A stretch of DNA of 64,000 bases from Geosiphon pyriformis uo1 (lineage: Eukaryota > Fungi > Glomeromycota). Under the pieces are notes generated by a model. It searched no databases and was not told the DNA's origin. It saw nothing but the letters and a program-made list of their open reading frames with translations. This document shows positions 1 to 64,000 of the stretch, one piece after another (the first letter of the stretch is position 1; each line of letters begins with the position of its first letter). The stretch spans positions 566,354 to 630,353 of the forward strand of contig JAAOMT010000436.1 in assembly GCA_016748015.1 (NCBI GenBank). The letters run 5' to 3'. A program made the translations under genes and the position numbers.

Positions 1-1692
1 GGCCTCTTTCCAATAGACTGGAACATTACCAAAATGCAAACTAGAGTTCAGCAAAGACAACAAACACTCCAAAACCAAACAGCCAGCGTGTTTCCAAAGT
101 TTATTGGTAATACCAGACAAACCAGCAGCTTTGCCATCAGGAAGATCACTTATAACCGAAGACATCTCACACATGGTAATATCACACATAACCAGACTGA
201 AGGCGCTATCATCAACATAAGCCAAAGGGGCATATTGTTGTGCCCAGGGACCAGACAAGGCAAAAAGAGCATTTCACTTCCTGGTCCAATTAATTATGAT
301 GTCATCAACTTTGAGCTTCATTTCGTCAAGTTCCAAAATAAGAGAATTACCAACAACCAAATGGTCCAGAACAACTTTGCAAAAGAGCCGCTCCAAGATG
401 CTCCGAATCATCCCATCTTTGTCCGTTTTGAACTTTTCCATACACTTATCAATTGCATTTCTGATAACAGATCTTTTGGCCACCTCAGATTCACAATATT
501 TAGACTTTCTATATTGCTTTCTAATCTTTGAAAGATGACTTATCAAGCCAGCAGAACTCACACCATCCCCGACCATACCAAAAACTTTGAAAGCTTCAGA
601 AGGGTCAATCTTAAACCAAGTATCAGCCAGATGATCAAAGCCCAAAGTATCATTCCGTCTCAGCACTTTTAATAACTTGACAACCAAAAGCTCCAACCTG
701 GAAAATTTAGAAAAGAGTCTATTCTTAGCACAATCAAATTCACTATACCAATGTCTTGAAAAAATCTTTTCAGCAGAAGCAGTCATGGCATCAGCTAGCA
801 TTCCCCACATTTCATCCAAATTGCCACCATCCTCAGCTGTCTTGAACCTATCCAGAGAACCCAAAAGCACACACTCAAAAAGGTCCTTAAAATGCGCCCA
901 CTTTTTCTTATCAGCATCCTTAATCTTAAACTTCCAGCAATTCTTATTAGCATGCTTGTGGATGCTGTTCAAATGAGCATCCAGAAGACCACCCAACCCA
1001 ATAGACATTGACACAGCCAAGTGATCCATGTCAAAAAATTCCGAAACAGAACTAACATCACAATCCACAACTGCTGAAATCAAGGAGTTACTAACTAAAA
1101 TGTAATCCAAAACCTTGCTAACACTCTTTGAATTGCTCCAAGTAGGAGTCCTAGCTAGAGAGTGACCACCAAAAACATTAACTAAACCCAAACCTAAACA
1201 TTTTCTAAGACTCGCCCCCTTGACTGAATTATCTTTATTGAAGTCCCCACTCAAAACAACAAAAGAACTCTTGTTGACAGTATCAGCAATGAATGAATTA
1301 ATAACAAAAGCTTGAGCAAAATGGTCACCACTAGATGCACAGGCATAAAGCCCAATGACAGACACAGAAAGCTTGTTCTTGAACAAAAAGCGAATTGAAA
1401 AAACTCTGCTCTTCACCTCCTCAACTTTGGAAACATGATGAGCCAGAGAATTGTTCACAAAAATAGCCACACCAGCTCCACAAAACCCAACATCCAAACC
1501 AGATGTAAAAACCCGAACATCCTCAAACCTTTTCATGATCCATAATTGTGAACTGGAACACAACTTGGTTTCCGTAACAATCGAGATCGAATTACCAGAT
1601 TCCTTATGCCAGCGAAAAATGTCCTTCTGCTTTGCAGGATTGTTGATTCCCCTAATATTACACGTGGCAATTTTCCAAATAAAACTGGTCAT
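1..1692 (-). pseudogene. LINE L1 ORF2 N-terminal part (APE endonuclease, linker, start of RT)
   Basis: ATG at 1692 overlaps the ORF1 TGA. The frame is open to a TGA at 274 (probably CGA>TGA) and continues in frame to position 1 (...NKLWKH...YWKEA). Confidence 0.9.
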
Positions 1693-3667
1693 TGTGATGA
1701 AGAGATAACCGAAAAACCCGAGCCAGCACATAACTGATCTAACTTAGCCAAAATCAAACCAACGGAGATGTCGAGGGCAACCAACTTTGATTTCAGACCA
1801 CCAACTTTGGAAGTCAGGACTTTGGAACTACTCAGACCCAATAGCAAACTGGTAACACCTGGAGAGAAAGAGGTAGACTGGACAAAAAGATCATCAACCG
1901 CCATGTCAAAATCCAAGTCGGAGTTTGCAACCACAAGAAGAACAGAGGTTGGGAATTGAGAAACTACCACAGAAGGAGCCAATTGAGAGGAAGGTACCAA
2001 AAGTGCCAAACTAATATTGTCAAGACGAGAAAGAATGTTTGAAATTTGTTCAGACAGAAGCCCCACAGAGCATTCCAGAAGCGCTAAGCAAGCACTCAAA
2101 AGAGAATTGACCACAGGTAGAAGGGGGAGTACCCCACCTGAACTCAAATCACTGGAAGGCAGGGAACCAGAACCAGAACCAGCACAAAAACCATGAGAGA
2201 CTGAAGCAACCGAGACCACTTGGGCCCAAGATTTACTACCAAAGGCAACAGAACGAGAGATTGGCACATTCTTCTTCGCATATAATTTGGCCAGCTAGAG
2301 ATGAGTATCAGGGTTGGTAGGCCTTATAAGAAACTTTGAAAATTTGAAAGCTGACGCAACCTTAGCATCACATTCCAAGGCAGAATGACCAAACTTCTCA
2401 CACCGTTCACAATGAACTAAATCCAGCCTAGCCCATGAGAGTTTCACACCACCAAGGATCAGTTCTGTGCGAAAAACTGACTCCAAAACCTCATCAGAAT
2501 CAAAACACACAACAGCACAGTAAACCCTATTACCAGTCTCCAATGACCGATTTATGACACAAGTTTTTCCACCAGCCCCTTCAAGAAAATTTCCAAAATC
2601 ATGAGCAGTAGTCCCCACTGGCAAAGTAAACAAAAATGCCCTAAACTGGTCTCTAGATGCCCAAGTTTCACAATCACCCATCACCATAGCCACACGAACC
2701 GAGTCTTTATCAATCAGGAAGGACCACCTAGCAGCCAAAGACACAGCCTGTTCCAGTTCGGTGAATTCTACCACAGCCTTTTGCCATAAACCAATCAACT
2801 AAATTTTGATCAACTTAATTTCTCCAAACTCGGATACTGTGGTGATGATCATTTCCTTTGGCATGTCCATGGGAATTTTCTTGATTATTATGGCCCGATC
2901 TGAGCATATTCCTTGTCTCTTAAGATTGCTGTTTACAATGACATTATTTTCCCTGGCCAATGACATGGCCTTTTCCATGCTTTCCAATGAAGTAAACGTT
3001 GATCAGATGATCCCTTCAAATTTTGAGGGGGTAATGGCCCCCCAAAACCATTGATTGTTGAAAACAATTTCCTGATAACCTGAGTCTTGGCCGTAGCCAA
3101 TTTTCTCTCCACAACAGATAGATTAATGTCCAATGTGAATGATTTCTTCACAGCAACTTCCACCTGAGACTTAACAATTTTGGGGTCCACTCACACCTTT
3201 TCCAAAGAGAAAGACAAACAGGGAGAAAGAGAAACTTCCTTCTTATTATCCATGCCATAATCAATAGAGCCGATAGGGGAACCGATAGCTGCACCAGTAT
3301 TGAAACGCTTTACATTAGGCGTATTTATTTGGAAGTCAGAAGTGCTTTTATCATCAGAGGTTCCTCCATCCATATTCATGCTAGCAAATTGCCCATCCTC
3401 GCAAACAGACCCACCATTCTTGAGATTCTTATTTGCACTTAAAGATTTAATAGTACCAAGAGACTTTCTGACTTTTTGGGTTGAACTTCCACCAACTGAA
3501 CCAGTGGTCGAGACTCTAGCTGACCTTCTCTTAGCTCCAGGCCCACTTATAGTGGTAGCCAGTTCAACAACAAAGGAGTTTGTTTCTTGTAAAATAGTGG
3601 AAGATAATATGCAAAACAGAAAAAGGCTTCTTTCAAAATTTGACTCTTTTTTAGGAATTTGGAACAA
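1689..3667 (-). pseudogene. LINE L1 ORF1 (RRM domains, CCHC knuckle CERCEKFGHSALEC, coiled coil); in-frame stops and one frameshift near 3040
   Basis: RRM-like segments (IIIKKIPMDMPKEMIITTVSEFGEIKLIK; GLWQKAVVEF; LFTLPVGTTAHD) and a zinc knuckle; ends SSSQ-TGA. The true start codon is uncertain. Confidence 0.85.
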
Positions 3668-3699
3668 AGGAGAGAAAGAAGTTTTATTATATTCTTAGC

Positions 3700-6157
3700 T
3701 TTTTATTTAATTAAATAAGCTTTATATCAATATTAAAAATTTTATTTATGATTAAATTAACAATTTGGCTGTGATTTGTTTTTTGTTTTACAAATTTAAA
3801 GTTATAGATAAGTATTATTGTATTCTATAAGTTTTTAAAATATTAAAGTTTAATAAACTAAAGAATACTGTTTTTTAATTTTTTAATAAATTGAATTAAA
3901 TTTGGCCAAATATATAATAGTCTTATTTGATAGCTTAAATTTAATAAAAAATTTGATTAAATTGGCCAAAATAAATAATAACTGTTTTATAATTTTTTTG
4001 TTTTATAATACTAAATTAATTTTGTAATTAAATTAAAGTATTAAAGTTACAAAAGTATTATAGAAAATCAAGTTTAAAAATAATAAAGTTAGTTAGTTTT
4101 TTATTAAAGCTTTAGTACTAAGAGTTAAATAGTTCTTATTAAAAAAAAAAGTAATGCTTAAATAGTTTTAGTATCATCTTAACTGTTGACCATAATTGTT
4201 TTTTTAGCTTTTAAAATCTATATATATGTATTTTTTTTTTATCAGAGAATTTTTTTAATTTAATATTGTCTTTGTAAACTATGACCAAATAATAAAAAAT
4301 TGTTTATTTGTTAATAAAAAAGAGATTGACAAAAATATGTTTGGTTGTTTTTTTTTATTAATTTTTATAATAGATTAAAATAGTGATGTTCTTCTTAAAA
4401 AAGTAGTTGTTAATTCAGTTAATAATTATAATATTTGTTGTTTTTAAGTAAAAATATTTCAAAAAGTGGTGTTTATTATTAAAGTAAAATTTTTGAATAG
4501 TGTTCTATATTTTCTTAATAATTTAGTTCAGAGATTTTTTTTAAAGTTTTAAAAATAAAAATTTTCAGAAGTTTTTGGAATTTTTGGCTATAAATTATAT
4601 GGTTGATTTAATAAAATTCTGCTTTCTAGAGTTTAATAGTAAAATAGTGTTGTTGGTAAAAAAAATCTTAACTTTTTGCTTGTTGTAAATTGGAATTTTT
4701 TTTGTATAAGTTGTTGCTAAATATTACTTTTTATATTTGATTCGAATTCTTTAGAAAAAGTTTTTATGCTGCAATTTTTTTTAAACTATAAATAACAATT
4801 TTGCATATATATTTTAATTTTTTTGTCTATAAAAAAAAAGATTTCTGTAATTGTTCTTTTGATGATTAAAATTAAATATAATAGTAAATTTTGGTAAATT
4901 TGCTTTTTAAGTTTTTTAGTATTTACTGTTTTGCCTAAATAATAGTTAATTTTAACATATATATAGTAAAAAAAATCACTTTTGGCTGCAAAGATTTTTT
5001 TGAGATTTTTAAATCTTCTCAAAAATATTGATATAATGCTTTTTTAAAAAGTAAATAATTTTTTTAAACCATTTTAATAATCACTACTTTTGTGAATTTT
5101 TTAGATGCTCTGTTTTTATGGATTTTATAACCTTATAGAAAACACTAAATATTATAAATAAATTAATAAAATATAGTTATAATGTTTAGAACTTGTAATT
5201 TAATAATAAGAGCAGTATAAAAATCAAATAAATTAACTTTAATTATGTTGTAAGTTATTAATTTTTGAAGATTTTTCTGTTTTTAAAGTTTTATTTGTTA
5301 GGTTTTTTTTGTTATAAAATACAGAAATATTGTTTTTTTAATTGCATAATTATTGTTGTGTTTTTTTCTAAAGTTAGTAAATATAATCATTAGAATTTAG
5401 TATTGTTTTTTTACTTTTTTAATAAGCTAACAAGATAAAATTAATATTTAAACTTAAAAAAAGTTTTTTTTTTTACCAAATTATTATAAAATCTATTTTT
5501 AGATAATTAATTTTCAATATTACTGTTTTATAAGAAAAAAATAAAAAAAATAAAAAAAATAAAAAAAAAATAAATAATAAAAAAAAATAAAAAAAAATTA
5601 GTATTCTATTAATTACTATATTTAAAAGCAATTGGTCTAGTTGTTTAAAGTTCTAAAAACATTTATGCTAATAATATCTGATCTAAAATAAAAACAAAAG
5701 CAATAATTAATTTAATTTTAAAAATCAGAATATTAAAATTATGTACTTTATAAATTTGAATAATAATATTTTTATTTGATTAATATAGAATATAAAAAAA
5801 CAAAAAATTATAAAGCTAAAAAAAAATATTTAAAAGAAATTAATTTTTGTTGTGTTTGTTTTTTATTTGCTAAAACTATTTCTTTTTATACATATTTTCT
5901 ACTTTTATAAAATTGTATTTAATTGCTTATTATTACTAGCTATTATTTATTGTTTTAATTATTGCTTTGTTTTTTACATTATATTTAATTATTTTATATT
6001 ATTATTAGTTATTTTGTATTATTTTACATTATTGTATATTATTTTATATTATTTTGTATTATTTTGTATTATTTTGTATTATCATGTTTTTTTATATTAT
6101 TATATATTAATTATATTTTTTTAATAGTTTTAGATTGGTTTTTTTATTCAAATAACA
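3700..6157 (-). mobile_element. Fossil (AT-converted) Ty3/Gypsy 5' portion: gag remnant, PBS and 5' LTR
   Basis: ORF 4786-5022 (FAAKSDFFYYIYVKINYYLG...IDKKIKIYMQNCY) aligns with the Gypsy-A gag N-terminus (LSAESAFNFYIHKKISYLLG...INKEIEIHTQQRY). 5131-5159 ccttatagaaaacactaaa|tattataaat is largely the C>T/G>A version of the Gypsy-A PBS/LTR junction tttcacagggagcaccaaa|tgttacaaat. Confidence 0.7.
5150..6157 (-). repeat. Decayed LTR of the fossil Gypsy, with an eroded 10-bp tandem array (attttgtatt) at about 6010-6085
   Basis: Starts tattata (decayed tgttaca) next to the PBS remnant and ends ...aataaca. Fossil LINE ORF2 sequence resumes at 6158. Confidence 0.6.
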
Positions 6158-9100
6158 ATGTTTAAATAGTAATACAGTTTTTTTTAATAATCACAATAAA
6201 TAAATTACTAATAAATAAAAAACATTAACAATATGTTTATTAATTAAAATAATTACAGTCTTATTAGTATTAATAAAAATATTATTAAATTTAAAAAATC
6301 TATTAACTATGTCAAATATATACTGTATTATAATATAAATATTTTTAATTCAGATTATATTATTTATAAAAGCACTAATTATCAAATATAATATAAAACT
6401 AAATTGTTTAACAATTCAATTTGTTTTTAAAATATATTTAAAATTCATATAATAATTAAAAAATTGTTCATATTTCTTTATTTTATACAAAAAAAGATTA
6501 TAAAAAATATGTTATAATAACAAAAAAAAGATTTTATTTTAATCTAAACTATTATAAATTTTGTAGTTATTAATTAATTTAAAGTTATAATATAATTTAA
6601 ATAATTATTATATATATTATCAAAAAACCTAATAAATTTAAAACATATTTTAATTTTTTGTAAACTGTTTTTTAAATAAAATCAATTAACAAAATTATAT
6701 GTTTTATATATATTTTATAAAATTAATTAAAGTTCACAATTCTTTTTTAAGACATTTTTTATTATTAAATTAATAGTAAAAATTAACAATAAAATTAAAA
6801 TACTTTTAAAGACAAAAAAATTGTTGTTTTAAAAAATGTTAAATTTACTATATATTATTAATATTTAATTTAAAAGTATTTTTAACAAAATTTTACAAAC
6901 AGTTTTAATAAATACTATTAAATAAGTATTAGTTATAATGCTTTTTTACTTATAAAACTTAAGAATTATAAAAACTTAAATACACTTCTATTAACCAAAT
7001 ACTAATTTAAAAATTAAACAAAAATATAATAAAACTAATAGCAAGCTAATAATATTATTATTACAATACTTTTAAAGTTTGTTTAATATGTTAAAAAGTT
7101 TAGCTGTCTTATTATTAAGAAACAATATAATAATTAACAAAAACTTACTTAAAAAAATCAAATTTATTATCTTTAAAAAATAATATTATTTATAGAATTC
7201 AAAAAAACATATTAATACTGCCAAAAAAAAAGAATTTTATTTAACACAATCTGCTTTTTAGTTCAATTTTTTATAATAAAATTTACAAATAATTTAATTT
7301 TATTATTTATAATTAAGTAATCTAAAATTATTTTGTAAAATAAAAATTTAAGAATACTATATATTATATAATTTTTATTATTTGCAAAATTTTTTATCTA
7401 TTTATTAATTATAATATTAATTCTTTTTATTTTAATTTTATAAAACTCACAAAGCTTTTTGACATAATAATATCTTTTAGTTTTATAAAAAACCAAATAA
7501 ATTACATTAGCTCTTAAACTTTTTTAAACTAAATTTCAGATAGTATTAGCTTTTTTAAAATTTAATTTTAACTATTTATTTATAAATTTAATAAATTTAA
7601 CATTCAGATATAATAAAAAATATTTAAAAAATCTTGAAACCAAAAATTCAGTTCATAAAAATAAAAAAAACAATAATTTTTAATATATGAATACTTATTA
7701 TATTAATACTTAAAAAAAATCTAATTTATAGTAAAGCCAATAATGTTTTTAAAACAATTTTATATTATATTTAAATTATTAACCATCTTAAATTCTTAAA
7801 AATGCTTTTTAAACTATTTTTATATAATTTTATTTGTATTTTTAAAATTGTATTTTTAATAATTTTTATTATATTGTTTTTATAAAGAAAAATATATTAT
7901 TTAAAAAACTATTTAATCTTATTAAAATACTTACAGCATTAAAATCAGTAAAAATTTTTTTTACTTTCAGAACTTTATAAATAACAATTGTATTAACCAA
8001 TAAAAAAACCAAAATAAAATTAATAGTTTTATAAACACTATATAAATTATATTATGTTAAATTTTTAATAAATAAATTATTAGAAAAAGAATAACCAAAT
8101 TTAAATCCAAATTTTTTTTATAATTAGTAATGTACTTTATATTATTTTTATTAAAATTATTTTTTAAAATAACAAATATGCTTTTATTATAAACTTTAGC
8201 AATAAATAAGTTAATAATAAAAGTTTAATTTAATATTGTATTAATAAATATACTTATATATAAATTTAATATTATAACTAATTATTTATGTTTAAATAAT
8301 AAGTAAATTAATAAAAGTTTATCTAGAATCTTAAAAACTTTAAATATATATTTAATTAAATAACTATTATTTAAATATAAAGAATTTAATTTTTTAAAAC
8401 CATATTAATAAACTCTTTTAAAACCAATAATTTGGTTTTTAAGTTATTAATTTTGACAATACAAACTTTTAAACTATTTATAATTAAGTTAAAAAAATAA
8501 TTCAAGATATTAATTATAATAAACAAATTAAATAAATTCATATTTATTATTATGTCTAAAACCAAACTATTAAGTTATAAAGTTATATTATTAGATTATA
8601 ACAATAAAAAAAAATACAATAATTTTAATTTATACAAAATTTTTATAACTTTATTAGTTAAAATCTCTAAGAAACATTTTAATATACACAAATAAAAATT
8701 CAAAATTAATGCCATAAATAATAAATCAAGTTAACTAATTATATTTTTTAATATAAAAATACCAAATAACAAAATACAAAAAAAATAGAAAGTAATCTGT
8801 TAACAATTAAAACTTATATTATATTATTAAAAAAAAAACAAAAAAATATAAGAGCTTATTTTTTTGTATAAATATATATAAAATATTTTTTATTATATTT
8901 AAAAAGCTTGTTTTTAACTTAATTAAATAATATTCTATTAAGTAAACAAATAGTAAAACATAACTACTTAATTTATATTTAATATATATAAAAGTCAACA
9001 AATTAATTTAACTTAAGGTTATATTTTTAAAAATTAGTATTAAACAAATAGCAGTATCTTTGATAACAACAAAATTGAAATACATAATAATACAATATAT

Positions 9101-9679
9101 TTATATATAAAAAATAAAATTGTAAAAAATAAAACAAGTTTTTTTACTATATAACAACAAAAAATTTAACAGATTATAGACAGTAATGTTTATTAACAGT
9201 ATATATAAAAAAGTATAATAATAGTTTTTTAAGTTTTATATTTATTTATTAGTATTGGCTTTAATTATATGTATAAAGTTTTTGTTTAGCAAAATTAATT
9301 ATTAAAAAACTACCAGATTTATGTCTTTAATATTCTCAAACTTAATTAACACTTTTTGCCAAAAATTAATCAACTGTATTTTAATTGTTTTGATTTTACT
9401 AAATCTAAATAATATTAATTCTAATACCAATTTAAAAAGATTGATTAAAATTTTTTTAATAATAATTTTTTGATTTAATTTAATATTAATTCTCTTTAAA
9501 TTAATATTAACCAAAATTTTTTTATTAATAACCAGTTTTTTAATTTTTTTAAACTCGATTTAAAAATAAATATGAATTAATATTATAAAATTTTGGAAAA
9601 AAAACGTTTTTTTAAAACTATTAAATTAATAAAAATTTTTTTAATATATCTAAGTTTATTATTTAATGTTTTTTTTTTA

Positions 9680-9803
9680 ATTGCTTTATAAGTGAGGTCC
9701 AAACACTACCTAGTGCTATACATCAAAGAAATGATCTAAACTAGGTGTGAATCATCCACTTTCTACATGTGACCAGCCACTTGGACTAATCAGAACAACA
9801 CTA
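9680..9803 (-). promoter_or_regulatory. Conserved structured LINE 3' tail (L2 copy)
   Basis: A ~120-nt motif starting at the ORF stop TAG and ending before the poly(A). Homologous copies at 42405-42525(+), 46810-46930(+), 50088-50207(-), 58170-58290(-) and 61122-61240(-). Confidence 0.8.
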
Positions 9804-12800
9804 TGCAGCTATGTAAACTGAAACTGAGTCACCTACACCTGAAAAAAACAAACAAAGTTTGCAAAAGCCAAAACAAACATTAAAAGCATCAACAATGCCA
9901 AGCAATTTGACCACCCCAGCTGACAACCCAAAGGCCAAACCAAAAACCAATACAAGAACCAAACCATCAAGGGAAATCAACACATTTTTCTCCATATACA
10001 CATAATGTTTAGCACGAACTGACCAAACATTACTCCTAAAATTAAGACTAAGAGAGCACACAAATTTGACAATCTCCAAACCAGCAACCTTAGGATCATA
10101 AAAGATGGAGACCACCTTACAGAACCAATTATTAAAAATGAAACCCTTATAAAGAGCCATGGCCAAAGAGGAGTCAGAAATACATGAAGACAACATTTGT
10201 AGTATGCCCAAAGAAGAATGAAAGAAATCAGAGATTGCCTTCCAGGAGTCCACATAGAATTCCAACAACTGATGTTAGACAGAGTTATTAATCTTGCAAA
10301 AAAATACATGATCTAATGCCTCCACATCACCACAATATAAGCACAACATACTTGAATATAGTCTATTATAAAGGTGCTTCTGAATAGCAACTGACAGCTG
10401 GTGGTGCAAAGTCTTTATGAAATAAGAGTGGGCATTAGCCGAGAGTCTGCTGGTAAAACCAACAGCCATGTGCAAGTTGGAGTGCCAAACCAAAAATGAA
10501 TGGAGCCAGTCAACCTCAGAAAGCAAATCACCTGCCAAAAACTTGGAACCAAAACCAACCTCTTAGTATACACAACAAACCAAATAATAAATATTATGTA
10601 CGAAATGTCTGAAATTGCCAGAAACCACACTACTATCAGCCACTATGAAGCATTTACCCAAGTGATAAGGAAAATACCAACCAGAGAGAGAAGTATCACC
10701 AGCAATCACATCAGCATGCTCATTCTCTGAAATCCCAGAGTGGTCTTTAACCTTATGCCAGCTGACCTTCAAGTTCTTATAGTGAATAACATTGACAATA
10801 TAATAACATTTGACCCAACACTGATTATGAAAGTTAGAACATGCCAAACCTAATTCAGACTTACAGGCATCCAGAGCAGATTGACTATCTGAAAACAGTT
10901 TAACAGAGCTTAGCAGGAGAACACACTTTAGAGCCAGTGCAATAGCCTGCAACTCCACCAAAGTAAATGACATCAAACCTGACACATTGATGTCCAAACC
11001 CAAATCAATGTCCTCAAAAAATGCAGTGGTACCAGCTCTACAACCAACTGTGCCCAGATTACTAAGAGACCCATCTGTATATACTGACAAACTATCAGCA
11101 CCAACTTGCAAGAAACAATTACAGACAAAAACAAAATCACTAGATTCAAGAATGTTCAAAAAACCAATCCCATCCAAAACTGAGGGATAAGTGAAAAAGA
11201 AACCTCTACTATCAAAAAACACAACAGCAAGCCTGAACCATTCAAAAACAGGACCACAGGGGTCTAATCTCTTCCAATGCTTGAAGGTGTGCCAATCAAA
11301 GACAGAACCATAATGATCATGAAGTTGATCCACAAAGACAACACCATACTATTAGAGAGAAGGAAAAAACCTGAGAAACTGCGATTCACCCAGAACAGCA
11401 GACATAGGAACTCCACCACGAAACTAAAAGAAATTGGCCAAAGAGCCACCTAAGGACAAATTGCAGTCAAAAAGAACGCGAACCATGCCTGCCAGAAAGT
11501 TATTAGAAAAACTGACATGAATACGCACAGGAAAACTCAATGAATGAACAGGGCACCAGCACAAAACCTGCGAGTCATGGGATCTGTAAAAGAACAAACA
11601 TCCCAGGATGCTGCCTGAATTTGCAAAACTAACAAGAGAGGCTATCTTGCTTTCAGACTGGACTTGAAAAAAAGATTTCAAACCATAAAAGGAAGAGTGA
11701 AGAATTGTATCACTAAGAAAATCAAAAAGTAGACTGGATTTAAACTTCAATCTTCTATGAATCAAGACATCCCACTTGTTGCATGTACTAATAGGAACAA
11801 AACTAAACTGAGTTCTATAACTAACTATAAAATGAAGAACTGCTGACACCAAATATAAAAACTGTTTATCTGAAACAGCTTTTTTCAAGACCAGATTGGT
11901 AAAAAAACAAATGTCTGAATTTGCCTTTGCCAAACTAGGCTTTGAGAGACCTTTAGTCGAGAGAAAAATACTCAAATATTGATGAGATTCACCCTTTTTG
12001 GCAATGGAGATTAGCAAGCCACTAATAAAAAGAGAAGAAATGCTGACTCTGCAATTGATAGAAATAGCCACTGTTTTGTCATTATTGATAGAAATATTAT
12101 TTATCTGAAAAAATTCACTTACAACATCTAGAATGTGTTGAGTAGCTGCCTGACTACTATCAACTCAAATTGTATCATCAACAAAAGCACCAGCAGCAAA
12201 AAAAAAAGAGAGCCCAGCCTGGGACTCAGCATGACCATTCCTTGAAATAAAATGAGAACTTAACTTATAACCACATATGCTTTTCTGTCTCTTGACTTCG
12301 CATAATAGAGGATCATAAAATATATGCCACAGAAGAAAAAAAAAAACCTCTCTTTGGTCCAAACCATTATGTACACAATAACCATCCGTCAGTTCAAAGT
12401 CTGTTATCACCTTGTTGGTACAATTTTTATGAATACTACCAAAAAACTGAATAAACTTGCCACACATCTTGATCCTGACCAAACTTTTCTTGAAATGTTC
12501 TTAGCCAACTGAATTGTATGTCTTCTGCATATCCTGCAAAACCAACCAGAGTTCTCAATCCTTTTTCAATGCATCTTCAACTACTGATCCAACTGCAAAA
12601 ATAGGAGAAGAAGTTGTTGTACCTTTTAAAACTGAAAAATTGTCCCCACAAAGAACGTCAAAAGAGCTGTATGCCAAAGAGATCCTATCAGAAAAAATCT
12701 TGGAAAGAATCTTATGAGCTGTTTCAATTAAAGCAATAGAGTAGATATTCGTAAGAACACCTTTCTACTCATATGATTTAGGAATTATTGAAACCCAAGC

Positions 12801-14434
12801 TTTTAGCCAAGATCCAAACACTAATTTGGAAGACAAACAAAAGTTTAAAAGCACTAAAAGCATATCCAGAATTGACCTGTCACAATGTTTCCAAAGCTTG
12901 TTTGTAATACCTAAAAGACCAGCAGCTTTGCCATTAAGCAGATCAGAAATCACATTAAGCAGCTCATTAAGTTCAACTGAACACATTACACCAGAAAAGA
13001 CTTCATCAAAAACGTAATCCAATGGCCGATATTGATAAGACCAAACATCAGTGACATCAACAACCATATTACACTTCCTGGTCCAACCTTCTATAATAAT
13101 GTTTATCTTAGATTTAACTAAATTGGGCTTCAAAATAAGCTTGTTCTTTACAACCAGATGGTCCAAAACCACTTTGCGAAAAGAACACTCCAAAACACTC
13201 CTAATAGTATGATCTTTATTTATTTTGAAGCCTTTTATTCTCTTATTTATAGCAACTCTAATGTTTGTTTCCTTAGTTGCCAAAGATTCAGCAAGCTTGG
13301 ATGCATAATAAGACTTTTTCATACCAGAGAGAACAGAATAAACATGACTAGAGGTTGCACCAGAGTTAATGAAGTCCTAAATAACTGAGGCTTTGACACT
13401 GTCCAAAGAGTCCTAGCACTTTATAAGAGAGATGAAACTACCAACATTGCCCTCACAAGAGACTTTGACAATCTTCAAAACCAAAAACTCCAACCTATGA
13501 AACTTTGAAAAAACTTTGGTAAAAACACTATCAAAATCCTTGAACCATTTTTTTCTAAATATCTTATTTGCAGAAAGGACCACTATCCTGTGTAAAACAT
13601 CCCACATGGCATCCAGATCTGAGAACTTGACAGCAGTAGTGAATTTGTCAAAGAACATCTCAGCATTGGTCAATATAGCATTTCTAAAATTTTCCCACCT
13701 ATTGTCATCAGCACTCTTGAAATCAAACTTCCAACAATCCTTATTAGCCTGCTTACAAAGAGAGTTTAACTGCACATCCAAAAGTCCACTCAAATCTACT
13801 AACACAAAAACAGCTTGATGATTAGTATTAAAAAATTCACCAACATCATACACTACATGATCCACCACAGCATTAACTAAGTTTGCAGAAACAAACAAGA
13901 AATTAATAGTCTTAGCCATGCCCCGAGAGTTAGCCTATGTGGGCATTTTGACAAAAGAACTTCCACCCAAGGAATTGACCAAACCAAGATCTAAACACTT
14001 CTTAAAACTAGCACACCTTTGGAAGCTGTCCTTATTGAAGTCACCACCCAAAACCACAAATGAGGATTCATTAACTGCCTTTGCTATCACAGAATTAACA
14101 TTATTAGCCTGAGAAAAGCGAACAGCTAGGGATGCTCTAGTGTAAAGCCTCAAAATCAACACAGAAAGTTTATTTTTGAACAACAGCTTGACTGAAAGGA
14201 GCCAACCAGGCACCTCAGAAACCTTACAGACATGACAAACTAAAGAATTGTTCATAATGATTGCAATGCCAGCACCAAGAAACCCCTTATCTAATCCAGA
14301 TAAAAAAACTTTGATCCTATTGAACTTATCCTTAATCCAGAGCTTACAACTAAACTTTAGCTTTGTCTCAGTAATTATTGAAACCAAATTTCTAGAATCT
14401 CTATGTCAATGAATAATGTCTTCTTGCTTGGTGG
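9801..14434 (-). pseudogene. LINE L2 ORF2: APE endonuclease, RT (GAFVDDTIW), RNase H (VYTDGS...ELQAI...SDSQ...KVKDHSG...NEHAD), C-terminal CCHC finger (CLYCGDVEALDHVFFC)
   Basis: Motifs in ORFs 13935-14387, 13413-13919, 12765-13322, 12165-12482, 11424-12071, 10563-11333, 10275-10538 and 9801-10268; broken by premature stops. Confidence 0.92.
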
Positions 14435-15218
14435 TGTTACAGATAATTATTTGAGATCTTAAATCAAATAACAAATCTGTAACTTGATGCTCAATATCTT
14501 GACAATACTGGTTTTACTAGTATGTAAGTTGTATCTGAAGGTTTTTAGAGTTGAGTTCTTTGTATAATAGACAGAGATTTAATGATGATGTAGTTGGTTG
14601 GTAAGTTGTGTTCCCAATTTCTGTTTTCAGCTTGGTGGCCAGTTTATTCTGGCATTCATGCCCTTTTGGTAAACTATCTATTAATATATATATAATTTTA
14701 CTCTTATTTCTGGGTTTTTTACCAGGCTATCTGTGATGTCAATTACTCAGTATTTTAATCCTTAATCAGTTAGTATACAACAATAAAATTAAAGGAAGAA
14801 AGAAATAAAAAAAAATAAAGAAATGAGCCAAGACAATGTGCAAGTTAGAATCTTGTCAATAGCTGTAATCAAGAACTATTGTTCCAGCATGATTAAGTAT
14901 CAATTACTATCAATATAAAGTGTTGATAATAGAGAGTGAATTTGAATAGTAAATAATTTATTTATTTAATATTTGTTGATGGAAGATTTCTAACTAAAGG
15001 ATTCTGCTTTTTTCTACTTTTAACATTATCACTATATATACATAATTGATGTTCTATGAGATTGCTCACATTCCTGAGTGATGTGTTATAATTTCTTGAG
15101 CAATGTGCCATGATTTCTGACATTGCTTCATATTGCTGAACAATGTGCTCATGTGCTAAATACTATTCTCTTATTGGTCTACTATTTTTTTATATCTGTT
15201 TTTTTTTTATAAGTAACA
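14435..15218 (-). repeat. Gypsy-A 3' LTR (784 bp)
   Basis: tgttac...gtaaca; direct repeat of 23627-24510; PPT adjacent. Confidence 0.95.
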
Positions 15219-15231
15219 TTATCTCCTCTTT
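15219..15231 (-). promoter_or_regulatory. Polypurine tract of Gypsy-A (AAAGAGGAGATAA)
   Basis: Purine run directly before the 3' LTR on the coding strand. Confidence 0.85.
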
Positions 15232-15867
15232 TTAATATTGAGCTCCATCAAAATCTTTGTTTTGAATTAATTTTAATACTTCTTTTTCAAGTATTGTTTG
15301 TTCAACTCTGTTTTTCATGTCTTTTACTTGTGTATTGTTCATTTTTCCCCATTAGTTAATGGTTATAGTTTCTATGTCAAAGTGTAACAGTATTTCTGAA
15401 TAATTCTGAAATATGTTGTGTAGTCAATAAATTGTTCTCACATATAGTGTTGAGTTTGTCTTTTTTCCAATAAATTCTTCAATTTGCTGTATTATGTTTT
15501 GGTTAAATACTTTCTTGGATTTGTTGATATACAACTTTTGAATATTCAACTTTCGACCTAATTGGTAGTAACAGTATAATATTGGAAATTGTTCTGTTTA
15601 TTGCTTCCAATTTTCTTTTGTAAGTTTTTCTGTTGGTATCATATTAGATATTTTCCCAAAAGTGTTTTTTACTTTTTTTATTATATTATCTGACCAGTTT
15701 TTATTATTCTTTGGTAACTGCTGATATGGTGTATTCTTTGTCTTTCTTTTGATATTTTGATAGCAAATTGTTTGATTGTTAATGATAATTGTTATGTCTA
15801 AAGGTTGTTAACTTAAGGCCTGGAATAATTGTTGAGCTATAACATGAATATAATCTGGTATTTTCAT
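15232..15867 (-). pseudogene. Gypsy-A ORF3 (accessory ORF in the env position, ~211 aa, four premature stops, no frameshift)
   Basis: Hand translation from ATG 15867: MKIPDYIHVIAQQLFQALS*QPLDITI...EQFPILYCYYQLGRKLNIQKL...GKKTNSTLYVRTIY*LHNIFQ...WGKM. Homologous to Gypsy-B ORF3. Absent from the ORF track. Confidence 0.8.
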
Positions 15868-15985
15868 TTTTTTTTGGTTGTCTTTGTCATGTATACTGTG
15901 TCTTTATATATTCTTTTATTGTTTAATATTACATGTTTGGTCCAATGATTATTATTGGTTTCAGATCTCATAGAATCTTATCTGG

Positions 15986-18900
15986 TTAAACTAGTATTTG
16001 TTGTACTCCCAATTGTGGAATGTTATTGGTAGATAATGATGCTATTTGGTGATATGGTTTTAGTCAATCACTATGTGCTGCTTTAGCTAAGATTTTGTTG
16101 TTCCATCTTAGTTTATAAGCTCCATTTCCAAGAATTTTTTCTATGTAAAATAGTCCATCCCATTTGGAGTCAAATTTTCTATTCCATTGTTTTTCCACTT
16201 TGGTACAATGTAAAAGTACTTTGTCTCCAATCTTGAATTCAACTGGTTTATCTAGTAATTGATTATCATGTCATTCTTTTTGCTTCTTTTGAGACTTTTG
16301 GATGTTATCAACTGCTTTTTGCTATTTATTTTCTAATGTTTCCATTAAGTCATATGTTTTTTTTAGCAATATTTCCTGAAAATTGTCTTCAGTTATTGGT
16401 TCTATTGGATAAGTGGTAACTTCCATCTCAATTGGTAATGTTGCTGTTTTACCATATACTAATTCAAATGGTGTTGCTTATGTAGTGTTTTGCTTCATTG
16501 TCTGATAAGCAAATAATACTAATGGTATGAACAAATTCCATTTGTCCTGATTTTCTTGACTGATCTTGGCGATTGCTTCACACAATGTTCTATTAAATTT
16601 CTCAACTAACTTATTTGTTTGTGAATGATATGGTGATAATAATAGTCTTTTAATTCCAAATCTTTGACTTAATTCTGCTAATATTCTGTTCACAAAGTGA
16701 GTTCCTTAATCTGATAATAGTTCTTTTGGACAACCATGTCAACAAATCAAATCTTGATAAACAAATTTGGCAATGGATTCTGCATCTGTTCTTTGAATGG
16801 CTTTTGCTTCTGGCCATTTAGTGAGATAATCTATGGCTACTGTGATATATCTGTTGTCTCTGCTGATAATTGTTAATGGTCTGACTAAATCAATTCCAAT
16901 GTGATCAAATAGTTGTCCCACTTTGATTGGTCTTAATGGTTCACTTGGTCTTGTTCCATCTCTTCTCTGACAAGTATCACAATTCTGAACATATTGGATG
17001 ATGTCTGGATACATTGATGGCCAATAGTATTTTTTTCTGGTTTTTTCTATGGTTGTTTCTTTATGGAAATGTCCTGCTGTTGGATTTGAGTACATGTTGA
17101 ATAGTATTGTTTCTTTTTTTGATTCTGTAATTACTCTGGTTGGTTGGTCTGGATTTCTTTTGTTTTTCTAATAAAGTATATTTTGATGATTGATGAAATA
17201 TTTTGATTGCTGTTTTATGTTGTTTTGTTTTTTTTGAGATAATTTCTCTTTGAATGATTGAGTATTTATATAATGCTGAAGTTGTTGGTATTTTTGTGTG
17301 TTCATCTTTTGTTATATTTTTGGGTTGAAATGTTATTAGATTTGTCTTATTCATGACAATCCATTAGCATTTCCATTGTCTTTTCTCTTTTATAATGTAC
17401 TGTATAATTAAATGGTAAAAGTTCTATTTTCTATCTGGCATGACAATTGTCTGCAAATTCTTGTTTCTGAATTGAAGTCAATCCTTTGTGATCAGTATGC
17501 ACTTCAAACTTTTGATTCAAGTATTCTTTCCACTTGATAACAACCCAATAGATAGCTAAGTGTTCTAGTGCTGGAGTTTCATAGTTCTTCTCAGCTGGAC
17601 TTAAACTTCTACTGGCATAAGCTACTGGATGCTCTCTTTCATCGGGTCTTTTCTGTGATAGTACTGTTTCCAATGCTTGACCTGATGCATCAGTAGTAAT
17701 GATAAATGATTTGTTGTGATCTGGATACATCAATACTGGAGCTTAGATAAGCTTTTTTCTCAATGTATCGAATGCTTCTTGTTGAGCTTCAGTCCATTCA
17801 TACTTTACATTCTTGGTTTGTAAATAGTGAAGTGGCTGAGCTAGTTTAGAAAAATCCTTGATGAAGTGGTAATAGTAGCCTGCAAATCCCAAAAATACTC
17901 TTAGTTTTGGCAAGTTGGCTGGTACTGGAAAGTTCTTAACTACTTTGATCTTGTCTGGATCTGTTTTGATTCCGTCTTTGCTTACCACATGTCCCAAAAA
18001 CTTGAGTTCAGTTTTTTCAAAGAAACATTTGGTTGCATTTAATTTCAATTCAGCTCTTCTTAACCTTTTGAATACTTGTTGGAGATAATACAGATGATCA
18101 TTAAATGTTTTTGAGAACACATTGGTGTCATCCAAGTATATGACTACTGATTTCCATAGTAGTCCAGTATAAACAATTTCCATAAGCCATTGGAATGTGG
18201 CTGGAGCATTCATCAAGCCAAATGGCATGACTTCAAACTCAAAATTTTCTTCTCTTGTGGTGAATGCTGTTTTTTTTTTGTTGGCTGGATCTATGGCTAC
18301 TTGCCAGTATTCACTATCTAGATCTAATGTTGAAAACCATTTATTTCCTCCAAAAGCATAGAATAGTTCTTGGATCTTGGGGATTGGATAACTATCTCCT
18401 TTGGTTACTCCATTCAGTTTCTGGTAATCTACACAAAAGCGGATTTTTCTATTTTTCTTATGAACTAATACTACTGGTGACAACTATGAACTCATTAATG
18501 GCTGAATTAGCCCGTTGTCAAGCATCCAGTTGATTTCTTGATAAATGATCTTATGGCTAGCTGGTGGTACTTTGTATGCTCTTTGTTTAATTGGCATTGC
18601 ATCACCAGTCTTGATCTAATGCTGGATGATGTTGGTTCAGCCAAATTCATTTTCACTAGCAAAAATGTTATTGAAATTGTTGAGTAACATCTTGAGTTGC
18701 ATCTGTTGAAGTGAATTTAGATTCCCCATGTTCATTTGTTTTAATTGTTCTGGTTAGAGCAGATAACATTTACTTCTTCCATAGATGGTTTGTGATGTAA
18801 TGTCCACATATCTGCAAAGCTGTGGAAAATTTGGAATGTGGTTTGGTAGTTGATCCTCAACTTTGGTGGTTAAATATCCAATGATGGTTCCCTTTGGTAT

Positions 18901-21900
18901 TTCAATGACTTTTCCAGTTGTGTTATAGATAGGAATTTTGATGTTTTTGGGGCTTTTGGCTGATATGTAAAGATTGGTGAGTCCAATCTCCTCTGATTTA
19001 CAAATGATGGCTTCTGCTTCAAATAATTGAGCTTGATTCTTTACTTTTTTTTTTATAGCTAACATATACTGGTCATATAGTGGAATAGAAATTGATTGAT
19101 GAGTTGAGATAATTTCTCTTTTGTCAACAATTTTTTCCTTTGCCATATTAATTGGTATGTCTATTCTACCCATTAATCCAAATCCCTGTATCTTTCTTGC
19201 AGTTATACTTAGTTCTTTCCTTTTTCTCACTGAAACTAACTGAGCTATTTTCACCAGAGATAAGAATATTGTCTGTACTATCTTTTCATTTGGTTCTATA
19301 ATATAGGCCTTTTCTGAATCATTTTGTAGCATGATAATGATATTTTCTATATATCTCGCATCAATTATTCCTCCTTTGATGTTGATTCCTTTTTTCATTA
19401 AACTACTTCTAGATGCTAGTTAAACTATAGTTGTTGTTGGAATTTCCAGAGCTATTTTGAGATCAATACATGTGTATGAATTTGGTTCCAATTTGATGAC
19501 TTCTTTTCCCAGATATCTCAAATCAAACTCTGTATTGGTATCATGTGTGCATTCTGGTATAATACTTTCATTATTATTACTATACCATTTGAGTTCTTGC
19601 TCCTTAGAGAGATCAGAAAGTGCAATGTATATTTTGGAGTTTGAATCAGAGTCTAAATTGTTGATATTTTTGTTGCCATATTGTGCAGAGCTAAAACTAA
19701 TGTTTTTGTTGTTATTGTTATCAGAGTTTGAATCGGGATTGAAAACTGATTCTAATTCTAATACACAGCTGTTGATTAATTCTTCTTCTGGGATCGTGTA
19801 GATCATGTGTGATAGTAGATTGTAAATTAAATCACACTTATTACAATTTTAAAAGTCACAGGGAATTAAGCAATATTGACATAACCGAGTATTCAACTGC
19901 ACTAACCACTGCTCTTGTTTTTCCCTGGTAGGTGCTAGCTCTTGATAATGTTCGTAGAATTGTTCTGGATCTAAGAGATTTATGACTGGTTTTGGGTCTC
20001 AGTCAAGTTCTATAGGTTCAGGTGGGTTATTTTTAATTGTTTTTATTTCTTTTGGAGTCACTCCTTCGATTTTGGTAAGTGCCATTTGCCAAATTTTGTC
20101 ATTGTCATGTGGGCACCTGTTCAAACATTTGATGGCTTGTCTTCAGGCAGTGTTTATGGGCATTTTTTTTCTCACCCAGTTGTTTATAAAAATTGTGTAT
20201 TGACACAATTTGTTGTATGTTTTTCTTCGCCCAAGAATGTTATTCCACATTCCTTTGTTCAGAAAAGTTTTCCACAAGCCAAGCATGGTTCATTGTTCTA
20301 TTTCCCAATCCGTTTTGGCCTTTCAAAGCATTCAATAATGCATGGGTGACAGTAGAATTTCATTGTCAAAGTGTACTCCTTATCGTTGCCACAACAAGCA
20401 CCTATTGATGACAATTTCTTGTCACAATTGATGCATACCAGTTTTGGGCAGCAATAAGTGGATTGGTGGGGTGTAGTGTAGGAATTATAAGTGGGTTTGC
20501 TGTCAGTTGTTGGTTCTTCTTCCTTCCTCTTTCCTTTTCCCTTTTTGTCTTCTTTCTATTTCCAATTTATTTGTTTTTCCTAGTCATTGTCAGTTTTCCA
20601 GGCTTGGTTGGCTTTCCAGGTAAGTTCTTTGCTTTGCTTTCCTTTGCTGTTGTCATCCCACAAAGGTACTGACAGCAGCTTGTTGTGTTCTGTGTTGGTC
20701 CAGAAAACTTGGTAAGCTTCCCAGGTAGGTTTCTTCTCTTCTTTCTCGAATTCAATAAGTGGTGCTGTCAAGTTAATGGATTTAAAATGGCTGTATGTGG
20801 CTGGTATGCATGTGTGTCAACTGTTTTGGCTCAGTTGGAGCTTCTGCATTATCCAGTCCAGTATGGCATTGGTTTTAGATAACCAATTATTCCTTACTAA
20901 TGCCTAATATTGGGTTGCTTCCATCACTAGGACTTTGATGAAAATGATGATGCCATTGACTTTAAAAAAGAAGTTATCAATCTCACCAATAGGAGTTTTG
21001 GTTGCTCCATTGGCAGTTATGATCCTGGTGCTGGCAGTGCAATCAACTCAGCAACTTAATTGGTTCATGAGTTGTTTTGTAATGATGCTGTCAGCTGATC
21101 CACTATTTAAGATCAGTTTAATGGAGTGGCCATCAACTTTGACATTAGTATACATGGCGGTGATTGGTTTGGTGTTAAGAACAGTTCCACTGAATAATAG
21201 AACTGGTGTGGTTTCCTTGAGTTTGAATGGAAAGATGGTGTTCAGTGTTTTGTTCTCAGTAATAGTAGCTAGGAGAATATTGCTGGTAAGTGTTGATTGT
21301 TGTTTGGTTTCCAAATTATTGGGTTGGGCATCTTCTGGGGTAACCAGAATACTTAAATAGTTCTGGGCATTTGAATTCTGGGCATATCCGGTGTCCAAAT
21401 TCTATTGTTAAGATCCTGCTGGTTGTGTGGAAGAACTGAGGATCAGTTGGTGGACTATTATCAACAATTTCCAGCTTTGTTGAGTCAATTTCGGTCTTTG
21501 AGTTCTATTTTAAGGTAAGTTCTGGGGTGGTGTTGGAATTTGTTGGGGCTGATAAATTACCTGCAGCTGATAAATGGATTGTGTTTATAGCTAATAAATT
21601 GTCGGTGTTGTCAGTTGATAAATTGGCACTTGATATACTGGTGGTTGATAAATTGGCTGCTGTGTCATAGATATGTAATTCTGATGGTGTGGCTTTGAGT
21701 TTGGTAGATTATTTGGAATTCAAAACTGGTGATCAAGATTTTGATATTGATTTCTCAATCATTGGTTATTTAAACAATGGCAGCAATTAATTTGTAGATG
21801 TCCTTGTTTACCACAATAGTGACAAACACCCATTTCCTGTTGTCACTGTTGATTGGTTGATGATGATAGACATGACTGATTCTGGAAACAATTTATGTTT

Positions 21901-23563
21901 CCAGAATTATTGCATCATTGTGCTGGTTGATAAATTACACAATTGTCAGCTAAGTATCCCTCTAATTTCTGATTGATGGAATCACTAAATTGTTTCAATT
22001 TGGAATCCAATTCAGATAATCTATTCATTACTAGATTAATGGCTTAACATGGTTGGCTTCTAATTCAGCAGCTTCAAAATCTCTGGCATTTGTGATGACT
22101 GCTTGCAGATTGACAAAATACATTGGACATATGCATTGCAGGATGCTACTGTGTAATCTGTAAATAAACTGATTTAGGATCTGGGCTACTGTGAAGTAAT
22201 TGGCATCAATGGTTTGGATTTGGTGCAGATTCCTGTAGAAGTGTCCTAAGTAAATAGTGACTGCTTCATTTTCTCTTTGTTTGATGATAGTGAAAGTGTT
22301 TATTAGCCTATTAATACTGTTATTATTGCTGAAATATCTTAAGAACTCAATTTTGAATGCATTGAAATCTTGGAGTTTGTTGACTAGGCTTTAATATTAT
22401 GAATTAGTGGTATTCTGAAGAAAATATAAAATGGCTTGTATTGCTCTGGTGTTATTCCATCCATTAGCTGCTATGGCTTTTTCTACATTGTTAAGCCATA
22501 CTTGGGCATTATTCTTTTCGCTGGTGAATTTTTCGAGTTTTGCTATTGGAGCGTAGGCTATTGGATCCAAGTTTGGTTGTTGAAGTTGTTGTTGCAGCTA
22601 TAAAAGTGGCTGCTATGGTAGTTGAAGTGGTTGAAGTGGCTGTTGTTGCTGTTTGTCAATTGGTGGAGCTGAGGTTGGATTGATCACAATTACTGGAGGT
22701 AAGTGTTGTTGATTATTAATGTTGGGGTTTTGATCATTCTGATTGTGCTGTGTTTGAAAATTTGGAGTTTCAATTTCTGGATTTTCTAAATTTAGATTTT
22801 TCTGAGTCTAAAAGTTCGGGGTTTCAATTTTCTGATTTTCAGTGATCAGGTTCTGGTAAGTAAATTCTTGATCTTCAGATTCTTCTTTCTCTTTTTTTTG
22901 GTCTTCTTCTGATTTTGTTACTTCTCAGGAACTTGTGGTTCTGAAATCTGGTTGGAATAGCAGAAATCGGAGCCCTGATGGCATAGACAATCAAAACTTA
23001 AATCCTTTGAAATATGCACCATATAGTCTTAGAAGATCTTCTTTCTTTTGTTTACTCTGAAATGGAAATTGTCCAAAGGTTGATGTCATGTTTAATGTGA
23101 ACACACCTGTTAATGTAATATTGATGGCACTTCTGGGTGTATAATGGTATAATGGATTAGTTGGTGATTTAACTCTTGTTTTCTTCCAAGTAGATGGTTA
23201 TATCCTTTGAGATGTTATTGTTGGTGTTTGTAATTTTCTTTTGTCTTTGTTTGCATAGGTAATTGGATATCTTTGTTGAGTGTGAATTTCAATTTCCTTA
23301 TTGATTTCAGTGAGGATTGCTGTGAAATTATAATTTGTTGGTAAGCTGGTATTTTGGATTAATTTGTTGTAGAAGTTTCCTTTAGCTGAGTTGGTTTCTA
23401 CTAGTACTCCTAGTAAATATGAGATTTTCTTGTGAATGTAGAAATTAAAAGCTGATTCTGCTGATAAGTAATTGTCAGTTAATCTTAAATGTTGACAGTA
23501 ATGTTGAAATAAAGATTTCGCAAATTCTAAATGGTTTGTCCCTGTTTCTTTGGATTCTGTCAT
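15986..23563 (-). pseudogene. Gypsy-A gag-pol polyprotein (gag, CCHC knuckle, aspartic protease, Cys-rich domain, dUTPase, RT, RNase H, integrase)
   Basis: Knuckle VCHYCGKQGHLQINC (~21790-21835); PR ILNSGSADSII (21048-21398); RT RFCVDY...MPFGLMNAPATF...YLDD (17743-18483); RH ITTDASG...YASRSL (17431-17733); IN GHF...YYWP...CDTCQ, DYLTKWPEA (16739-17095); GPY/F-like WDGLFYIEKILGNGAYKL. Confidence 0.93.
19168..19593 (-). pseudogene. dut: dUTPase domain within Gypsy-A Pol
   Basis: Degenerate motifs I-V: EFDL, ASRSSL, GGIIDARY, EKIVQ, RKIQGFGLMG. Confidence 0.88.
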
Positions 23564-23608
23564 TGTTTAAATGGGTGTTATTAGTGCTGATTCTCTGTAG
23601 GATTATAT

Positions 23609-23626
23609 TTCACAGGGAGCACCAAA
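23609..23626 (-). promoter_or_regulatory. Primer-binding site TTTGGTGCTCCCTGTGAA
   Basis: TGG-containing tract 2 nt after the 5' LTR, complementary to a tRNA ending ...GGAGCACCA (elongator Met or Ile-UAU type; identity uncertain). Confidence 0.8.
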
Positions 23627-24510
23627 TGTTACAAATGATTATTTGGGGTCTCAAATCAAATAACAAATCCATAACTTGATGCTCAATATCTTGACAATGC
23701 TGGTTTCACTGGTATTTGGATTGTATCTGAAGGTTTTTAGAGTTAAGTCCTTTGTATAATAAACAGAGATTTAATGATGATGTAGTTGGTTGGTGAGTTG
23801 TGTTCCCAATTTCTGTTTTCAGCTTGGTGGCCAGTTTATTTTGGCATTTGTGCCCTTCTGGTAAGCTATCTGTTAATATATATATAATTTTACCCTTATT
23901 TCTGGGTCTTTTATCAGACTATTCATGATGTCAATTACTCAGCGCTTTAATCTTTAATTAGTTAGTATACAACAATAAAATCAAAAGAAGAAAGAAATAA
24001 AAGAAAATAAAGAAATGAGCCAAGGTGATATGCAAGTTAGTATCTCATTAATAGCTGTGATCAAAAGTTATTGTTCTAGCATGGTTAAGTATTAATTACT
24101 ATTAACATAAAGTGTTAATAGTAAAGAGTAGATTTGGATGGTAAATGATTTATTTATTTAATATTTGTTGATGGAAGATTTCTAACTAAAAGATTCTGTC
24201 TTTTTCTACTTTTAACATTACCACTATATATACATAATTGATGTTCTATGAAATTGCTCACATTCCCGAGTGATATGTTATGATTTCTTAAGCAATGCTC
24301 ACATTGCTGAACAATGTGCCCTAATTTTCTAATATTGCTCCATATTGCTGAGCAATGTGCTGTGTTTTCTGACATTGCTCCACATTGTTGAGCAATGTGC
24401 CATGATTTCTGATATTGCTCCATATTGCTAAGGAATATGCTCATGTGCTAAATACTATTTTCTTATTGGTCTACTATTTTTTTATATCTGTTTTCTTTTT
24501 ATGAGTAACA
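23627..24510 (-). repeat. Gypsy-A 5' LTR (884 bp) with an expanded 40-bp palindromic tandem array at ~24295-24440
   Basis: tgttac...gtaaca; 100 bp longer than the 3' LTR because of extra repeat units. Confidence 0.95.
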
Positions 24511-25565
24511 GCGGAAACATTGATACCATGAACATTACACATCACAAATTTTCAAACAAAATCACTCATTGGGGAGAAAGAGAAGTAGACAATCCCAAAA
24601 CAGAGCACAAATAATCCAATCTTTCCAAGACAAATTCAACTGACACCTCTAAAGCCACCATCTTGGATTCTAATTTACCCATCTTGGTGGTTAAAACTTT
24701 AGAACTACTTGAACTAAGATTAGCAACTGAGTCTGTAATAACAACTGAAAGAGAGAAAAAAGAAGACGCCAGTGTTCTATCTAAAGCCATTTCTAAGTCC
24801 AAATTAGACACTACAGGTGCAAAGACAACCAGAGGAGGGACATGAAAATTGGATGCCAAAAGTACTAATTCCATAAAGCTCAATTTCGTTATAATAGCCA
24901 AAACCTGGTCTGTCAAAAGCTCCAAAGAGCATTCTAGAGAAACCAATTAATCAACCAAGCAGGAATTACCAAGAGAGTTAGAAACCAGCAAGCCAGATTT
25001 AGCACCTGAAAATGAACCAGTACAAAAAGGACCTGACAAAACCACACAAAAAGAATAACTGCTAGCAATCTGTGTCCAAGTCTTTCCACCAAAAGAAACT
25101 GGACAAACAATTGGTGCCTGTTTCTTCTTATATATGTTGGCCAAACAGACCTGATCCTGAGAAATTACCATCTGCTTACCACAAGCACCAGAATTCTCAC
25201 TCAATGAACACACTGTAGAGATATGACCCAATTGTTTACACTTGGTACAACAAGCCAGAGAAAAACCAGCCCAGCACAAATTTACATCTTTATAAACTGG
25301 AATAGAATTAATAGCAGCCAATTTGGATGTTTCATTTTTAAAACAGACCCCTGCATATCTGTTACATACATAAGAACTAGAATTGTGACCAATAAAACAG
25401 GTCTTTTCACCATATGATTCAAGTAAACCAGACAAATCATGAGCAGTGGTACCAATTGGTAAAGTATAGAGCAAACTCCTATGCTGATCCCTAAATATTC
25501 AAAATTGTTTATCTTCAATTGTCAAGACAACTCACACAGAATTCTTTCCCACAAAAACTGACCAT

Positions 25566-26533
25566 TGTTACCAGAGGTTTTTGGGTCTTTTTTCTTCAAT
25601 ATTGTTGATACCTGTTTACTGTGAATTCACGTTTTCTGGATGTGGTTGAACCTCCAGTAACTGAATTTATCTTCAAATTATCTCCTATAATTTGAACTGC
25701 TGGGCTTATAAGTGGAATGGCCAATTTTGTGCCAGTTACTTTGTATAGTTACATTGTAGTAAATGTCAACTCTTTCTCAGGAATTGCTTATCTGAAAGTT
25801 CACTAAAATGTGTAGTTACTTTGCTGTGAAAGTCAACTCTTCTACAGAAATCTTGTCTGTATGCTACTCTAATAATTGTAATAAGAAAATAAAAGAAAAA
25901 TAAAATAAATGTAAAAGAAAAAGTAAAACTGATGATTTATAGAAGTCGTTTTGGATCCAGGCCTGGAAGTGCTTTAACAGTCTTACTGAAATTGGTAGCT
26001 AATCAATTTCAAACTGTTAGTAAGGATTGATTAATTTCAAGAGAAATAATTTAAAAATTTGATTTTTCGAATTATTTGATATTTATTTTGTTTTTGTATG
26101 TAAAGGATGATTCTAATTATTAAATCTGAAGTAAGATACATTTCCTTGAAGAGAGAAGCTCTTCTTTTATACAACTTGTCATAACACTATTCTATGAACT
26201 TAAACTTTGCTATTTTCTATAATTTTGCTGAACTAATGATACATTTCAGCAAACTACAAGTTATTTCTGCAAACTATTAGATATTTCGGCAAATTTCTTA
26301 CAAATTTTGGTGAATTTTTTAAATGTTACATAATTTGGGGTATTGCATGATTGATCATCACAATTAGGTTACATTTGTGTTATGTACAAATTGAGTTATT
26401 AATTAAATGATAATTTCGGATATTTTGCTAATGTAATAAGTGATAATTTGAAATGATAATATATGCTAATTAATGATAAGATTTATAAGAGTAATTTCAT
26501 GCTAAACAATATCTTTAATTTCGTCTGGTAATA
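25566..26533 (-). repeat. Gypsy-B 3' LTR (968 bp)
   Basis: tgttaccaga...tctggtaata, a ~10-bp terminal inverted repeat. TATA-like TATAAAAG on the minus strand at ~26164-26171. Confidence 0.95.
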
Positions 26534-27220
26534 TAACCTCCTCCTCAAGACTGAGCTCTGTCGAAATCCAAGTACTGTCTGTAATTTCCAGATAGTAATC
26601 CAAAATTATTGAAGAAATTTGGTCTAAAAATTGTTGAAATTTCAGTTCTGTGAGCTTTCCAATGTATTGAATCTTCAAAGGCTGTAAAATTGGGTTTTGT
26701 AGAACGTTTTCACAGGTGTGGAATAGGTTATAAAGTCTAAGGGCAGCTCTTAGTTTATAATGACTGTTTGTAGGTCCAGCTGTTGTCTTGAATTCATTGT
26801 GAAATTGTTTCTGAATAGCTTCTTTTGTGAGGTTTGCTGATGTAAGCTCTAGTTTTTGCTCATAAAGTGTTTTTCCAATATAGAAATATCTATATATTGG
26901 GGGGTATTTGTCATTTTCTTCATTAAGACACAGTTGAAGTTTTTGTTGAATAGTAGTATTTAGTAGAATACTAATAGGAGTGAGCAATAAATTTTTTCTT
27001 AAAGCAAGCTTCAAAAGTTTTGGTAAATAAATTTCAGAATAACTTCTTGTGTTCTTCCTATAAAAGTGATACTTTCGTGAATTTGGGGCTAGATTTGTAA
27101 CTATTTCTGTTTGGGTATAATTAATATGTTTTCCAGTAATAGTATGGATAATTCGGGTATTGTTTTTAAAGCTAACATTAGTTTTTGGAATAATTGTTGA
27201 ATGTTTTGAGGAATAGTCAT
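26502..27220 (-). pseudogene. Gypsy-B ORF3 copy 1 (239-aa consensus; 1-bp deletion near 27143)
   Basis: ATG at 27220 (MTIPQNIQQLFQKLMLALKTIPELS). The C-terminal 170 aa are open (26502-27014) and run through the PPT into the LTR. Span is 719 bp versus 720 bp in the second copy. Confidence 0.85.
26534..26546 (-). promoter_or_regulatory. Polypurine tract of Gypsy-B (GAGGAGGAGGTTA), also coding EEEV of ORF3
   Basis: Abuts the 3' LTR; the same tract occurs at 63296-63308. Confidence 0.85.
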
Positions 27221-27344
27221 TATATGAGATTTGAAAATAAAAGAAAATTATTTTTGGTGCATGGGTTTTTATGTTATTTTGTTTTGTTTTTGTGAGATTG
27301 TTTCTAAATTATAAGAAAATAACTATAATAATAAATTTAATTTA

Positions 27345-30300
27345 AGTGTTCAAGTTGGGAGGTTGTTCAATGACAACTATTGGTTCTAAATTCCAGGGAA
27401 TATCTTCAGGATTGATTAAAAAGGAATGTGTGCCAATTTGTGGAATTAATGGTTCGGATTGTTTCTGGAATTATAGTGTTTCAAATAATCTCCATGTGCA
27501 ACTTTTGCTAGGATTTTGTCATCAAGTCTTAGCTTATATGATCTATTGCCTAGAATTTTATGAATAAAAAATGATTCATCTCATTTATTTTCAAATTTTT
27601 CACTCTATTGTTTTTCAGCTTTAGTTCTGTGTAAGAGAACTTTATTTCCAACTTTAAATTCATTGGTAATAGGTGGTAATTTGTTGTCATGTCTTTCTTT
27701 TTGTTAAGCTTGAGAATGTTCAATATGAGTTGCTGCTATTTGTCGTTTTCTTTTCAATGTGCTAAGCAGAGTGTAGGCTCTTCATTGTAGTGTTTCCTGG
27801 AAATTGTTTTTATTAATTGGTTGTGCTAAGTATGTTTCCACTGTGAAACTAATTGGTAATGTTGCTATCCTTCCGTAAGTTAAATCAAATGGTGTGTGTT
27901 TTGTGGTATCTTGTTTTAATGTTCTATATGCTAGTAACACTGATGGAATAAAGATATCTCACTCTTGCTCAAAATCGGTTGAGACTTTGGCTAATGACTC
28001 ACACAATGTTCTGTTAAAACATTCTACAAGTCTGTTTGTTTGTGGATGGTAGAGTGAAGACAGAGGCCTTTTGACATTGAATTGTTCGCAAATTTCTTGT
28101 ATCAGGTTGTTTACAAAGTGTGTTCCTTGATCAGATAAAAGTTTAATTAGACATCCATGTCTACAAATGATGTCTTTGTAGATGAAATTTGCTACTGATT
28201 TTGCATCTGCTCATTGAATGGCTCTGGCTTCGGGCCATTTAGTAAGATAGTCTACAGCTACTGCAATATAATGATTTCCTTGAGTGATAATAGATAGTGG
28301 TCCAACTAAATCGATACCAACTCAGTCAAAGGGTTGTCCAACTTTGATTGGATTTAATGGTTCAGTAGGGTGTGTTTCTTCTCTTCTTTGACAACTATCA
28401 TAAAATTCGACATATTTGTGAATGTCTTTTCTCATTCGAGGCCAAAAGTAGTATTCTAGTGTTCTTTGGGTGGTACTGTTTTTTCCAAAGTGTGCTGATA
28501 AAGGATCTAAGTACATGTTGTATAATATAGTCTCTTTTTCCTGTTCTTGTATTAATCTGGTTTGTCAGGGTTTTTGAAATTTTGATGATAAATAATGTTG
28601 TTGTATAGAAAATATTGTTTGGCTTGTTGTTGTAGTCGATGTTTTTCATCTGGAGACCAATCTATTGGGATTGTTAATGTTTCCAAATATTTTTTGAGAT
28701 TGTTGTAGTTTTCCAAATTCATTGTTTGTTGGCTGTTTTGGTTGGTTAAGTTGAGTGTTGGTTTTTGTGTTTTCTAATCTTGTCTCATTCTGAAGAGACA
28801 ATCAACATTGGTGTGGAGTTTTCCTGGTTTGTGATGTACTATGTATTGATAGTTTGCTAGAAATTCTGTCCATCAGGTTTGTTTTGCATTCAGCTAAGTA
28901 TTTTTGTTCTGAAACCATTTGAATCCAATATTATCAGTGATAATATCGAATTCCTTTGGCTGGAAATAAAGGTTGAAATAATGTAGGGCCCAAATTATGG
29001 CTGCTGTTTCCAATTCAGTGGCAGGATAATTTTTTTCAGCTGGTTTTGATGTTCTGCTAGCATAGACAATTACTTGCTCGTTTTCATTGTCATCCAATTG
29101 TGATAGGATAGCACCAAAGGCAGTATAAAAGGCATCTGTTGCTAATCGGAATTGGTTGCCGAAATCTGGGTAGGCAAGAATTGGAGCTGTCATTAGTTTT
29201 TTTTTGAGGATTTCAAATGCATTTTGGCATTCAGCAGTCCATTTGTATTCGACGTTTTTGGTGGTAAGCTGGTTGAGAGGTTTTGCGATTTCTGAGAATT
29301 TTTTGATAAACTTCTGAAAGTAGGAGGCTAATTCTATGAATCCTCTTAGTTCTGTAGTGTTTTGAAGAATTTTGAAGTTTTTGACAGCACTGATTTTTTC
29401 AGGGTCCGGTTTGATTCCATCTTTACTAATAATATGACCAAGGAAGGCCAAGTTTGTTTTTTCAAAGTAGTATTTTTCAATGTTGAGTTTTAGTCCTGCT
29501 TTTCATAATCGTTAAAAAACTTCTCACAGGTGTTTTAAGTGTAATTTGAACGATGGAGAATAAACATCAGTATTGTCAAGATAAATGACTACTGACTTCT
29601 AAAGGAGTCCTTGGTACACAATATCTATTAATCTCTGAAACATTGCTGGTGCATTGCATAATCCGAAAAGCATTACATTGAACTTGTAATTTCCGCCTTG
29701 GGTGGTGAATGCTGTTTTGGGGCAATCTTTGGAATCCATTGCAACTTGCCAGTAACTGCTTTCTAAATCTAGTGTTGAAAAGTATTTGGATTTTCCAAGG
29801 GCATCTAACATGTCATCAATTCGGGGAAGGGGGTAGGCATCTCCAATTGTAACACTGTTGAGTTGTTGATAGTCAACACAAAATCATATCTTTCCATTTT
29901 TCTTTTTAACTAGCACTACAAGTAAAGCCCAAAGACTTATGGAGGGTTGGATGAGCCCATTGTTAAGCATTCATTGTACTTCTTTTCAGATGAATTGGTG
30001 GCTTTCTAGGACAACTCAATATGCTTGTTGTCTTTTTAGTTTGGCATCTCCTGTATAAATTTGGTGTTAAACCAAATTGGTTCTTCTTAAGTCATTGTTG
30101 TTTTCAGCAAAAATATTGGCAAATTCTGCAATTAGCTCTTTGAGCTGGCTTCATTGTTGTGATTCAAGTTGTCCCATGTTAATTCGAGATAGTTTTTCCA
30201 TACCAACATAGTAGTTTTCAGAGCTAGGGTTTGGATTGATTTTTGATAGTGAATGTCCAATGATTTCCAAAAAATTGGTGACTGTTTGGGGTAATTTTTG

Positions 30301-33300
30301 TTGAAATATATTACTGTGAATAACTCCAATTTCTAAGTTATTTAATAAAACTATGGGGTAATTATTGGGGTTGTAAAAAGTAACTCGGACTTTCTTTGTT
30401 CTTTCTGGAATATAAATGTTTGAGATCAAAATATTATGTTCCAAGCAGACTTGTTTATTGGACTCAAAAATTTGTTGTGTGGTTGTTGGCTTTGGGCAGG
30501 TGTAGATTTTCGGATGTTCTCCAAAGGGTAAGATGGTAATTGGTTGTGGAAGTCTGAGAATCTGATGAGATTCATTCTGTGTGTTAAGAGCTATATTAAC
30601 TGGAACTGTGAATCATCCAGTTGAACCAAAACCTTGGGTTCCTCTATCACTTTTTCCTAATTTTTCTCTTTGATTGACTAGTTGCAAACCTGAAATGTTG
30701 ATTAGAAGTAGGTAAATAGCTTGGGCAATTTTTTCAGCATGGTTGATCTTGAATGGTTTGTTAGTTTCATTTTGAAGCATCACTGTAATGTCTCCAGTAT
30801 ATTCAGCATTGATTATTTCTCCTCTGACATTGATTTTTTTGCTTGCCAAAGAGGACCAGGAGACAATTTGAACCATTGCTCCTAGCGGGATTTCATGTGC
30901 AATTTTGAGGTTGATTTTTGTGAGAGATTTGGGTTTGAGAACAAGAGTATCCTTGTCTGAATATCTTAGGTCATATCCAGCATTAATTTCATGTGCTTTT
31001 TCGGGTTTTATTCCTTGTCCATTGTTGTTGAAGTATTTGAGTTGTAAGGCAGGCTGATTTTTAATAAGATAGATGGGTGTTGTTTCAATTTCTTCCATTG
31101 TTTTAGGTTCTCCAAATTCAATTTTGTTCTCATTACTTTTGCTAGACAAGGGGATTCTAAAAGCATAGCATTCAGGACACCACTGTTCATCACAAGGCAT
31201 AATGCATTTTTCACATAGCCTAATGTTCATTTGTTCTAATTATTGAATTTGAACTTCTTGGGTTGGGTAAGTGTGACTTGCAATTTGGTGGTAGATTTTT
31301 ACTTCATCTTCATAATCAAATCCAGCTAATTCCATGGTGTATTCAATGTATTCTGCTTCCTTCATTTGACAGATATCTTCTTTGGTAGCTTCATTAATTA
31401 ATGCCATTGCTAGGTTAAAAATCATCTCAGCATCATGAGGGTAGTAATAAAGTTTGTTGAGAGCACTGTTGTATGCTGCATTAAAGGGTGTTCCTCTTTT
31501 TACTTTTTCTGAAATTGATAAAGCATATTGGCAGGTCTGATTGCAGACTCCTCTTTTCATTGTTACATCAATCCAATTACATTCTTTCAATAGCATATCT
31601 TTACAAGTTAAACAAAGAGTGTTGTCTTATTTTCCACTTTTTTTTATTAGATGGCTCCATCGTTTTCTGTGGCAAGCCTTGCAGTAGTAACAAGTATGAT
31701 TTTCATATTCTTCTTCAGGTGAAATGCAGGCTCCCATTGATGATAGTTTCTTGTGGCAGTCTTTACATTTAAGGGGAATGTAGAGGCATTGTTTTCTTGG
31801 TTCAGGCTTTAAGTAAGGGATATTCCATCCAGGAGTTTCGGGTTCAGAGTGTGGTGTAAAATGTTCTTGTTCAGTTTTGTCAGCCTAATTAGACGTTGAT
31901 CCAAGAGCCATGAATGTTTTGATTATTGGTTTTTCTTCTTTTGGTTTGAATTCAAAAGCCGGGACTTTTTCGAAGCATTTGTTAAATGTACCACAAGTGG
32001 CAGGTACTTGGGCATGTTGTCTTTGGTAAGAGATTTGTAGTTCTTGGGTTTCCCAGTCTAATTTTGCATTGGCTTTTTGAAGCCAATCATTTTCGACAAG
32101 GGCTTGATACTAGGGAGCATTTATTACAAGAACTTTGACTGAAATGGTGATTCCATCAAGAGTGAATGGAAAATTGTCAATTTCTCCTACTGGAGTCTTT
32201 TTTATGCCATCAGTAGTGACAATTACTGTCTGAGCTGATTGGTTAACATTTTTTTTTAACTGTTGCATCAACTGGTAGGTAATGATGCTTCTGACGGATC
32301 CACTGTCTAGGATCAAGTGAATTGGCTTTTCTTCTGCTTCAGCTTCTGTGTACATTGCAGTGATGGCTTTTTGCTCATTAGCCGCTGCATTGCTAAGCAA
32401 GAATGGTGATTCATTTGCTTCAAATTCAAAGGGGAATATATCTGAAAAGTTGGCATTTTCAGCAATTCTGGCTGGTGGGATTGTGATAGGAGTATAGGAA
32501 GAGTTTTGTTGTTGTGCTGCAGCTCTACCTTCCAAGAGTGCAGTATAGTGAAAATTCTGTTCTTTAGGTATTGTTAAATAACTGGGTTGAGTGTGATAGT
32601 GGTTGGGTCTTGGTTGAGCAGAATTTTGGGGAACCAGTTGGTTGTTTGAACTGATTCTATTGTTGTTTACTTGGTATCGGTTTTGTGATGTGAATTGGTT
32701 TTGTGGAGTCAATTTTCGAGCAGGTACTTGGTAATGTTGTGTGGGTGGTTGTTGGTATTGCTGTTGGATCAGCTGTGGGATGGGCTGATAATAGTTACTT
32801 TGGTATTGGGGTCTTGGTGGATAGTAAGCTGGTACTGGTGGTGGATAATAAGATTGTTGTGGTGGAGGGTAACGTTGATTACTCCTATTTTGTTGATTTC
32901 ATTGTAACTTTCTGCAATCTTTTTTTCAGTGGCCAGAGATTTCACAGTAATGGCAATTCTAGGCTGGTTATTAGAAAGTGGTGCAGAGTTATTTTGATTT
33001 CATCTTTGGGGAGTTTAATATCTTTGGGTTTGCTGTTATTGATTGGTAAAATAGCTTTCAACCTTCTTTGTCAGTTGGTCAATTTTCTCTTCAGCTACTG
33101 AGCTGGTTTCTTCAATTGCCAAATTTACAAGTTTTGTGTGATTGGTTTCTTCCATAGCCATTTCATATCTTTTTGCATGCTGTATGGCAGAGTTTAAATC
33201 TTTTGGGGCATGTGGGCGAACTTTTTTAATCAGTTTATCTTTTAGACCAGCGATAAATTAATCCAAGATTTGAGTGTCAGAATAATAATCATTAGTTTCA

Positions 33301-33413
33301 AGTTGGCGAATTTGTCTGAGAAGTTTGTTGAATTTTCTAATATAAGTCATGACAGATTCGGAGGGTTCTTGTTTAATATTTCAAAAACGATTGCAAAGAG
33401 TGATGGAGGTATT
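27345..33413 (-). pseudogene. Gypsy-B gag-pol (gag C-terminal half, CCHC knuckle, protease, Cys-rich domain, dUTPase, RT, RNase H, integrase)
   Basis: Knuckle NCHYCEISGH*KKDC (~32915-32960); PR ILDSGS (32110-32712); RT FSTLDL...FGLCNAPAMF (29599-29811); RH LATDAF...YASRT (28894-29451); IN HFGK...YFWP (28322-28516). Confidence 0.92.
30616..31041 (-). pseudogene. dut: dUTPase domain within Gypsy-B Pol
   Basis: Motifs AGYDL, SWSSL (RSS), EIINAEYTGDI, EKIAQ, DRGTQGFGSTG. The TGA that follows is probably CGA>TGA, since the frame continues. Confidence 0.92.
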
Positions 33414-33432
33414 AGATGTGTATAAGAGACAG
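33414..33432 (+). other. Tn5 mosaic end / Nextera adapter AGATGTGTATAAGAGACAG (probable assembly artefact)
   Basis: Exact 19/19 match to the synthetic mosaic end, at the point where gag is cut and joined to atgc plus the LTR. Confidence 0.95.
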
Positions 33433-33436
33433 ATGC

Positions 33437-34390
33437 TGTTATCGGAGGTTTTTGGTCTCTTTTCTTCAATGTTGTTGATACCTGTTTGCTGTGAATTCAC
33501 GTTTTTGGGTGTGGTTGAACCTCCAGTAACTGAATTTATTTTCAAATTATCTCCTATAATTTGAACTGCTGGAATGGCCAATTTTGTGCCAGTTACTTTG
33601 TATAGTTACATTGTAGTAAACATCAACTCTTTCCCAGGAATTGCTTATCTGAAAGCTCACTAAAATGTGTAGTTACTTTGCTGTGAAAGTCAACTCTTCT
33701 ACAGAAATCTTGTCTGTATGCTACTCTAATGATTATAATAAGAAAATAAAAGAAAAATAAAAGAAATGTAAAAGAAAAAGTAAAACTGATAATTTATGGA
33801 AGTCATTTCGGATCCAGGCCTGGAAGTGCTTTAACAGTTTTACTGAAATTGGTAGCTAATCAATTTCAAACTGTTAGTAAGGATTGGTTAATTTCAAGGG
33901 AAATAATTTAAAAATTTGATTTTTCGAATTATTTGATATTTATTTTGTTTTTGTATATAAAGGATAATTCTAATTATTAAATCTGAAGTAAGATACATTT
34001 TCTCGAAGAGAAAAGCTCTTCTTTTATACAACTTGTCGTAACATTATTCTATAAACTTGAACTTTGCTATTTTCTATAATTTTGTTGAACTAATGATACA
34101 TTTCAGCAAACTACAAGTTATTTCTGCAAACTATTAAATATTTTGGCAAATTTTTTACAAATTTCAGCAAACTTTTTGAATGTTACATAGTTTGGGGTAT
34201 TGCATAATTGATTATCGCAATTAGGTTACATTTGTGTTATGTACAAATTAGATTATTAATTAAATGATAATTTCGGATATTTTGCTAATGTAATAAGTAA
34301 TAATTTGAAATGATAATATATGCTAATTAATAATAATATTTATAAGGATAATTTCATGCTAAACAATATCTCTAATTTCGTCTGGTAACA
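33437..34390 (-). repeat. Gypsy-B 5' LTR (954 bp)
   Basis: tgttatcgga...tctggtaaca; direct repeat of 25566-26533. Confidence 0.93.
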
Positions 34391-35945
34391 CCATTTAGAA
34401 GCAACTGAACTAGCTACTTCAGATGATTCATATTTGACCAAAGCTTTTTGCCACAAGCCAATCAATTGCATCTTAATTGACACAATTTTTTCAAACTTAG
34501 AAAACACAAATTCCACAGCCAATTTGGAAAAATCAACTGGGATCTTCTTAATGATCACTTTCCAATCTGAACAACTGTTTACTTTCCTTATCTCATCATT
34601 GACAAAAATTTTCTCACAGATTGCTATTTCTTTAGCCTTATTCAAGTTCAATTTCGAAGTAAATGAAGATCTGATGATCCCTGGAAATTTTGAGAGAGCA
34701 GAGGCTTCTCCAAAACCATCAACTCAATAAAAAATTTTTTTTATTGAAATCAATTTGTCACTAACAGATTTTCCTGGAATAGCCAAAAGCTCAATATCTA
34801 GCATAAAAGATTTTACTGGCTTGAAGTTTCTTTTTTCCAAAACACGTGACTTGAAACTTGGCAGCTGATTAAAATTTTTAAACTTAGGAAGTGGAACAGC
34901 CACCATATTCTCATCACCACTCAAAACATCAAACAAAGGAGGTTTCGAAGGTTGACCTAATACATACATACAAGTGTGTGTTTTTCTGGACGTGGTATTG
35001 TCTTCCATGCCATCAATTACTGAATTGTCCAAGTTAGTGTAACTAGTTTCTTCAGCAACAGTATTTTTTATGTTTTCTAAGTCTGACAGGCCACCCATGC
35101 TATTTGCTTTGCTTTCTATTTCACTGCCCCAAGATTTTGAAAACTTACTGTCAATGACACCAATATTAGCCAGGCCCAACAGTCTAGCAGACAAGTCAAC
35201 CACACTGACTCCAACTTTAGAATTTCTTGGCTTCTTGTAAGATGCACTGCATGAGTACACACTATTTACTCTTTTTTTTTCATATCAGGCTGGTTCCCCA
35301 ATTTAGCAGAAGTAGATCCAGAGCCACCAACAATAGGATTTGCCAGTTCTATGTTCACAAATAAAGGTACATCTGAAGAAATAGTTAAAATACGAAAAGA
35401 ATAAGGAGTAAGAGAAACTTTTTCTTCGATAATATTTTGCTCTCGTTGTGACCAGGGGATCAACAAAAAAAAGTCTTTTTTTTTTTTTTTATGTTTTTTC
35501 AGCTACTATTACAAATTTAATATCTAAAATAAAAAACTTAACTGAATTAAAACATTTTTTTTCTTTGATTAAAATATTAAATTATATAATAAAAACAACA
35601 AAAACAAATAACAAAAGATTAAAAATATTATTATTATTTAAAAAATCAAAAAATAACTTTTTAAGTAGTTTATTTAAGCTATAAATTTTAGTACATATGT
35701 TTTATAATATAGTCTTATTTATATATTTACTATTACTAAAGTTATTTAAGTTAACAAAGCTAGTTTTTTTATTATCATATTTTTTAAATTCTTAATATTA
35801 GAAAAAGAACTTTTTTCTCTTTTTTGTCCAAAATTCCCAAAAAAGAGTCAAAAGTTTTTTTAAAAGAAGTTTTTTTACCATTCAGTACAATAAATCAAAA
35901 CTGTTCTTCGATTACGAGGCCACTGTTGGCTCTGTTATTGCTGTT

Positions 35946-37723
35946 ATGAAGAAGACTATTAAAGTTTCTGGTTCTGAGAGTGGTTTCAAGGTGGTTGTGT
36001 CGAGAAAAAAGAGGAAGGGAGATGTATTGGCAGAGAGTATTGATAATAGAAAGGTTGCTGCTGAAGCTCCTGGTGCTCATTCATGGAGTTCTGAGACAAG
36101 TAACACTACTAAGTCTGAGAGTATTGACATGGAGGAGAAGTGCTTGGTTGAAGAAACCAGTATTGACTATGGTAAAAGTAGTGCTTTTATGGAAGGGAAT
36201 CCTAATTAAACGCCAAAAGGTTTACGTGTAAAGACCAAAAAGGTGTTAGGAAAGCCTTTGGGTGTAATTAATTATGGTACTGTTAATACAGATGATGATG
36301 TGTTAGACAATTTTTTTCTATTAAACTGACCGTTCAAGTGCCTGTTTGCAAATTCTTCGCTTTAGATATTGATCTTGTGGCCATTGCTGGGAAGTTTTCT
36401 CAAGAAAAATTGAGTTTTATCAGGAAAATTTTTTCAAGTGTGAATGGTTTTGGAGGGGCTTCTACTTTCTTAAAATTTGGTGGAATTATTCATGCAACTT
36501 TCACTTCAGAAAAAGCAATTATGACTGCTGGGAAATTGGCAAATGATTGTGTTGTTGTGATAAATACTGATCTTAAGCATCCTTTGAACAACTGTACAGA
36601 TTGGGCAATTGTAATGAAAGAAATTCCTGTGAGAACTTCCGTGGAGACTGTGCGTGCTGCCATGTCTAAGTTTGAATTGATTAAGTCAATCAAGATGCAA
36701 CTTGTAGGTCTGTGGCAAAAAGCAATCATCGAATTAGAAGATCAGAATTAGGCTGATCTCTTGGCATCCAAATGGTCTATTCTTATTGAAAAAGATGCAG
36801 TACATGTGGCCAGGGCTGATGTTGACAAACAAATGTGAGATTCCAGGGACAAATTTAGGGCACTACTATACACTCTTCCTGTAAGAACAAATGCTCATGA
36901 CCTTTGGGATTTCATTGGTTTGGTTGGTGGAAAAACATGTGTTATTGATTGTAATCCTGTTAGCTATGCCTGTGCTTGTTGTGTTACTGTTTGCTTTGGG
37001 TCTGAATCTGATCTGGTTAGTGCGATGGCTGCAACTCCAGTTATAAAAGAGATTGGTCTTCACTGGTCTCGCCTCTCTTTGGCACTGTGCTTAGTCTGCA
37101 GTCTTTCTGGTTATACATCTCTTAATTGTGTTTTGGTTAAGGTTGGTTTATCCCTGAGGGGCAGAAAGGCATCTTTTTCTGCTCAAAATCAAATCAGATT
37201 GGCGGCTATCTATGCTCGGAAATCCACGCCTATTTCTCATCTATTGGCCTTCAGTAGTAAAACTTGAACATCAGTTGTTGGTGCTCCTCTGGTGTGCAAT
37301 TCTCATGGTGCTAGTTTGTTTCTTGGTTCTGACAATGTTGGTAAACCTCTCCCTTCTGCTGCAGATGATTTGGAAAAACATTTGGTTCATATTGAAAGCA
37401 GTTTTGTTAGCCTCGTGGGACAAATTGGTGAGTTGACTAAGAGGTTGGAATCATTTGTGTCAGCAGTTTCCCAGCCTAGTCCTGGATGTCAGCTGCCGGT
37501 GACCTTCCCATCACAGAATCAAGGGGAGGATATAGTAATGGGAGTGGGTTCAGATAATGTCACTAGTGACAAGACTGCTGTCATTCTGGGTTCACCTGTC
37601 TCACCTGAGATTGTGAAATTGGAAAACATGGAAGGTTTCTCTGCTTCGGTCATGATTCTTTCAATATGCTTAGATAGTTTGGCTTTGGCAGGTAGTGCTC
37701 TTCCTCTACCTCTTTCTCAATAA
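35946..37723 (+). pseudogene. LINE L3 ORF1 (RRMs, degenerate knuckle CLVCSLSGYTSLNC, coiled coil)
   Basis: ORFs 35946-36209, 36338-36751, 36920-37267 and 37292-37723. Confidence 0.87.
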
Positions 37724-40700
37724 GTGGTCTAGTATGGAAAATTGCTACATGTAATGTTCGTGGGTTGAACAATTCTGTGAAGCAAGATAATGTCATTCGT
37801 TGGCACAAGGATATGAACAATTTGGTTTCTATTTTTATGGAGTCAAAACTTAAAAAAAAAATTTGTCCATGGTTGGCTGACAAATTTGATGGTGTTTGGG
37901 TTTTTACTTCTGGTCTGGATTTTGGTTCTTTGGGTGCTGGGGTGTTAATCATCATGAATTTTTCTTTGGCAAAACACGTTTGCAAGGTTTCTGAAGTGTC
38001 TGGTCAGCTCCTATCCATCAAGTTTCTTTTCAAAAATAAACTTTCAGTGTCTATTTTGGGGCTTTATGCTGGTGCTTCATCAGTGGTTCAGTTTTCTCAG
38101 GCTGGTGAGATCAACTCTCTTATTGCTAAAACTGTTAATGAGTCTTCTTTTGTTATTCTTGGTGGTGATTTTAATGAAGATGGTTTGCACAAATGTGCCA
38201 GTTTCAAAAAGTGTTTTGATTTGGGTTTAATTAACTCTCTGGGGAGAAGCTCTTTTGTGAAGTCACCTACTTGGTGCAATTCTCATGGTATCACTAAGAC
38301 AATTGACTATGTGTTTGTTTCTTCTAATTTGGTTGGTGCGGTGGTGGATCATGGTGTGGATGGCATTGAGGACTATTTTGATACCAATCACAAGGCTGTT
38401 TATGTTTCTGTGGATCTGGGTGGCCTGTTTGATGTCCAGTTGAACTCACTGCACAAACAAGCTAATAGAGATCATTGGAAGTATGATATCAAAAATGCTA
38501 GTGAGATTAAGTGGTCAGAATTCAGGAATGCTACAGCTGCTAATGCTGTTATGTTCTTAGATGAGTTTGTTACAGCTAAGCAGTTTTCTGATCTGGATGC
38601 AATATGGGACATTGTTTGTAAGATTATGGTTCTTTCAGCTGGTGAAACATTCAAAAAAAATGGTTTAAGAGTTTTGATTGTGTTTTTAATAAGGTATCTT
38701 CCTGGTTTCATAAACTGAAGCTACTTGTGTTTAAACTGGTGAAGACTTCTCAGTTGGTTTCTGGTGGGAATTTTGTCTTGTTGTTGAATACTTGAAACAG
38801 GCTTGATTCTATGGACACTTCATTAGTGAAATCTCTGTTTCTTTCTGGCACTGGTTTTGATGCGATCCATTCTAGACTGGCTAAGATAAGGAAGTCTTAC
38901 TGCTCTTTTAAGTTATTGGAATCCAAGCGTGCTGAAGAATCTCATATAAGGCAGGCTATTGAGAAAAGAATGGAGAGTTTTGAGGTAGATAAGGGTCACA
39001 CCATTAGAAGTGTTTTAGAGCATCTTTTTTGTAAAGTGGTATTAGATCATTTGGTGGATGGTGGGGAGTTGGTCTTGGAGCCTAATTTGGTTAAATCTAA
39101 GGTAGATGGAATTATGGAGGGTTGGACTAAGAAATGTGTGGTGGCTTCTGATATCTCTAGCGATTGGGCAAGGCAATTTCGGCCTTTGGATCATGTCTTC
39201 AATGGTGCCTTCTCTGATGTAATGTATTCAATCAGTTTTGATAAGATGTTTGGTGTTATTTCAAATTTGCCTGATGGGAAAGTGGCTGGTCTTTGTGGTA
39301 TCACTAATGAACTTTGGAAACACTGTGACAAGTCGGTCTTAGATATGCTTTTGGTGCTCTTAAATTTTTGTTTGGGTTGTGAGTCAGTGCCTGGACCTTG
39401 GAGGGAAGCCTGGGTCTCAATAATTCCTAAACCTTACAAGTGGAAGGGGGTTCTTATAAATACTTGCCCTATTGCTTTGATTGAGACAGCTCGCAAGGTC
39501 TTTTCCAAGATTCTTTCAGATCGGATTTCTCTGGCTTGTAGCACTTTTGATGTCCTCTATGGGGACAATTTCTCTGTCTTGAAAAGTATGTCTACTCATT
39601 CGCCTATCTTTGCTATTGGTTCAGTGATTGAAGATGCTTTGGAAAAGAACCAAGAATTGTGGCTGGTTTTACAGGATATGCGCAAAGCTTATAATTCTGT
39701 TGGTTGGGAGCATCTCAAGAGGAGTTTGATCAGGGTCAAAATGTGTGACAAATTTATCAGATTTTTTGGTAGCATTTATAATGGTCGCACTAACAGAGTG
39801 ATGATAGATTTTGGTTTGACTGATGGATATTATGTTTACAATAGATTGGATTAGGGGGAGGTTTTTTCGCCACTTTTCTGGCGCATATTTTATGACTCGC
39901 TTTTGTGTGAGATTAAGAAACAAAAGGGCATTTGTGGTTACAGGTTGATTTCTTATTTTGTTTCTAAGACTGGCCAGGTGGAATTTCAAGCTGGGCTAAC
40001 GTCATTTCTGGTCGCTGGTGCTTTTGTTGATGATACTATCTGGGTTGGTAGCAGCCAGGCTGCTACACAATACATCCTCAATGTTACTAGTGATTTCTTT
40101 TGTTTAAATGACATTTCGATAAACAATGACAAGACTGTAGCCATTCCTATCAACTATCAAGTTGTTGCTCCTTACCTAACTATCAGTGATATGCCAATTT
40201 CCATTGCTAAAAGAGGTGAATCTTATCATTATCTGGGGATTTTTTTATCTTCTGAAGGTCTTTTGAAGCCTAGCTTGGTTAAGGCGCATTCAGATGTTTG
40301 GTTTTTTGTCAATTTCATTCTGAGAAAAGTTATTTCAGATAAACAGTTTGCTTATTTGGTGTCTACAGTTTTCTTTTCTATTATTAGCTACAGAATTCAG
40401 TTCAGTTTTATTCCTTTTAGTGTGTGTAATAAATAGGATGCTTTGATTCACAAGGGCCTGAAGTCCAAATTTGGGCTGCCTCTAGACTTTTCCAATGATG
40501 TATTTCATCATCCTTTCTTGTACAATTTAAAAACTTTTGAGCAGATTTAGGCTGAGAGCAAATCGGCTTCTGTTATTGCTTTTGCAAATTCAGTTGGTGT
40601 TTTGGGTCACTTGTTTTCTCATAAGTCTCACGATCTCCAGGTTCTCAGCTAGTGTCCTCATCACTCTTTGTTGTTTTCTGTTCATATTAGAGTCAGTTTT

Positions 40701-42407
40701 TCAAACAACTTTTTGGCAGATGTGGTTTGTATTTTTTCTGGGTGTGATTTGTCTTTAGGTGGCTCTCTGGCCAGTGTTTTTTGTCTTCGGAGCAGTACTC
40801 CTATGTCTCTAGTTCTTGGTGAGACAATTTTCTTCAAATGTGTCTTTTCCCTTAGGTGTTATGGTATAGCTTTTGTAGAACAACTTTGTGACTAGAATGG
40901 CATTGTTTTTAATTAAAAGACTTTTAAGCATTGGAAAAGACTGGACTCCCATGGCCCAGTCCCCTTCTGGTTTGATTTCTCTGTACGTTTTCTTGGTGGT
41001 GTGGCTTTTCCTTCTGGTTGTTCTCCTTATGAGAGTGTTTGTGGCTCTTCTAACATCTGTCAGTCTCCTGGTTTTGGTGTTATTTGTAATAATCTGTTGA
41101 ATGTTGATGCTGCCCGCCTCTCTGTGTACATAGATGGGTCTCTGAGTAACTTGGGCACTGTTGACATGTTGGCTGGTGCTACAGTTTTCTTTGAGGACAT
41201 TGATTTGGGTCTGAGTGTAGGGGTTTTTGGTTTGGTTTCTTCTACTTTGGTGGAGTTACAGGCCATTGCTTTAGCTTTTGAGTGTGTTCCTTCTTTTTGT
41301 TCAGTTGACTTGTTCTCAGACAGCTGGGTGGCTTTAAATGCTTGCAGATCGGAGTCTTTATTGGTTGGCCCTAAATTTAGGAATTGTTGTTGAATTGAGT
41401 GTCGTTACATTGCCAATGTTATTCATTGCAAAAATTTGGATGTTAATTGGATTAAGTTTAAGGGCCATTCGGGTGTTTTAGGCAATGAGCAGGCTGATGC
41501 GCTTGCTAAAAATGCTGCCCTTTCTGCCTGGCATCTGCTTCACTTGGTCAATAAAAGGTTTTTGAAGGCTGGTGTTGATGTGGTTTCTGGTAATTTGAGG
41601 CATTTTGTTCATGACTTATTCAGGTCTATCAATCACACATATTGGGAAATTGGTTCTGGTTCTCAGATTGTTCCAGGTTGTCTGCATGCTAATATTGACT
41701 GGTTGAGGTCCTCTCTGGTGTGGCACCCAAATTTTCACATGACGACTGGTTTTACTAATATTTGGACAGCTGGCTTTTATACATATTTCATAAAAGCCCT
41801 TTATTATCGCCTTTCTGTTGCTGTGCGAAAGCATCTATATGATAGGAGTTATTTCAGTGTAGTTTGTTTGTTTTGTGGTAAGGTTGAAGTCTCAGACCAT
41901 GTTTTTTCTTGCTTTTCTGACACTGATAGTTGCACTGGTTTGTTAGACACTTATGCAGCTGCTTGGAAGGTACATTCTGGTCTGTCTTGTTCTTTTTCGT
42001 GCATATTGCAGTTGTTGTTGACTTGCATTTCAGATGTGACTGTCAGTATGGCCCTGTGTAAGGGCTTTGTTTTTGATGATTGGTATCACAAGTCTGTTTC
42101 TGTTTACAAAGATCCTAAGGTGGCAGTGGTCAATATTGTGAATTTTGTATGTGAGTTTTGTCTTGCATTTTGTAATAATATCTGGCTGGTCTGTGTGAAA
42201 CACCAGGCCATTATAGAGAAGAATAAGCTAATTCCACGTGATGGTTCCATTCTTGTTGCTGTTTCTGGTTTTTCTATGTGGCTTTCAGCTGGAGTGATTA
42301 GGTTGTTGGATGTTGCTGATGCACTTGGCATTAGTTTTGGGTATTGTAAGCATTGTTTGTTTTATGCAGGTGTTGGTAATCTGGCTTCTGTTTATATAAG
42401 TGCATAG
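37720..42407 (+). pseudogene. LINE L3 ORF2 (APE, RT, RNase H, CCHC finger)
   Basis: GGDFN and TIDY (37765-38718); QDMRKAYNSV (38811-39854); GAFVDDTIW (39903-40436); VYIDGS/ELQAI/SDS (41001-41393); KGHSG..GNEQAD and CLFCGKVEVSDHVFSC (41436-42407). Confidence 0.93.
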
Positions 42408-43608
42408 TGTTGTTTTGACCAGTCTGAGTGTCTGGTCACATGTAACAAAGGCATGATTCGTGCTTAGTTTAGATTATTTGTATGATGTATAGCACTAGGT
42501 AGCATTTGGATTCCATTCATTAAACTTTAATAAAAAAAAAATATTAGATATTTTATTAATATTATTTTTCTTATTTTTAATTTTATTATTTCAAAAATAA
42601 TATATAAGTTTATTATTAACTTTAAGTACATTTATAATTAAAAAGCTTACTAATAAATTTACAACTTTAGACTTAACAAGTTTTTTGATTTTCTTGTCTA
42701 ATTTTTTTAGAATATAAATATGTATGTCTTATTTTTTTTTAGTATTAAAATAGTTTTTTAGTTTAATCTTATTAATATTTGTAGTTTTAGTTAAATTATT
42801 AACCAGTTTTATAATTACAAATAAATTTGTATTAAAAAAAATAATTAAGTATAAATACAAATAAAAAAAAATTAGAACTTTTTTTTTAAATTTTTTGGTT
42901 TTATTATAAGCAAAAGATTAACATAACAAAAATTTTTTTTATTAATATTTTAAAAATAATTATTAATAAAACAATTAAAAGATAAACATATATCATGTCA
43001 TTATAAAAAGAAAAAAAAAATTCAAAATCTTATGTTTTATATAATTTTATATAACATGTAATTTTGGATTTTTATTAGCCAATTAGAATATAAAAATGTT
43101 TAAATCTTATAACTTTAAATAGTACATAATTTATTAAACAATTAGAATATAAAAATACAATTTAATTTATGGTACATAAATTGAATTTTTAGTATGCTGA
43201 ATTTTTTGTGTTTATTATATGACTATATTCAAATATATTGCAAAATTTTAGGTGTTAATTTGTAAGAGTTTTATAAATATAAAACTTATTGTATTGTGTT
43301 ATAATTAAGAAAGTTTGCATATTAAGAAAGTTTAGCAATAAATAAAATCAAAAATACAATATTAAAAATGTGATAAATTAAGAAATAAAAAACATAAATA
43401 AAATATATATTAGATCAAAAAATAAAAAACATGTTAGATTAAAAGATAAAAAACACATTAGATTAAATAGTTATTTTTATATAAATAAAACAATACAATA
43501 AGTTGAAATGTTTAAGTTAGTATATTTTTATAATAATTTTAATCATAAGTTTGATTATATTTATTATATAAGTTTAATTATATTATGCTATATATTTATA
43601 GTATATAT

Positions 43609-46600
43609 TGTTACAAGTGATTATTTAGAAGGTTAATACAAATAATAAACTTGTAACTTAGTGCTCAATAGCTGGTAATATTGGTGATTTTTAAAGATTT
43701 TAGAGTTTAAAGATTTTGGTTGAGTTCTTTGTATAATGGACAAAGATTTAATTAATGGTTTCTTCTGTGAATTTTTTTTTTAACATAGTGGCCAGTTTAT
43801 TTTGGCAGTTATGCCCTTTTAATAAGCTATCCTTAAATTTTTACTTTTGTTCTTAAGTCTTTTATCAGGCTATTTTTAATGTCAAATACTTAGCACTTAA
43901 TTTTTTTAATCAATTAGTAAACAACAAAGAAATAAAATAAAAAAAAATAAAAAAAATAAAAAAAGAAAATAAAAAATTAGTATTTCATCAATAGTTATGA
44001 TTAAGAGTTATTGTTTCAATATAATTAAGTATTAGATTTTATTAATATAGAGTGTTAATAGAATAAAATGAATTAATATTTTTTAATCAAATAATAATAA
44101 AATGAATTTAATAATAATAAATAATTTTATTAATATGGGAATAATTTTACTACAATTTATAAAAAACTATTTTTTAAAAGAAAAAGTATTGTTCTAAATT
44201 AATATAAACTTTATTGAATTCTTTTGGAATTATTTTTTTTGTTTTTAATATTTTTGTTATATATATATAATTTTCGCCTTTTCTGTGGTACATATTCTAT
44301 AATCCATTTCTGTATGAGGTTAAAAGACAAAAGAGTGTGTGTGGTTATAAATTAAATTCTTATTTTATTTTTAAAACTGGCAGAGTGGAATCTCAGGTTG
44401 GGTTGACTTTGTTTTTTGCTGCTGGCACTTTTGTCAATAATACAATCTGAGTTGGTAGTAGTCAAGCTGCTATGCAACACATTTTCAATATTGCAAGTGA
44501 ATTTTTTTAGTTTAATAACATTTCCATCAATAATGACAAGACTGTGGTCATCTCTATTAACTGTTAAGTCAAAAACTCTTATCTGACTATTAGTGGCTTG
44601 CCCATTTCTGTTGCCAAAAAAAGAGAGTCACATTACTACCTGGGTATCTTTTTGTCTTCTGAGAATTTATTGAAACCTAGTATGGCTAAGACTTATTTGG
44701 ATGTTCAATTTTTTGTCAATCTTGTTTTAAAAAAGGCAATCTCAGATAAACAGTTTGCATATTTGGTATCTGCAGTTCTTTACCTAATTATAAGTTATAA
44801 AATTCAATTCAGTTTCATTCTTATTGGTGTGTGTAATAAATAGAATGCTCTCATTTGCAAAGGCTTGAAGTCTAAGTCTGGTCTGCCACTTGATTTTCCC
44901 AATGACACAATCTATTATCTTTCTTTGTATAGTTTGAAGACATTTGAACAAGTTTAGACTGAGAGCAAATTGGCCTTAGTTGTTTTCTTTGCAAATTCAG
45001 TTGGTATTTTAGACAAGTTATTTTCTCATAGGTCACATAATTTTCAGGTTCTCAGCTGGTGTTCACTTTACCCTTTATAGTTTTTGGCTTATGTCAATAT
45101 CACTCTTTCAAATAACTTTTTGGTAGGTATAATGCATATATTTCTGAGTATGATTTGTTCTTGGACAACTTTCTGGCCAGTGCTTTCTGTTTTTGGGGTG
45201 GAACTTCTATGTCTCATGTCCTTGGTGAGTTGACTTATCTTAAGCATGTTTCTTCATTTTGATGTTATAGTATTGCTTTCATAGACCAATTGCATGACTA
45301 AAACAGTACTGTTTTTAAGTAAAAGACATTTAAGCAGTAAAAGTGATTGGACTCCCATGGCCCTGTTCCTATTTGGTTTGAACTTTTTATTCAATTTCTC
45401 AGTTGTGTTACTGTTTTCTTTATTAGTTCTCTCCTTTTAAAGAGTCATGGTTTTTTAGATATTTTGCAATCTTATAAGTTTGATATTGTCAGAGACAATC
45501 TGCTGTATGCTAATGTGAGTCATCTTTCAGTCTATACAAATAGATCTTTGAGTGGCTTGAAAACTTTAGGTGTAAGGACTAGTGCAGCTGTTTTTTTGAG
45601 AACATTAATTTGGGTTTAGGTGTATAGATTTCTAGTTTGTTGTCTTCTACTATAATGGAACTGTAAGCTATTGCTTTGGCTCTTAAATGTGTTTTCCCTT
45701 CTTATTTTGTGGACCTGTTCATAAACAGCCAGGCTGCCTTGAATGTATATAGATCAGATTTGAAGTTTATTTGTCTGGATTTTAGGAATTGGTGTTGGAT
45801 TAAACATCATTATATTGTAAGCACTATTTGTTACAAGAATTTAAATATCAGTTGGCATAAGATCAGAGGTCACTTTGGCATTTCTGGCAATAAGTGTGCT
45901 GATGAGTTTGCCAAAGCAACTGCTGTTTTCAATTGGCATCTACCTCATTTGATTAGTGAAAATTATCTTAGGGCTGGTGGTATTGCAGTTTCTGGTAATT
46001 CTAGACATTTTGTTTAAGAGATTTTTTGGTTTGTTAATTGTGCACATTGGAAAACTGGTTTTGGTTCTCAGGTTGTGGAGGATAGTATGCATGTAAAGAT
46101 TGATTGGTTCAAATTGTCTTTAGTGTGGAATTCTAATTCTCATTTGGCAGCTGGTTTTACTAGTAAATAGACTATTGGTTCCTAAATGTATTTTATAAAA
46201 GCTCTCTATTATCAGTTTCCTGTTGCTGTATGTAAGCAATTATATAATAAGTATTATTCCAGTATGATTTGTTTGTTTTGTGGTGATGTTGAAGTATCCA
46301 ACCATGTCTTTTTTTGTCTGTTTGATGCTGCTGATTATGCTTGGTTGTTGAATACTTATGCATCTGTTTGGAGGGTGCACTTTGATTTACTTTGTTCTTT
46401 TTCTTGTGTTTCATAGTTGTTGTCTACTTGTGCTTCTGATGTTGTAATTAGCATGACACTGTCCAAGAGTTTTGTTTTTAATAATTGGTATTATGAGTCT
46501 ATTTCAGTTTTTAAAGATTCTAAGATTGTAAGTCAACATATTGTGGATTTTGTGCATAGTTTTTGTCTTGCATTCTGAAAGAATATCTGGTTGGTGCATG

Positions 46601-47114
46601 CCAAGCACCATGCTTTTATGAAAAAAAATGGCCTGATTCCATGTAATGGTTCTATTTCTGTTCTGGTGTTAGGTTTTCTTTCAATGCTTTTAGTTGACAT
46701 GATTAAATTATTGGGTGTAGCTAAAGCAGTGGATGTGGGTTTTGAATTTCATAAATCTTGTTTGTTTTTCTCAGGTATAAGAAATGTGGTCTTTGTTCAT
46801 ATAGATGCCTAGTGTTGTTTTGATTAGCCTAAGTGGTTAATTATGTGTGGAAAATGCATAATTCACATCTAGTTTAAATTATTTGTATAATGTATTGTAC
46901 TAGGCAGTGTTTGGACTTCACTTGTTAAATATTAATAAAAAAATATATATATAATTTATGTTATATTAAATTCTTAAAAATCTTACAATTCTTCAAGAAA
47001 AATTCTGGAATTCTGCAATTTCTTAAAAAAAATTCTGGAATTTTTCATTTATTATACTTATTTCTAATTGACTATTTTATCTATTATTATAATTCCTAAT
47101 TTTTATAAGTAATA
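43609..47114 (-). repeat. Decayed solo LTR related to the Gypsy-A LTR, interrupted by a truncated LINE
   Basis: Starts tgttacaagtgattattt; shares blocks with LTR-A (gttgagttctttgtataat, gtggccagtttattttggca); ends ttttataagtaata; TSD atat (43605-43608, 47115-47118). Confidence 0.8.
44274..46942 (+). mobile_element. 5'-truncated LINE (RT C-terminal half, RNase H, CCHC finger, tail)
   Basis: Begins inside RT (SPFLWYIFYNP) and ends with the conserved tail and poly(A). Perfect 15-bp TSD atatatatataattt at 44259-44273 and 46943-46957. Confidence 0.92.
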
Positions 47115-50072
47115 ATATATTTATAATTATGTATTATATATAACATATTATTATAATATAAGATAACATTATTATAGAATGTTTGATTATATATTTTACT
47201 AAAAAAAAAAAAAAATAATTCTATAATAATCAATAATAATATAATATATAATTATCTTTTTAGCATAAAATTGATTATTTTATTATAAGTTTAAATAATA
47301 TAAAATAATTTGAAATATAAAAAGTATTTTAAAAATAAATAAAATTTAACAACTTTTATTATTATTAATAATAATAATTAATATTAATAATATTAAAAAA
47401 AATCTTTAATAATAATATATAAAATATTTTTTAGATAAATTTTTATTTTATTACATATAAAAAAAAATATATTGTATTTAATTTTAAAATTAGAATAATT
47501 ATATTATATTAATAATAAAAAATTAACAAAAATACTATATATTAAATATTTATATGTTAATTAATTATTTAAATTTATTTTAAATTATATAAATTAAAAA
47601 ATCTATTTATTTTTAATAATTATTAATAATTTTTTATTAAAAAAATATAATTATTTATTTAAATTTTAATAACTTTTTTGTTATACTTTATATTAAAATT
47701 TTGCATTTTTTACAAAATCATTAATTTGTTAATTTTATTGTTAATTAAAAACAACATATTATAATCTTTTTTTGAATTTATTTTAAATTTTTAAACTACA
47801 TTATAATAGTATTAATTATATTTTAATTTGGTTTTTAAAAAACAATATTTTAAAGTTTATTATCTATACAAACTTATTTTTAAAAAGTTAAAATCAAAAA
47901 TTTTACAAAATAAATAAAATTTACTAATTTAAACCTAAAATTTAACAAAATATTTTAAAACCATTTTAATAAATTAAAAAAAACAATTATATAATGAACT
48001 ATTATATAATATAAACTTTATAATCTATAATAATAATAATATTTAAAAGTTTTTTATTAAATTTAATTTCTTTTTAAAATATTAATTTAATAATAATATT
48101 ATAAAAATAATTATGATATATTTTAAATAACAATTAAATTCAGAAAACCAAAAATAAAACAAGTTTAATTATAAATTTAAGTAATATATTGTAATATTAA
48201 AAACAATACAATTAAAAAAAAATAATAATTTAATTTTAAACATATTATTATAAATTAATAAATTTTAACTTAAAATTAAAAACTTTAATAGAAATATTCA
48301 AAAAATTATAATTTGTTTTACTTTTAAAATTGATAATAATTAACTAAAATTTATTATATTAAACAATATAATTAAAGTTAAATTTGCTAAATATAATATT
48401 ATTACTATTATTTAAAACCAAAAAATTAAAAAAAACCAATATTTTATTTTTTATAAGAAAAAACTAATTTTAAATTAAAATAAATGTTTTAAAAAAAGTT
48501 TTTTAGTAGTTTTATTTATTTTAAACTTTTAAAAATTTTATAAAATAATAATACTAATTATTATTTAATATAATATTTTGAATTTGTAAATTTTTTTTAT
48601 ATTTTATAATTATAATTAAAACAAAAAATAAAAATTGTTTAATCTTAAAAAAAAACTTTTTGTTTTGTTAATTTTTTGTTTATAATAAGATTATTAAGAT
48701 TTAAAAAAAAATTATACTCTTTTTTTTTTACTTATTCTTATATTTAACTATTTTTTTAATACAAATCTATTTATAATTATAAAGTTAACTAATAGTTCAA
48801 CTAAAAATATAAATATTAATAAAACTAAAATAAAAAACTATTTTAATACAAAAAAAACTAAAATTTATATATTTATATATTAAAAAATTTTAATAAAAAA
48901 TTTAAGAAACTTACTACTAAGTTTAATATTATAAATTTATTAACAAATTTTTTGGCTATAAAAATATTAAAAGATAATAATATAATTATATATTATTTTT
49001 AACAATAAAGTTAAAAATAAAAGAAATAGTATTAATAAAATATTTAATATTAAAAATTTGAAAAACATAATGATAAAAAAACCAGTTTTTCTAATTTTAA
49101 TAGCTTTAATAATAGTGAATACATAAATAAAATCACAATAAAAAGCATACATATTTAGATTTACAACTTAAAAAAGTTACTTAAGAAGTTATTTTATAAT
49201 TTTTTAAATAATAATAAAATTATCAATTTTTTATTATCTGTTTTTATTAATTCTATTTTGTTGTTTAATATTTTAATTAAAAAAAAATGCCTTAAATATT
49301 GACTTTATAATAGTATTTGGTAAAATAATAAATAAAAAATCCAGAAATATTAAGAAATATTTTTACAAAATTAATAATTTTAGAAAAACATTTATTTCCT
49401 TAAAATTTCAAGACATTATTTGATTGATATTTATTTTCGAATTTAGTTTAAAAGCAGCTAAAAAGCTGGTTGTTAATAAAAAAATTATGGTTAATACAAA
49501 TTTAAAAAAAATTATTATTAGATTAAATTAAAAATTATTATTAGATTAAATTAAAAAATTATTATTAAAAAAATTCTGGTTAATTTGTTCAAATTAATAT
49601 TAAAATTAACTTTATCTAAATTTGGTAAAATCAAAACAGTCAAAATATAGTTAATTAATTTTTGGCAAAAAGTATTAGTTAAGTTTAAAAGCATTAAAGT
49701 TACAAATCTGATCACTTTTAAATTGTTAATTTTATTAAATAGCATATATATAATTAAAGCAAATAATAATAAATATACATAAAACTTAAAAAATTATTAT
49801 TGTGATTTCTTATATACACTGTTAATAAGTATTACAATTTACAATTTATTAAATTTTTTGTTATTATATAATAAAAAAATATGTTTCATTTTTTACAACT
49901 TTGTTACTTATATATATATATATATTATACTGTTATGTATTTTAATTTTACTATTGTTAAAAATATTGTTATTTATTTAATTATAATGTTTAAAAATATA
50001 AGCTTAAACTAAACTGATTTGTCAATTTTAGTGTATACTAAATATAAAAAAAATAATCATGTTTTCAATATA

Positions 50073-53000
50073 TTTTTTTTTATTATATTTAACAAGTAAA
50101 ATCCAAACACAACCTAATATAATACATCAACTAAGTAATCTAAATTAGGCATGAATCATGCATTTTTTACATATAACCAGTCATTCAAACCAATCAAGAC
50201 AACACTACATGTCTATATGAACTAAAACCATACTATCTAGATCTGAAAAAAACTGACAAAAATTATGATAACCAAAACCAACACTAAAAGTGTCAGCAAT
50301 ATTCAACAATTTAATTACACTAGCAGAAAGTACTGAAGAAAGCCCAAATACTGAAACTGGAACAGATCCATCATGTGGAATTAGTCTGTTCTTCTCCATA
50401 AATGCCTGATGTTTGACATAGACCAACTAAATCTCCTTCCTAAATGCAAGACCAAATCTGTGCACAAAGTCTACAACTGTCCAACCTGCAATTTTAGAAT
50501 CATTGAAAGTAGAAAGAGACTTCTGATACCAATTATTTAAGACAAAACTCTTGCACAGAGCCACACAAATGGCAACATTAGAAGAACAAGAGTTCAAAAA
50601 TTGTGACACACATAAGACTGAGTAAAACAAACCAGAAATTACCCTCCATTCAGTTGCATAGGTGTCCAGCAACCAAACATGAACATCAGAATCAAATAAG
50701 CAAAAGAAAGCATGATTTGAGACCTCAATATCCCTACAAAACAAACATATTACACTCAGATAACTCTTGACATACAAATGTTTATAAACAGTGACAGGAA
50801 GCTGGTAGTACAAAGCCTTTATAAAATAAGTGCAAATATTAGCAGTATTCCTACTAGTAAAGTCAAAGGCCAAATACAAATCAGAATGCCATACCAAAGA
50901 TAACCTAAACCAATCAATGTCTATACACAAAAAGTTCACCACAACTTGGAAACCAGAGCCAATTTTTTAGCATGCCCGATAGACAGACTGAAATATATTA
51001 TGAACAAAATGTCTAGAATTAGTAGAAACAACTCCACTGCTAGCCCTAATATAACACTTGGCAATACAATAAAGAAGATACTGATTAGAGGTACAAGCAG
51101 TCTTCACAAAAGTATTAGCATGCTTATTGTCCAAGACACCCAAATAATCCTTAACCTTATGTCAACTGACCTCCAAACTCTTTTTATGAATAACACCCAC
51201 AATATAATGATGCTCAATCCAACACCAATTTTGAAAGTTAGGACACAACAAGTCTAACTCCAATTTACAAGCATCCAGAGCAAACTGATTGTCTGAGAAA
51301 ATTTGAACTAAACTAGAAGAAAGAACACACTCAAGTGTCAGAGCAACAACTTGTAGTTTAATTATGGTAGAGGACACCAAACCAGAAACTTCTACACCCA
51401 AACCCAAATCAATATTCTCAAAAAAAACTGCCATGCCAGCCTTCATGTTAAGAGTACCCAAACTGCATAGAGATCTATTTGTATAAACAAAAAGACAACC
51501 AGTATCAACACCCAACAAATGCTTATGAACAATTCCAAATTCATGTGATTCAAGAATGTTCAATGAAACAATGCCCACCAAATGAGAAAAACAAATAGAA
51601 AGAGAAGGGACACCATTGTTACCAGAGGTTTTTGGTCTCTTTTCTTAACTGTTGGTAATGTTGATTTGCTGTGAATTCACGTTTTCAGGAAGTAGTTGAA
51701 CCTCCAATAACTAAATTTATCTTCAAATTATCTCTTATAATTTGAACTGCTGGGCTTATAAGTGGAATGGCCAATTCCTTGCCAGTTACTTTATGTAGTT
51801 ACATTGTAGTAAATGTCAACTCTTTCCCAGGAATTGTTTGTCTGGAAGCTTACTAAAAATGTGTAGTTACTTTGCTGTGAAAGTCAACTTTTCTACAGGA
51901 ATCTCGTCTGTAGGCTATCCTAATGATTGTAATAAGAAAAATAAAAAAAAATAAAAGAAATGTAAAAGAAATAGAATTTTGTCAAGAGAAACGTTTTCTA
52001 TCCAGGCCTGGAGTCACTAACAGTTTACTGAAATTGGTAGCTAATCAATTTCGAAATGTTAGTTGGGTTTTGGGGATTTTCCAAGTACAATAATTAAAGA
52101 ATTTGGTTTTTCGAATTATTTGATATTTATTTCTTTTTGTGTGTATAAGAATGGTTTTTAAGAGATAAATCTAAAGTAAGATACATTTTCCAGAAGAGAA
52201 AAGCTCTTTTTTTATACAACTTGTTGTAGTACTAGTTTATGAACTTGCACTTTTTCTCTTTGCCCAAATTCTGGCAAACTAAAGATACATTTTGATGAAC
52301 TACAAGTTATTTTGCTGAACTATTGATTAATTTGGATGAACTATTCATAATTTCGGCGAATTTCTGTAAATTTCAGCGAATTTCTTATAAATTTCGGCAA
52401 ATTTCTGTAAATTTCGGCGAATTTTTGAATGTTACAAAGTTCAGGGTATTGTGTAATTTGATCATCTTACTTTCTGTTATACTAATTAGATTATTTTAAT
52501 TGAATCGTGATATGTGATAATTGATTAAATAATAAATAATAATTTGAAATGATATTAATATACTAATGAATTATAGAAATTATAAGAGTAATTTCATGCT
52601 AATTAATAGCTAAAATTCTACTGGTAACACCATTAAGAAAATGCACAAAAAGCTCAAACCATTTAGGAATTGGGCCATGAAAGTCCAATCTCTTCTACTG
52701 CTTAAATGTTTTTCAATCAAAAACTGCACCAGCATAATTGCAAAGCTGCTCAGCAAAAACAATCTTATATTGTTAAAGCAAAGAGACACATTTGTAAAAC
52801 TTAGGACCACCGAGAACAAAAGACAAAGAGATACCACCTCGGAAACAAAAAACATTAGTCACAAGACCACCCAGAAACAGATCACATTCCAGAAAAATGC
52901 AAACTACACCAGTTAAAAAATTATTTGATGAATTAACATTATCACAAAAAAGAAAAAGCAAGGAATAACAAGGATTCCAGCTGAGCACTTGCAAATTATG

Positions 53001-56000
53001 TGATCTATGCGCAAACAGACAACTCAGAATGCCAACTGAATTTGAAAACCAAACAATAGAAGCCAACTTGCTCTCAGCTTGAATCTGTTCAAAAGTTTTT
53101 AAATTATATAATAAGGAATGGTGAAATACATCATTAAGAAAGTTATAAGGAAGACCAGATTTGGACTTCAAGCCTTTGTAAATCAAAGTGTCTTACTTAT
53201 TACACATACTAACAGGAACAAAACTAAATTGAGACCTATAGCTAACAATCAGGAAAAAAACTGCTGACACCAAATATAAAAACTGTTTATCAAAGATAAT
53301 TTTTTTTAAAATAAGATTGGCAAAAAAATAAACGTCTACATAAGTCTTGGCCAAGCTGGATTTTGACAAACTCTTAATAGACAGAAAGATATCTAGGTAC
53401 TGATGGAACTCTCCTTTTTTAGCAACAAAAATAGACAAGCCACTAATCAACAAGAAAGGATGTATAATTCTGCAATTAATAAGAATAACCACAGTCTTGT
53501 CATTGTTGATTGAAATGTTATTGAGCCAAAAAAATTCACTAATTATATTGAAAATATGCTAAGTAGTGGTTTGGCTGTTACCAATCCAAATTGTATCATC
53601 GACAAATACACCAGCAGTGAGAAAAAATGTCAAACCAGCTTGAGATTTTAAGCAACCAGCTCTGGCTACAAAATGTGAATTTAACTTATACCCACATATA
53701 CTCTTCTGCCTCCTGACTTTACACAACAAAAGATCATAAAATATGTGCCAAAGAAGAGGTAAAAATACCCCCCCTGATCCAAACCATCATGTACCTAATA
53801 ACTATTTGTTAACCTAAAATTGGTCATAACTCTGTTGATCTGACCATTGTAAATGCTGCCAAAAAATCAAATGAATTTGTCACACATCTTTATCCTGACC
53901 AGGCTTTTTCTAAGATGTTCTTACCCAACAGAGTCATAAGCCTTCTGCATGTTTTGCAAGACAAGTCAGAGTTCATAGTCTTTCTCCAAGGCATTTTCAA
54001 TAACTGAACCAATTGCAAAAATAAGAGATTGTGTCATTGTGCTTTTTAGAACAGAAAAATTATCCTCTTTAAAAACATCAAAAACACTGCATGCTGAAGA
54101 AATCTTGTCCAAAAGAATTTTGGAAAGAATCTTGCAAGCCATTTCAATCAAAGCAATTGGATGTGTATTCATGAGAACTCTCTCCCACTTATATAGTTTG
54201 GGGATTATAGACATCCAAGCCTCTCTTTAAGGCTTGAAAACAAACTTACTACATAAACAAAAATTCAGAAGCACCAAAAGCATATCCAAAACAGACTTGT
54301 TACAATGTTTCCATAATTTATTAGAAATACCAGAGAAACCAGCTGCTTTTCTATTAAGTAGATTTGCAATTACACCAAACATCTCATTGAAACCAATTGA
54401 ACACATCACACTAAAGAAAGCATCATCAAAAACATACTCCAAAAGTTAATATTGGCAACATCAATTATCAGAAACATCAGTTACTACTACATGTTTTCTG
54501 GTCTACTCCTCCATAATTACATCTACTTTAACCTTAACCAGGTCAGGATCCAGAACCAATTTGTCATTGATAACCAGATAATTCAGAGTAATCTTGCAAA
54601 AAAAATGCTTCAGTACATTTCTGATAGTATAATACTTATTCAATTCAAAGCTTTTCATCCTCTTATCAATTGCTTATCTGATTTAAAAATCTCTAGCACA
54701 TTCTGATTCTGCCATTTTGGAAGAGCAATAAAACTTCTTAACCTTAGCCAAAACTGAACAAATAGTGTCAAAATAAGAACCTGAAAGGAAGAGAAACTTT
54801 ATCACAGAGGCATTGACCACATCTAAACTGTGCCACTTATCAAGTAAAGATACAAACTTTTCACTAAAAACCAGACAAGAGGCCTTAACAACTTTAGACA
54901 CCAAAAGCTCTAGCTTGTGAAATCTGGACAACCCTTTGTAAAAACACTGTTATAGTTTTTGAATCATTTTCTCTTAAAAACTATATCAGCTGATAAACAC
55001 AACATTTTGCAGAGAGTATTCCATATTGCATCCAAGTTTGAGTGCTTCTCTAACACAAAAAACTCATTATGAAATGTAGCAGCATTTGCTGTTGTGTCCT
55101 CTTTGAACTTAGCTCATCTGACATCTTCTGCATCTCTGTAATCAAATTTTCAATAATCTCTATTTGCCTGCTTGTGAAGGAAGTTTAGCTATACATCAAG
55201 CAATCCACCAATACAGAAACAGCCTAATGATCAATATCAAAAAATTTCACAATATCAGACATTTCATAATCCACCATAGCATTAACCAAGTTTAAAGAAA
55301 TGAACAAGAAATTGATTGTTTTAGCCACACCCTAAGAGTTAGCCCATGTTGACATTTTAACATAAGAACTTTTACCCAAGAAATTGACCAAACCAAGATC
55401 TAGACACTTTTTGAAACTAGCACACTTTTGGGAGTCATCTTTGTTGAAGTTACCACTCAAAACAACAAAAGAGAACTTATTAACTGCTTTTGCAATCATG
55501 GAATTAATATCATTAGCCTGGAAAAAATGAATGGCCAAGGATGCCTCAGCATAAAGCCCCAAAATTAACACTAAAAGTTTGTTTTTGAAAAGAAGTTTAA
55601 TGAACAGGAGCCAACCAGATATTTCAGAAACTTTGCACATATGTCTTACTAAAAAAAAGTTCATGACAATCATAACACCAGTACCCAGATAACCAGATTC
55701 CAAACCAAAAGTAAACACTCATACACCATCAAATTTGTTAACAAACTAGGGACAAACTTTTCTTCTTAGCTTTGATTCCATAAAAATAGAAATTAAATTG
55801 TCTCTGTTTTTATGCCAATAAATAATATCATTCTGTTTCACAGGATTGTTCATTCTTTTAACATTGTACGTAGTAATTTTCTACACCAGACTACTTATTG
55901 GGATAAAAGAAGTAATAAAGCACCTAAATCAGAGCACAAACAATCCAATTTAACCAGCACCAAATTAATTAAAGCTTCCAAAGACACCATTTTTAACTCT

Positions 56001-58001
56001 AAGCCACCCATCTTGGTGGTTAAAATCTTGGAGCTATTTGAACTAAAACCAGAAATATTATCTTCAACAGCAGAAAGAGAGAGAACAGAAGACACCAACA
56101 TATTATTTAAGACCATGTCTGAGTTTAAACATGAAACCAAAGATATAGAAACAGCTGAAAAGAGCATTCGAAAGACAGATAGCAGAGGCACCAGTTCTAT
56201 AAGATTCAACTTCTTCATAACACTAGAAATTTGATTGGCTAAAAGTTCTAATGAGCATTCCAAAGACACCAAATGATCATACAAATTAGAGACACCAAGA
56301 AGAGCAGAGACATATGAGGAAGATATGGCACCAGGAAAAGACTTAGCACCAGAAAACAAACCAGTACCAAAAGGAAAAAAAGAAACCACAAGAAAAAAAA
56401 AACCACTGGCAACTTGGGCCCAAGTTTTGCCACTAAAAAAAACTGGGCAAATGATAAGAACCTGCTTTTTCTTATAAATATTGGCCAGACAAATCTGGTC
56501 CTGAGAATTAACCACCTGCTTACTGCAACCATCATAATTCTCATCCACTGCACAATCAACAGAAACATAACCAAATTGTTTGCACTGAGCACAACAAGCC
56601 AAAAATAGACCAGCCTAGTGCAAATTCACATTCTTAAAAACTAGAGTAAAACCAATAACAGCCACTCTAGATGCCTTATTCTCAAAACAAACTACTACAC
56701 ATCTGTTATGGACATATAAACTCAGATTGTAACCAATAAAGCATGTTTTCTCATCATAAGAACTTAACAAGTCAGAAAGATCATGAGCAGTAGTTCTACC
56801 TGGTAATGTGTACAACAATGCCCAATATTGGTCCTTTGAAATCCATGATTGCTTATTATCAATAGCCAAAGCTACATACACAGAATCTTTTTCCATAAGA
56901 ACAGATCATTCAGAAGCAACTAAACTAGCCACTTGAGATGATTCAAACTCCACTAAAGCTTTTTGCCACAAACCAATTAATTATATTTTGATTGCCACAA
57001 TCTTACCAAATTTAGAAAAAACTGATTCTACTGCCAATTTGGGAAAATTGATTGGGATTTCTTTGACAATCACCTTTTGATCTGAACAGCTGTTTATTTT
57101 TTTTATATTATTATTAACCAGAATATTCTCACAAACAGCTAATTTCCTTGTCTTAATCAAACTTAATTCAAAAGTAAAAGAGGATCTAATGATTTCTGAA
57201 AATTTTAAGAAAGTAAAAGCTCCTCTAAAACCATCTACTTGATAAAAAAAATTTTTCACATTGAACAATTTCTTACTAGAAGTTTTATCTAGTACTGCAG
57301 AAAGCTCAATATCAAGAACAAAATATTTGGTCAAATTGAAGCTCCATTTTTCTGAAACATGTAATCCAGCCAATGGAAGATGCTTAGAGCCAATGAACAT
57401 AGATAATAGAAGTGATATAGCATTGTTGTCATTGACATCACTTACATAGGTGAACACCAGACCTTTTGGAGGTTGGCCAAACACATACATCTAAGTGTGA
57501 GTCTTTCATGACATGATATTATCTATGTTCTTATTGATCACTGAATTGTCAGAATTCACATAATTTGTTTCTTCAGCAACCATATTTTTCATGTTCTCTA
57601 CATCTGACAAACCATTGATAATACTAGTTTCACTACCCATTTTACTACCCTAAGACACAGCAGGCTTTCCATTAGCACCAGCCATATTCTCGAGACTCAA
57701 AGAGCCAGCAGACAAATTAATAACATCTATACCTGCAGCAGACTTCCTTGGTTTCTTATGAGAAGCATTGTGAGAATACACACTATCCAAATGATTTTTT
57801 TTAGCATTTAGACAGGTCTCCAAACTAGCTAAAATTGAGCCAAAGCTATTAGCAGATGAGCCAACTGGTTTTATCATAACAAAAAGAGGTTTAGTAGAAA
57901 AAATGGCTTGAATAAACTAAGGGAAAAGGAAAAAAGAAAAAGCTATTTCTTCAATAAAATTTTTTGTTTTTGTCATGGCCAGGGGATTAACAGGAGAAAA
58001 A
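50073..58001 (-). mobile_element. Full-length LINE L5, interrupted by a Gypsy-B solo LTR
   Basis: ORF1 fragments 57877-55895; ORF2 fragments 55898-50205 (SGNFN, NKLWKHC, GVFVDDTIW at ~53590-53615, RNase H, CLFC...HAFFC); tail and poly(A) at 50073-50207. Confidence 0.92.
51617..52629 (-). repeat. Solo LTR of the Gypsy-B family (1013 bp)
   Basis: tgttaccaga...ctggtaaca flanked by TSD ccat (51613-51616, 52630-52633); no internal sequence. Confidence 0.95.
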
Positions 58002-58147
58002 ATTTTTTTTGGTTTAAATTCTGGTTTTTTAATATTTATATATCAAATATAAAATTACTTAATTAAAATAAAACCAATTTTTTTGAGTCTAATATAAATT
58101 ATTTTATATATATTATACAAAAAAATAGGTTTTTGTGTTTTATCTGG

Positions 58148-60425
58148 TTTTTTTTTTTTTTTTTTATTTGCTTAACGAGTGCAGCCCAAAAACAATCTAG
58201 TACTATACATCAAAGAAATGATCTAAACTAGATATTATTCATGCACTTTCTATACGTGACTAGTCACTTGGACCAATCAAGAACACACTATGTTGATACT
58301 ATAAAAGAAAACTTGCCCAAAGATGATATCTTTTAAATAACAAAAAACAAAGTTGCACTGCAAGAAACCAAACCAACCAGCCACTTGGCAGTTTTAAAGA
58401 GATCAGTTTTAACAACAACAGATTCATGCTCCCAAAGAGACATTAGGTTAGAAAACACTTCATTATTCATAACAGGTGGAAGCTCTAAATTACCAGACAT
58501 ATTAACATTCTCTATGCAGCATTCTTTTTTCAAAAAAAACCACTTTTCTCCCCAATTTACCAATAGTCTTATTAAAGGAACTCATATGTACCAAAACCTT
58601 ATTGATTTTAAAACTGAGAGCACTACTTGAAACCAAATTATCATTAATAAACTGCTTAAAAGTTGCAACCAAAGAGCCAATAGGCTTAACAATAGACTTA
58701 ACCAAAACAGAAAGCTTAGTTAAATCAAATTCCAAAGAAGACAATTGGGACAGCACCAGAGAACCACCAACAGCAACAGAAAAAGAAACAAGAGGTGACA
58801 AAAGTGGAAATCCAGAAGAGCTCAAGAAAGCAGAAGCCTTGACATAAAACTTAGGACCAACAAAGCATGGTGTAAACACCTTGAAAAGCTTGGAAGGAGA
58901 AGATGGAGAAACCTTACAGTCTGCAGCCAGATGGCTCATTTCTTGATACTTGAAACAACACTAACAACCAGAAGTTTCCCACCAAATATGGCATTTTCTC
59001 AATGTACTAGTTTTGACAATAGCAGAGTCCAAATCAGCTTGAGAACCAAATCTAACTAGAGCAAACTGGGACCGATGACCAGACTCAAGAGAATGAGGGA
59101 TAAAACATGTCCAACCACCAACTTGAAAAATCATATTACTGATTTCAAAAGCTGTGTATCCAGAAGAAAGATTAATCAACTTGGCCTTAAACTTATCATA
59201 AGACAAAATAGTCTCATTTTGATTCACCAAAGAGAGGATCCTAACACTATCTTTGCCCACCAAAACTGACCAATGATTCAAAACAGTTACAGCAGAGTCC
59301 AACTTTTCAAAATAAACCACCATGTATTGCCAAACACCAGCAGGCTTCAGCACAATATAAGTAACACTACCAAACACACTAAAAGCTGTCTTAATATTAG
59401 CAGCAGACACACCCAAGGGCACATCATGCAGTGCAACAGCAGCAGAAAGGGAACCAGACTCAGAAATTACCAAAAACTTGGCAATTTTGAGAGTGGCCAA
59501 ATGTACAGAGCTTGTAAGCTCAACTAAAAATGCAATTTCCAAAGACACTTGAGAAGCAAACTCCACACAAAACAGCTTCACATTGTCTTTTGATACTGAC
59601 TTTGCATCCAAGAAACCATGTACTAACTGAAAAAGAGCCTTAACATAAGCCAATTTGATCTTAAAAGTAGCACCAGGCACCAGAGTAGAGGCCATCCACT
59701 CAGCAATAGTTTCTCAAACACCACCAGAAGTAGCACCAAAAACTAAAAGAGGAGATAATTCAGTTTCTATTTGATCAGCCCAGTTTTCAAGAACAGGTGA
59801 CTCAACAGAAGGAGATTGCTTTGCTTTTAAAATTAGCAATAATCTGCTGAAAGACACCACATTTGACAACACAGCCAGTGATTAATCTTGGCCCATCTTA
59901 GACAATATGCCAGATGATACTATGAAAATCTTATCTAAGATCTCATTGAGAACCACAAAAGGGTTCAGTGTAACAATAGCAGAGGCAAATAACTGCCCCC
60001 ACTTTTCTGAACTTTTGGTTTTTTTTTTGAAGAGGAGGTGCTAGCAGCACCAGATGTAGAAGCTATAGAAGGGAAGACCAGCTTGTTAACTGGTCTATTA
60101 TTAAACATCTTTGGGCTCTTAATAAGGGTAGAGGCAACACTGAAACTAACCCAAATGTGTCTTTTTGAAGGAACTTTGACTGGTAAGAAACCAGCCAAAG
60201 ATGAAGAAGTTGCTTCAATGGCTACCAAAGACAACTTATCACAATTACTGGGTAAAGAAAAAACTTCTAAAACATTCTGCCTAGTTGCTTCTACAACAAA
60301 AAGAGCTCCTCTGGTTAAAATTTTATTAGATATTTCAGAACAGATATTAGGTGCAGCTTTTTTACTCTTTGCTCTGATCGTGGTCATAAAATTAAGAAGA
60401 CAAAGAGTTTATTATTCCCTATGAG
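58148..60425 (-). mobile_element. ORF1-only non-autonomous non-LTR element (HAL1-like) with the LINE 3' tail and poly(A)
   Basis: A single ~700-codon ORF1-like frame whose TAG is the first triplet of the shared tail; 18-nt poly(A); no EN or RT; flanks rejoin as fossil L4. Confidence 0.82.
58288..60387 (-). pseudogene. Divergent ORF1-like RNA-binding protein (three RRM-like regions, degenerate CCHC knuckle CFKYQEMSHLAADC, coiled coil, unique C-terminus)
   Basis: ORFs 59965-60387, 58961-59695, 58502-58939 and 58333-58563 are joined by stops and homopolymer frameshifts; ends ...FVI*KISSLGKFSFIVST-TAG. Confidence 0.8.
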
Positions 60426-61105
60426 TTTTTTTTTAATAGTATAACTTAGACTTCTGTAATAAGTAATATAATAAAAAAAATTTTATTTATTATTTATTGG
60501 TTTTTTTTAATAAAGAATTTATTTAATATATTTAATAATAGTTTAATAAAAACAGTTTTAGATTTTTATTTAAAGATCTTAAAACATTCTTTAAAACTCT
60601 TTATAAATTATGTTTTAGAAATTTTTTACATATTAAATGCTTTTTGTTTCTTGTTTTTATTATTAAATATTAATAAAGTACCAATACAGAATTTTAATAC
60701 AAAATTATATATAATTATTAACAAATTATTATTAAGTTATCCAATTTTATTTAATATAATACATGACTTTTTAAATCTTTTTTTAAGTAGTTTTAAAGTT
60801 TTAATTATTAAAATTAGTAGTCTAAAAGCTAATATAATAGTCTTAAAAAATTTAAATTTATATTAAAAAAAACTTAATTTTTTTTGTTTAAATAGTAGTA
60901 TAATATTTTTTTCTTATTTTTAATAAATAACTTAATCTAAAAATAACTATTTATAATATCAAAAATATAAATGTTTTTGTTAAACAGAATAATATTATAA
61001 AATAGCATAAAAAATTAAAAAATAATATTTTAATTATTATAAAAACTAAACTTTATTTTAATATTAAATTGTAGATTGTTAATAAATTTAATAATATAAG
61101 AATTT

Positions 61106-62317
61106 TTATTATTATTATTATTTAACAAGTGAGGTCCAAACACTATCTAAAACTATACATTAAAGAAATAATCTAAACTAAGTGTAAATCATGTATTTTC
61201 CACATGTGACTAGCTACTCGAGTCAGTCAAGACAACACTACGCAATTATATTAACTGAAACTGAATCACCAATACCTGAAAAAAAAGAACAAGACTTGTG
61301 AAAGCCAAAATGAATGCCAAAAGCTTCAGTAACACCAAGCAGTTTAACCACACCATTCGAAAATCTTGAAGCCAAACCAGAAACTGAGATGAGAACTGAG
61401 CCATCCACTGGGATCAGACTATTCTTTTCCATGTATGCACAATGTTTAGCACAGACCAACCAAATGTCATTCCTGAAAGTGACACAAATAGAGTGTACAA
61501 AATCAGCAATTTTAATGCCAGCAATTATGGGATCATGAAAGATAGAAATAGCCTCCTGAAGCTATTCTTTGAAAACAAAACCCTTACAAAGGGCCGAGAA
61601 TACCAGGAAATCCAAAGCACAGGTCAACAGCATCTGTAAAACGCATGAAGAAGGGAGGGAGAGACCAGAAGGCACCTTCCAAGAAGACATACAGGATTCC
61701 AGAACCCAACGACAAGCCGCATCATCAATCATACAAGAAAACACATGATTAGACACCTCCACCTTATCACAATACAGACATAACACACTAGGGTAACTTT
61801 TATCATAAATGCGCTTTCGAACAGCAATGAGAAGCCAATAGTGCAAAGCCTTCATAAAGTAAGTACAAATATTAGCAGTGCACCTGCTGGTGAAACCAGT
61901 CATCATATGCAAATCTGGGTGCCAAACTCTAGAAGAGGTAAGCCAATTAACATTCGAATGCAAATCACCAGCTAAAAACCTAGAACCAGAACTGACTTTC
62001 TAGCACGCCTAACAGACAGCACAAAAAACATCTCGAACAAAGTGTCTAGAATTACCAGAAACAATACCACCATCCACCAACAAAAACTGTTTAGCAACAT
62101 GAAGAGGGAGAAACAAATCAGAGAGAGCAGCAGTATTAGCGATGCTATCGGCACAATCATTTTCCAACAAACCAGAGTGGCCCTTGACCTTGTGCCAGCT
62201 AACCCTCAAATTTTTTTTGTGGATAATATTCCTAATATGCTGGCACTCAACCCAACACTGATTGTGAAAGTCAGGATACACCAAGTTAACCTCCGACTTG
62301 CAAGCATTCAAAGCTGC
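61106..62317 (-). mobile_element. LINE L6 3' portion (end of RNase H, CCHC finger, tail, (AAT)n), interrupted at 62318 by Gypsy-B copy 2
   Basis: SWHKVKGHSGLLENDCAD; CLYCDKVEVSNHVFSC; tail at 61122-61240. Confidence 0.9.
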
Positions 62318-64000
62318 TGTTACCGGAGGTTTTTGGTCTCTTTTCTTAAATGTTGGTAATGTTGATTTGCTGTGAATTTGCGCTTTCAGGAAGTAGTTGA
62401 ACCTCCAATAACTGAATTTATCTTCAAATTATCTCTTATAATTTGAACTGCTGGGCTTATAAATGGAATGGCCAATTCCTTGCCAATTACTTTATGTAGT
62501 TATGTTGTAGTAAACGTTAACTCTTTCCCAGGAATTGCTTGTCTGGAAGCTCACTAAAATGTATAGTTACTCTGCTGTGAAAGTCAACTCTTCTACAGGA
62601 ATTTTGTCTGTAGGCTACCCTAATGATTGTAATAAGAAAAGAAAAGGAAAATAAAAGAAATGTAAAAGAAATAGAATTTTGTCAAGAGAAACACTTTCTA
62701 TCCAGGCCTGGAGTCACTAACAGTTTATTGAAATTGGTAGCTAATCAATTTCGAAATATTAGTTGGGTTTTGGGGATTTTCCAAGTACAATAATTAAAGA
62801 ATTTGGTTTTTCGAATTATTTGATATTTATTTTTTTTTGTGTGTATAGGAACAGTTTTAAGAGATAAATCTAAAGTAAGATACATTTTCTCGAAGAGAGA
62901 AGCTCTTCTTTTATACAACTTGTCATAACACTATTCTATGAACTTAAACTTTGCTATTTTCTACAATTTCGCTGAACTAAAGATATATTTCGGCAAACTA
63001 CAAGTTATTTTGGCAAACTATTAGATATTTTGGTGAACTATCAATTATTTCAGCAAATTTCTACAAATTTCGGCGAACTTCTGAATGTTACATAGTTCGG
63101 GGTATTGCATGATTGATCATCACAATTAGGTTACATTTGTGTTGTGTACAATTTGGGTTATTAATTAAATAATAATTTTGGACATTTTTGCTAATATAAT
63201 AAGTGATTATTTGAAATGATAATATATGCTAATTAATAATAGGAATTATAAAATAATTTCATGCTAAATAATATCTCTAATTTTGTCTGGTAACATAACC
63301 TCCTCCTCAAGACTGAGCTCCGTCGAAGTCCAAGTACTGTCTGTTATTTCCAAATAATAATCCAAAATTATTGAAGAAATTTGGTCTGAAAATTGTTGAA
63401 ATTTCAGTTCTGTGAGCTTTCCAATGTATTGAATCTTCAAAGGTTGAAAAATTGGGTTTTGTAGTACGTTTTCACAGGTGTAGAATAGGTCATAAAGTCT
63501 AAAAGCAGCTCTAAGTCTGTAGCAACTGTTTGTTGATCCAGCTGTTGTCTTGAATTTGTTGTGGAGTTGTTTCTGAATAGCTTTTTTTGTGAGGTTTGCT
63601 GTTGTAAGTTCCAGTTTCCATTCATAGAGTGTTTTTCTAATGTGAAAATATCTATAGATTGGAGGATATTTAGTGTTTTCCTCATTGAGACACAGTTGAA
63701 GTTTTTGTTGAATTGTAGCATTTGGTGGAATACTAATCAGAGTGAGCATTAGGTTTTCTCTTAAAGCAAGCTTTAAAAGTTCTGGCAGGTGAATTCCAGT
63801 ATAACTTCTTGTGTTCTTCTTATATGGGTGATATTTTCATGAATTTGGGGCTAAATTTGTAACTACTTCTGTTTGGGTATAATTTATGTGGTTTCCAGTA
63901 ACAGTAATGGATAATTCGGGTATTGTTTTTAAAGCTAACATTAGTTTTTGGGATAATTGTTGAATGTTTTGAGAAATAGTCATTAAAAAAAAAAAAAAAA
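62318..64000 (-). mobile_element. Gypsy-B copy 2, 3' end (3' LTR 62318-63295, PPT, ORF3); probably continues beyond the window
   Basis: LTR tgttaccgga...tctggtaaca followed by the PPT and ORF3, nearly identical to 26502-27220. Confidence 0.92.
63264..63983 (-). pseudogene. Gypsy-B ORF3 copy 2 (239 aa; one premature TGA at ~63838 where copy 1 has CGA)
   Basis: ATG at 63983 is in frame with the 161-aa ORF 63264-63749. Confidence 0.87.

Follow-up and report, generated by a model that had tools for sequence, protein, structure and literature searches.

A previously unnamed accessory protein family of dUTPase-carrying Ty3/Gypsy retrotransposons in Geosiphon pyriformis

Carrier elements and accessory ORFs in the window

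The window, a 64-kb stretch of Geosiphon pyriformis DNA, is a stack of nested, decayed retroelements. Element A spans 14435–24510 (LTRs 90% identical), element B1 spans 25566–34390 on the minus strand (LTRs 94% identical, 4-bp target duplication), and a second B copy, B2, is incomplete, being truncated by the window end. The features in and around these elements are as follows.

14435..15218, minus strand: 3′ LTR of A
15232..15867, minus strand: accessory ORF of family A; dead, with four internal stops, its GAQY-stop end preceding the polypurine tract
15868..15928, minus strand: AT-rich spacer of A, preceding the accessory ATG
15929..17305, minus strand: integrase of A, a separate ATG-started ORF, decayed
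17434..19419, minus strand: pol region of A (dUTPase, reverse transcriptase, RNase H)
23627..24510, minus strand: 5′ LTR of A, followed by a TGG-type primer-binding site
25566..26533, minus strand: 3′ LTR of B1, overlapping the accessory ORF by 32 nt
26502..27220, minus strand: accessory ORF of family B, copy 1 (B1); dead, with a 1-nt deletion near 27144
27221..27341, minus strand: AT-rich spacer of B1, from the integrase stop to the accessory ATG; 17% GC
27342..28722, minus strand: integrase of B1, a separate ATG-started ORF, decayed
28723..28776, minus strand: RNase H stop codon of B1 and a 51-nt A/C-rich leader, preceding the integrase ATG
28897..32895, minus strand: pol region of B1 (protease, dUTPase and RNase H by Pfam, reverse transcriptase by tblastn with the metagenomic contig L001)
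33437..34390, minus strand: 5′ LTR of B1, 94% identical to its 3′ LTR
51617..52629, minus strand: solo LTR of a sister subfamily, B′; the LTR start encodes the MLPVEF tail of B′ proteins
62318..63295, minus strand: 3′ LTR of B2
63264..63983, minus strand: accessory ORF of family B, copy 2 (B2); dead, with TGA at codon 49

Both carriers are Ty3/Gypsy elements by their domain order of protease, dUTPase, reverse transcriptase (RT), RNase H and integrase, as established with Pfam and tblastn. Paired TG...CA LTRs, a target-site duplication, a polypurine tract (PPT) and a primer-binding site were all found, the last in A only because that of B1 has been replaced by adapter-like sequence. The elements are CpG-depleted (observed/expected 0.11–0.27). 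Their dUTPase holds the position between protease and RT that is known from fungal Gypsy elements in the available texts of two reports (PMC2864245, PMC6431247).

The accessory frames of B1 and B2 are both ATG-started and homologous, with 636 of 719 aligned bases identical. An earlier note on this DNA had described them as two copies of one ORF with a different single lesion each, and both copies proved to be present and broken as described, the base missing from B1 lying about 76 nt past the ATG. The C-terminal tail quoted in that note is carried by B2, whereas B1 ends in EEEVILPDEIKDIV instead. The intact B protein of 239 aa that had been deduced from the two lesions exists in nature: the 120 best-listed homologues of the B ORF were all G. 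pyriformis gene models (63–94% identity), and 23 of these were 239 aa long, with 99–100% query coverage. Reconstruction of a consensus is therefore needless. All 120 are annotated as hypothetical proteins. In element A, a frame homologous to that of B, with four internal stops and a terminal TAA, was found where a homologue had been placed, and an intact natural protein of this family (P0125, 211 aa) is 76% identical to it.

The accessory ORF follows integrase in family A, in family B and in the metagenomic contig L001, in which RT-RNase H and a stop are followed by an integrase that has one internal stop, then by a 316-nt spacer (23% GC), an intact ORF of 230 aa, the PPT and the LTR. In these three elements (A, B1 and L001), integrase starts at its own ATG, 24–51 nt past the RNase H stop, and the accessory ORF is preceded by an AT-rich spacer of 61–316 nt. 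The description of the accessory gene as a third ORF may undercount, since integrase is itself a separate ORF. The leaders before the start codons are G-poor and unstructured, and for four of the six start codons they fall within the lowest 5% of windows for G content, which is suggestive only. TATA-like words before the ATG were rejected as promoter evidence, since AT-rich spacers of this kind should contain about one by chance (a hand estimate).

Kinship, distribution and selection

Judged by their sequences, the A and B accessory ORFs are homologous. Their local alignment scored 103, against a maximum of 76 among shuffled sequences, and this score was reached in none of 2000 shuffles, nor in any of 2000 in which residues were shuffled within 10-residue windows. 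The shuffled-control test proposed in the earlier note was passed in the same way by four full-length pairings (0/2000 each), while the partial protein P0126 gave 12/2000.

A profile search of 1.84 billion representative proteins returned 73 proteins at E ≤ 0.001, and the 20 of these that were looked up comprised 17 G. pyriformis models and three metagenomic proteins. The lineages that could be told apart are B, B′, A, C, D and E, that is, at least six in Geosiphon, together with the metagenomic M1 (to which L001 belongs), M2 and R. Core identity between lineages is 15–40%, except for B and B′ (74%), and full-length open frames of 211–245 aa occur across the nine lineages. A tree separated B, B′, M1, M2 and R from A, C, D and E, a two-clade split that is provisional because long branches meet at it. 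An integrase piece was present in 13 of 201 gene models, and in 12 of these 13 (families B, C and E) it lay N-terminal to the accessory ORF. Relatives of the accessory protein were not found in viral contigs, prokaryotic genomes or phages, and plasmids gave six weak matches (E 2).

The intact L001 ORF contains no stop in 230 codons, where 2000 shuffles averaged 18 with a minimum of 8. Between B1 and B2, dN was 0.083 and dS 0.382 (dN/dS about 0.2), far below the value near 1 that was to count against a functional gene; pN/pS was 0.26 (bootstrap 0.18–0.38), and the differences were distributed over the three codon positions as 27/13/39. Because transition bias can mimic a low dN/dS, we ran a neutral simulation in which the same 80 base changes were scattered at random over matching sites. 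None of its 5000 runs gave as few amino-acid changes as the 36 observed (mean 49.7), and 13 of 5000 reached the count of 39 changes at third positions. The B1 and B2 copies thus diverged under purifying selection. Between families, dS was 1.5–2.1 and hence near saturation. Comparing L001 with B, identity was 29–33% in the accessory ORF and 54–55% in RT-RNase H and in integrase, with dN of 0.72 in the accessory ORF and 0.31 in integrase. The accessory ORF therefore evolves about twice as fast as integrase and is the fastest-changing among the genes compared.

We consider it very nearly certain that the accessory gene is real, protein-coding and old. Its retention since A and B diverged, as had been suggested, was borne out and extends wider, to nine lineages. 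The products make up a previously unnamed accessory protein family of a fungal dUTPase-carrying Ty3/Gypsy clade, and no description of the ORF was found in the literature searched (incomplete in coverage and without supplements). A figure legend in a survey of fungal Gypsy elements notes an "additional ORF with unknown function"; the survey's table covers 25 fungal genomes with no Glomeromycotina, and its available text does not mention a separate integrase ORF (PMC2864245).

The 3′ end and the predicted protein

In all elements, a GGAGCTCA motif is followed by the PPT and then by TGTTAC. This motif and the adjoining PPT are common to A and B but are read in different frames.

15222..15246, minus strand: GGAGCTCA motif, ORF stop and polypurine tract of A
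26537..26559, minus strand: GGAGCTCA-type motif and polypurine tract of B1, read as ELSLEEE
63299..63321, minus strand: GGAGCTCA motif and polypurine tract of B2

In B, the residues EEEV are encoded across the PPT (GAGGAGGAGG) and the final 32 nt of the ORF lie inside the LTR, taking the LTR starts as 26533 in B1 and 63295 in B2. The A ORF ends ...GAQY-TAA (15234–15232), before the PPT and 14 nt short of the LTR (15218). The claim that in both families the frame crosses the PPT and enters the 3′ LTR consequently stands for B and falls for A. Reading of A onward over the PPT was ruled out, because natural A-family proteins end at GAQY: three of the eight matches in the A search reach the C-terminus (P0125–P0127), and all three terminate at this identical point.

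The B, B′, M1 and M2 proteins read the motif and PPT as ELxLEEE-x-MLP and end a few codons into U3, with U3-encoded C-terminal tails that are unrelated to each other. By contrast, the motif yields GAQ[YF]-stop in A, C and E, whose ORFs finish ahead of the PPT. Since the PPT-crossing frame was chosen in one subclade only, the PPT/U3 overlap is a by-product and not a conserved Nef-like trait. In lentiviral Nef, a large U3 overlap is common to the members and the N-terminus carries a Met-Gly myristoylation site. The frame of subclade B resembles Nef in crossing the PPT and entering U3. However, the overlap amounts to just 32 of 720 nt in B and is absent in A, C and E, the B and B′ tails differ, no fold match was obtained, and a Met-Gly start was not found in the accessory proteins, which begin with MTIP, MEIP, MEQT, MDTT, MILI or MEIT. 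The analogy drawn with Nef for the accessory ORF hence fails.

The AlphaFold2 model of one accessory protein (P0162), built from 68 sequences, had a mean pLDDT of 82, with most of the core above 90. The N-terminal part was modelled as a helix (7–21) and two strands that form a predicted beta-hairpin, followed by a disordered, basic linker (40–50, with PY-x-x-K-x-K), helices 54–66 and 82–95, core helices 100–119, 126–141 and 146–160, and a long C-terminal helix. Positions kept across lineages include Y102, G108, L111, G142-K-T-N145, R155, Y157, F160 and L167. The two central core helices, with G-K-T-N between them and R-[LI]-Y-x-x-F after, are predicted to be helix-turn-helix (HTH)-like, and the corresponding stretch of the B1 ORF may have such a role.

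26610..26900 (approximate limits), minus strand: conserved helical core of the B1 ORF, Y-x-Y-x-x-[IL]-G ... G-K-T-N ... R-[LI]-Y-x-x-F ... LL

The protein had been described as helical and as distinct from Env. The largely helical, soluble model agrees with this, as does hydropathy, by which no signal or transmembrane stretch was found in four of four proteins (best 19-residue value 0.44–1.14). The isoelectric point is 7.0–7.7 in B proteins, which are thus not basic, and 9.3 in A, the only basic one.

The modelling and fold search suggested in the earlier note, together with sequence searches, yielded no match to a characterised Env or host-gene fragment. Specifically, Pfam gave no family above cut-off for P0001, P0006 or across 21 members, and PHROGs gave scattered matches in at most 3 of 21 members (best E 0.0012). 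A PDB sequence match of P0006 to FtsQ (E 0.04) was rejected, as a 68-sequence profile gave no match at E ≤ 10. Foldseek returned no match to the model at E ≤ 0.001 in PDB or BFVD. VIA structure searches peaked at Z 4.8 and 3.4, the former being a designed protein, while a first, low-confidence model (pLDDT 45) had reached Z 6.4; an Env fusion-protein fold gave no significant match in the structure searches. The nearest entry in ESM Atlas was a 190-aa Mucoromycota cluster (score 0.94, 176 of 256 features), a recognition below the threshold of the tool.

The Y-x-I-G / G-K / R-x-Y-x-x-F pattern of the core recalls DUF1016_N (PF17761), the N-terminus of E. coli YhcG, which contains an HTH. Profile-profile comparison with hhalign, using up to 88 sequences, aligned 60–65 columns in four of five comparisons (probability 8.6–27.7%, E 0.0006–0.004), and the DUF1016_N stretch aligned was exactly this pattern region. 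The match lay above the reversed control and was reached in none of 120 column shuffles (two sets of 60), controls that are not independent because DUF1016_N was picked after the motif had been seen. In the fifth comparison (second alignment, A2), the match was not reproduced: a different region aligned, with a probability of 1%. Own-profile HMMER scores against DUF1016_N were 8–13.5 bits, compared with a Pfam cut-off of 32.8, and the family was absent among the 25 Pfam families listed, of 39 obtained for 21 members at E ≤ 1. The accessory protein is thus like DUF1016_N in its three-helix stretch with Y-x-I-G, G-K and R-x-x-Y-x-x-F in register, but scores far under the family threshold and is without a nuclease domain. 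Weak structural matches to ParB/KorB-type DNA-binding domains (Z 3.3–3.8, rmsd 3.1–5.2), among them Spo0J (1vz0; Z 3.8, rmsd 5.2, 92 aligned) and KorB (1r71; Z 3.4, rmsd 4.5, 88 aligned), were within noise. In comparison with DUF1016_N, ParB and KorB, the accessory protein has, in addition, an alpha/beta part at its N-terminus and a long helix at its C-terminus. Kinship with DUF1016_N, as suggested by these alignments, is a lead and does not amount to membership.

Candidate target sites and proposed roles

Each LTR family carries its own repeated 10-mer, present in 3–5 copies compared with 2–3 in eight controls per LTR, and each family's U3 repeat had no copies in the LTRs of the other families examined. 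In B and B′ the motif is TTYGCCGAAA, spaced at 20 nt, and in M1 it is TTGCCCTAG. Candidate binding sites in the window are as follows.

24292..24440, minus strand: near-palindrome array (CATTGCT-C-AGCAATG type, 40-nt period) in U3 of the A 5′ LTR, putative binding sites
about 52349–52424, minus strand: repeated TTCGCCGAA near-palindromes in the B′ solo LTR

An excess of palindromes over shuffles was clear in two of seven LTRs (0/300 controls), marginal in three (17–31/300) and absent in two; internal coding windows contained up to 4 per 450 nt. Binding of host factors to U3 repeats is common, and the B motif resembles an E2F site. Host transcription factors could equally be the readers of these repeats.

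Although the leads are weak, our best guess is a nucleic-acid-binding transactivator or anti-silencing factor. In the reading that we favour, with a probability of roughly 0.4, an HTH-like, nuclear and probably dimeric protein would bind the U3 repeats of its own family and activate or protect the LTR. Translation would be from a message, either subgenomic or initiated internally, that lies behind the AT-rich, G-poor spacer, and the protein would enter the nucleus, where it would bind, probably as a dimer, to the repeated family-specific near-palindromes in its own U3. Once bound, it would raise transcription or keep CpG methylation off the LTR, acting like foamy-virus Tas or Arabidopsis VANC. 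If the protein and its target motif diverged together, the presence in each family of a distinct ORF and a distinct U3 motif would be explained.

The foamy-virus Tas gene adjoins the LTR at the 3′ end. Tas binds the LTR and an internal promoter and raises transcription, as stated in the available texts (PMC4929722, PMC8670036). The accessory protein differs from it in having no sequence or fold match and in belonging to a different host kingdom, and the likeness would be one of proposed action only. VANC of the Arabidopsis VANDAL elements is a TE-encoded, family-specific accessory protein whose action depends on a short repeated motif, in a host that methylates its TEs; VANDALs, however, are DNA transposons, and the analogy would hold by mode only (available text of PMC6719617). 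A fungus related to Geosiphon methylates TEs at CG, according to the accessible part of a preprint (10.1101/2021.03.30.436303).

A possible, if tentative, alternative is that the protein acts at the level of RNA or the particle, by binding element RNA or host silencing proteins or by aiding nuclear import of the pre-integration complex; variants are an RNAi suppressor and a Rev-like exporter of unspliced polycistronic RNA. Selection, fast change and the lack of a transmembrane segment fit this equally well, and a polycistronic element would need RNA handling. TE small RNAs are described for the related fungus in the accessible part of the same preprint (10.1101/2021.03.30.436303), and nuclear-import roles have been proposed for plant additional ORFs (aORFs) in the available text of a review (PMC7264820). 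The low-confidence first model was weakly like the influenza NS1 RNA-binding domain (Z 5.6, rmsd 4.9), but NS1 was absent among the best 50 rows for the better model, and such a factor leaves unaccounted for both the alignment of G-K-T-N / R-x-Y-x-x-F to DUF1016_N and the family-specific U3 arrays.

Rather doubtful is a narrower form of U3 recognition, in which a sequence-specific HTH regulator, remotely akin to the bacterial DUF1016_N and ParB domains, would read the family-specific U3 palindromes and thereby switch on the LTR or prevent its methylation, in a co-diverging, repressor/operator-like circuit of an ancient polycistronic Gypsy clade. The same reading would assign to the clade a complex-retrovirus-like polycistronic order of gag-pro-dut-RT-RH, separate integrase and accessory gene.

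It is unlikely that the protein serves as a cofactor in place of a chromodomain, directing the separate integrase to CpG-centred targets. The accessory ORF always lies downstream of the separate integrase ORF, no chromodomain was listed by Pfam in the L001 integrase tail, and the 4-bp target duplications (ATGG, ATGG and CCGC/CCAC) fit a decayed NCGN; a common target preference, however, predicts a conserved cofactor, yet this ORF changes fastest. We regard as very improbable a captured piece of a host gene or a hitch-hiking frame that does nothing for the element, in which conservation of the cis-sequence would account for the PPT frame. The GGAGCTCA-PPT-LTR sequence does dictate the ELxLEEEIMLP tail, and the Mucoromycota cluster that was the top look-alike in ESM Atlas could be a host family, but purifying selection between copies and the persistence of full-length frames of 211–245 aa at 15–40% core identity in nine lineages oppose it; capture is possible as the origin of the ORF, while a functionless ORF is not plausible and is largely refuted. 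An Env-like or movement protein for spread among nuclei, hyphae or partner cells, recalling env in position and sense orientation (available text of PMC7264820), is scarcely credible for a small, soluble protein of predicted helical structure without a hydrophobic signal or transmembrane stretch.

The accessory ORF belongs to the class of sense additional ORFs between pol and the 3′ LTR (aORF-3S): it is a sense-oriented frame lying between pol and the 3′ LTR, occurs in many copies and is under purifying selection. It shares with this class, as far as set out in the available text of the review by Vicient and Casacuberta (2020, PMC7264820), the sense orientation, the position between integrase and 3′ LTR, the many copies and conservation across families. 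Unlike the sense aORFs reviewed there, which are mostly env-like, with transmembrane segments, and from plants and insects, the accessory protein is fungal and soluble, lacks a Pfam or fold match, and follows a separate integrase (PMC7264820). Maize Grande gene23, an antisense aORF (aORF-3R), is likewise an accessory gene in the 3′ internal region; it has its own promoter and a proposed nuclear, regulatory role, but runs antisense, according to the same text (PMC7264820).

LTR elements make up 41.2% of the G. pyriformis genome, as given in the available text of PMC11952901, and at least six Geosiphon Gypsy lineages carry the accessory gene. As its copies now stand as anonymous hypothetical proteins, recognition of the family cleans the gene catalogue. 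What additional ORFs do in LTR retrotransposons is described as an open question in the available text of the review (PMC7264820), and an old family with intact copies, a confident model and candidate sites makes function directly testable here. If the protein counters silencing, this would help to explain the expansion of LTR elements in a fungal lineage that methylates CpG.

Integrase cistron and dUTPase in pol

In both Gypsy elements A and B1 and in L001, a contig of metagenomic lineage M1, RNase H terminates at a stop codon, which is followed by an A/C-rich, unstructured leader of 24–51 nt and then by a new ATG. The integrase is thus a cistron of its own in three elements whose pol is ~54% identical to that of L001. 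The Pfam searches also revealed a dUTPase between protease and RT in A as well as B, a position for which two published accounts already record this domain in other fungal Gypsy elements (PMC2864245, PMC6431247).

Pol features (window coordinates unless L001 is named)
28723–28776 (–), RNase H stop and leader before the integrase ATG, B1
17306–17338 (–), RNase H stop and leader before the integrase ATG, A
L001 772–798, RNase H stop and leader before the integrase ATG
30616–31005 (–), dUTPase, B1
19177–19416 (–), dUTPase, A

Insertion sites and the 5′ end of B1

Three insertions are flanked by 4-bp target duplications, which fit decayed CpG-centred sites.

Target duplications
ATGG/ATGG, flanks of 25566–34390, B1
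ATGG/ATGG, flanks of 51617–52629, solo LTR of B′ (sister subfamily of B)
CCGC/CCAC, flanks of 14435–24510, A

CpG is strongly depleted across the whole window (o/e 0.19), with TpG/CpA in excess (1.25), and L001 is likewise depleted (o/e 0.21). Positions 24547–25566 and 34392–35610 form a split copy of another repeat, colinear with 55875–58127, and this copy is the host site of B1. The repeats adjoining this site are LINE-like: they have T-rich coding strands and contain the domains of an APE endonuclease, an RT and an RNase H. A further relative of the A-type LTR (69% similar) lies at 43609–44074; searching with the family profile revealed no accessory ORF linked to it.

A 19-mer at 33414–33432 (–), a match to the Tn5/Nextera mosaic end, lies 4 nt past the B1 5′ LTR. 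Beyond it the sequence skips straight to mid-gag, leaving B1 without PBS, leader and gag start; the 19-mer and this loss are probably an assembly artefact.

Accessory protein and a U3 motif in the spacer

Five accessory proteins (P0197 and P0202–P0205), all from contigs <1.5 kb, constitute a remote metagenomic lineage with a core identity of 15–23% to other lineages, a full-length protein of 233 aa and the C-terminal end SQVLNS.

In the L001-type element, the motif TTTGCCCT(AG) is repeated in U3 and, allowing 1 mismatch, also occurs once in the spacer upstream of the accessory ATG.

Regions for the motif
L001 2140–2455 and L002 30–768, pre-ATG spacer and U3

This spacer copy would fit autoregulation via an internal promoter.
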